Part shown: positions 1-32,000 of the stretch, piece by piece
Layout: the number at the start of each line of letters is the position of its first letter
Position numbering within the stretch: the first letter of the stretch is position 1
Source of the DNA: Cuniculiplasma divulgatum
Lineage (GTDB): Archaea > Thermoplasmatota > Thermoplasmata > Thermoplasmatales > Thermoplasmataceae
Length of the DNA stretch: 32,000 nt
Assembly: GCF_900083515.1 (NCBI RefSeq)
Contig: NZ_LT671858.1
Location: 630,001 to 662,000 of the forward strand
Reading direction: 5' to 3'
Made by a program: the position numbers and the translations under genes
Notes under the pieces: model-generated
Databases searched by the model: none
What the model was told of the DNA's origin: nothing
Seen by the model: only the letters and a program-made list of their open reading frames with translations

Positions 1-1001
1 TGAGGAATGCAACGGAGGCACTCAATCTTGCAGCATCGGGTCTTACATCCATGCTAAAGGAAGGGGATGAGGTACTAATTTCAAGAATGGAACACCATTC
101 AAACATTGTACCATGGCAGATACAGACGGTAGCCAGGAACCTTAATCTGAAATTTATAGATAATGGGGAGAAAGACAGGATTGACTGGAAAATGGTTGAA
201 GAACATCTGAGCCCAAGAACAAAGGTTGTGTCACTGACCCAGTGTTCAAACATTCTTGGTACAATCAACGATCTAAACGATATGGGAAAACACCTTCACA
301 ATCTGGGAATAAAGTTTGTTATAGATGGTGCCCAAAGCGTTCCACATATGCCAGTGGACGTGAATAAACTGCAGTGTGATTTATTGGCCTTTTCCGGGCA
401 TAAGATGCTGGGACCATCTGGCATAGGATGTTTGTATGGAACTGAAGAAATACTTAACGAAATGCCACCTTACATGGGTGGCGGAGAGATGATAAAGGAG
501 GTATATGAGGATCATTTTATTCCAGCAGATGTGCCAGAAAAGTTCGAGGCAGGCACACCAAATATAGAAGGGGCAATAGGTCTGTCCGCAGCAGTTGATT
601 ATTTAAAAAAACTGGGAATGGAAAATATTCGAGAACATGAAAGGGATATTATTTCATACGTTCTAAAAAGAGAAGACGAATTGAACATGGATGATCTAAT
701 AAGCTATGGCCCCAGAGATCCTGATATTAAGGCTGGAATTTTCACATTCAACATCAGAAAGAAGATAGAAAGTGATAAACCATTTGGAAATGAGGTGCAT
801 CCCCATGACATTTCACATATGGCCGACAGGATCGAAGGAGTAGAACTCAGATCAGGTCATCACTGTGCCATGCCTATGACCGTTGCTCTTGGTGTTTATG
901 CCACTGCAAGGGCTTCATTCTACATATACAATGACAAAGAGGATGTGGATCACCTGTTTGATTCCATAGAAAAAATAGAAAAGAGGATGATTGTAAGATG
1001 A
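1..1001 (+). CDS. sufS: Cysteine desulfurase, SufS-type (class V aminotransferase); 5' end cut by window edge
   Basis: The frame is open from base 3, with RNATEALNLAASGLTS preceding the listed Met at 51. Motifs present: MEHHSNIVPWQ, PLP-lysine SGHKMLGPSGIG and active-site RSGHHCAMP. The stop overlaps the next start (ATGA at 998-1001). Confidence 0.9.
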   Translation, partial: RNATEALNLAASGLTSMLKEGDEVLISRMEHHSNIVPWQIQTVARNLNLKFIDNGEKDRIDWKMVEEHLSPRTKVVSLTQCSNILGTINDLNDMGKHLHNLGIKFVIDGAQSVPHMPVDVNKLQCDLLAFSGHKMLGPSGIGCLYGTEEILNEMPPYMGGGEMIKEVYEDHFIPADVPEKFEAGTPNIEGAIGLSAAVDYLKKLGMENIREHERDIISYVLKREDELNMDDLISYGPRDPDIKAGIFTFNIRKKIESDKPFGNEVHPHDISHMADRIEGVELRSGHHCAMPMTVALGVYATARASFYIYNDKEDVDHLFDSIEKIEKRMIVR

Positions 1002-1387
1002 GTGATGATATAGTATACAGCGCAATAATAGATGAGCATTATCAGGAACCAAGGAACTTTGGTAAGATAGAAAATCCAGATGAACAGATAATGGAAACAA
1101 ATCCAACATGTGGTGATACCATAGCCATGTATGTAAAGATTGGGGAAGGAAAGATAAAGGATATTAAATATGTTGCAAAGGGTTGCCTTATTAGTGTAGC
1201 TTCTGCATCAATTCTATCAGAAAATGTTGAGGGAAAAAGCATTGAAACTGTTATGGACATGAAAAAAACCGACGTCCTTGGAAATCTTGGGCTAACACTT
1301 GGACCTGCAAGAGAGAAGTGTGCCCTTCTGTCCTATGATGCTCTGATTAAAATGATAAAAGATTATAAGAGTAAAAATTCTCAGTAA
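998..1387 (+). CDS. sufU: SufU/IscU-like Fe-S cluster scaffold (NifU N-terminal domain family)
   Basis: Cys-ligand contexts NPTCGD, AKGCLISVASAS and REKCALLSYDAL. Translationally coupled to sufS. Confidence 0.85.
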   Translation: MSDDIVYSAIIDEHYQEPRNFGKIENPDEQIMETNPTCGDTIAMYVKIGEGKIKDIKYVAKGCLISVASASILSENVEGKSIETVMDMKKTDVLGNLGLTLGPAREKCALLSYDALIKMIKDYKSKNSQ

Positions 1388-4086
1388 GAACTGTTCTCAA
1401 CAACAGATCTTCCATCAACTTTACTCACATGCAGTGAAATATCTGCAGCGGTTTCAAGTTCTGTGTGATGAGTTATTATGACAATCTGAGGAAATATTCC
1501 CTCATCGCTCAGATCCTTCATGGCGTATTGAAGTATTTCGCGCAGGTCATTACGCCTCTCTTCATCGAGGTAAATTGTTGGTTCATCCATCATGATGGTG
1601 CTTATATTCCTTCCAAGATATTTGGCTATGGCCAGTCTCATTGCAATGGAAACAGCAGTCTTTTCACCACCACTTAGCTGAGTGATATTTTTTACCTCAC
1701 CATACTGCATTATATCAACATCCAGATCATCTGATATCCTGATATCTTCCATGTTGAGGTTGAATCTTGAGATTAGGTTCCTTGTTATGGAGTTAATTGA
1801 CTCCAGTGCCATCTGTCTTATGAGCTGTGGTATTCCGTCTCTGTTGAATGCTTTCCTTACAAGAACTAGAAAATCATGAAGTTTCTTTGTCCTTTCTATC
1901 TCTTCAAGATCTCCCTTAAACTTTTCAATATTCTTTTCAAGATCCTGAATGGATGTATTCAGTGATGATTTTTGACCGGTAAGATTTACTCTCCTTTCCA
2001 CAAGATCGCTATACCTCGAATTTATGTCTGATAACTCTCTGTCTATATCACCGAACTGATTTATCTCTTCTTTTAATTTTCCAATTTCTGTATTAGCATT
2101 TTCAATTAAAACTCTCAAAGAGTCCTGCCTTGTCTTTGCATCTTTCAAGGAATCTTCCTGACGCAAATACGACTCTATCTCCACTTTCAGTTCCATAATT
2201 GCTTTCTTCAATTTATCAAAATCCTGTGATCTTTTTCCCTGTTGCCAGAGAGAGTATGATTTTTGGTTGGATTTAATATCCGTTTCGATTTCATCAATCT
2301 TTTTTCTCCTTGCATTAATCTTTTCAGGTATATCCTGTTTATTTAGAGATTCAACAGTACCTTTCAAGCCTGACATTTTGCTTTCCAACTCCCTGAATTC
2401 TTTCTTTATTTTTTCGCTATCCTTCAAGAATGATAAAATTTGTTCGTACTTTATATGCGCATCTCTTGTTCCATTAAGATCATTCTGCATAGAGTTTATT
2501 TCTTTTTCAGTTCGACTAATGTCATCATTTATCTTGAAATAATTTCTCACGTAATTTGATGAAAATGCTTCAATACTAGCATTAAGGTTTTCTATCTTTT
2601 TTCTGAGTGCACTCTGCTTACTTTTATTTGAGTTTATCTCCTCCTCTGATTTCTCAATTTGGGTTCTGTATTCTTCCATAACTCTTGACCTGTGCTCCTG
2701 GGTGAGTTCCTGACCACACAGTGGGCACTGTCGTTCATTCTCCAGTTCATCTATTTTCGCTTTTAATTTAGTGATTTCATCTGTCAATCTTTTAATTACT
2801 GTACTGCAGGTAGCAATTTCCGATGCCTTCTCACTTTCTTCAGTTCTGAGTTTTTTTATTTCCTCTTCAACATCATCAAATGACATTTTTTGAGACACAA
2901 TCCTCTCAGGTAGGCTTTTTTCAATTTCTTTTAACATTTTTTTACTTTTCTCAACTTCAGACAATTTTTTCCCAACTTCCTTCTCAAGGTTTATGTATTT
3001 GTAATTTCCCTCTGAAGTCTGTTCTCTCTCCTTTTCCTTTTCTTCTATTTCCTTTATTTTAGAATTCAGTTCGCTATACCTTTTATTTAGCGAATTTATT
3101 TCTTTCGCGGATTCCCTTAAACTTTCAAGCTCTTTTTCCAGCTGATTTATCTGATTTTTTTCATCCTCAATTTGCCTTAGGCTCTGTTCTATAAGTGTTA
3201 TTTTATCCCCATTAAGATAGAGATCGCTATTTTCCATTTCAATCTGCTTTCTTTTTAGAGAATCAAGATTTTTCAGGCCTTCTCTTAAATCAACAATCTT
3301 CCTCTCCAGTTCATCCATCTCTTTCTTTGCTTTTTCTGTAGATTCTATTTGGGACTGCAATTTACCGGTTTTTTCAATAAATTTCCGGTGTTTTTCGTTT
3401 ATGTTATCTTTCAGCCTTTCCGTCTGATCCATATCCAGATGATTCTTATTTTCCTCCAGAATCACATTTTTAAGTTCTTCCTCCTTTCTGGCCTTCTCAT
3501 CATTTGTCTTTTTAAGATCATCTGTGAGATATTCATACTGGCCGATCCTTTCTGACATGCCTTTAACAATCCTGTCCACCTCGCTGAACGCCTTATCGTA
3601 ATTTTTTAATCCTATGATCTCATTGAACACATCCTTTCTTTCGGCTGGTGATTCTTTAACAAGTGAATCTATTTGCCCCTGATCAACATAAATTGAATTT
3701 ATGAAGGCACTTTTTGAAATGCCCATAATGTTCTGAATTTCATTAGAGACCGCACTTGCACCTTCTGCTAACTTCTGCCCATCCATAAGAAGTGCAGCGC
3801 TTCTTGTAGTCTCTCTGTCCTTTTTATTTTCTATCTGTCTGTATACTTCATATTCATGAGTACCTATTCTGAACCTGACCTGTATATTTGCCATTGTTGA
3901 ATTGTATGAAACAACTCTCTTTCTCTCACTCTCTCCCTGACCGAAGAATGCGACCTTTATGGCCTCAAAGATGGATGATTTCCCCGATCCATTCTGTCCC
4001 AGTATGATGTTAATTCCAGTACCAAGATTTACATCACTATGACTGTGTGATAGGAAATTTTCCATCTTCACATTTTCAATGATCAT
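1381..4086 (-). CDS. rad50: DNA double-strand break repair ATPase Rad50
   Basis: N-terminal Walker A GQNGSGKSS, a very long K/E-rich coiled coil, zinc hook CPLCGQ in the middle, signature LSGGEK and Walker B TIMMDEPT near the C-terminus. Overlaps the mre11 stop by 11 nt. Confidence 0.95.
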   Translation of the reverse strand: MIIENVKMENFLSHSHSDVNLGTGINIILGQNGSGKSSIFEAIKVAFFGQGESERKRVVSYNSTMANIQVRFRIGTHEYEVYRQIENKKDRETTRSAALLMDGQKLAEGASAVSNEIQNIMGISKSAFINSIYVDQGQIDSLVKESPAERKDVFNEIIGLKNYDKAFSEVDRIVKGMSERIGQYEYLTDDLKKTNDEKARKEEELKNVILEENKNHLDMDQTERLKDNINEKHRKFIEKTGKLQSQIESTEKAKKEMDELERKIVDLREGLKNLDSLKRKQIEMENSDLYLNGDKITLIEQSLRQIEDEKNQINQLEKELESLRESAKEINSLNKRYSELNSKIKEIEEKEKEREQTSEGNYKYINLEKEVGKKLSEVEKSKKMLKEIEKSLPERIVSQKMSFDDVEEEIKKLRTEESEKASEIATCSTVIKRLTDEITKLKAKIDELENERQCPLCGQELTQEHRSRVMEEYRTQIEKSEEEINSNKSKQSALRKKIENLNASIEAFSSNYVRNYFKINDDISRTEKEINSMQNDLNGTRDAHIKYEQILSFLKDSEKIKKEFRELESKMSGLKGTVESLNKQDIPEKINARRKKIDEIETDIKSNQKSYSLWQQGKRSQDFDKLKKAIMELKVEIESYLRQEDSLKDAKTRQDSLRVLIENANTEIGKLKEEINQFGDIDRELSDINSRYSDLVERRVNLTGQKSSLNTSIQDLEKNIEKFKGDLEEIERTKKLHDFLVLVRKAFNRDGIPQLIRQMALESINSITRNLISRFNLNMEDIRISDDLDVDIMQYGEVKNITQLSGGEKTAVSIAMRLAIAKYLGRNISTIMMDEPTIYLDEERRNDLREILQYAMKDLSDEGIFPQIVIITHHTELETAADISLHVSKVDGRSVVENSSY

Positions 4087-5203
4087 TCAAAATCTCCTCA
4101 CAGATCTTCAATATATCCTCATCACTGTGTTTTCCTTCCTTTATCAAATTGTATATTGATAGTGCCATGTTACCCTTTTTCTCATCACCAAAATATTTGG
4201 TGAATATTGATTCTATACTTTCTTCAAAAGATGGTGACATTTCAACAGCCTCTGCATTCTCTTCTATTATGGGCTGTCTGATTATGAATTTCTCCCTGTA
4301 TTCACCAAGTTTTTCCCTCATGTATTTCACATTAGGCTTACCATGTATATGCATGGTGATTACTGGTTTCTTTTCAAATTCCTGATTATTAAGTTCGTCC
4401 AGTTTCTCAAGACATTCATCCAGGGTTCCTGTAAGATCTCGCTGGACCCTGACACTCTTCAGGATCACCCTTTCCATCTCTGTTTCATCTCCATCTGTAT
4501 CAATAATATTAACACCCTTTCCCTGTCTTGTTAATCCTGAAATCTCATTTGTGCTTTTCACCTCAGTTGAACCTGCATAACAGAAAAGTGACCTTCCAAA
4601 TTTTTTCTTTATGAACTGGTGTATATGGCCAAAAGCCAGATATGTGTAATTTACAGGAAGGTCTTCTTCCCTTGCCTCTGAGCTTTCCGGAGGGAATAAT
4701 GGGGATATTGCCTGATGGGACATAAATACGGAAATTTTGTGCTCCGATGCCTCCCTGCTTGCCCTGTCATATTCATTCTTCAACTGTTCTCTTTTGAATA
4801 ACTTCATATTGCTGACGCCACCGATGAATACTTCCTCATTTCCTTTCCTGAATATTGTACTTTCAAATCCCTCAAGTCCCAGTATTTTCAGTCCAAAAAG
4901 ATCGAAAAGGAGGTGAGATGGATTATCCCTTACCTTTGGTCTGTCATGATCACCTGCAATGGAGAATACCGGAATATTGTTCTTTTGTAACAAGATCATA
5001 GATTCTTCAGCAACCCTTAGTGCCCTGTTAGATGGTCTTGCTGAATCAAACAGATCACCGGAATGAACGACGAAATCAACGTCCCTGTCTATTCCTATCT
5101 GTATGCCCTCCCTGAAGGCGTCATAGAAATCCAGTTCCCTTTCTGGAATTCCATACTGCACTGAGCCCAAATGTGTATCTGAAATATGCAGGAACCTGAC
5201 CGT
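4076..5203 (-). CDS. mre11: DNA repair nuclease Mre11 (calcineurin-like phosphoesterase); start codon unresolved
   Basis: Phosphoesterase motifs HSGDLFD, AGDHDRP, MSHQA and FGHIHQ lie within the listed ORF. Motif I (RFLHISDTHLG) is encoded in frame upstream of the listed TTG (5170). It lies between the herA stop (5204-5206) and 5170, with no ATG/GTG/TTG available. I extended the call to the ACG codon at 5201-5203. Confidence 0.85.
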   Translation of the reverse strand, partial: TVRFLHISDTHLGSVQYGIPERELDFYDAFREGIQIGIDRDVDFVVHSGDLFDSARPSNRALRVAEESMILLQKNNIPVFSIAGDHDRPKVRDNPSHLLFDLFGLKILGLEGFESTIFRKGNEEVFIGGVSNMKLFKREQLKNEYDRASREASEHKISVFMSHQAISPLFPPESSEAREEDLPVNYTYLAFGHIHQFIKKKFGRSLFCYAGSTEVKSTNEISGLTRQGKGVNIIDTDGDETEMERVILKSVRVQRDLTGTLDECLEKLDELNNQEFEKKPVITMHIHGKPNVKYMREKLGEYREKFIIRQPIIEENAEAVEMSPSFEESIESIFTKYFGDEKKGNMALSIYNLIKEGKHSDEDILKICEEILNDH

Positions 5204-6751
5204 TCACACCAGCCCCTTTATGAAATCTCTATTCTTTTCAGGTGAGGTGGCCTTTTCTCTCAGCATTTTTGATTCCTTCATCAATGGCAGTATATCTATA
5301 TCACCACCACCCTCTCGTGTTTCCCTTCTCCTGACCTTTATTATTACAGGAAATCTGACGAATTCCCCAACAAGTACAGCCTCTCCCGTATTCAGTGAAG
5401 GAAGGTCATTTATGATTGATTCACTAACACTCTCGCAGGATTCCTCAATTGCCTTCTGATCCATAGGATTGGTAACACGCAGAATTATTTGCGAGTTGCA
5501 CTGGCTCAACACATCCTGATCTATCTTTCCGGGCCTCTGGGTGATCACAACAAGAAATGTTCCAAATTTTCTTCCTTCTGCTGCTATTTTCTTAATCAGT
5601 AGGGGTAATTTTCCAACTGTCTCTCTCCCAACAAAATTATGTGCCTCTTCTATGAAGAAAAAGACGGGATACCTGAAATTTCCTGATGTTTTCTGGTCGT
5701 ATATCTCATCCAGAACCTTCAGGCAGAAATATGATATTATATCCTGATCAAGACCTGAAAGATCCAGAATGGAAAGCTGGCCAGGTCTCAGGTAAGATTC
5801 GACTGGTGTTGTAACATCGGTAAATATATCCTTTACAGCCTTGAGCAGGGCTATTCTCCCAGCAATCTTTGATTTATCCTGGAGAGGCATGGATTCATAG
5901 GCTCGCATGAAATCCTCAAAATTTCCCTTTCCCTTAATATTGGAATATAGACGCCTGACAATCTCCCTCATGTTTGTCCACTGCTCATCGATCCTCATTA
6001 TGTTGAACAGATCATCCTCCTCAAGATCCTGAAATCTCAGTGAGAATCGTTCAGTTAGGGAATTGAGTTCAGTTCCATACCGGCCTGTGCTCATTGGTGT
6101 TTTGAACACCTTCGTTATATTAGCCATGGATTTGCTCGCCTTCATCAGCGAATAGTCCGCATGTGGATCTAATACGACTATGGTCGCTCCAGCTTTTGCA
6201 AGTTCCTCTATAAGAACGGCAGCCGTATTACTTTTTCCTGCACCCGTTTGTGCCATAATTGCAACATGCCTTCTCATTCCATTGATGGATATCCCTGTTC
6301 TCACATTATCATAATCTGTAAGTGATCCAAGTTCAAGATTTCCATCCTCACTGTAACCGAAGAGTGTCTTCATCTCATTCTCTGTCGATCGCCTTACTGG
6401 TGTTCCGGGTCTTATGAGTTCTCTGTTGCTTTTCAGAACTCTTCCATCATCAGTTATTGATCCAACTGTTCTTGCCCTTGCAACATCAACTATCTCTCTT
6501 ATTTTGGTGCTGTTCAATTTCTTAACGGTCTCAAAATCTATACTCTGTCCAATGAGATCACTGAACGAAAGAAGCTTTTCAACTCTCCCTATAATGCTTC
6601 TCCCCTGCTGCACCACTGTTATATACTCCCACCTTTTGAGCACTGCTTCTGGACTGATCACGAACTGAAAATACTCGCTTTCACTCTGTCCTGTCACGTA
6701 TCCTATATCAAAATCTGATTCTTGCACGTCTTTCACCCCTTGTTTCAACAT
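5204..6751 (-). CDS. herA: HerA bipolar DNA helicase/translocase (FtsK-HerA superfamily ATPase)
   Basis: Walker A AQTGAGKSNT, Walker B FFFIEEAHNF, C-terminal ITQRPGKID. Sits between nurA and mre11. The start may be internal (GTG), because the listed ATG overlaps the nurA end by 44 nt. Confidence 0.92.
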   Translation of the reverse strand: MLKQGVKDVQESDFDIGYVTGQSESEYFQFVISPEAVLKRWEYITVVQQGRSIIGRVEKLLSFSDLIGQSIDFETVKKLNSTKIREIVDVARARTVGSITDDGRVLKSNRELIRPGTPVRRSTENEMKTLFGYSEDGNLELGSLTDYDNVRTGISINGMRRHVAIMAQTGAGKSNTAAVLIEELAKAGATIVVLDPHADYSLMKASKSMANITKVFKTPMSTGRYGTELNSLTERFSLRFQDLEEDDLFNIMRIDEQWTNMREIVRRLYSNIKGKGNFEDFMRAYESMPLQDKSKIAGRIALLKAVKDIFTDVTTPVESYLRPGQLSILDLSGLDQDIISYFCLKVLDEIYDQKTSGNFRYPVFFFIEEAHNFVGRETVGKLPLLIKKIAAEGRKFGTFLVVITQRPGKIDQDVLSQCNSQIILRVTNPMDQKAIEESCESVSESIINDLPSLNTGEAVLVGEFVRFPVIIKVRRRETREGGGDIDILPLMKESKMLREKATSPEKNRDFIKGLV

Positions 6752-7715
6752 ATTCTGATCCAGCCATTTTTATGAAAAGTTTCATAATAATATCCTCAGT
6801 TTCCTCCCTGTGGAATTTTACCCTCTTGTCTGCAAGTGATATCCACAGGTTGTGATTTTTCAAACCTGTATAACCCCACATAATCCATGATACTATATCC
6901 CTGTGATCCAGATCAGACCCATCTGGTATGATGAAATCAACCTTCATAGGTGTATCGTCCATGGATGGAAGAACATGCATGGTATAGAATGATATCTTTT
7001 GATCCTTTGTGATTTCTCTTTCCACTAATATGGGCTCAGTATATCCTGGATTCTGCACTATAGATTTTATTAAGAGATGATCAGTTATTGACTGTTTTCT
7101 CACACTTTCAGGTACATTGCTGTCTGTTTCCATTATAGTTCTTTTGAGAATCATAGTTTCAGAACTCTTACCTATAAAGATCAGAATGACTTTTTTTTCT
7201 TTAACGGTTCGAAGGAAATCTACAAGCTTTTCTGTGTACAGAGAATAAATATCAGGTAGATCAGTATCAAATTTCTTTGTCCTCCAGTAAAGCCTGCCGG
7301 AAAGTGATCCATCCATAATGCATATTTTTGCGTCTTTCTCCAGCATTGACCTTGTTGCTACTATATGCTCGAGATTCTCCATTATTCTCTTTATGAGCTC
7401 ACTTTTCTGTTCTCTGTCCACGTGAATAAGATGAAAACTATCTTCCTCAAGCTCTTCTCCTTCTATTTGGGAAACAGCCCTTGCAACTACAAGCTTCTGT
7501 CCATTATACAGTTCTCTTGAAAATTCTGAACCATCTGTTGCACTGATTCTGAGTTCAGGTTTTTTCTGCTCTGGGAGTTCATGAAATAATTTTCGAACCC
7601 TATCCTTAAAATAAATATACGCCGGATCTTCCTCGTGTAAAATAAGGCTTCTCCTTATTATCTCTCTGCTATTCTGGAGAAAGTCACTGTATTTTTCAAT
7701 AAAATCCATGGTCAA
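6708..7715 (-). CDS. nurA: NurA 5'-3' nuclease
   Basis: Size, operon position directly upstream of herA, and acidic catalytic contexts ISATDGSEF and IMDGSLSGRL typical of NurA. Confidence 0.82.
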   Translation of the reverse strand: MTMDFIEKYSDFLQNSREIIRRSLILHEEDPAYIYFKDRVRKLFHELPEQKKPELRISATDGSEFSRELYNGQKLVVARAVSQIEGEELEEDSFHLIHVDREQKSELIKRIMENLEHIVATRSMLEKDAKICIMDGSLSGRLYWRTKKFDTDLPDIYSLYTEKLVDFLRTVKEKKVILIFIGKSSETMILKRTIMETDSNVPESVRKQSITDHLLIKSIVQNPGYTEPILVEREITKDQKISFYTMHVLPSMDDTPMKVDFIIPDGSDLDHRDIVSWIMWGYTGLKNHNLWISLADKRVKFHREETEDIIMKLFIKMAGSEYVETRGERRARIRF

Positions 7716-7765
7716 ACATGAATTACTGTATTATATCGTTTTTCAGTATTTCTCAGGCAATAATA

Positions 7766-8923
7766 TCAGGATAGAAGTTTCAGGGCCACTTCCTCCATTA
7801 GCCTTGTCCCCTTTGAAAGAGCTGATTCATCAATGGTGAACTGTGGTGAATGGTTTGCTCCTGGATTTTTCTCATTCTTATCTGTTACTCCAAGGAAATA
7901 GAATGCTCCAGGAACCTGCTGCACATAGTATGCAAAGTCCTCCCCTCCCATCTGGGGCTTTGGATGTATTATGTTTTTCTCTCCCACAACCTTCCTTGCC
8001 ACACTCTCTATAACTGACACAACCTCAGAATTATTTATTACAGCAGGATATCCGCGCAGAAATTCAAACTCAAACTCCGCCCCGTATGTCTTGCATAAAT
8101 TGCTAACCATTTCCCTAAGGAAATTCTCACTCTTCACCCTGTCCTCCTCAGTGAATGTCCGGACTGTTCCTCTCAGTTCTGTATGGGGTGCAATAACGTT
8201 ATACCTGAATCCCGAATCCATTCTACCAAATGTAATTACAGATGCTTCCGTTGGGTCAAGTACTCTTGACACTATTGTTTGCGCCTGTACTACAAGCATG
8301 GCACCAATCATCAGTGTATCAACTCCTGTATGGGGGTATGCTCCATGCCCTCCCTTGCTGTGTATCCTTATTCTGAATTCATCCGCGTTGGCCATGCACT
8401 CCTTTGGAAAAATTGCTACAGTTCCACTTGGAGCACCGGACATGACATGCTGGCCAACAACGTAATCAACATTTTTTAGAGCCCCGGCCTTTATCAGTTC
8501 TACAGCCCCACCTGGAGGCATCTCCTCTGCTCTCTGAAAGAGAAGCCTCACAGTACCGTTAAACTGATCTCTCTTCTGCATCAATGATCTCGCTACACCC
8601 AGCAGCATTGCCATATGAGAATCATGGCCGCAGGCATGCATTACACCATCATTTCTTGACTTGAAGGATATATCATTTTCTTCCCTGATGGGAAGTGCAT
8701 CCATATCGGCCCTAAGAGCAACGGTTTTTCCCTCAGAACCTCCCTTAATATCTGCATACAGGCCACCCTTAGGAACTACATGGGGTCTCAGCCCCATGTT
8801 TTCAAGTTCCTCTATTATCCTTTCCTCTGTCTGTTCTTCCTGAAAACTCAACTCTGGAAATTCATGAAACTGTCTTCTCATCGTAATTACATACTTATCA
8901 ATATTTGACAAATCATCTGCCAT
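7766..8923 (-). CDS. M20D-family amidohydrolase (N-acyl-L-amino acid amidohydrolase / hippurate hydrolase-like)
   Basis: Metal-binding motif HACGHDSHMAMLLG, plus FQRAEEMPPGGA and GGEDFAYY, all typical of peptidase M20D. Confidence 0.85.
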   Translation of the reverse strand: MADDLSNIDKYVITMRRQFHEFPELSFQEEQTEERIIEELENMGLRPHVVPKGGLYADIKGGSEGKTVALRADMDALPIREENDISFKSRNDGVMHACGHDSHMAMLLGVARSLMQKRDQFNGTVRLLFQRAEEMPPGGAVELIKAGALKNVDYVVGQHVMSGAPSGTVAIFPKECMANADEFRIRIHSKGGHGAYPHTGVDTLMIGAMLVVQAQTIVSRVLDPTEASVITFGRMDSGFRYNVIAPHTELRGTVRTFTEEDRVKSENFLREMVSNLCKTYGAEFEFEFLRGYPAVINNSEVVSVIESVARKVVGEKNIIHPKPQMGGEDFAYYVQQVPGAFYFLGVTDKNEKNPGANHSPQFTIDESALSKGTRLMEEVALKLLS

Positions 8924-8978
8924 AATGCCAAATATCTAATTCTGATAATAAAGATTGTTGTATGTTATTTACTCCTGC

Positions 8979-10067
8979 TTAAAGATAGATTGGTACAGGA
9001 GTGAATGAAAGTATGAAAAGTATGAGAACCAGTATTCCGACACCTATTTCCAGTGCACCTATTGGTGATGTATCATCAAGGGCTGGTGGATGATTTAACC
9101 CAAGGAAAAGCACAAGAATTGCTATAAGTAACCAACCGGTGTAGCTTAATCCAAGATAGAAGAGGACAAGAATGAAAAAGTAACTCAGATATATTGCTTT
9201 TCTTCCAAGCATCCCTCTAACGATGTGGCCACCGTCTAACTGCCCAACAGGAAACAGGTTCAGGGCAGTTGCGAATATTCCAACCCAGACTGATATGGTC
9301 ATTGGAAAAAATGGAGTTGTAACTGGCATTAATAATCCAAGAATATGATAAATAAATGGATAATGAAGGAAATAGGGGATAAAATGATGATAGAGTGGCA
9401 TTGTCTTCTGAAGATAGTTTGCAACAAACAAAAGGGGAAAGGCGGTTGCAAAACCTGCAATGGGTCCAGCTGCTCCTATATTTGTCATTACCTTTCTGTT
9501 TGGAAAAGGGTCTCTTAAGGAAATGAAAGCACCAAATGTACCTATAGAATATGCCAGTGGGATAAAAGGAATGAAAAAAGGAAGGGAAGCCCTAACCTTA
9601 TAATGTCTTGCAACAATGAAGTGACCAAATTCATGCACTCCCAGTATGGTCAGAAGTGGAAGTGTAAAAAATACAAAACCGTACAGTACAGTTCTCCAGA
9701 AAACATCTGCACCAGGTTTTATGAAATCTCCTGTAAAATAATATCCAGCATATAGTGTGGATAGTATGGTAAGAATAAGCATTATGAGGTTTACCTTACT
9801 GGATACAAATTTCTTCTCCTGTCCCATTGAAACCTGAACATAATGTTCGTAGCTGTTAACCATCTGCGGAATATAACCCATGGATATTAGCTTCTGACTC
9901 AATTCAGAGAACTTCTTCGTTATTAATGGGTTATCTGAATCCAGAAACATGAACTTAATAGAGAGTGGATTTACCTCTATTTCATAGGTATAAATGTAAT
10001 TCTTTACAAGGTCTACCACTTCTCGAACCTTGGGGTTTTCGAGTTCAATGTTTCGATCACTATCCAT
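8979..10067 (-). CDS. Site-2 protease family (M50) membrane metalloprotease
   Basis: HEFGHFIVARH (HExxH) within a TM segment, second motif NLFPVGQLDGGH, multiple hydrophobic helices. Confidence 0.88.
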   Translation of the reverse strand: MDSDRNIELENPKVREVVDLVKNYIYTYEIEVNPLSIKFMFLDSDNPLITKKFSELSQKLISMGYIPQMVNSYEHYVQVSMGQEKKFVSSKVNLIMLILTILSTLYAGYYFTGDFIKPGADVFWRTVLYGFVFFTLPLLTILGVHEFGHFIVARHYKVRASLPFFIPFIPLAYSIGTFGAFISLRDPFPNRKVMTNIGAAGPIAGFATAFPLLFVANYLQKTMPLYHHFIPYFLHYPFIYHILGLLMPVTTPFFPMTISVWVGIFATALNLFPVGQLDGGHIVRGMLGRKAIYLSYFFILVLFYLGLSYTGWLLIAILVLFLGLNHPPALDDTSPIGALEIGVGILVLILFILSFTPVPIYL

Positions 10068-10372
10068 GTATAACCTCTTGATCTTTTCCCCGTTCTAACG
10101 GGAACCATTCATTTTCCTGGTTCCTCTGACCCCCGGGGAATTTTTCGCCAGCCTCTGATCGGCATTTCATAGCAGGAATTAGATCCTATACTAGTGCAGA
10201 GGCCCATATGGCGAGGCGATTTATTGCCCTGTGTCGTCATATAAACTCATGAGATCATTTATACTAATCTCAGGGCGTTTCAGATATGGAAACATTTTAA
10301 TTAAGGTTTGTTGATAAGAATTTTAAACAAAAATGGAGACTGTAATGTATTAAAACCTGCAGGAAAATAGAA

Positions 10373-11372
10373 GTGTGTTGCATAATTCCTCCTGCATAGT
10401 GAAATACAGAGGAACGATTTGCTGTTATGACAAATCAACAAATCACTGCTGCCGGTAATAGAAGCACAAGAAGGCACTGGATCGGTTCAGACAGAAGGTT
10501 TGACAGGTATTACATATCTCGTGTGAATAAAATTGAAGATCTCATTGATCCATCAATTCTCATGGATTGGAAGACATTCCTTATAAGAGAACAATGAGGG
10601 TAAGAGAGGACATCCTTCCAGAACACCCAGTGCATTCATAACATTTCTTGTCAAATTAAGGGCAATGTACAGCATTCCCTTCAGATCACATGTGGGAATT
10701 GCCAGAATATTTGCAAGGACCACCGGAATCTGTTTAGTGTGTTATACAAGCATATTCAGAAGAATCAGGAAGATCGTGCCAATTCTTCCTCTCAAAGATA
10801 CCTGTGGAGAGCCGTGGGCTGAATAGATTCCACAGGATTCAAGATAACCATAAGGGGTGATTTCCTGGAAAGAAAATGGAACAGAACAAGAAGAGGATGG
10901 TCAAAGCTTCATGCTGTAATATCAATACATGATTTATCTGTACTGTCATTTGCAATAACAGATGAGCATGTGCATGATGCAAAGAGTGGAAAGGAGTTGC
11001 TGAAGCCTGTAATGGAAAGGATCAAAAGGATATTCGCAGACAGGGGTTATGATTCAAAGGCAATATTCAATGAATTCGGTTCCAACACTGTAATACCTGA
11101 TAGAAAGAACGCATTAACCAGGAGCAGGGGATCACCTTCAAGATCAAAAATAGTCAGTCAGATTAAAAGGACATCAGAGAAGGAATAGAAAAAATTTATT
11201 GATTACGGAAAGAGATGGAATGTGGAGATATATTTCTCAGGATTGAAGAGAACCATGGAAGAAATAATCAAGGCCAATAGGCCAGACTACATTGCACAGG
11301 AGATTGCCTTAAAGGTGCAGTATTATAACATCCTCAGGGAGATAACACAAGCATATTAAATTGTGCAACAAA
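10373..11372 (+). mobile_element. Decayed IS5-like insertion sequence (about 1 kb) with imperfect terminal inverted repeats
   Basis: Left end GTGTGTTGCATAA (10373-10385). The right end TTGTGCAACAAAT (11360-11372) matches its reverse complement at 10 of 13 positions. The interior encodes a broken DDE transposase. Confidence 0.75.
10427..11358 (+). pseudogene. DDE transposase (DDE_Tnp_1 / IS5-like) pseudogene
   Basis: Readable pieces are MTNQQITAAG...LIREQ* and then ...SIFRRIRKIVPILPLKD in another frame. A further piece reads IDSTGFKITIRGDFLERKWNRTRRGWSKLHAVISIHD...ADRGYDSKAIFNEFG...SEKE*KKFIDYGKRWNVEIYFSGLKR...REITQAY. The DSTG, DRGYD and RWNVE(x)YF motifs are present. The frame is interrupted by TGA (10820), TAG (about 11186) and at least one frameshift. 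Listed ORF 10970-11188 is only a fragment of this pseudogene. Confidence 0.72.
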
Positions 11373-11641
11373 TAGTATAACGAAGACACTAAATCTGGTC
11401 AATTTTACTCTGAGAAATTAATTGGTGCTAATATATTAACTGAAAGTAAAGTAAGTCCAAACAGCTATTTTATTAAGAATCTAGTTAGAGTAAATCCAGA
11501 TAAGTTGCTCGGTATAGTATTAAAGAAAGTTTTTGAATATGAACAGAAGAAAAATATGAAGTCTTTTACTGATACATATTAATATAATATTTTATTTATA
11601 TTCTCACTCTATTAGATTAATAATTTTGAAAGATAGTGGTT

Positions 11642-12028
11642 TTAGTCATAAACCCAGGAAGGAGGAATCAAATAATAGTGACCTGTAATTTTCTTAATTT
11701 CCTTTTCTGATCTTACTATATTTGTTAATGCATAAATTATACCAATTAAAGAGATTAAGATTTCAATAAATTCTGCATACCCTATAGCACCTGTCGATCT
11801 CAATTCTAAATCGGTAAGAACAAAATATACAATGAGCATAACCATTATTGAGAGAGATTTGGTTATGGCAATATTAGTAAATCCGAACAACGACCTTCTC
11901 ATAGAAAATTTCTTAATAGAACTCTTCTTATATGATTGTTTTTCCTGTCTACTATAATAAACAATTACTCCGAAAAGTAATAAAACTAGTATAAGGGTAA
12001 ATACAGCATTAAGATCAACATTACTCAT
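11642..12028 (-). CDS. Small multi-TM membrane protein, paralog of 12788-13150 (candidate partner/immunity-like protein of the orphan module)
   Basis: Three hydrophobic segments. The C-terminal tail IVRSEKEIKKITGHYYLIPPSWVYD closely parallels IVKTEKQFKRYSGHYSIKPPEGFYD of the other copy. It holds the same position downstream of a homologous C-terminal module. Confidence 0.55.
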   Translation of the reverse strand: MSNVDLNAVFTLILVLLLFGVIVYYSRQEKQSYKKSSIKKFSMRRSLFGFTNIAITKSLSIMVMLIVYFVLTDLELRSTGAIGYAEFIEILISLIGIIYALTNIVRSEKEIKKITGHYYLIPPSWVYD

Positions 12029-12153
12029 ATTAATTCACCATTGCTTTTCATATATTTTAATTTATCACGTTTTTACACATATCTCCTTCCTCTTGGAGTC
12101 TATTATTGGAATTGATCCGTAGATCATACCTTTTGTCCATTTTCATGAACATA

Positions 12154-12600
12154 TCACCCGAATATTAAATATACAGGACTGGATAAACTTGCACTATAAG
12201 TTTCTCCTTCCTTACCCAAGTTTCCTGTAAGTGTTGTATTAAACAGAGTAAATCCCACGTTTTATGTGAAGTGATCAACCTGTTCAACCTGCGATCCTTT
12301 TTCATTTATGGAAGTGCATACGATTTGGTTAAATGCGTTTAAAATTAAATAACATCCATAGTTGAAATATCCATATGGCTCATTTGGGGCCTTGGATGTA
12401 GCCCTGTCACAGCATTCAAAGTGACCATTACAATTCAAATTATTGGTAATTATTGTTTTATCAGGATTGCACACGTATTCTTCAACTGCTACACCAACTG
12501 ATATGGCAAACAAGATCACAGGAAGATAATTTGTAGATTCAGTTGCACAGGATATTGCTAGGGGTGTATAATAAAAATAGGTACCTGAGGACTTATCACA
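12154..12600 (-). pseudogene. Orphan, diverged copy of the C-terminal module of the 545-aa protein, with an in-frame TAA
   Basis: The frame is open from 12600 and reads ...YYTPLAISCATESTNYLPVILFAISVGVAVEEYVCNPD...ECCDRATSKAPNEPYGYFNYGCY...VDHFT*NVGFTLFNTTLTGNLGKEGETYSASLSSPVYLIFG*. This is collinear with residues from about 390 to the end of the 545-aa protein (CDYTPLEY...NPDHP...TCCQNAFDKAPNIPDPYFYYGCY...MDHFTYGEKFVLINTTLTGNVCEERETYSGSFTSPAYLLFG*). TAA at 12262-12264 replaces the Tyr codon. There is no N-terminal part and no ATG. Confidence 0.65.
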
Positions 12601-12787
12601 TTATACCGCATTCTTATAATATACAGATTCTCCTGAATTACATATCTTTTTTGTATCATTTGATCTTAGAAACTTCTGATCACTAAACTATTACTTCTCT
12701 TTCAATTCTTTCCATCAATATAAAGCGAAAAAAGGAATAAATTAAAAGAAGGCCATCTTAACCTTCACATGATATCAACTCAACTAA

Positions 12788-13150
12788 CTAATCATAAAAT
12801 CCCTCTGGAGGTTTAATGGAATAGTGACCGCTATATCTTTTGAATTGTTTCTCTGTTTTTACGATCTGCCTAATAAGATTTAAAATCAGGATTATTAGAA
12901 TGAATAGGATAAAATAGTCATATACTGCGAGATGAAGTAATTGTAATGCAATGTATACCCACGTTATGAGACTCCCTACAATGATACCTACAACTATATG
13001 TGTTATGCTATAGGAAAATACAATTTTTTTTCGGAGTTTGTTCTCTAAATCCGTTTCGGAATGAATTTTGCGGATCAGCCAGGAATTAAATAATAATTCT
13101 GAAGGTAGGATGAATATTAGAAGTTCGTCAAAATTGAACATGTTAATCAC
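12788..13150 (-). CDS. Small multi-TM membrane protein tightly coupled to the 545-aa gene (candidate immunity-like/partner protein)
   Basis: GTG at 13150 overlaps the upstream TGA (GTGA), or alternatively ATG at 13141 lies 5 nt after that stop. Two to three hydrophobic helices. Conserved tail SGHYSIKPPEGFYD is shared with 11642-12028. Confidence 0.6.
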   Translation of the reverse strand: MINMFNFDELLIFILPSELLFNSWLIRKIHSETDLENKLRKKIVFSYSITHIVVGIIVGSLITWVYIALQLLHLAVYDYFILFILIILILNLIRQIVKTEKQFKRYSGHYSIKPPEGFYD

Positions 13151-14784
13151 CCAAACAGCAGATACGCTGGACTGGTAAAAGAACCAGAATAGGTTTCTCT
13201 TTCTTCACATACATTTCCTGTCAATGTTGTATTAATCAGCACAAATTTTTCTCCATAGGTGAAATGATCCATAGTCGACGGATCATTATATCCTACTGAC
13301 AAATTAAACCTTTCGCTAAACATATTTGAGGGTTGATAGCATCCATAATAGAAATAAGGATCTGGTATATTGGGTGCTTTATCAAATGCATTTTGGCAGC
13401 AGGTTAATTTCTGATCATTATTAACATTGTTTAATATTACAGGATGATCTGGATTGCCAAAATATTCGCCCAGAGCTATGGCAATGTTTACTGAGACTTC
13501 AGGGGCAACAGTAATCAATGTAACAAAAGATATTCCGTCGGTTAATACAGTTAATGAACCAAATATTAAAGCTGCTGCCAAACCTGCAACTAAATATTCC
13601 AGTGGAGTGTAATCACAAGTGGTTGATACACACGATGCTTGAAGATTTTGAAAATAGACTGACTGGCTAACACCTTTGCTGTTCCCGGAATATTCAAAGG
13701 AGTAGCATCTCTTATTCACACCCATCACATTTTTCGGAGATATCATGCTCTGGTAAAGATATACTCTGTCGGAATCACTCCTCAATATTATTCCTCCAGA
13801 AATTCCAGCGATTACCTTTCCTGTTGATGCATCAATAACCTTACCCTGTCCTGGAAACTCCTGTAAATCTGGTAATTCATATCCAGTATTGAAATTTACG
13901 TATTCGTTAAAAGAGTGGCCAAGATGATCCTGACATGTCCATTCTGATGTCCCAGGATATTGGTATGCAATTTCAAACCCACTGAAGCAACCTATATTGT
14001 TAACAGTTGTGCTGAAACACTTATTTTCGCATTGATATGCGTTTGAGGTTCCTAAAAGAATATCATTACAATTTTTGGTTACCTCAAAGTAGCCCTCTTT
14101 AACTGGCCCATTACTAGTATCAGAAGTTACAGTGTAAGATATTTTTACATGTCCATCTGATGAACCATTGGCAAAGCATGTGGATGATGGCTGGCTTATG
14201 TCCAGATTGGAGAGAGTTGGAGGATAGGTTGTAGTGGCTGTAGATCCTCCACCTCCCCCACTTCCACCACCACCTCCACCACTTTTGTGGATAGGTCTTC
14301 CCTGAGAGATTGTTGGTTCTATATTAGGATCAATGGTGTATGTTTCGTGAGCACTCAATTTTACGGGACCAAATGAAAGAATTAACGCATCATATCCATT
14401 CATCTTCTTTATCTCTCCCATGTGAAAGATATTTGAATCACATATCCAGTTTATGTTAAGTCCACCCATTTTAATGCTGGAATCATTCTGATCTAATATG
14501 AAATCATTTTGATTCAATGAATGAACAGAATTACCGTCGTTACCTGAAATTTTAAAGTTATTGGAATTTGGTAATACAACTGTGAAATCTACAATGTATA
14601 CTGCACTTGCATTGATCATATTCTGGAATGCAACTGAAGAACTCATTCCATAACTGTCGAAGAAGAATGCATCTACAGCCTTCGTATGGTTCCCACTTCT
14701 TATTAGATCTGCAGATGTACATTTACCGTTTTGAATTTCTTTAGAATGATATGAATTGAAATTCACCACAGACACATTTCCCAT
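13147..14784 (-). CDS. Large Cys-rich putative surface protein with Gly/Thr linker and C-terminal TM region; no recognisable family
   Basis: 545-aa ORF with good coding character. The linker is KSGGGGGGSGGGGGSTATTTYPPTL. The middle domain has many Cys. A hydrophobic stretch LVAGLAAALIFGSLTVLTDGISFVTLITVAP is followed by a Cys-containing tail. There is no N-terminal signal sequence of its own. Confidence 0.7.
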   Translation of the reverse strand: MGNVSVVNFNSYHSKEIQNGKCTSADLIRSGNHTKAVDAFFFDSYGMSSSVAFQNMINASAVYIVDFTVVLPNSNNFKISGNDGNSVHSLNQNDFILDQNDSSIKMGGLNINWICDSNIFHMGEIKKMNGYDALILSFGPVKLSAHETYTIDPNIEPTISQGRPIHKSGGGGGGSGGGGGSTATTTYPPTLSNLDISQPSSTCFANGSSDGHVKISYTVTSDTSNGPVKEGYFEVTKNCNDILLGTSNAYQCENKCFSTTVNNIGCFSGFEIAYQYPGTSEWTCQDHLGHSFNEYVNFNTGYELPDLQEFPGQGKVIDASTGKVIAGISGGIILRSDSDRVYLYQSMISPKNVMGVNKRCYSFEYSGNSKGVSQSVYFQNLQASCVSTTCDYTPLEYLVAGLAAALIFGSLTVLTDGISFVTLITVAPEVSVNIAIALGEYFGNPDHPVILNNVNNDQKLTCCQNAFDKAPNIPDPYFYYGCYQPSNMFSERFNLSVGYNDPSTMDHFTYGEKFVLINTTLTGNVCEERETYSGSFTSPAYLLFG

Positions 14785-14834
14785 GGCTGACGAATTGGAA
14801 ACATAAGGTGATGCAATTTTATCTGACTGTGTGC

Positions 14835-15110
14835 CTATTTTAAAATTTCATACTGAACAGGATACTTAAAGGAACCAAAGGATATGATGGGCTGACTTCC
14901 CACAAAACAGACAGATTCACCACACTTTGAATAAAGGGCTTCAGGGACATTGCTGTTTACATTTGATACTGAATTAGAGTTCTGAGACGAATTGTTGAAA
15001 GTGATTACCGTAAAACCTATGGAAAAAATCATTATTAGAGAAAGGAAAACAACTGTTATTTTGCCTATACTTTTTCTTGCCTCTTTATTTATGTTAAGTT
15101 TCACTTCCAC
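14835..15110 (-). CDS. Signal-anchor leader ORF (N-terminal TM + Ser/Asn-rich spacer), possibly the detached N-terminus of the 545-aa protein
   Basis: MEVKLNINKEARKSIGKITVVFLSLIMIFSIGFTVITF, then NNSSQNSNSVSNVNSN. Ends at TAG (14835-14837) immediately after T TTA AAA. The 545-aa frame is already open from 14847. Confidence 0.45.
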   Translation of the reverse strand: MEVKLNINKEARKSIGKITVVFLSLIMIFSIGFTVITFNNSSQNSNSVSNVNSNVPEALYSKCGESVCFVGSQPIISFGSFKYPVQYEILK

Positions 15111-15158
15111 TAAAAAATATAAATCGCAATTATTTTTATATCTTGTGGATACTCAAAT

Positions 15159-15793
15159 TGTGTTGCATAAACCATTTAATAATTTTTCCTGAAAATATAA
15201 TGGATGCTGTTTGTGAAATTCAACAAACCAAATGATCATGGAAAAGATACGGTCACTGTACAATAGTTAAGTGTTAAAAGCCATGAGACGCATTCCAGTT
15301 CTTAATGATATTGAAGTTCACATGTATGATCTGAAGAATTATAACAGGAAGAAGAATGAAAGATCGTTTATCATTCCAGACAGGATCATTGAATTTATTG
15401 CAGAATCAGATCAGTGTTCAATGCATTATTCAGGTCACTGGAATCGTATCTGATAGTATTTGTATATGGCAGAGATTCCAGAAATATATTCTATATTTTG
15501 AGCAATAATAGCATAGATACAATTACTTCACTTATGAAGAATCTGAATTCGATGTCAAGAAATTTCACAACCTGAGGAAGAACGGATAGGAAGATCAGGG
15601 AACCTGGGTTAGATGAATGAAGATGTTTTGAGTAATATGTGAAAAGATGGACAGTTGAAACAGACATTTTAAATCCTAAAAGAATCATGAAAGAAATCAT
15701 CAAAGCAAGAAAAAAGATTACATGATTCAGGAAGTTTGGCTGAAGAAGCTCTATTACAACACTATGAAGGATGATAGATTTTTATGCAACACA
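15159..15793 (+). mobile_element. Non-autonomous (MITE-like / internally decayed) derivative of the same IS family
   Basis: Perfect 13-bp terminal inverted repeat: TGTGTTGCATAAA (15159-15171) and TTTATGCAACACA (15781-15793), matching the left end of the IS at 10373. The subterminal sequence TGCTGTT..TGA.AA.TCAACAAA lies at the same 46-nt offset from the terminus as in the IS. No intact transposase. Confidence 0.68.
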
Positions 15794-15824
15794 GTTGGAA
15801 AATAGAATAAATATGTGAGGCTAT

Positions 15825-16769
15825 ATGTTTAAGAATGAAAACGAATTTTATAATTATGGTGTTTTTATGGACGAAGATCAGGTAAAAAAACAGGAGGCAA
15901 TAGTAAGAAATGTTTTGTACAAGAATCTAATGGAAGCATATATTCCCTTTCCGATGGACAGAAAAATTTCCACCCAATGGGCTGAACAGATGAACATTCC
16001 AAGAGGTGGGAAAGTCATAATCTACACGTCATTCATGTATCAAATGGCAACCATTTTTAAGTCATATGAAAAATATATCCCTACTTTCGGTTCACTTGGA
16101 ACTTCAAGAATAGTTGCATCAATCGGTTCAAAACTGATCAGACCAAAGAAAGAGGATGTGGTAAGAGCAGATAGCATACTGAAGAATATTTACAGAATGA
16201 TTTCAAAAAACGTTGAAAATGTAGGATATCTCTATGAGGATGAACCATACAGTGGTTCTCTCCTTCTGGAACTAGGGTTTATCGATGAGTTCAGGGAATA
16301 TGGACTGAAGGTAGAATCTTTCTTAAAACAGAAGGGTGTGGAATCCATAATCACTGTTGATCCACATACAACCAACACACTGAATAACCTGAAAAGGTAT
16401 ATTGGCTTTGATATACCATTTACTTCATACCTTAAAATCATAAGAAGTGGAAATGGAAAGGGATCATTTGTCCTCCATGACTCATGTCTTTACTCTCGTT
16501 TTCTCGATATGTATGATAGTGTAAGAGTTCTACTAAAAGATTCTGGGGTAGAACTGAAGGAAGATCCCGTTGTGACAGGAAAGGGTAGTAGTTTATGCTG
16601 TGGAGCACCAATGGGTCCCCTAAGTGATCATCTCAGCAATGAGATGGCGAAATCAAGGGCAGAAGATCTAAAGAAGATCAGTGAAAACATACTGGTGGCA
16701 TGTCCACTATGTTATGCCAATCTCTCGGAGTTTGCAAATGTGAAGGATATTGCAGAGGTGATAGCATGA
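15825..16769 (+). CDS. Cysteine-rich (CCG-domain) Fe-S oxidoreductase subunit, LutA/GlpC-like
   Basis: Two CCG-type Cys clusters (HDSCLYSRF ... SSLCCGAPMGP ... ACPLCYANL). Stop overlaps the next gene start (ATGA at 16766-16769). Confidence 0.72.
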   Translation: MFKNENEFYNYGVFMDEDQVKKQEAIVRNVLYKNLMEAYIPFPMDRKISTQWAEQMNIPRGGKVIIYTSFMYQMATIFKSYEKYIPTFGSLGTSRIVASIGSKLIRPKKEDVVRADSILKNIYRMISKNVENVGYLYEDEPYSGSLLLELGFIDEFREYGLKVESFLKQKGVESIITVDPHTTNTLNNLKRYIGFDIPFTSYLKIIRSGNGKGSFVLHDSCLYSRFLDMYDSVRVLLKDSGVELKEDPVVTGKGSSLCCGAPMGPLSDHLSNEMAKSRAEDLKKISENILVACPLCYANLSEFANVKDIAEVIA

Positions 16770-17911
16770 CCTGGGAACAGACAATAGGGCCAATAGCTAG
16801 GGGAAATAATGCGGAAGTTGAAAGGGTTTTGAAGCAATATCCGTATATAGAGGAAATCACGAAGCACCTAAGGGAACAGAAATTAAAGGTTTTGGATGAT
16901 CTTGACAGTTACATAAAAATGACTGTAAAAAGTGTTGAAAGTGTTCATGGACATGTTCATATGGCCAGGGACAAGGAAGAGGCCAGGAAAATCCTTGGAG
17001 AACTTACCGGGCAGAACAAAACAATTGTGTTTTCTAAGACAAATGTTGCTTATGAAATAGGCCTTAGAGAATATCTGGAGAGCTTAAAAAATGAGGTCTG
17101 GGAAACAGATCTGGGCGAATTTCTCATTCAGATATCTAAAAGCTGGCCTGCACATATAGTAGAGCCTGCAATCGGGATGACACTTCAACAGGCTTCGGAA
17201 GCAGTTAATAAGTACGATGGTACAATAAACAAAAGCTCAAGCATTGAAGAAGTCGTTGCCGGAGTGAGAAAATTCCTCATGTCAAAATATCTTAAAGCAG
17301 ATATAGGGATCACGGGCGCCAATGCGGTCGCAGCAGATAGTGGTTCTGTAGTTCTGGTTGAAAATGAGGGCAATATTAGAATGGATACAGTAATGCCACA
17401 AACCCATATTGCAATAACAGGAATCGACAAAATTGTCCCAACCATGAGAGATGCCATGGATGAGGCTATCGTTCAGGCTGCATATGCAGGTATATTCCCG
17501 CCTACATACGTTAATGTTACAACAGGACCAAGTTCAACAGCAGACATTGAATCACACCGTGTTTCACCTGCCACTGGACCGAAGAATTTTCACCTGATCT
17601 TAATTGACGATGGAAGAACAGTGGCAAGTAAGGATCCCGCCCTGAAGGAAGGTTTACTGTGTATAAAGTGTGGCAGGTGTTATTTCTCATGCCCAACATA
17701 TAGGGTAATGGGAACAGACTGGATTTCAAGGGTATCTCCATATAATGGACCAACCGGGGTTATGTGGAATTATATAACAAACAAGGATCCATGGCCTGCC
17801 AGTTACTGCGTTCATTCTGGTGGATGCAAAGTAGTATGCCCAATGGAGATAAATATTCCTGAGGTAATAAGAGAAATAAGATACAGGGGATCAAAAAAAC
17901 TTAAGAAATGA
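16766..17911 (+). CDS. LUD-domain iron-sulfur protein, LutB-like (lactate utilisation / electron transfer)
   Basis: Starts at MTWEQT (ATG 16766), not the listed upstream Met. LUD/DUF162-like core (GITGANAVAADSGSVVLVENEGN) plus two ferredoxin-type clusters CIKCGRCYFSCP and CVHSGGCKVVCP. Confidence 0.75.
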   Translation: MTWEQTIGPIARGNNAEVERVLKQYPYIEEITKHLREQKLKVLDDLDSYIKMTVKSVESVHGHVHMARDKEEARKILGELTGQNKTIVFSKTNVAYEIGLREYLESLKNEVWETDLGEFLIQISKSWPAHIVEPAIGMTLQQASEAVNKYDGTINKSSSIEEVVAGVRKFLMSKYLKADIGITGANAVAADSGSVVLVENEGNIRMDTVMPQTHIAITGIDKIVPTMRDAMDEAIVQAAYAGIFPPTYVNVTTGPSSTADIESHRVSPATGPKNFHLILIDDGRTVASKDPALKEGLLCIKCGRCYFSCPTYRVMGTDWISRVSPYNGPTGVMWNYITNKDPWPASYCVHSGGCKVVCPMEINIPEVIREIRYRGSKKLKK

Positions 17912-18127
17912 TATTCTTAACAGCAAACTTTACAACATATCTCGCAAATAGAGTAAATAATGAAGAGGAAAAAGAATGACACATTAGAATTCAATTTCAT
18001 TTGAATTGATAATCATAGACATTTTTCAGTCATTTTCAATTTTTACATTTTGCCTTTGATTTGTAGTTCTCATTAATACAACAAGGGCACACGAAATAAT
18101 TATATTTATAAACATGATCTAATTCTG

Positions 18128-18301
18128 ATGAGATTTAAGAATGCTTCAATGGAAATAGTCCCCATTATCATCGTAATACTATCCTTATTTACTGGCATTC
18201 AACCCACAGCCATTAATAGCAATCATAGTATAGCAAATGTTGCGAGCAATGATTTAAATTTAAAACTAGAACCAAAAATAGATCTGGCAAATGTTACCTA
18301 A
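18128..18301 (+). CDS. Short signal-anchor leader ORF (57 aa, below the ORF-track cutoff), in frame with the next ORF across one TAA
   Basis: ATG 18128. Reads MRFKNASMEIVPIIIVILSLFTGIQPTAINSNHSIANVASNDLNLKLEPKIDLANVT, then TAA at 18299-18301. ATG 18311 of the 225-aa ORF is in the same frame (183 nt apart). Confidence 0.4.
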   Translation: MRFKNASMEIVPIIIVILSLFTGIQPTAINSNHSIANVASNDLNLKLEPKIDLANVT

Positions 18302-18310
18302 GAAAGGAAT

Positions 18311-18988
18311 ATGATAAGGGACAAAAGATTTGTAGAGATCAAGAAAATTAATGAAAAAATTGATTCATACATTAGCATAAATTTAATATATTATACATCG
18401 GAAGCTAATGCCAAATCTAACCTTGCAATAAAAGAGACGGTATATCTAGATGGATTAGCCTTTTCATCGGCATTCATCTCAAATGTGAACAATAGTCTTG
18501 AAATTTTAAACCTTAAAACAAACGTTGAATCAACATCTATAACAAACGGAATAAAGATACATACAGAAAACGTAAATCCGGGACAAATTTTGTGCTGGAC
18601 AGATGAAGTAGGCGCGAATGGAGGTTTTGTTTTGTCTTTTAACAACATGAACACTCAGAGGCTGGTGGAATATATCGGTCTTCCCACTTCAGGTGGCGTT
18701 ACTGCAGTTTTGACTGGTTTAGTAGATAAAGCTGCACCCACAATCGCCATTGCATTAGGTGTCACAGCAGAATCACTTGAATTAGCTTTCTCAGTGGTAT
18801 TAGTAGTAATGGCAGTTACTGCCGCAATTCTCGAACTCACTAATGCTCTGGGCGGTTATCATGGAATCTATTTTGGAGTAGGATTTAGTGTGGTTAACCT
18901 CTGGTTCACAACAATCTACGTGCCTTATCCCCTCCTTAATTCCAACCCGGCTTCTGGATTCGTACCTGTATCAACACAGAGCGTTTGA
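18311..18988 (+). CDS. Hypothetical membrane-anchored protein, short relative of the 545-aa protein
   Basis: By-eye similarity of its N-domain to the 545-aa protein: DGLAFSSAFISNVNNS vs DSYGMSSSVAFQNMINAS, and CWTDEVGANGGFVLSFNN vs NWICDSN...NGYDALILSFGP. Shared IAIALG at the start of the hydrophobic C-terminal region. No signal peptide of its own. Confidence 0.55.
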   Translation: MIRDKRFVEIKKINEKIDSYISINLIYYTSEANAKSNLAIKETVYLDGLAFSSAFISNVNNSLEILNLKTNVESTSITNGIKIHTENVNPGQILCWTDEVGANGGFVLSFNNMNTQRLVEYIGLPTSGGVTAVLTGLVDKAAPTIAIALGVTAESLELAFSVVLVVMAVTAAILELTNALGGYHGIYFGVGFSVVNLWFTTIYVPYPLLNSNPASGFVPVSTQSV

Positions 18989-18993
18989 GAGGG

Positions 18994-19275
18994 ATGAACA
19001 TGGGAAAGGTAAATAATTTTATTAACCATTTCATAATACATATAAACTGGAACAAGAAGAATCTTGTTATTCTTGGAGTTCTGTTTACACCACCGACTCT
19101 ATACGAATTTTATAGCATTTATCAAGCTTTGGCTGGTAACACTCAATCACCTGCAGAAGTGTTAGCATTTCTGATTTGTATCTTTTTTACTTTGTACGGT
19201 CAAATTGGTGGTATAAAATTTATGGACAGACCATCACGAAAGCAGAGTGAAAGTAATAAAAGACACATCGGATGA
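18994..19275 (+). CDS. Small 2-TM membrane protein coupled to the 225-aa gene
   Basis: ATG 18994 lies 6 nt after the upstream TGA and is preceded by GAGAGGG; the listed TTG 18985 overlaps that stop. Two hydrophobic helices and a basic tail. Confidence 0.5.
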   Translation: MNMGKVNNFINHFIIHINWNKKNLVILGVLFTPPTLYEFYSIYQALAGNTQSPAEVLAFLICIFFTLYGQIGGIKFMDRPSRKQSESNKRHIG

Positions 19276-20149
19276 CCATGATGCGCTATACCTTGTGGCA
19301 AGAGTATTTACCTCTTTTTCTTTTCAATTATTAGATATATCCTTCTTGTTATATTCCTCAAGAACCCCTTTTGGACCAACATGCATCAAGGACACGTCAT
19401 GGAAGCCAATTTATGGGGAGAAATCAGATGTTGATTGAGATGCATATTTTACTAAATTGTTACCTAGAATAAAGAAACGCATATCCTACCACATCCCGAA
19501 GTATTGGAGGCACCTGATTCATAGATTGGTAATATGTGACATTCCTTCGAGAGTTCTTTCGCAGTCGCACCTTCCACTAGAGTGAAATCGGGAGGAAAAC
19601 TCCACACTTTTGACATACCAACTTTGAGTAGGTTAATTGTTAAATTTAGATTACTATTTATAGTCATGTTTCATTTATCCCTCTTATCTTTCCGTTTCGA
19701 AAGTTTAAAAGCATGCTTCATTTTTCAGCATTTCCTGAATTTGCCTGCACCACTTCACAGTTAAAAAAGGGATTTGAATTCAAACATACTAAATAATGTA
19801 GTGAAAATGAACCATTGGTTTGTATCATTTGGGTTAGGTAACCACTATCGGCATCTGAACCAAAATGTAATCTCATGATTTGTCACCAAAAGTTATAAAG
19901 TGTCATTTTGTAACGAGAATCGAACAAGTTATCTCCATCTGACTTAGGTTGGTTCTTACTAAAACAGTTCATTCTCACCCCCTTTGTGAAATTCCAATTA
20001 AGGCAGTCACGAGAAGAATACCCAAAAACTGTTTACATATGGTCTATATACGTTTGAACTTAAGTTGTTTTTCTAGCGGTCCACGGTGAGCTACATTAAG
20101 ACAACTCTTATATAAAAAAGTTAATGTAAGTATCACACTTAATGAAAGC

Positions 20150-20614
20150 GTGATAGTGGAAAGCGAAGATCTGAAGCAGCGAATACTGGATCAAAGACAT
20201 GCCAACTTCGAAGACTCTGTAACTTATAATCTAACATCTGTTTTAGATACCAGTAATATCTCTCATCTCGCTTCCGCTTTAGCCGAAGTCATATTTGATC
20301 AGGAAATCAGTAATTGGATAGCTGTCAATCAGAATAAGATAAAGTCTGTCCCAGGGCACACTGTTACTATTACGTTATCGGAACATAGTAAAAGGAAATT
20401 GAAAGTATTAAATAAAAAATTCTGGAAAAGAATTATGAAATTATTATTACATTCTGAACCAGGAATATTTTTTAGAAATACCATATCTAAGGCTATAAAT
20501 CAATCGACTTTTTTGCCTGCTCCTTGGGTCAAATATAGTGTCCTAAGAATTACAGTTAAAACGTGGGCCAAAAATGAGTTAAAAAAACTTAAGGGAAATA
20601 TTTTCATTCATTAA
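20150..20614 (+). CDS. Hypothetical protein, no recognisable motif
   Basis: 154-codon ORF with a GTG start and a basic C-terminal half. Coding status rests on ORF length only. Confidence 0.35.
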   Translation: MIVESEDLKQRILDQRHANFEDSVTYNLTSVLDTSNISHLASALAEVIFDQEISNWIAVNQNKIKSVPGHTVTITLSEHSKRKLKVLNKKFWKRIMKLLLHSEPGIFFRNTISKAINQSTFLPAPWVKYSVLRITVKTWAKNELKKLKGNIFIH

Positions 20615-20652
20615 TAAAAACATATTTCAATTAGGTGTTAGTACATCATTGG

Positions 20653-21059
20653 ATGCAATACAAGAGCACAGATGCTGATATTCCAGGACTCTTCAGGGTC
20701 ATACTTCCTGTAAACGATACAGAAATGGCCTATAAATTTTACTCGAAATTACTTATCATGTGAGGAAACCTGGTCTCTACTGGAGACATTACTTTCAATA
20801 TGGATATACCATACCTGCCTGTTTTGATCCAAAGAGAGACGGCGATAATTTTGAGTTACCACCAAATCCGGATCATATTTACTTTTCAGTCAAGAATCTC
20901 AATGATGTCTTTAAGAGAGCACAGGAACTGGGTGCCATGTTTTCTGATGGAATCGCAAAAAGACCCTGGGGAGAAATTTCATCCTATCTAAAGGACCCCT
21001 TTGGAAATAAAATCTGTTTCGTTCAAGAGGAAACAGTATTTCGAGGAAATGATATTTAG
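20653..21059 (+). pseudogene. Glyoxalase/VOC-family protein split by a 1-nt frameshift
   Basis: N-terminal piece MQYKSTDADIPGLFRVILPVNDTEMAYKFYSKLLIM* (20653-20763) carries the typical VOC beta1-alpha1 pattern. The rest (20760-21059, ...HIYFSVKNLNDVFKRAQELGAMFSDGIAKRPWGEISSYLKDPFGNKICFVQ) continues in the adjacent frame. Confidence 0.6.
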
Positions 21060-21134
21060 AAAATATCACTAATAGTATATCTAACTAAAACTCATTATTA
21101 ACCCACAATCTCGTGTTTTAAACATAAAAGGAAA

Positions 21135-21207
21135 TGGGCCTGGCCGGATTCGAACCGGCGGTCTTCGCTGTGTGAGAGCGACGTCATAACCACTGGACTA
21201 CAAGCCC
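21135..21207 (-). tRNA. tRNA-Val (anticodon CAC)
   Basis: The reverse complement folds as a cloverleaf. Acceptor GGGCTTG/CAGGCCC, anticodon stem TCGCT/AGCGA with loop CTCACAC, T arm GCCGG-TTCGAAT-CCGGC, discriminator A. No encoded CCA. Confidence 0.9.
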
Positions 21208-21325
21208 ATAAAAGGGTTAATGCTCGAATGTGTTTAAATTTTGTTAAACCATTCATAAAATTCGTTTGCTATATAACGATAACCAGAAATCAGAATATTA
21301 ATAAATTGTTGCACATTATTTCACT

Positions 21326-22954
21326 ATGAAAGACAAGTTCAATGAAATCTTTAGAAGCAAGGGGATCAATTATTTAAGTGAAGATGTACCACTATCAGAA
21401 TTCCTGAAATTCTTTGACTTTCATGGTGATTATGATCTTTTGGATCTGGGTGAATATGTTTCAAGTGAACTCATAGAAATAATGGATTTTGTCGATCACC
21501 ATGGGAAGCCTGAACTCATTATGTGGAATCTTGATGGAAAGAGGATAGATTATGTAAGACTATCACCTGAGCACAGAAGGGCTCTTAAAAAATTGCAGGA
21601 TTTTGGAGTTGTCACAAAAAGTGTTTCTGGCAAACAGCCATGGATGTACCATTTTGTATCCGGTTATCTTATTTCTGATTCAGGAATTTTCTGCAGCTTA
21701 ACACTTACCGCACAGACAGCTTATGCGTTAAAAAAATATTTTAAAGGAAAGGAGAAGTTCTCTGATAATTATCTGAATAAAAATGATCCATGGTATGGTG
21801 CAACCTTTTATAGCGAAACGCAGGGAGGCAGTGATCTTGGTGCAAATAAAACGAAGGCTATTGAAACAGAAAAAGGATGGGTTCTAAATGGATCAGATAA
21901 ATATTTTGCCAGCAATGCTGGAATAGCTGATGGTGCCATAGTTACTGCGATGACAGGAGATAAAGGAATAAGATCACTGGAAACGTTCTTCGTTCCTGCA
22001 ATTAGGAAGTCTGGTGATCTTAATTTTAACATAAGAAGGTTGAAAAACAAACTTGGCACAATAGCTGTACCCAGTGGAGAAGTTGAGTTCTTGGAATCAG
22101 AGGCTTACCTGATTGGAGAAAGGGGGAGGGGAATATACTACGCCATGGAGATTTTAACCATTTCAAGAGTGGACGATGCTCTGGCAGCGGTTGGAATTGC
22201 AAGAAAGTCATTTTGGGAAGCATATCTATTTACAGAAAGAAGATCATCCTTCGGAAAGAAACTTAACGAACATCCACTCATGAAGAAGGATTTGATAACG
22301 CTGGAAGCTGAACTCGAGGCCTCTCTCATTATATCGTTATATGCGGCCCATCTATTCTCAGAATCATCTCATATAACACCACCATACAATGACACTTACA
22401 ATTACGCCAGGTTCATCACGCACATTGCGAAGAATATGGCAGCCTGGGCATCTGACCATATTACACAATACTCAATGGAGATCTTTGGTGGCATAGGTTT
22501 CTTTGAGGAATTTCCAATGTCAAAGTTTCACAGGGATGCGCTTGTAACTTCAATTTGGGAGGGTACAAGCAATATTCAGGCTCTGGATATGTTGGAGACA
22601 ATCATGAAGAAAGGAGTTGCAACAATCTTCTTTAACGACCTGAAAACAAGGAAGGAAAAGGTAAAAGATTTAAAAATGAAAGAAAAAATCGAAGAAAGAA
22701 TAAAATTTGTAGAGAATCAATTTAACAGCCTGATGAAAAGTGATTCTCTGGAGATGAATTCGAAGGACCTTTTGAAGCTCTTTGGTCAGACACTTTCCCT
22801 AACACTTCTAGCACAGGCCGGATCTGAGATCGGAAGTGAAAGGCTTTTGGGGGTCTCCAAAGTTTACGATATAATAGCCTTTGAACCTAGCATGATTCAG
22901 TATGAGGAGATATTACAAAAAATGGAACTGGTAAAGTGGATGCATAAGAACTAA
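21326..22954 (+). CDS. Acyl-CoA dehydrogenase family protein, AidB-like
   Basis: YSETQGGSDLGANKT, GERGRGIYYAMEIL, EIFGGIGFFEEFPMSKFHRDALVTSIWEGTSNIQALD. Confidence 0.85.
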   Translation: MKDKFNEIFRSKGINYLSEDVPLSEFLKFFDFHGDYDLLDLGEYVSSELIEIMDFVDHHGKPELIMWNLDGKRIDYVRLSPEHRRALKKLQDFGVVTKSVSGKQPWMYHFVSGYLISDSGIFCSLTLTAQTAYALKKYFKGKEKFSDNYLNKNDPWYGATFYSETQGGSDLGANKTKAIETEKGWVLNGSDKYFASNAGIADGAIVTAMTGDKGIRSLETFFVPAIRKSGDLNFNIRRLKNKLGTIAVPSGEVEFLESEAYLIGERGRGIYYAMEILTISRVDDALAAVGIARKSFWEAYLFTERRSSFGKKLNEHPLMKKDLITLEAELEASLIISLYAAHLFSESSHITPPYNDTYNYARFITHIAKNMAAWASDHITQYSMEIFGGIGFFEEFPMSKFHRDALVTSIWEGTSNIQALDMLETIMKKGVATIFFNDLKTRKEKVKDLKMKEKIEERIKFVENQFNSLMKSDSLEMNSKDLLKLFGQTLSLTLLAQAGSEIGSERLLGVSKVYDIIAFEPSMIQYEEILQKMELVKWMHKN

Positions 22955-23327
22955 ATTGGTACTTCCATTTATTCAGGAACCTTGTCTCTAATAATAGAAA
23001 ATTATATTGAGATCTACTAGAATCACTGTAAGCTTTGTTAAATTCAAAAAAGTGGCGCCATCCATCACGAATAGGGATTACTTTCTGGTTTTAGGCTGGA
23101 AGTTCAGTATAACACTCTATGCTTGTTACATCTTAAATATTTTAGGAAAAGAATATTAAAATTATGAAGTATTTAAAAAATGAGTTAAATGATATTAAAG
23201 TATAAAATATGGAAATAATAAATCTTACTTAATATTCATTTAAATCTTGGCCAGTGGGATGTAACTCTATATATAAGCTACGAGAATTAAAATACGGTAT
23301 TTCAATCATCCACCATAAGTGTTTTTC

Positions 23328-24626
23328 ATGCTACCAAATCTTATCAATGATCTATGGGTTTTACTTGCGAGCTTACTTGTATTCACTATGACTATTTCTG
23401 TAGGGTTTCTAGAAATTGGAGAGCTAAACCACAAACTTGACAGAAGTCTGTATAAGACTCTAATAATAACTGGATTTTCGTTATTTTTTATGGGATTGAT
23501 TGGCTTTAACATTGCTTTTGCACCAACTATTGGTGGGGTAATCGGCAATCCATTTTACAGTAACATTTTCATGGGTCTATTTTCTACAAACCTCTCGGGT
23601 GGTCTATCAGGTGTCTTCTGGCTTACTGGGAGAAATTTTTTTGACACTGGGCTCTCTACAGGGACATACTTTCTTTTTGAAACGGCATTCGCATCCGTAA
23701 CTCTTGCTCTGGTTGGAGTTGTAGTTCTTAGAAAAATGAAGATGTCTGCCTTCATTTTATTTTCAATTATTTATTTTATATTTATATATACTCTTCCGGC
23801 TGCATGGATTTGGAATCCCACTGGATGGTTATACTTGATGGGCGTCCGTGATTTTGCAGGTGGTCTAGTTGTTCATGGCGCTGCGGGATTTGCAGCACTG
23901 GCTATACTTGTAAGAATATGGCAGGAAGAAAAGAAAAAAGGGCTCAAGCAGTCTAAAATAGAACATGCAAGCTTAAATTCTGGATGGTTGACACTGGCAA
24001 TCATTTTACTATGGGTCGGATGGTTTGGATTTAATCCTGGAAGTGAACTTGCATTTACCAGTGAGACAGTCATGGTAGTTATAACAACCTTCCTGGCAGC
24101 TGCATCCGCAATGGTATCAACCTTGGGAACAAAATTCTTAATTTCAAAACATGATCCTGGATTAATATATGGCGTAAATGGTGTTTTAATGGGCCTAATT
24201 GTCATAACTCCACTCGCAGGATATGTTAGTCCAGGGAGTGCAGTTATTCTTGGTTTAATTAGTGGGCCAATATTTGTATATGCAGAAAAATTACTTTCAA
24301 GACCAAAGTGGTATAGTGACCCAGTAGGCGTATTACCAGGACATTTGGTTGGTGGTGTTTTCGGTCTTCTTATGATTGCCTTCTTTACACAAACAGCATT
24401 TGCAACTGCGTCAGGGGCATCAAATCTCCCTAATGGAATATTATTCGGAGGAGGTATAATGGCATTACATCAGTTTGGATTTGAAGCTTTTGCAGTAGCT
24501 GTAGTAGGGATTTTCGTTTTTACAGCATCTTATCTTTCAGTATTTGCCATAAGTAAATTACTGAAAGGGATGCTTCAGGAAAATGAATATACAGATCAAA
24601 TTATAAACAACACAACGAAACCATAA
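23328..24626 (+). CDS. amt: Ammonium transporter (Amt/MEP family)
   Basis: About eleven TM helices with family signatures DFAGGLVVHGAAGFAALA and VGWFGFNPGSE. ATG at 23328 is preferred over the listed GTG at 23319. Confidence 0.92.
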   Translation: MLPNLINDLWVLLASLLVFTMTISVGFLEIGELNHKLDRSLYKTLIITGFSLFFMGLIGFNIAFAPTIGGVIGNPFYSNIFMGLFSTNLSGGLSGVFWLTGRNFFDTGLSTGTYFLFETAFASVTLALVGVVVLRKMKMSAFILFSIIYFIFIYTLPAAWIWNPTGWLYLMGVRDFAGGLVVHGAAGFAALAILVRIWQEEKKKGLKQSKIEHASLNSGWLTLAIILLWVGWFGFNPGSELAFTSETVMVVITTFLAAASAMVSTLGTKFLISKHDPGLIYGVNGVLMGLIVITPLAGYVSPGSAVILGLISGPIFVYAEKLLSRPKWYSDPVGVLPGHLVGGVFGLLMIAFFTQTAFATASGASNLPNGILFGGGIMALHQFGFEAFAVAVVGIFVFTASYLSVFAISKLLKGMLQENEYTDQIINNTTKP

Positions 24627-24946
24627 ATATTTTTATTTTTTAAAACAAATAGCTTTAGGAGGAATCACACTAAAAAAGAAGAATCATATTTGAAGTTTGA
24701 AGGGATTGGCTTACTTACTCAATAACACGTTATAATCGCATAAATGAGTAGGACGTAGTGTTATATAATTTAGTGTTCAGTTGTAGGATGCGGCCTTATA
24801 TAAGAGCAATATATTTTCACATCATATGTATAAACCTATTCTATTAGATACTAAAATTCAGTTACTTTTCATATGAAAGGAACCCACATATTTTAACGAA
24901 ATACAGGCAAAAATAAATATAGATTGGTATCTTACCTGATTACCAA

Positions 24947-25021
24947 GCTCTGATGGTGTAGCCAGGCCAAGCATACCGGCCTTTCAAGCCGGCGACTCGG
25001 GTCCAAATCCCGGTCAGAGCA
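24947..25021 (+). tRNA. tRNA-Glu (anticodon TTC); integration target
   Basis: Acceptor GCTCTGA/TCAGAGC, anticodon stem CCGGC/GCCGG with loop CTTTCAA, T arm TCGGG-TCCAAAT-CCCGG, discriminator A. Confidence 0.9.
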
Positions 25022-25022
25022 T
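25011..25022 (+). repeat. att core, tRNA-proximal copy (attL/attR)
   Basis: CGGTCAGAGCAT, the last 11 nt of tRNA-Glu plus 1 nt. Identical to 31446-31457. Confidence 0.72.
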
Positions 25023-25513
25023 ACAATCATTAGGTATAGTTTACGCCAATTAAGGTTAAAGTTGGTATATAAAGAATAATTAAATAAGGTCATTAATATA
25101 TTTGTAAACGCTGATCTGTGGTTAATTTTATTTTTTTATTTAGGTTATTTTTTTACTTCTTATAGTGTTAGAGATATAAGAGATCATTTCAGACCCATGC
25201 CATTTATGACACTAGTACATGATAAAGTCAGAATATTGCCTAATATACTATAGAAAACGATAAGAAACCTTACAGAAATAATTACTTCGTATAGTATACT
25301 GATCTACCAGAATGTATGTTAGAGAATTACTTAATATAGATATAGGAAAGTCATGCAGATTTCCTTACAGACTATTACGATTATTATATAGCACTAATTT
25401 AAAAACGATTTAAGGATAGTCCTTTTTGGTCATGGTAAAATTATATCACAGACCTGTTGGAGAAGCCTTCTACCTATAGCATTGATAGGTCTATCTTTTA
25501 GGATCAGATAAAG

Positions 25514-25681
25514 TTAGTTTCTAATGCTGATTTGTTCGATTGCTTTCTTATAGACTTCTTTATGAACGTATTTGTAGTGTGAGATGGATTTTATTTCTTT
25601 GTTACAGATGGTACAATAGAATCCTGACCTTATATCGCCTGAGAGGACATGCAGACGCCTGTACTGGAAATTCTTTCCCAT
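25514..25681 (-). CDS. Small zinc-finger protein (55 aa, unlisted), C2H2-like
   Basis: MGKNFQYRRLHVLSGDIRSGFYCTICNKEIKSISHYKYVHKEVYKKAIEQISIRN, with spacing CxxC-x8-H-x4-H. Its ATG overlaps the upstream stop (TAATG). Confidence 0.5.
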   Translation of the reverse strand: MGKNFQYRRLHVLSGDIRSGFYCTICNKEIKSISHYKYVHKEVYKKAIEQISIRN

Positions 25682-25959
25682 TACAGACCCCTTTCTGAAA
25701 AATCGCCCGATGGTTCTGGATGCTTGTCAGATTTTTCAATGATCTTCTTTGCATTTTTTATAGAATCGTCTTCGGATTTTTTTATTTGTTTTTCGTACCT
25801 TTCTTCTGGATCATTAAACCCAATTTTCTTTATTTTCCTGCAATAGCTTCTATGAAATGTGCCTGACCTGTCCCTGTATGATTCCACGTATTCGTAGCCC
25901 AGTGGACAGCGTCCCTGTTCATATGTTTCTGAGTATTTCTTAAAAACCAAGATTTTCAC
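25681..25959 (-). CDS. Element-encoded hypothetical protein (92 aa)
   Basis: ORF in the coupled minus-strand module with a GTG start overlapping the upstream gene. K/E-rich C-terminal half. Confidence 0.5.
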   Translation of the reverse strand: MKILVFKKYSETYEQGRCPLGYEYVESYRDRSGTFHRSYCRKIKKIGFNDPEERYEKQIKKSEDDSIKNAKKIIEKSDKHPEPSGDFSERGL

Positions 25960-26281
25960 CTACCTTCAATTGTTCCAGATCAGTAGGATCTGGTTCCCTT
26001 CCCCGATCTTTTGCGTACTGAATTTCAAATCTTAATGACTTCATAACATGGTAGTTGTGTATCATTCTGTCTAGTATGATTTGATAAACTTCCCTGTCAA
26101 AGACCATGTTTGGTGGTAAGTAATAGTCTATTGCCTTTTGTGGAATATATTTCCTTGCAAATCTTATAGCATTACTATTGTATAAGTCGATGTCATTCAT
26201 GCAACTTATTACTATTAATTCCTTAAAGTCCTTTTGTTCCTGACTAAGTTTCCTATCAATATTATCTATACCTATGTTCAT
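25940..26281 (-). CDS. Element-encoded hypothetical protein (113 aa)
   Basis: ATG lies 1 nt after the NTPase stop (TAAAATG). No recognisable motif. Confidence 0.55.
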   Translation of the reverse strand: MNIGIDNIDRKLSQEQKDFKELIVISCMNDIDLYNSNAIRFARKYIPQKAIDYYLPPNMVFDREVYQIILDRMIHNYHVMKSLRFEIQYAKDRGREPDPTDLEQLKVGENLGF

Positions 26282-26282
26282 T

Positions 26283-27410
26283 TTACACCCCCTTATTTTG
26301 TACCAAATTCCTTAAAGAATTTGGATTTTTACCCCTTCTATCATCGGTTCTATCTTCCGTGCTTTCTTCAGTGCTAGTATGCTTATCCTTTTTGATTAAA
26401 GTATTTTGAAGGTCATCTAACTGTCGCATGTTGTGTATCCTTCTTTTTCTTTCATAGTCTTCTATTAGAGATGGTCTTGGTAAAGGAAAGTAGACGCTTC
26501 TAATAATGGTCTTTCCCTTAGTGAATGGTATAAGTTGGATATCTTTGCCATCGTCTGTAAGGACTGGAATATATGGACTGAATTCGCCCTGTCTTTGATC
26601 TTCTGTGTGGTCGAAGATGATGTCAATCATTAACCTGATGGACTTATCTAAGAAGTTTATGTTTGGTAGTGAGAAAATACTACAGTGTTGCAAGTACCTG
26701 ATGGATTGGATGACCTTACCTAATGCTTTGCTTTCTTTGGTCATGCTATCCCGATTTCCTGAGGTAATGCCTGCTTCGTCCATAATCACGGTATGTCCTG
26801 CAGGTAAGGTCTTTACTGCTTCAATAAAATCTTCGATGGAATAGACCATGCTTGCGAGGTCATAACCTGTTTGCATATCTGGAGTAAGGTAATCTGCTAC
26901 AGATAAAGACCCATAGGATTTGCCCCCGCCGACTTTTCCAGAGAAGAGAATGACCAAATTTCTATTTTCCCTTAGACGCCTACGGAAGAGGTCATAAACC
27001 AATTGCCTTCCATCGTAGTCATATGTAAATGAATAAACTTCCCTTTTGATAGGTTCTGGTCTTTCGTCTGTCCTGGTCAGACCTAAATCATATGCTAAAT
27101 TTTCCAATAATTCCTTACGTTGCTTTGCTTCTTCCGTGTTCATTTCCCAATGATTCAGATATGGATCACCGTAGTTAAAATTAAGATTTTTCACATTGGA
27201 ATCATAGGTATTTAGAATGTCTTTGAAGCCCCTGGACTGTGCCCGTGCCATCTGTTCAAAGATAGCCATTTCAGGAAACTGACCTTTTGTAAAGCTTCCA
27301 TTGATCCTTAGTTCGTATGAGAATTCTTCATTCATTTTTATGTACTGCTGGAAGATGACTGAGTTAATCGGAATACGATGCAAATCAGCTTCATTACTGG
27401 ATATGTCCAT
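26283..27410 (-). CDS. P-loop NTPase (Zot/assembly- or replication-type ATPase of mobile elements)
   Basis: Walker A LFSGKVGGGKSYGS and Walker B HTVIMDEAGI, followed by SIRYLQHCSIFSLPNINFLDKSIRLMID. This resembles the post-Walker-B region of Zot-like NTPases. Confidence 0.8.
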   Translation of the reverse strand: MDISSNEADLHRIPINSVIFQQYIKMNEEFSYELRINGSFTKGQFPEMAIFEQMARAQSRGFKDILNTYDSNVKNLNFNYGDPYLNHWEMNTEEAKQRKELLENLAYDLGLTRTDERPEPIKREVYSFTYDYDGRQLVYDLFRRRLRENRNLVILFSGKVGGGKSYGSLSVADYLTPDMQTGYDLASMVYSIEDFIEAVKTLPAGHTVIMDEAGITSGNRDSMTKESKALGKVIQSIRYLQHCSIFSLPNINFLDKSIRLMIDIIFDHTEDQRQGEFSPYIPVLTDDGKDIQLIPFTKGKTIIRSVYFPLPRPSLIEDYERKRRIHNMRQLDDLQNTLIKKDKHTSTEESTEDRTDDRRGKNPNSLRNLVQNKGV

Positions 27411-27471
27411 ATAATTACATGTAGTTTTAAATTTTAAACCTTTCGTACAATATTAACTGAGGATGTAGTAA

Positions 27472-27531
27472 TTTACCGAATCTTTCCGAAACATTACCGA
27501 AAATATGCCGTAAAATCCCGATTCCTTCCGA
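27472..27531. promoter_or_regulatory. Array of six helically phased T(T/A)CCGAAA-type iterons upstream of the NTPase operon
   Basis: CCG(A/T) cores begin at 27475, 27485, 27496, 27507, 27517 and 27527, giving spacings of 10, 11, 11, 10 and 10 bp. Further inverted copies (TCGG/CCGA) lie at 27584, 27642, 27656 and 27706, plus a TTTTGAT x3 run at 27588-27607. Confidence 0.65.
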
Positions 27532-27761
27532 AAAATATTTTAAAAAAACCCATTAAGAAATATATTGCACATACACGCGAGGATCGGATTTTTGATTTTT
27601 GATTTTTCAGATTGAGATTGTTCTTTGGCCTGGATATCAATCCGATGTATCCTTTCCGATTTAGTAGTGTTATTTTTTCCTGATTAGTTAGGTTCTTTCG
27701 ATTTATCGGATATACGATCTACTTATCATGGTGTTTGGTTTATGGTATTCTTATTTTCCAT

Positions 27762-29648
27762 TCAGACCTTTATTGTTTTGTAGTAATGCCTGATTAGTTC
27801 CCCTGCATAGTCTGTTTGTTTCTGTACCATACTAAATGGTATAACAAATACGTTTGAATCTTTCATACTATAGTAACGGTCTATTGTTTCTGATGTAACT
27901 ACAGTCATACAATGGTCTGTGACTTCAGAATACTTATAATGGAAAGGAGAGACGTCTTTATTGTTTTCGTTATAAATGTTTAGATGTTTAACGTACTTTG
28001 CTGTTATAGGATCTTCTAATATATCATAGTCTTCTTTGTACCTACAAAAACTTTCTAAATTTTCCTGGACACGTTTCTGAAATTCTTCTTTCCATGCTTC
28101 TTTGTGTTCTTCCCATACCATTCTGTTCAGCAGGTTGATGTCGTCTTCAGGATCTGGAAAATCAGGATCGATTGGTGGTGGTCTGTCTTCCTGCCCTGCA
28201 AAGACCTTCACAACGTATATTCTTTCCATTGGTATTCGTGCGTTACATTTTCTGCAGTAGAATTGAGGTTTTTCCTTCTTATAATGCCATATAAAATTTT
28301 TGGAATTGCTAAGGATTCCCCAACTACGCATGACCATGCTTCTACCTTTTTTTGACATTTTCTTTAACGATTTACTATAGTCTATTTTGTCTTTTATTTC
28401 ACTGATTCTAGATTTTACTTTGCGTCTGAGGATGGTAAACATTTTACCTTTTTCTGTGGTTAAAAATTTTTGATAATTCAAACTGTTGGAGAAGTTGATG
28501 ATGGAGATTGGTAGAGGATCGGAGTCAAAATTACTTAATCCGTTAGACAGGATAAATGTCCCATCTTCTTCGCCATCATGCAGATCGAAGAGATGGTATT
28601 TTGAACCGTATTTTAAGTCCAGATCAATACGATCCTTATAGACCATTACGCCCACATGATCAAGGATGTATTGAATGGTCATCCTAACGTTTTTAACAGG
28701 TTCGACACGACCATTTTTATAATGAAGGTTTTTAATTATGATCCCTTCATTGATAGTTAGTTCCTTTTGTCTGTCAGCCATAATATGCCCGAATCCGACA
28801 AAATGATAGTGAGAGCCATCTATACAATCTTCTGAGTAATGTTTGTCCCCATTCCTTCGGTAAGGATGCAGATAAATATAGCCCCCGAAACAACCCACTT
28901 CCCTGAGGATATTTATAATTTTTATGTTATTGTCTTTAACGTCTTGGTCAGTGTCAAAAACCATGTTTGGAATTGAGACAACCACATGATAAATCCCAAG
29001 TGGTGTGTGTGTTTTGGTAGCATAAATTAGAGTATTAATGAGATTTTTGCGCTGAATTTTTCCCATATTTTTATCAACCAGACTGTAAAAGACATTGCTT
29101 CTTCGATGATTAGTTTGGTGTTTGCTGAAAAAGAATTTTAGAAGTTCCTTTAAATTATTACCAGATTCTAGATTTATGAGTTTTGTTGTAAAGGACTGAA
29201 ATTTCAATAACTTATCCGATTGAGATTCTATAGTCTTTTTGTAGACGCCAGCAGGTTCTGGATAACCTAAGTCATTGAGGATCAGGTTACCGAGAGAGTC
29301 ACGTTTATGATTGCAGAGTTCACAGAGAATCGAGTTACAATTCAATCTATTAGTTTGATGGATATGCGCAGAATGAGTTAGATCGCCATACTGATCAGTA
29401 AGATCAGGAAGGGTGGATGTATGAGCATAAAATTTGTTTTCGCCATTATTATCATGAAGAAACATGCCACAATCATTTTTTTTAGGTTCTGTAAAAGGAA
29501 GAATGAGATAGATTTTCTTTGGTTGTTTGACTTCTTTTTTCTTCCCATTTTTGTTGACTAATTCTACATTAAAGGTTTCCGTTATAACTGGATTTTCAGA
29601 TGGATCAGAATGATCAGAAGGTTTATTTACTGTACTTCGATTTATCAT
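27762..29648 (-). CDS. Large element protein, putative replication initiator (HUH-like motif; function tentative)
   Basis: 628-aa ORF. YHVVVSIP, then GGYIYLHPYRR...GSHYHFVGFGH (His-hydrophobic-His followed by hydrophobics), then TIQYILDHVG about 45 aa later. Cys pairs CELCNHK and CRKCNARIP. CDS confidence is high; functional call confidence is about 0.35. Confidence 0.7.
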   Translation of the reverse strand: MINRSTVNKPSDHSDPSENPVITETFNVELVNKNGKKKEVKQPKKIYLILPFTEPKKNDCGMFLHDNNGENKFYAHTSTLPDLTDQYGDLTHSAHIHQTNRLNCNSILCELCNHKRDSLGNLILNDLGYPEPAGVYKKTIESQSDKLLKFQSFTTKLINLESGNNLKELLKFFFSKHQTNHRRSNVFYSLVDKNMGKIQRKNLINTLIYATKTHTPLGIYHVVVSIPNMVFDTDQDVKDNNIKIINILREVGCFGGYIYLHPYRRNGDKHYSEDCIDGSHYHFVGFGHIMADRQKELTINEGIIIKNLHYKNGRVEPVKNVRMTIQYILDHVGVMVYKDRIDLDLKYGSKYHLFDLHDGEEDGTFILSNGLSNFDSDPLPISIINFSNSLNYQKFLTTEKGKMFTILRRKVKSRISEIKDKIDYSKSLKKMSKKGRSMVMRSWGILSNSKNFIWHYKKEKPQFYCRKCNARIPMERIYVVKVFAGQEDRPPPIDPDFPDPEDDINLLNRMVWEEHKEAWKEEFQKRVQENLESFCRYKEDYDILEDPITAKYVKHLNIYNENNKDVSPFHYKYSEVTDHCMTVVTSETIDRYYSMKDSNVFVIPFSMVQKQTDYAGELIRHYYKTIKV

Positions 29649-29758
29649 TGTTGTTAGTTACCCTGGTCTGAGACTTGTGGTTAGGTTTCAGACTTTTATT
29701 TTTTTCTTTATCATCGTCAAACAGATAAGCGAGAATACGATTTAATTCTTTCATGAGT

Positions 29759-29932
29759 TCAGCGTGTTGCATTTTCTACACCGTTAACTTTCATTGGTTT
29801 TACAATGATTTTGCCATTTTCGCCGATGAATATATCGACCGCCATGGTTTCATTTATACGATGCTGTTTTACGTATTCAAACGGAAGTCGCACGTAATAA
29901 GTGCTGTTATTCCTGGTTACATGAGATTTCAT
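29759..29932 (-). CDS. AbrB/SpoVT/MazE-type swapped-hairpin DNA-binding protein (57 aa, unlisted)
   Basis: MKSHVTRNNSTYYVRLPFEYVKQHRINETMAVDIFIGENGKIIVKPMKVNGVENATR. The pattern (Y)VRLP.E..K...I..G..V.I....GKIIVKP is the classic AbrB-fold signature. It is the first gene of the operon leading into the 628-aa gene. Confidence 0.6.
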   Translation of the reverse strand: MKSHVTRNNSTYYVRLPFEYVKQHRINETMAVDIFIGENGKIIVKPMKVNGVENATR

Positions 29933-30043
29933 GATAATATACTAATAATATCTTATTATTAAATACTATCGTATAGATCGTTCGGAGAGCCAGTAATTTA
30001 CGGTAAAAAAGATAGATAGACGGTATTTAAAAATATCGGTAAT

Positions 30044-31399
30044 TTATTTTTTGATCCTTTTCTTAACGTCTTCTAATTTCCCATTCTTTTCTAATTCTAC
30101 TAGTAGAGAAGCGAGGAGATCCAACTTAGAATCGTCAGGAAGATTATTCATGGTAGTCTTAAGTTCAGGACTTAATAGATCAGATTCCTGTAAGGTTTCC
30201 ATGACCTTTTCCCTTTCTTCTTCAATCTTTACAAAGTCTTCCTGCTTCATTGGTGATCCACAGTTACTACAGAAGCGTGCTGACCCTGTATTGATTACGT
30301 GACACCTTGGACATTTCCTATTAACCTTAGATAATGGTTTCTTTAATTCTTCGTCTGTTATTTCGATTCCCTGAGCCTTTAGAATTGCAGTTATCTGACC
30401 TGTTTTGTCTAAGTGAGTGTAGTTGTCAGCCATTTTATTGGAAGCCCAGCCCATTTGCTTTACAAAGACCTGTAACGGTGTTTCTACTGCTAAGCGAGTA
30501 GCACAACTATGCCGGAATAAATGCGGTGAAATTTGCTTGGTTATTCCTGCCCTGTTCACAGATTTCCTTATCAATGCCCTAAGGTCTTCATAGGTTAGTG
30601 ATTCCCCTAAATTTTCCTTACCAATGCCTACAAACAGATGGTTGTTTTGGTCAAATCTATCCTTCTGGATATCCTTCAGGTATTCTATATATTGAGGAAT
30701 GATTACTACGCTGTCGCCTGTAAGGACAACGCTTCTTTGCCTGTAGTTCTTTGATCCTTCAGAAATGTTTAGGACTGCGTAAAGACCGTCTGTGCTTTTA
30801 CTAAAGTCCTTAATCTTTAGCTTAAGTAATTCGCTTGCCCTGATTCCTGAATCCCACAGAAGTGAGATTATGGATTTATCCCTAATATTCTTACACGCCT
30901 TTAGGATTGCCTGTAGTTCTTCATAAGAAATCATTTGGTCAGGTCTTTTGTATCTGCTTCCTATTTTTTCACTGTGTATGTCATTCCAGAATTCTGGAAA
31001 GTCTTCCCTTTCTTCCTTAGGTAATTCTGCGTTGTATTTTTTGAAGCAGAATTTAACAAATTTCTTCATAGTCTTCTTAAGATCGGAGATAGTAGCAGAT
31101 GAGTAGTGAGTTCCCCTTATGGTTATTTTGTCCCTTAATTTTCCTATGACCATTAGCACGTCTTTTTCTTTAGGATTTATTCGACCCTTAGAGTCCAGGA
31201 TTTTATCCCCGAAGCTTTCGCCCAGTATCAGAAGTCTTTCGTAATAGTAGTATTCCCTGTGTTGTTTTATACCTGAGCCTTCCCTAAGAGTAAGGACAAA
31301 TTCAAAAATTTTATCCTTCAGTTCCTTTGGAAGTCCTGAATTTTCCAATCTTTTTTTGACGCTTTCCACATTTTTACTGACATTATATATTTCAGCCAT
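30044..31399 (-). CDS. int: Tyrosine recombinase/integrase with C-terminal zinc ribbon and acidic tail
   Basis: Catalytic contexts GIRASELLKLK (Arg), HLFRHSCATRL (His-x-x-Arg), GWASNKMADNYTHL (Trp/His, Tyr). The extra C-terminal CPRCHVINTGSARFCSNCG is followed by an E/D/K-rich tail. The gene is intact, so this is not an SSV-type integrase split by integration. Confidence 0.9.
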   Translation of the reverse strand: MAEIYNVSKNVESVKKRLENSGLPKELKDKIFEFVLTLREGSGIKQHREYYYYERLLILGESFGDKILDSKGRINPKEKDVLMVIGKLRDKITIRGTHYSSATISDLKKTMKKFVKFCFKKYNAELPKEEREDFPEFWNDIHSEKIGSRYKRPDQMISYEELQAILKACKNIRDKSIISLLWDSGIRASELLKLKIKDFSKSTDGLYAVLNISEGSKNYRQRSVVLTGDSVVIIPQYIEYLKDIQKDRFDQNNHLFVGIGKENLGESLTYEDLRALIRKSVNRAGITKQISPHLFRHSCATRLAVETPLQVFVKQMGWASNKMADNYTHLDKTGQITAILKAQGIEITDEELKKPLSKVNRKCPRCHVINTGSARFCSNCGSPMKQEDFVKIEEEREKVMETLQESDLLSPELKTTMNNLPDDSKLDLLASLLVELEKNGKLEDVKKRIKK

Positions 31400-31445
31400 G
31401 ATAGAGAAATTACGTAGCGTAATATATACCTATCGTTTTGAATTT

Positions 31446-31457
31446 CGGTCAGAGCAT
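31446..31457 (+). repeat. att core, distal copy (displaced tRNA 3' fragment)
   Basis: CGGTCAGAGCAT. The upstream AAT also matches with a 2-nt gap of mismatch (GAATTTCGG vs AAATCCCGG). Confidence 0.72.
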
Positions 31458-31701
31458 TTTGGTAAATTTAAACCAAGTTAATTTCCTAAACGTAGTTTCT
31501 TAACTTATATCGGTATTATACAGAGGAATCCAAATATGTTGATTTTAGGAGTTTGGTATCTTCTCTTTATAACCGGATTAAATTTATTATAAATATTGGA
31601 TAATATCACGGTTCGCAATCAATGCACATTCCATTATTAACATATAAGAACATCATAATTATCAGTGTGCCACTGGCAAAGATTTCCATTCCACATATTA
31701 T

Positions 31702-32000
31702 TTAGTTAATCTCCCCATATCCGGAACCGCCAGGGGTCATTAGAATTACTTCATCATTTGGCCCGAGTTCAGTTGTAAATTTGCTTCCCATTTTCTTTTT
31801 CTTACTACCATGCTTTATAAGCACAGATGATGGTTTTCCTTTTTTTCCTCCATTAAGTGCATACGGACTGATGATGAACCTATCTGCTATGAGGGAAAAG
31901 GAACTATTTTCCAGAACTCTGAAAGATCTGATAATACCATCTCCACCATTAAATTTCCCCTTGCCTCCGCTCCCTCTTCTAAGTGTATATGAGGTATAGA
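31702..32000 (-). CDS. Hydantoinase B/oxoprolinase family protein, C-terminal part (gene continues beyond window; unlisted)
   Basis: The minus-strand frame reads YTSYTLRRGSGGKGKFNGGDGIIRSFRVLENSSFSLIADRFIISPYALNGGKKGKPSSVLIKHG...ELGPNDEVILMTPGGSGYGEIN*. The RxGSGGxG...GGDG...DR...P.G..GG...G and terminal TPGG.GYG motifs are the family hallmarks. Confidence 0.75.
   Translation of the reverse strand, partial: YTSYTLRRGSGGKGKFNGGDGIIRSFRVLENSSFSLIADRFIISPYALNGGKKGKPSSVLIKHGSKKKKMGSKFTTELGPNDEVILMTPGGSGYGEIN

Follow-up and report, generated by a model that had tools for sequence, protein, structure and literature searches.

CdiA-CT/CdiI and Rhs-CT/RhsI loci of bacteria combine a conserved N-terminal part with a recombining C-terminal module and a closely linked small gene whose type follows that of the C-terminus. 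Displaced, 5′-truncated copies of the C-terminus occur together with a small gene of their own, further small genes are present in surplus, and the loci are carried by mobile elements. In the pore-forming colicins with their multi-TM immunity proteins, and in the CdiA-CT(EC93) ionophore with CdiI, the effector has a hydrophobic helical hairpin and the adjacent gene encodes a small polytopic membrane protector. Recognition within these pairs is helix to helix in the membrane, the pairs are borne by mobile elements and orphan immunity genes are common. The MgPar/RepMP elements of the wall-less Mycoplasma are truncated, promoter-less part-copies of a surface protein gene with flanking homology to the expressed gene. 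IdsD and IdsE of Proteus mirabilis are encoded by adjacent genes, have two predicted TM helices each and carry allele-specific variable regions that overlap the TM segments, with the cognate match deciding the outcome (PMC4471559). The archaeal VARTIG module is lineage-restricted and centres on a large surface protein that has beta-sandwich domains and whose hypervariable C-terminus recombines; variable genes follow downstream, in a polymorphic-toxin-like organisation (PMC8416519); its authors found no counterpart outside Thermococcales (PMC8416519).

Here we describe a locus in a window of 32,000 nt of the Cuniculiplasma divulgatum chromosome that shares with the CdiA-CT/CdiI and Rhs-CT/RhsI loci, with IdsD/IdsE and with VARTIG the features just listed for each. 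In common with the colicin and CdiA-CT(EC93) pairs it has the hairpin in the large protein, the adjacent small TM protein, the mobile pair and the orphan small genes, pore activity of the archaeal protein being conjectural; in common with Mycoplasma it has the wall-less host and the truncated copies homologous to an expressed surface gene.

The large gene of the pair occupies positions 13147–15110 on the minus strand. The original prediction, made from the letters alone, listed open reading frames that are all present on this strand at the positions it gave, and took the region for a separate 91-aa leader ORF (15110–14835) followed by a full-length 545-aa protein (14784–13147). Neither label holds. 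The homologues measure 626–661 aa and are read through without a break, and contig L019, which is 98.7% identical, has one extra base; therefore, the large gene lacks 1 nt at about 14841 and is frameshifted, the supposed leader is the N-terminus of the same gene, and the repaired product would have ~654 aa. The independent contigs L021 and L022 show the same split; in L019, L020 and L024 the gene is unbroken. Altogether, three independent contigs of the window's strain combine a frameshifted large gene with intact small genes.

The product of gene 1 is probably a membrane-anchored surface protein consisting, in this order, of a signal-anchor, a carbohydrate-binding-like beta-supersandwich, a Gly-rich linker, Ig-like beta domains, the hairpin and a Cys-rich beta domain. 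The supersandwich, ectodomain 1 (residues ~55–265; 14317–14948, minus strand), is of the galactose-mutarotase/YidC-P1 type, has an AF2 pLDDT > 90 and is closed by the near-invariant motif ETY(T/S)IDP. Foldseek matched it to YidC P1, aldose epimerases and glycoside-hydrolase supersandwich domains (E 1e-5 to 1e-4; TM-score 0.45–0.5 relative to the target), and it is the portion that is conserved among Thermoplasmata surface proteins of about 95 clusters. The hydrophobic helical hairpin (residues ~504–552; 13456–13602, minus strand) is the most variable segment of the protein, with a mean pairwise identity of 0.28–0.48; AF2 places its helices at 504–523 and 537–552 in a model that is poor exactly there. 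Its best 19-residue hydropathy window reaches 2.0–2.7 in the narrow clade and is mostly < 1.8 in distant relatives. The C-terminal Cys-rich beta domain (residues ~565–654; 13150–13419, minus strand) is all-beta according to AF2 (pLDDT 75–88), found no match in Pfam or the PDB, carries the conserved sequon NTTLTGN and is probably glycosylated and extracellular.

The first small gene, small1 (12788–13150, minus strand), has a GTG start overlapping the stop of the large gene and encodes a protein of 120 aa with two to three TM helices that ends in the conserved basic tail KTEKQFKRYSGHYSIKPPEGFYD; it appears to be translationally coupled to gene 1, and its tail is predicted to be cytoplasmic. It is followed by a 5′-truncated C-terminal module (12154–12600, minus strand) without a start codon, with an in-frame TAA at 12264–12262 and with about 28 hairpin codons fewer than the closest allele type, its hairpin being a single helix. 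This orphan is a pseudogene remnant. The predicted C-terminal duplication is real: a second version of the final ~140 codons of the 545-aa ORF lies at 12573–12157 (BLASTP, 40% identity, E = 3e-29; tblastn, 44% over 117 aa), and the landmarks YTPL, NPD, CC, KAPN.P, YGCY, DHFT, NTTLTGN, ETYS and SP.YL.FG all align. The partner of the orphan, small2 (11642–12028, minus strand; 128 aa), is intact and belongs to the subtype with the tail SEKEIKK.TGHYYL.PP. As anticipated, the two small proteins are diverged, a 45-aa tail being their only common stretch (40% identity, E = 7e-8). Small2 is closest to the small genes behind P0004-type C-termini (34–39% identity, compared to 26% to its neighbour small1), and the orphan is 51–63% identical to the P0004-type C-terminus but only 40–44% to the adjacent one. 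Hence, the orphan is a different allele that was displaced, and it did not arise by a recent tandem duplication.

Among the distinct loci examined there are about twice as many small genes as full large genes. L014, L009 and L020 have intact small genes in tandem with no C-terminal copy beside them, and a lone small gene, with the large gene absent, is located at a syntenic site in Cuniculiplasma-like genomes (L033). The latter is under purifying selection, with a dN/dS of 0.23 at a dS of 0.57. In the window, a stretch of 88 nt comprising the conserved small-gene tail and downstream sequence (12781–12868, minus strand) is present in one copy; in contigs L020–L024 of sister strains it is repeated, and an extra 109-aa small gene (P0108) lies exactly between the two copies. 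The repeated stretch mediates small-gene gain or loss. The JGI label 'VirB3-like' for P0108 found neither Pfam nor NCBIfam support.

As a whole, the segment 10371–15796 has the look of a composite transposon: its inverted ends measure 15 nt, and the 9-bp target duplication is perfect. The direct repeat GGAAAATAG is located directly outside the terminal inverted repeats, in identical copies at 10362–10370 and 15797–15805. At one end is a decayed IS (10371–11374, plus strand) with fragmented DDE transposase ORFs in broken reading frames, bounded by AAGTGTGTTGCATAA (10371–10385) and a degenerate inverted copy (11360–11374). Its fragment 10970–11188 matches PF01609 DDE_Tnp_1 with E = 9e-5 and 22.8 bits, just under the Pfam curated cut-off of 23. 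At the other end, a MITE-like non-coding element (15156–15796) with the ends AATTGTGTTGCATAA (15156–15170) and TTATGCAACACAGTT (15782–15796) shares a terminal repeat with the decayed IS, and its outer end forms the second terminus of the composite element. The 12-mer TTATGCAACACA has three perfect occurrences, against 0.27 matches expected at one mismatch or fewer. The suspected IS bracketing was thereby confirmed, and so was mobility, by the inverted ends, the target duplications and a further carrier described below. Homology between the window and L014, which lies in a different chromosomal context, begins exactly at the outer end of the MITE-like element; the target duplication matches at 9/9 positions in the window and at 8/9 at this second insertion site. 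In L036, from another lineage, the pair resides inside an integrase-bearing element that encodes replication-like proteins, too. The module is carried by the composite transposon in the window and L014 and by the integrase-bearing element in L036. The AT-richness noted earlier applies to 11000–13000 and 14500–16000 (GC 0.30–0.33, compared to 0.38–0.43 in the flanks) but not to the body of the large gene (GC 0.37–0.39).

In the related loci, the N-terminal ~400 residues are conserved and the C-terminal third changes type along with the downstream small gene, a switch set beforehand as a test of the prediction. Up to about residue 400, P0004 and P0005 are 100% identical, falling to 23–50% beyond it, and P0002 and P0006 form the reverse mosaic (N-terminus 30–57%, C-terminus 73–87%). 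The identity matrices of C-termini and small genes are correlated with a Mantel r of 0.80 (p ≤ 1e-4), although linkage by itself would account for part of the co-variation between neighbouring genes. Strains and species exchange gene 2 and the C-terminal third of gene 1 by recombination, as joint cassettes, and incoming cassettes displace the resident C-terminus, leaving decaying 5′-truncated remnants and extra, still intact small genes. Such remnants are found in the window, L005, L010, L014 and L015, as the original prediction had expected of homologous loci, and the same organisation occurs in at least five independent loci. The window and L014 are 95–98% identical at the nucleotide level save for two non-contiguous patches, the hairpin (63–66%) and the N-terminal two-thirds of small1 (13164–12925; 50–75%). 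The dN/dS is 0.94 for the hairpin, compared to 0.09 for the ectodomain and 0.25 for the C-terminal beta domain; in the hairpin patch dS is raised as well as dN, a sign of imported sequence. The orphan of L015 has a C-terminal beta domain and a small gene 97–100% identical to L001 beside a completely different hairpin, hence the coupling between hairpin and partner is not absolute.

The polymorphic-toxin-like interpretation thus stands with regard to organisation, switching, orphans and mobility, but its toxin part is not supported. Searches with Pfam, NCBIfam, PADLOC, PHROGs, PDB sequence profiles and Foldseek detected no toxin domain, and no pore-former or enzyme signature in any part; no delivery machinery lies near the locus and no release mechanism is evident. 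Unlike in CdiA-CT/CdiI and Rhs systems, the C-termini are all homologous and represent variants of a single domain, which is also present in non-polymorphic relatives, and not unrelated toxin folds. The architecture of hairpin and C-terminal beta domain is common to the 95 or so clusters, whose distant members look like ordinary surface proteins followed by a different, single-pass protein. The archaeal locus differs further by the lack of FHA or YD repeats, of T5SS, T6SS and T7SS and of a fixed demarcation motif, the breakpoints falling near residue 400, near residue 503 or just on either side of the hairpin, and by a TM hairpin as the variable core. The archaeal protein resembles the colicin pore domain neither in sequence nor in fold, and the large protein is apparently stably anchored by its N-terminal TM helix rather than secreted. 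VARTIG involves different proteins and another host lineage; in Thermoplasmatales the partner comes from a single small TM family, and variability centres on a membrane hairpin instead of an Ig domain.

Most cultured Thermoplasmatales lack a cell wall, and neighbouring cells would touch membrane to membrane. In Cuniculiplasma, the cytoplasmic membrane is the sole boundary of the cell (PMC5155288). We tentatively read the locus as a mobile two-gene cognate-pair module of Thermoplasmatales with allele-specific recognition in the membrane, in which the hairpin would most likely be a membrane-inserting effector and the small protein its immunity protein, a reading that is quite possible but far from assured. 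Specificity would reside within the membrane, where the hairpin would meet the small protein's variable TM helices. Such an effector–immunity pair would parallel CdiA-CT(EC93)/CdiI, or the pore-forming colicins and the TM proteins that confer immunity to them. The small protein may shield its bearer from the large protein on neighbouring cells; a protective partner, by immunity or exclusion, is its most likely role. The window strain, with the large gene frameshifted and both small genes intact, would represent an 'immunity-only' state.

We consider it rather unlikely that recognition is non-lethal, with the large protein serving mobile elements or the cell as an adhesin or a fusion-mating protein and the small protein sensing the matching allele in the membrane, which would block redundant transfer (entry exclusion, cf. 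TraG/TraS-Eex of conjugative elements) or signal 'self' (cf. IdsD/IdsE). Chromosomal orphan small genes would then guard the host against element entry or broaden the recognised kin. This fits the residence in the L036 element and the paralogous element genes flanking the pair in L004, but most copies are in ordinary chromosomal contexts, conjugation or T6SS genes are absent nearby and the 'VirB3-like' label lends no help. The two TM helices in each partner, overlapped by the variable patches, match the IdsD/IdsE experiments (PMC4471559); nevertheless, homology to Ids, Tra or Eex proteins is lacking, Ids requires T6SS export, IdsE is larger with a soluble C-terminal domain, and orphan C-terminal remnants are not an Ids feature. 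Ectodomains that resemble binding modules (supersandwich plus Ig-like) and not enzymes, the missing toxin domain and the purifying selection on stand-alone small genes argue for non-lethal recognition, whereas Foldseek gave no match to a known fusogen.

Surface variation under pressure from viruses or ectosymbionts is a doubtful explanation as well. Here, the large protein would be a major exposed surface protein and the small protein a membrane subunit for assembly or anchoring, co-varying only because it must fit the hairpin, and truncated silent copies would recombine to diversify the exposed C-terminal third, as in Mycoplasma MgPar/RepMP or the Neisseria pilS cassettes. Other wall-less organisms vary adhesins similarly, the large protein belongs to the broad Thermoplasmata surface-protein family, and the polymorphism reaches the exposed ectodomain residues ~420–500 and the C-terminal beta domain. 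L015, a 5′-truncated array at a separate site, would provide a suitable conversion donor in its first copy, which keeps about 60 residues 93% identical to the expression-type gene, and the imported sequence in the hairpin patch agrees with such a process. However, the orphans bear stop codons and deletions, the most variable segment is membrane-embedded, and cells can do without the large gene, which one strain has only in frameshifted form and L033 lacks altogether; moreover, neither the tandem intact small genes nor the lone conserved one would have a role. In contrast to MgPar/RepMP, the archaeal cassettes include their own intact small gene, the copies decay and variability peaks within the membrane. 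An ordinary decaying tandem duplication in a junk-rich island, of which the orphan and small2 are leftovers without functional meaning, is improbable: it would suit the frameshift, the stop codon and deletion of the orphan and the adjoining IS remnant, but the orphan and small2 are closer to alleles of other genomes than to their neighbours, which excludes a local duplication, and the organisation recurs across independent loci with small genes under purifying selection.

Thus, with no recognisable toxin, a wall-less acidophilic archaeon carries a transposon-borne surface protein and membrane partner that are organised like bacterial contact-toxin/immunity or self-recognition loci.

The ORF listing and translation of the minus strand gave a 91-aa ORF (15110-14835), a 545-aa ORF (14784-13147), a 120-aa ORF here called small1 (13150-12788), whose GTG start overlaps the stop codon of the 545-aa ORF, and a 128-aa ORF here called small2 (12028-11642). 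Between small1 and small2 lies an open frame that lacks a start codon and contains an in-frame TAA at 12264-12262 (12600-12154; from here: orphan module). It matches the final ~140 residues of the 545-aa ORF (40% identity, E = 3e-29), and all landmarks listed in the original prediction were found. Hence, the duplication of the C-terminal module is real and far beyond chance. The two small proteins had been described as diverged apart from their tails, and a 45-residue tail (40% identity, E = 7e-8) is indeed all that they share.

The 91-aa ORF had been read as a separate leader gene and the 545-aa protein as full length; neither view could be maintained. The large protein has only eight relatives among 5.8 billion clusters, mostly of 626-661 aa, and these run uninterrupted across the junction of the two ORFs (…VQYDIFKIGTQSDK…). 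Moreover, the contig L019, 98.7% identical to the window, carries one additional base at ~14841, so that both ORFs belong to the same gene (15110-13147, ~654 aa if repaired). The identical split occurs in L021 (99.95% identical) and L022 (99.8%), two independent contigs of this strain from metagenomes, while the frame is intact in L020, where a 654-aa gene is called, and in L024, and the partial copy in L019 is uninterrupted at the site. The frameshift thus reflects a true polymorphism among strains, and a sequencing error is unlikely. The large gene of the window is probably inactive, with both small genes intact. At 14838-14852 (minus strand), the 1-nt deletion creates the heptamer T_TTA_AAA directly before TAG, a sequence shaped like a canonical -1 slippery site. 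Slippage by -1 at this point would yield …EILKIGTQSDK…, in exactly the length and register of the intact homologues (…DIFKIGTQSDK…), making a low-level full-length product through ribosomal or transcriptional slippage conceivable.

The repaired large protein was modeled by AF2 from a 56-sequence alignment (mean pLDDT 74.9); a 9-sequence alignment had given an unusable model (pLDDT 33.7). The model consists of an N-terminal signal-anchor helix (residues 9-33), a beta domain 1 (residues ~55-265, pLDDT above 90) followed by a Gly-rich linker, further beta domains (residues ~300-495), a hairpin of two helices predicted with low confidence (residues 504-523 and 537-552) and a C-terminal beta domain (residues 565-654). 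In Foldseek searches, domain 1 resembled a supersandwich of the galactose-mutarotase / YidC-P1 type, and the middle part resembled Ig/FN3-like folds. Within the narrow clade, the best 19-residue window of the hairpin reaches a hydropathy of 2.0-2.7. The C-terminal domain possesses a conserved sequon, NTTLTGN, and conserved cysteines, which suggests that it is extracellular and that the turn of the hairpin would consequently lie in the cytoplasm. The small proteins have 2-3 TM helices and a two-helix hairpin at their core, with a basic R..FGY/F motif before it and the invariant basic tail K.EK.FK.y.GHY...PP...Y after it.

As the original prediction had stated, these proteins contain no known domain: neither the large protein, the C-terminal module alone nor the small proteins matched any profile in Pfam, NCBIfam, PHROGs, PADLOC or PDB. 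A toxin domain in the C-terminal module was found neither in these libraries nor by Foldseek, and no Pfam or PDB profile match indicated homology of the hairpin and C-terminal domain to pore-forming domains. The Foldseek search, which used the whole 654-residue model with its poorly predicted hairpin, returned the supersandwich and Ig/FN3-like matches and no pore-former. For delivery there is only the N-terminal signal-anchor; T5SS, T6SS or T7SS genes and FHA or YD repeats were absent from every neighborhood. A role in anti-phage defense was considered and rejected; PADLOC gave no match. Domain 1 closes, immediately ahead of the poly-Gly linker, with the sequence ETY(T/S)IDP.I.P (residues 256-266 after repair, ~14320-14345), which is nearly invariant in the whole family of ~95 clusters (D261, P262, P266). 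No peptide bond is more acid-labile than Asp-Pro, and the habitat of these organisms is at ~pH 1; that acid-driven self-cleavage at this site could detach the C-terminal two-thirds of the protein from its anchor at the N-terminus is pure speculation.

Locus contexts were fetched for all homologues and mapped by tblastn. They show that the C-terminal third of the large gene and the partner gene of this mobile two-gene module are swapped as cassettes and that newcomers displace resident C-termini. The related proteins P0004 and P0005 are 100% identical to ~residue 400 and 23-50% thereafter, and their small genes differ, bearing out the suggested combination of a conserved N-terminal part and a switching C-terminus. 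In P0002 and P0006, which stem from one metagenome sample, the N-terminus is 30-57% and the C-terminus 73-87% identical. Every C-terminus is followed by a small gene of the matching subtype encoding the GHY tail (GHY..PP), and the identity matrices of C-termini and small genes are correlated (Mantel r = 0.80, p <= 1e-4); hence the C-terminus switches together with the downstream gene, as proposed. All C-termini align as one domain, and the breakpoints vary among pairs, lying at ~residue 400, at ~residue 503 (Y[TL]P) or around the hairpin only.

The predicted orphan-module organization was encountered in the window (12600-11642) and repeatedly elsewhere, with orphan C-terminal pieces in L005 (last ~55 aa), L010 (last 30 aa) and L014 (~40 aa) and a lone small gene in L033. 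L015 holds an array without a full gene, in which a 318-aa half with its small gene is followed by a C-terminal remnant with two stop codons and another small gene. The orphan module of the window is 51-63% identical to P0004-type alleles versus 40-44% to the neighboring C-terminus, and small2 is 39% identical to a P0004-type allele versus 26% to small1. Both are thus closer to foreign alleles than to their own neighbors, which identifies them as a displaced resident cassette and rejects a recent local tandem duplication. Small genes outnumber large genes in several contigs, with two in L014 and L009, three in L005 (one frameshifted) and three in L020-L021. In L033-L035, which are syntenic with L005, the large gene is absent and one small gene is left (P0118, the small gene named by NCBI in Cuniculiplasma divulgatum); it is 77% identical to the third small gene of L005, with dN/dS of 0.23 at dS 0.57. 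Surplus partner genes are therefore kept under purifying selection, even without a large gene. In the sister contigs L020-L024 a third small gene, P0108 (109 aa), lies between small1 and the orphan module, flanked by two copies of an 88-nt tail repeat of which the window has one (12781-12868); its absence from the window reflects either a real deletion via repeat recombination or an assembly collapse. The JGI label of P0108 as 'VirB3-like' found no support in Pfam or NCBIfam.

A comparison with L014, which carries the locus in another genomic context and is ~90% identical overall, narrowed the variation down further. The operon has 95-98% nucleotide identity except for two separated patches, one in the hairpin (13584-13465, 63-66%) and the other in the N-terminal two-thirds of the small protein (13164-12925, 50-75%); the 300 nt between them and the tail of the small gene are 95-100% identical. 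The hairpin has a dN/dS of 0.94 (dN 0.37, dS 0.39), compared with 0.09 for the ectodomain and 0.25 for the C-terminal beta domain, and the raised dS indicates that imported sequence, not point mutation alone, made both patches. Clade-wide, the least conserved 20-residue window is likewise the hairpin (0.28). With regard to silent-cassette antigenic variation, in which truncated silent copies serve as donors for segmental conversion of an expressed gene, truncated copies with flanking homology exist (L015) and the hairpin patch looks imported, yet stop codons interrupt the copies and a donor-recipient pair was not found. From the sequences we infer that allele-specific recognition may take place in the membrane, between hairpin and partner. 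Full coupling of the two is weakened by the second orphan of L015, in which the C-terminal beta domain and the small gene are 97-100% identical to L001 while the hairpin is unrelated and stop-containing.

The suspicion of IS-bracketed mobile cargo proved correct. The segment 10371-15796 has inverted 15-mer ends, AAGTGTGTTGCATAA and TTATGCAACACAGTT (10371-10385 and 15782-15796, 14/15 positions matching), outside of which lies the perfect 9-bp direct repeat GGAAAATAG (9/9, at 10362-10370 and 15797-15805). A decayed DDE IS (10371-11374) and a MITE-like element (15156-15796) are located inside, sharing their ends with the composite. The same cargo sits in a different gene neighborhood in L014, with ends at 2805-2819 and 6828-6842 and an 8/9 duplication AGAAAA[T/G]TC, and homology between L014 and the window starts exactly at the outer element end. 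Only fragmented DDE ORFs and no functional transposase are left in the composite element, which is therefore non-autonomous now. In another lineage, L036, the large/small pair resides within an integrated element that also carries a gene for a tyrosine integrase (PF00589, E = 4e-22) and replication-like genes, and in L004 paralogous element genes lie on either side of the pair.

Several further observations concern these surroundings. The integrated element (L036 1-12100; L004, L002 1-5135) has many small ORFs and encodes a protein of 879-944 aa, whose 944-aa form gave a weak DUF5906 (primase/helicase-type) match, and a 267-aa protein with a DnaA-like replication-initiator match in PHROGs; the same assembly, GCA_027316645.1, has a lone orphan small gene at a separate site (L034). 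Because L002 and L004 adjoin a replication-protein block, a viral spike or fusogen was considered. It was rejected, as IMG/VR held no relative, PHROGs gave nothing for the large and small proteins, and Foldseek against BFVD and PDB yielded only generic FN3/Ig and supersandwich matches and no class I-III fusogen or fusexin. In L037 (6898-8327) the 264-aa 3' half of a P0005-type large gene, its small gene and integrase-side element genes are joined to the acyl-CoA-dehydrogenase / 154-aa context that houses the orphan array in L015, a hybrid that suggests recombination between an element-borne copy and a chromosomal orphan site. L020 and L024 (~96% identical, large gene intact) lack 1,079 nt of the window (16260-17338), so that next to the transposon the CCG-domain gene is truncated at its 3' end and the LUD-domain gene at its 5' end; the insertion flank itself is thus polymorphic. 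A conserved NurA-HerA-Mre11-type repair gene cluster downstream of M50 and M20 peptidase genes (window 4076-7715, also in L020-L023) serves as a syntenic anchor, identifying L020-L023 as alleles of exactly the window's locus.

The closest analogues are the CDI/Rhs orphan arrays with regard to organization, colicin/immunity pairs and IdsD/IdsE with regard to a putative intramembrane specificity, and VARTIG. As in CDI/Rhs systems, a conserved N-terminus is combined with a recombining C-terminus, a co-varying downstream small gene and orphan modules. In those systems, however, the C-terminal module is a toxin domain, its folds are typically unrelated among alleles, and a fixed motif (VENN, PxxxxDPxGL, etc.) precedes it, whereas here no toxin domain was found, the C-termini are one domain, the breakpoints vary by pair without a fixed demarcation motif, and dedicated secretion/delivery machinery or a trafficking domain is lacking. 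Pore-forming bacteriocins share the hydrophobic helical hairpin and the adjacent small polytopic membrane protein but differ in that the searches found no homology to a known pore-forming domain here. IdsD and IdsE are encoded by adjacent genes, both products have TM helices, and their allele-specific variable regions overlap TM segments (PMC4471559). The two hypervariable patches, one in the hairpin and the other in the TM part of the small protein, recall this arrangement, although there are no family matches to Ids proteins and no T6SS genes at any locus. VARTIG of the Thermococcales (PMC8416519), centered on a large arCOG07710 Ig-domain protein whose C-terminal Ig domain is hypervariable, is likewise an archaeal hypervariable surface module, the similarity being general and limited to Ig/FN3-like Foldseek matches. 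Membership in any of these classes is not supported, since the defining toxin-domain and homology features that were looked for were not found. The locus is a polymorphic cognate-pair theme with uncharacterized archaeal proteins, on a composite transposon. Of the polymorphic-toxin reading, the organization thus stands, with its co-variation, orphans and mobility; the toxin is not supported, as the searches found no toxin domain.

What the small protein does may be judged from its retention. A protective role fits best, because partner genes are retained, the large gene is lost in some strains and the pair is carried on mobile elements. That this protection is immunity against a membrane-acting effector is possible, if somewhat short of probable. 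Alternatively, the small protein might act in exclusion or recognition without killing, a rather unlikely reading. Improbable to a similar degree is a structural partner combined with surface variation, a reading on which the wider family bears. When 1.84 billion representatives were searched with a profile, 95 clusters emerged, most with only domain 1 in common. Of these, ~10 have all parts of the architecture, among them a helical hairpin that is less hydrophobic and a C-terminal beta domain with S.P.YI at its end. A narrow-alignment metagenome scan gave only 9 loci, and the small-protein family comprises 18 clusters only. In distant members with fetched contigs, the next gene encodes a 200-270-aa single-pass, sequon-rich protein and not a GHY-tail small protein. 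These single-pass partners (L011 11983-12753; L025, L027, L029, L032) are weakly related to one another. As some distant members retain hairpin and C-terminal beta domain and distant members have a different partner, the polymorphic pair is a specialization within an ordinary-looking surface-protein lineage, which argues against the C-terminus as a bolt-on toxin cassette.

Cuniculiplasma cells are bounded by a cytoplasmic membrane only (PMC5155288), making membrane-to-membrane presentation without a secretion machine plausible. We tentatively propose that a separate class of contact-dependent systems, for conflict or for recognition, might exist in wall-less Thermoplasmatales, a proposal we hold possible and as yet doubtful. 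On contact, the surface protein would insert its hypervariable hairpin of helices into the naked membrane of the neighboring cell, the co-varying small TM protein would neutralize or recognize the hairpin in an allele-specific manner, and the pair would spread via transposons and integrating elements. Such a system would be a functional equivalent of CDI or colicins, built from unrelated, archaeal-specific parts and requiring no secretion apparatus.

Wall-less acidophiles dominate acid-mine biofilms. To our knowledge, inter-cell conflict and self/non-self systems in archaea are poorly known, and a limited literature check found no description of an inter-cell conflict or self/non-self system in these wall-less acidophiles. 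The locus merits experimental follow-up, being a compact two-gene module with a natural allele series, 'immunity-only' genotypes and two narrowly mapped candidate specificity determinants, both predicted to be intramembrane. Even on an ordinary reading, the locus defines a Thermoplasmata surface-protein family of ~95 clusters that has no model in any searched profile library, and it shows co-occurring species exchanging surface modules on a transposon. If the protective-partner reading is true, evolution by cassette displacement, with its conserved N-terminus, swapped C-terminus and partner, and orphan remnants, would have arisen independently with unrelated proteins, and direct membrane contact could stand in for secretion machinery.

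Follow-up and report, generated by a model that had tools for sequence, protein, structure and literature searches.

Gene content and boundaries of the element

The window, by which we mean the whole 32,000-nt stretch of DNA that was analysed, carries an integrated element at the 3' end of a tRNA-Glu(UUC) gene, which served as the integration target and is still intact with the element inserted (Table 1). The 12-bp sequence CGGTCAGAGCAT is present in exactly two copies, against an expectation of 0 from 100 shuffles, one at the 3' end of the tRNA gene and the other 46 bp upstream of the integrase gene (int), and the two bound an element of 6,435 bp (25023-31457). Most of what the first-pass annotation had described at this locus holds: the att duplication at tRNA-Glu, the complete integrase just inside the distal core, the roughly 490-bp AT-rich non-coding stretch beside the tRNA, the AbrB-like regulator and the placement of all cargo on one strand, with eight ORFs (55, 92, 113, 375, 628, 49, 57 and 451 aa) between the cores, all on the minus strand. 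The host is an acid-loving, wall-less archaeon.

Table 1. Features of the element and its integration site (positions in the window)
Feature	Position	Strand	Evidence or remarks
Host tRNA-Glu(UUC), anticodon ttc	24947-25021	+	ARAGORN; Rfam RF00005, 55.4 bits
attL core CGGTCAGAGCAT	25011-25022	+	Exact repeat; last 11 nt of tRNA plus 1 nt
AT-rich non-coding region	25023-25513	.	28.3% GC vs 37.4% in host part; no convincing ORF
Imperfect inverted repeat, left arm	25031-25053	.	Repeat search: 23 nt, 78% complementary
55-aa protein, CxxC...HxxxxH (C2H2-like, weak)	25514-25681	-	Pfam zf-C2H2_jaz E 0.0014, below cut-off
92-aa protein	25681-25959	-	blastp homologues in L001, L002, L003, L027, L033
113-aa protein	25940-26281	-	Homologues after ATPase in L027, L029, L003
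P-loop ATPase, 375 aa, B251/'DnaA-like' AAA+ family	26283-27410	-	PHROG 5484, 1e-6
Control/origin-like intergenic region	27411-27761	.	Upstream of ATPase gene
Phased repeats, six (five TCGG, one ACGG)	27472-27531		10-11 bp spacing
TATA-like GCAATATAT	about 27557-27569	.	In 27411-27761
GATTTTT heptads, three	27587-27607	.	In 27411-27761
Putative replication initiator, 628 aa	27762-29648	-	N-terminal Cys/His zinc module, central HUH-like core, C-terminal CxxC
49-aa ORF, overlaps both neighbours	29623-29772	-	59% identity in L003; called in all copies
AbrB/SpoVT-MazE-type DNA-binding protein, 57 aa	29759-29932	-	PF04014, 1.9e-7
Xer-like tyrosine integrase, 451 aa, C-terminal zinc ribbon	30044-31399	-	PF00589, 4.6e-27
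Imperfect inverted repeat, right arm	31410-31432	.	Pairs with 25031-25053
attR core CGGTCAGAGCAT	31446-31457	+	Exact repeat

The integrase carries the motifs RASELL, HLFRHS and W...Y and resembles XerA, both in the model NF040815 (1.9e-28, which is below the cut-off of that model) and in the PDB entry 5hxy (1.7e-11). Its gene is not split by integration and is complete in the integrated state. A tyrosine recombinase, direct att repeats of which one overlaps a tRNA 3' end, empty attB sites in related genomes and an unsplit int are features of tRNA-targeting elements of the pNOB8 type. The arms of the imperfect inverted repeat would flank the core in attP and are a candidate integrase-binding site; the right arm shares bases with a TATA-like box that lies some 27 nt ahead of the int start codon (ATG). 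Over the 37 nt that directly follow the attL core, a stretch covering most of the left arm, the element variants L009 and L003 are identical, while segment 25154-25341 gave no blast alignment with either of them. In an excised circle the AT-rich region would sit upstream of attP and int.

Among the small proteins, the 92-aa protein is the most widely conserved in the element family described below. The stop codon of the ATPase gene (26283-26285) lies one base from the start codon of the 113-aa protein (26279-26281), which shows no relation to SSV1 A153. The 57-aa AbrB-like protein is 95% identical in L003 and probably regulates transcription of the rep operon. As for the 55-aa protein, the motif of the proposed C2H2-like zinc finger is there, but Pfam matches to it are all sub-threshold.

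Empty sites and spread between species

Several metagenome contigs, and also one MAG, match the window at 98.5-100% identity but lack precisely the element, with a single copy of the core left. Five independent contigs of this kind (L014, L015, L016, L018 and L023) have their breakpoints exactly at the core edges, and L015 matches the window with 25023-31457 deleted in silico at 100% identity over 12,238 bp. They display the arrangement that the first-pass annotation had proposed to look for, with tRNA-Glu followed directly by the sequence after 31457. Occupied sites were found in further contigs that are 100% identical (L017, L019, L021, L022), and JGI sample 3300052694 contained both states, the empty site on contig L018 and an attR on contig L043. 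The element is thus currently polymorphic, present or absent among otherwise identical genomes. Three Logan contigs (L009, L003 and L044) stop exactly 18 nt past the core, as a branch of the k=31 graph at the core edge would produce. No contig examined showed a terminal overlap or an attP junction indicative of the excised circle.

At the tRNA-Glu of Cuniculiplasma divulgatum PM4 we found the same element with 3 SNPs in 6,435 bp (99.95% identical), whereas the flanking DNA of PM4 and the window is 74-81% identical and the similarity between the two breaks off 3 bp beyond the attR core. The element has therefore recently crossed between two Cuniculiplasma-like species. Empty sites, polymorphism within one sample and near-identity in two host species together demonstrate that it is mobile, and it inserts site-specifically through the 12-bp core at the 3' end of tRNA-Glu(UUC), beside its own intact Xer-like int. 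The possibility that the repeat is a coincidence in an ordinary conserved stretch of chromosome, for which nothing speaks beyond the shortness of the repeat, is refuted to near certainty by five empty sites that break exactly at the core and by a cross-species identity far higher in the element than in its flanks.

The 628-aa putative replication protein

The largest protein of the element contains H261, H280-x-H282 and Y327-xxx-H331, and across 66 sequences of its family H261, H280, H282, Y327 and H331 never vary. In the AlphaFold2 model (pLDDT 82.5) H280-Y/F-H282 lies on a predicted strand (275-287) and Y327 in a predicted helix (321-329), which places the HUH motif on a beta strand and the tyrosine on a helix C-terminal to it, as in HUH Reps, with a predicted order of beta-alpha-beta-beta(HxH)-alpha-beta-alpha(Y). 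Homologues fall into ten close clusters, and a profile search gave 139 matches. The superfamily to which the protein belongs is unannotated; its signature H...HxH...YxxxH is invariant, and its predicted secondary-structure order is of the Rep type.

Sequence searches of Pfam, PHROG, NCBIfam and PDB returned no match for this protein, and a Pfam scan at E <= 0.1 found no family, DUF7845 (PF25227, Rep-Arvir) included. Foldseek gave weak matches, the best of them among small domains, to RepB of pMV158, ORF119 of rudivirus SIRV1, microvirus initiators and P2 gene A; against HUH proteins in PDB the E-values were at least 0.14 (RepB 0.14, ORF119 0.17) and not significant, and against BFVD the best E-value was 0.002, with the microvirus initiators at 0.05. 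An hhalign comparison with the canonical PF23343 HUH Rep was likewise not significant and aligned the HxH motif only. The motifs and the predicted topology thus fit the HUH-like label given earlier, but sequence and structure show no significant similarity to a characterised HUH domain, which leaves the label plausible and not proven.

Set beside HUH initiators (RepB of pMV158/PF01719, PF23343 ORF2-G2P, rudivirus ORF119 and IS91-type Y2 transposases), the protein shares a histidine on a strand, HxH on the next strand, tyrosine on a later helix and a conserved residue at +4, in the same predicted order beta-alpha-beta-beta-alpha-beta-alpha, as well as the occurrence on plasmids and small mobile elements; its N-terminal zinc module recalls IS91-type enzymes. 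It differs in motif I, which is YHxVxS and not uuTuT, in the +4 residue, which is His and not Tyr/Lys, and in being much larger, with extra domains that have no match. Rep-Arvir proteins (DUF7845/PF25227; SNJ2, PAV1, pRT1, pAMT11) have recently been recognised as archaeal rolling-circle initiators of integrative viruses and plasmids, and in SNJ2 int lies beside the replication genes, an arrangement that matters after circularisation (PMC13107129). Their fold, however, is of another class (TBP-like/Rep_trans), and their metal ligands are acidic (PMC13107129).

The ATPase and its control region

The P-loop NTPase recognised in the first-pass annotation has a Walker A (GKVGGGKS) and a Walker B motif (VIMDEAG), preceded by an N-terminal helical domain and followed by a C-terminal tail with the conserved sequence RGKNPNSLRNL; all of 28 ATPase sequences share G158xxxxGKS165 and D211-E212. 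It can now be placed with the AAA+ ATPases of spindle-shaped archaeal viruses. Haloferax LSV-48N was matched by tblastn at 3e-7 and its ATPase by hhalign at 98.9% (E 1.9e-17, 192 columns), and SSV1 B251 was matched by hhalign at 80.9% (E 1.3e-5, 170 columns). By these sequence comparisons the protein is a homologue of the B251-type ATPase in both its core and its C-terminal region. PHROG and GenBank label the family 'DnaA-like replication initiation protein'. The Foldseek neighbours of the AlphaFold2 model (pLDDT 79.5) are ASCE-type ATPases. A ParA-type partition ATPase, which would have a deviant Walker A with a signature lysine and a SIMIBI-class fold, was considered and rejected, as K159 is not conserved and the neighbours are RecA, AAA+, MutS and Zot and not ParA/MinD. 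Both the ATPase family and the 628-aa family are absent from IMG/VR.

The intergenic repeats upstream of the ATPase gene had been read as an iteron array. The array is real, but it is short and goes with the ATPase module and not with the Rep-like gene, being kept even in L027, which has another replication gene; an origin specific to the Rep-like protein did not emerge.

A family of compact elements with exchangeable replication genes

The element has relatives of roughly 5-6.5 kb in acidophilic Thermoplasmatales, with which it forms a family. Their layout comprises an integrase, small regulators and one large replication gene, then the control region with phased TCGR repeats, and after it the B251-type AAA+ ATPase, with two or three further ORFs of small size. 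Even in divergent relatives (ATPase identity 43-94%) the compact architecture is the same, and no larger virus-like element occurred among the ATPase-carrying contigs examined. The replication gene is exchangeable within the family and is either of the 628-aa type, a canonical HUH Rep or a D5-type primase-helicase. L024 carries a PF23343 HUH Rep with the motifs FLTLT/HIH/YLMKY in this slot, and L027 a D5_N/DUF5906/Pox_D5 protein beside an ATPase that is 92% identical to that of the window.

Capsid, spike and conjugation genes had been reported as absent, and we found no protein with a hydrophobic segment, no capsid or membrane ORF and no conjugation gene in the element; the only hydrophobic ORFs lie within larger genes in another frame or run antisense to such genes. 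Across the element family neither a capsid gene nor a helper virus was found. A Fuselloviridae-like spindle-shaped virus or provirus was rejected, the hydrophobic alpha-helical major capsid protein being absent, and so were the Pleolipoviridae, as there are no VP4-/VP3-like spike or membrane proteins and no large protein beyond the integrase, the Rep-like protein and the ATPase.

Nature of the element

We consider it probable (roughly 70%) that this is a plasmid-like integrative element comparable to pSSVx, pSSVi and SRCEs, and it may be the satellite of an as yet unseen spindle-shaped virus. The earlier view of a minimal integrative plasmid or satellite-type element stands, now with a concrete basis in the spindle-virus AAA+ ATPase, whose gene is also found on pSSVx and SRCEs. 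The integrase would excise the element, and the circle would then replicate from the 628-aa protein, probably by rolling circle, with a zinc-finger and HUH-type nicking initiator whose metal site would be H261/H280/H282 and whose nucleophile would be Y327; the AbrB-like protein would regulate replication. It is unlikely that the 628-aa protein is instead another DNA-processing enzyme (such as a transposase- or relaxase-like nickase or a zinc-dependent nuclease), in which case replication would depend on the ATPase or host factors. Its lack of significant similarity to any characterised Rep and of a Rep-specific origin would suit such a role, as would a weak match of one remote family member to the IS91 transposase zinc domain; yet in sister elements the same slot is filled by a D5 primase-helicase or by a canonical HUH Rep, both the conserved residues and the order in which they come are those of HUH enzymes of the Rep class, and a homologue (hhalign 99.1%) is the largest and only large ORF of an autonomous circular 11.6-kb Halobacterium plasmid.

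As to how the element travels, we favour only tentatively, as the most likely single option, a satellite that moves inside the particles of a spindle-shaped helper virus not seen so far. Being a satellite would fit an element that keeps the spindle-virus ATPase and has no capsid gene, as in pSSVx, SRCEs and PL6 plasmids, and helper-virus particles would explain the spread between species in the absence of transfer genes. We know of no spindle-shaped virus of the Thermoplasmatales. B251-type ATPases may act in replication or in morphogenesis, so the presence of the ATPase is no proof of packaging. An autonomous integrative plasmid that needs no helper is a serious possibility, if less than an even chance; the ATPase would then make up, together with the phased repeats ahead of its gene, a replication or maintenance module (origin-binding or DnaA-like), and spread among wall-less hosts would proceed by cell fusion, vesicles or transformation. 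The 'DnaA-like' label, the resemblance of the AT-rich heptads and phased short repeats beside the ATPase gene to an iteron-type origin, the persistence of the ATPase module whatever large replication gene is present and the failure to find a capsid gene or helper virus anywhere in the family all agree with it. It is odd, however, for a pure replication helper to be retained by L027, which already has a full primase-helicase, and by L024 with its canonical Rep; the documented small archaeal elements with such an ATPase and no capsid (pSSVx, SRCE, PL6) are all shown or proposed satellites, and copies 99.95% identical between flanks about 80% identical in two species call for an efficient vehicle. 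That a virus-type ATPase and an integrase occur without a capsid gene could also mark a decayed spindle-shaped provirus, non-functional and stripped of its structural genes. This is most improbable, since every ORF is intact, the same layout of about 5-6.5 kb recurs in many divergent relatives, and excision is precise, with polymorphic sites and a near-identical copy in two species.

Comparison with known or proposed satellites and integrative elements

The satellite pSSVi encodes an SSV-type integrase and inserts into a tRNA gene. Like the element, the fusellovirus satellites pSSVx and pSSVi of Sulfolobus/Saccharolobus measure 5-6 kb and combine a plasmid-type replication gene with DNA-binding regulators and no capsid gene. 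Their hosts belong to the Thermoproteota and not the Thermoplasmatota, and the replication protein of the element is unrelated to theirs; the element moreover joins integration and the ATPase in one, with an integrase that is Xer-like and stays intact. pSSVx carries B251 together with A154 and spreads with SSV2 (PMC9608457); the element shares the B251-type AAA+ ATPase and has an AbrB-like regulator, as pSSVx does in C68 (reference list of PMC9608457), and has no counterpart of A154.

SRCEs and PL6 plasmids of haloarchaea and nanohaloarchaea join diverse Reps to a spindle-virus ATPase and have been proposed to be satellites (bioRxiv 10.1101/2025.02.15.638363). The element family resembles them in its small size and in the pairing of unrelated Reps or primase-helicases with this ATPase; they are, however, reported to be circular episomes, some with a capsid protein (bioRxiv 10.1101/2025.02.15.638363), whereas the family described here is integrated at tRNA genes in acidophile hosts, with integrases and without a capsid protein. 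The pSAM2-type integrative conjugative elements of actinomycetes are similar in being small and in having a tRNA 3' end as target, an int, a rolling-circle Rep and a single ATPase, but they are bacterial and their ATPase is a membrane-anchored FtsK/TraB translocase, while that of the element has no hydrophobic segment and is B251-like. As in pSSVx and SRCEs, a plasmid-type replication gene occurs with a spindle-virus ATPase outside a full morphogenesis module. In the element the probable replication protein is an uncharacterised one, and its partner is an ATPase that is otherwise typical of archaeal viruses with spindle-shaped particles.

Integration site and gene content

The 12-mer CGGTCAGAGCAT was found exactly twice in the 32-kb window, whereas dinucleotide-preserving shuffles gave an expectation of 0, so the att duplication proposed at tRNA-Glu by the first-pass annotation holds. 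Its proximal copy is made up of the last 11 nt of the tRNA gene and one further base. Eight of the eight plausible ORFs between the core copies lie on the minus strand, as had been stated for the cargo, and the intact integrase at the distal core and the AbrB-like regulator were both recovered with Pfam matches. The three small ORFs are indeed coupled, while the C2H2-like finger ascribed to one of them gave only sub-threshold matches. We also recovered the AT-rich non-coding stretch next to the tRNA, with a GC content of 28.3% compared to 37.4% in the host part of the window.

Coordinates and assignments of features in the window
Feature	Position	Strand	Remarks
545-aa ORF	13147-14784	-	No Pfam family; CCACCTCCACCA-type repeat at 14245-14282
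tRNA-Glu(UUC)	24947-25021	+	ARAGORN, Rfam
Proximal core copy (attL)	25011-25022		
AT-rich stretch	25023-25513		Non-coding
Left arm of inverted repeat	25031-25053		23 nt, imperfect
Variable segment	25154-25341		~190 bp, non-coding
55-aa ORF		-	C2H2 matches sub-threshold only
92-aa ORF		-	Overlapping on both sides
113-aa ORF		-	Start codon one base past NTPase stop
P-loop NTPase, 375 aa	26283-27410	-	Conserved tail (residues 355-375) at 26283-26345
Intergenic region	27411-27761		
628-aa protein	27762-29648	-	No match in Pfam, PHROG, NCBIfam or PDB
56-aa overlapping ORF	29378-29548	-	+1 frame inside 628-aa gene
49-aa ORF		-	
AbrB/MazE-type protein, 57 aa		-	PF04014, 1.9e-7
Tyrosine recombinase, 451 aa		-	PF00589, 4.6e-27; zinc ribbon; start codon 46 bp from distal core
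Right arm of inverted repeat	31410-31432		
Distal core copy (attR)	31446-31457		

Outside the element the window consists of normal chromosomal DNA with genes for Rad50-Mre11-HerA-NurA, peptidases, acyl-CoA dehydrogenase and Amt. The DNA around the 545-aa ORF in this part is low in GC (~30-33% at 11000-13500, ~32-33% at 14500-16000). An Rfam scan matched the tRNA only, and a sigma-70 and terminator scan, whose scope does not extend to archaeal promoter types, gave counts not above those of shuffled controls.

The arms of an imperfect inverted repeat are located just inside both element ends and would bracket the att core in an excised circle. The right arm shares bases with a TATA-like box located ~27 nt ahead of the integrase ATG, and this placement suggests a role in integrase binding and autoregulation. 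The variable segment of the AT-rich stretch is a replacement hot spot: it gave no blast alignment with the diverged variants L009 and L003, although both of its sides align at 84-96%.

Mobility and transfer between species

The mobility of the element is the firmest result of our analysis. Contigs gathered by an exact match to the Amt protein of the window were recovered in both site states, and the empty site that the first-pass annotation had proposed to look for in related genomes and metagenomes was found in five of them. One, L015 (JGI 3300050385), matches the window minus 25023-31457 at 100% identity across 12,238 bp and retains a single core copy; the same state is seen in L014, L016 (MAG GCA_027367115.1), L018 and L023. 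Four further contigs (L017, L019, L021, L022) carry the occupied site and are 100% identical to the window. The site is polymorphic within one community, since JGI sample 3300052694 holds both the empty-site contig L018 and L043, a contig with attR and the integrase. Samples SRR33270664 and SRR29606230 are likewise taken to be mixed at this site. Three Logan contigs (L009, L003, L044) stop exactly 18 nt past a core. If attB is present alongside attL/attR, a graph assembled at k=31 would fork at this point, and we interpret the contig ends in that way.

A hypothetical protein of C. divulgatum matches the 628-aa protein at 100% identity, and strain PM4 (LT719092) carries the same element in the same tRNA-Glu gene with 3 SNPs in 6,435 bp. 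Its flanking genes are 74-81% identical to those of the window, and similarity ends 3 bp past the attR core, next to which an additional acetyltransferase gene is present in PM4. Upstream of the tRNA the identity continues for ~43 bp, which is compatible with a conserved tRNA promoter. With the element 99.95% identical in the two hosts and their flanks only ~80% identical, a recent horizontal transfer must have taken place. The same att site is used by diverged variants, one in L009 at 96% identity and one in L003 whose Rep protein shares 55% identity. As another difference between the two hosts, PM4 carries an IS605 OrfB/TnpB-type gene (18760-19539 of its contig) between the acyl-CoA dehydrogenase gene and a tRNA-Val-homologous region; this region is syntenic to the tRNA-Val neighborhood of the window, which has no DNA blast-similar to the gene.

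Circular contigs and an attP junction had likewise been suggested as a check, and here the outcome was negative: no excised circle appeared among the contigs tested for terminal overlap, and an attP junction, predicted to read ...TTTGAATTT-CGGTCAGAGCAT-ACAATCATTAGG..., was absent from all integrase-bearing contigs.

A putative replication initiator of 628 aa

HMM and structure searches yielded families for the integrase, the AbrB-like protein and the ATPase, while the 628-aa protein is without a family match. Only 10 close clusters were found among 5.8 billion proteins. An exhaustive profile search with the Rep-like family gave 139 matches, the remote ones aligning to residues ~215-340 only, whereas a word-indexed profile search (query A4) returned just the close family. 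For 50 remote members, no family was obtained from Pfam, PHROG or NCBIfam, and a cluster look-up of 10 remote members gave no names; tblastn against phages gave no match, and PDB sequence searches (single sequence and family queries A1 and A4) nothing or chance matches such as coronavirus PLpro.

Across 66 sequences H261, H280, H282, Y327 and H331 are invariant and C104, C109, H221, S225, G252, G256, R264, G444 and C465 nearly so. The confident AlphaFold2 model (pLDDT 82.5, pTM 0.79) places strand 219-225 (YHxVxS), a helix, strand 253-265 with H261, strand 275-287 with the HxH motif, and then a helix, a strand and helix 321-329 with Y327. The predicted strand and helix order is that of Rep-class HUH domains; it comes with a third His on a neighboring strand, as is the case in RepB of pMV158, and with a conserved residue four positions past the Tyr. 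Fold searches were non-significant, with small-domain matches to RepB of pMV158 (8amu, 3dkx), rudiviral ORF119 (2x3g), microvirus replication initiators and P2 gene A. Motifs and predicted strand order thus speak for the HUH-like assignment of the first-pass annotation, and the non-significant fold and profile matches do not.

A replication role is supported by the proteins occupying the same slot in related elements. In L024, which is from a Thermoplasmata MAG and has an ATPase 47% identical, this is a canonical HUH Rep (PF23343, 4.7e-9; motifs FLTLT, HIH, YLMKY); in L027 (ATPase 92% identical) it is a D5_N/DUF5906/Pox_D5 primase-helicase and in L029 a 735-aa P-loop protein. Comparison of the Rep-like family with the HUH Rep of L024 by hhalign was non-significant and aligned only GPHFH with YPHIH. 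The role is further supported by a superfamily member (hhalign 99.1%, E 8.5e-19) that is the sole large ORF of a complete circular 11.6-kb plasmid of Halobacterium litoreum. On this plasmid (NZ_CP089467), annotated wholly as hypothetical proteins, the gene lies at 51-1460. We consider it probable that the 628-aa protein is an HUH-type rolling-circle initiator. Two other assignments were rejected: an AEP primase, as the core has no invariant acidic residues, and Rep-Arvir, which uses acidic metal ligands (PMC13107129) and whose family PF25227 was not matched.

The ATPase module

The P-loop NTPase of the first-pass annotation was confirmed and can now be tied to spindle-virus ATPases. Its full-length relatives number 54 (43-94% identity) and come without exception from Thermoplasmatales-type sources, e.g. 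Acidiplasma and A-plasma. Its AlphaFold2 model (pLDDT 79.5) has generic ASCE neighbors (RFC, Rad51, MutS, Twinkle, KaiC, Zot), and the protein matches PHROG 5484, 'DnaA-like replication initiation protein' (1e-6). Tblastn gave a match in the lemon-shaped Haloferax virus LSV-48N (3e-7) and none in plasmids. Profile comparison with the LSV-48N ATPase (98.9% probability, E 1.9e-17, 192 columns) and with B251 of the spindle-shaped virus SSV1 (80.9%, E 1.3e-5, 170 columns, almost all of B251) confirms homology. A PDB sequence search (query A2) gave nothing or chance matches; scans with the ATPase alignment hit two loci in genome contigs and one in metagenome contigs, and no relatives turned up in IMG/VR with either the ATPase or the Rep-family alignment. 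A ParA-type partition ATPase with a centromere was dismissed because the ATPase class is wrong.

The ATPase has a conserved C-terminal tail, RG(K/T)NPNSLKNL. In L002 its place is taken by a 198-aa protein (2634-3230) that is unrelated except for the same tail at its end (hhalign 82.6%, 21 residues). The tail resembles a short motif for docking to a common partner. A 197-aa protein occupies the ATPase slot in L033.

Read in gene orientation, the intergenic region upstream of the ATPase shows a conserved block followed by three AAAAATC heptads and a TATA-like GCAATATAT. The array TCGG-TCGG-ACGG-TCGG-TCGG-TCGG (27472-27531), spaced at 10-11 bp, comes next and lies ~70 bp ahead of the ATPase start. 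This arrangement recurs in front of the second module in L027, L029, L024, L003 and L002, where the repeat word is TCGG or TCGA, again with a phasing of ~10-11 bp. The region aligns well with L027, where the replication gene is unrelated, which assigns the repeats to the ATPase module. The phased array that had been called iterons does exist, then, although it goes with the ATPase and not with the Rep-like gene; a reading of the repeats as the origin of the Rep itself was rejected, as they are kept even beside a D5-type helicase. They would be an operator, origin or packaging site and are not evidently a Rep nick site.

Related elements

The relatives examined (L001-L004, L024, L027, L029, L031/L037, L033) are all ~5-6.5 kb and share a layout of a divergent integrase-like gene (~420-480 aa), 1-3 small ORFs, one large replication gene, the intergenic region, the ATPase or an unrelated ~198-aa protein, and small ORFs including a homologue of the 92-aa protein. 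Their integrase-like genes have weak PHROG-1 matches and are not blast-similar to the Xer-like integrase of the window.

Two different family elements occupy the same host site in two samples (L031, 4711-11837; L037, 4667-11803). One has a 638-aa and the other a 565-aa Rep-like gene, each adjoining an oppositely oriented 428-aa gene of a size like that of the family's integrase-like genes, which suggests element replacement or a tandem arrangement. In L024 the related element adjoins tRNA-Val, and the sole repeat of the tRNA 3' part, the 11-bp CGACCGGATTT (6106-6116 and 11729-11739), lies inside the first codons of a 483-aa integrase-like ORF, a possible sign that this relative has an att of the SSV type within int.

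Lifestyle of the element

The element is integrative, recently mobile and plasmid-like, with a 12-bp core at the tRNA-Glu 3' end and an intact Xer-like integrase. It would excise to a circle that replicates by the rolling-circle mechanism from the 628-aa protein, with the AbrB-like protein as putative regulator and the conserved ATPase module on board. A chance 12-bp repeat is effectively excluded, the empty site being found in five contigs, and so is a decayed provirus, against which stand the intact integrase and the near-identical copy in PM4. No membrane, capsid or conjugation gene was found in the element, in agreement with the minimal integrative plasmid or satellite proposed from the first reading. 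A hidden capsid gene was rejected, as the only candidates are overlapping or antisense hydrophobic ORFs whose sequence is not conserved. The 113-aa protein is not a homologue of SSV1 A153/A154 (hhalign probability 0.2%). Of the hydrophobic ORFs in the element only the 56-aa overlapping one, with two hydrophobic segments, is capsid-like, and it is probably an artefact of composition; L009, L003, L001 and L004 also have stretches open in the +1 frame that encode hydrophobic segments, without similarity in sequence.

The single most likely lifestyle, to which we assign a probability of roughly 45%, is that of a satellite of an as yet undescribed spindle-shaped virus: genes for membrane, capsid or conjugation proteins are missing from the element, yet it has moved between species, and comparable archaeal elements with this ATPase have every one been shown or proposed to be satellites (PMC9608457; bioRxiv 10.1101/2025.02.15.638363). 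A helper-independent plasmid is a close rival and a realistic possibility; no larger virus-like element was seen among the family contigs examined.

Comparison with known systems

To our knowledge, mobile elements of Thermoplasmatales are almost uncatalogued. The superfamily of the 628-aa protein spans Thermoplasmatales integrative elements to a Halobacterium plasmid, and the element gives this large unannotated superfamily its first context, probably as a new branch of rolling-circle initiators. Rather speculative is the joint proposal that the protein founds an archaea-wide superfamily of zinc-finger plus HUH-like initiators and that the element family is the first virus-satellite system of Thermoplasmatota. 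If true, spindle-shaped viruses of wall-less acidophiles await discovery, and a route of inter-species gene flow exists in acid mine drainage. As the element is cleanly bounded in the cultured strain PM4, excision, replication and transfer are directly testable; the H. litoreum plasmid could act as an experimental system for the Rep-like family, and a small self-integrating tRNA-Glu replicon could seed genetic tools for Thermoplasmatales.

The published Cuniculiplasma genome papers that we consulted give IslandViewer islands only and are silent on the element (PMC5155288, PMC12302457). For PM4, 92 CRISPR spacers are reported in this literature. In our literature search, a Xer-like integrase, a new Rep-like superfamily and a B251-type ATPase were not described together in integrative form in Thermoplasmatota. 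B251 is an absolute-core gene of fuselloviruses and is also carried by the satellite pSSVx (PMC9608457), and SRCEs and PL6 plasmids are small circular elements, proposed as satellites, that combine this ATPase with plasmid Reps of several families (bioRxiv 10.1101/2025.02.15.638363). The design of plasmid Rep plus spindle-virus ATPase, so far seen in Sulfolobales and haloarchaea, thus extends to acidophilic Thermoplasmatota, which bears on how common archaeal virus satellites are. The element falls into a known kind, that of small integrative plasmids or satellites like pSSVx, pSSVi and the SRCEs, here found in Thermoplasmatota and in integrative form.
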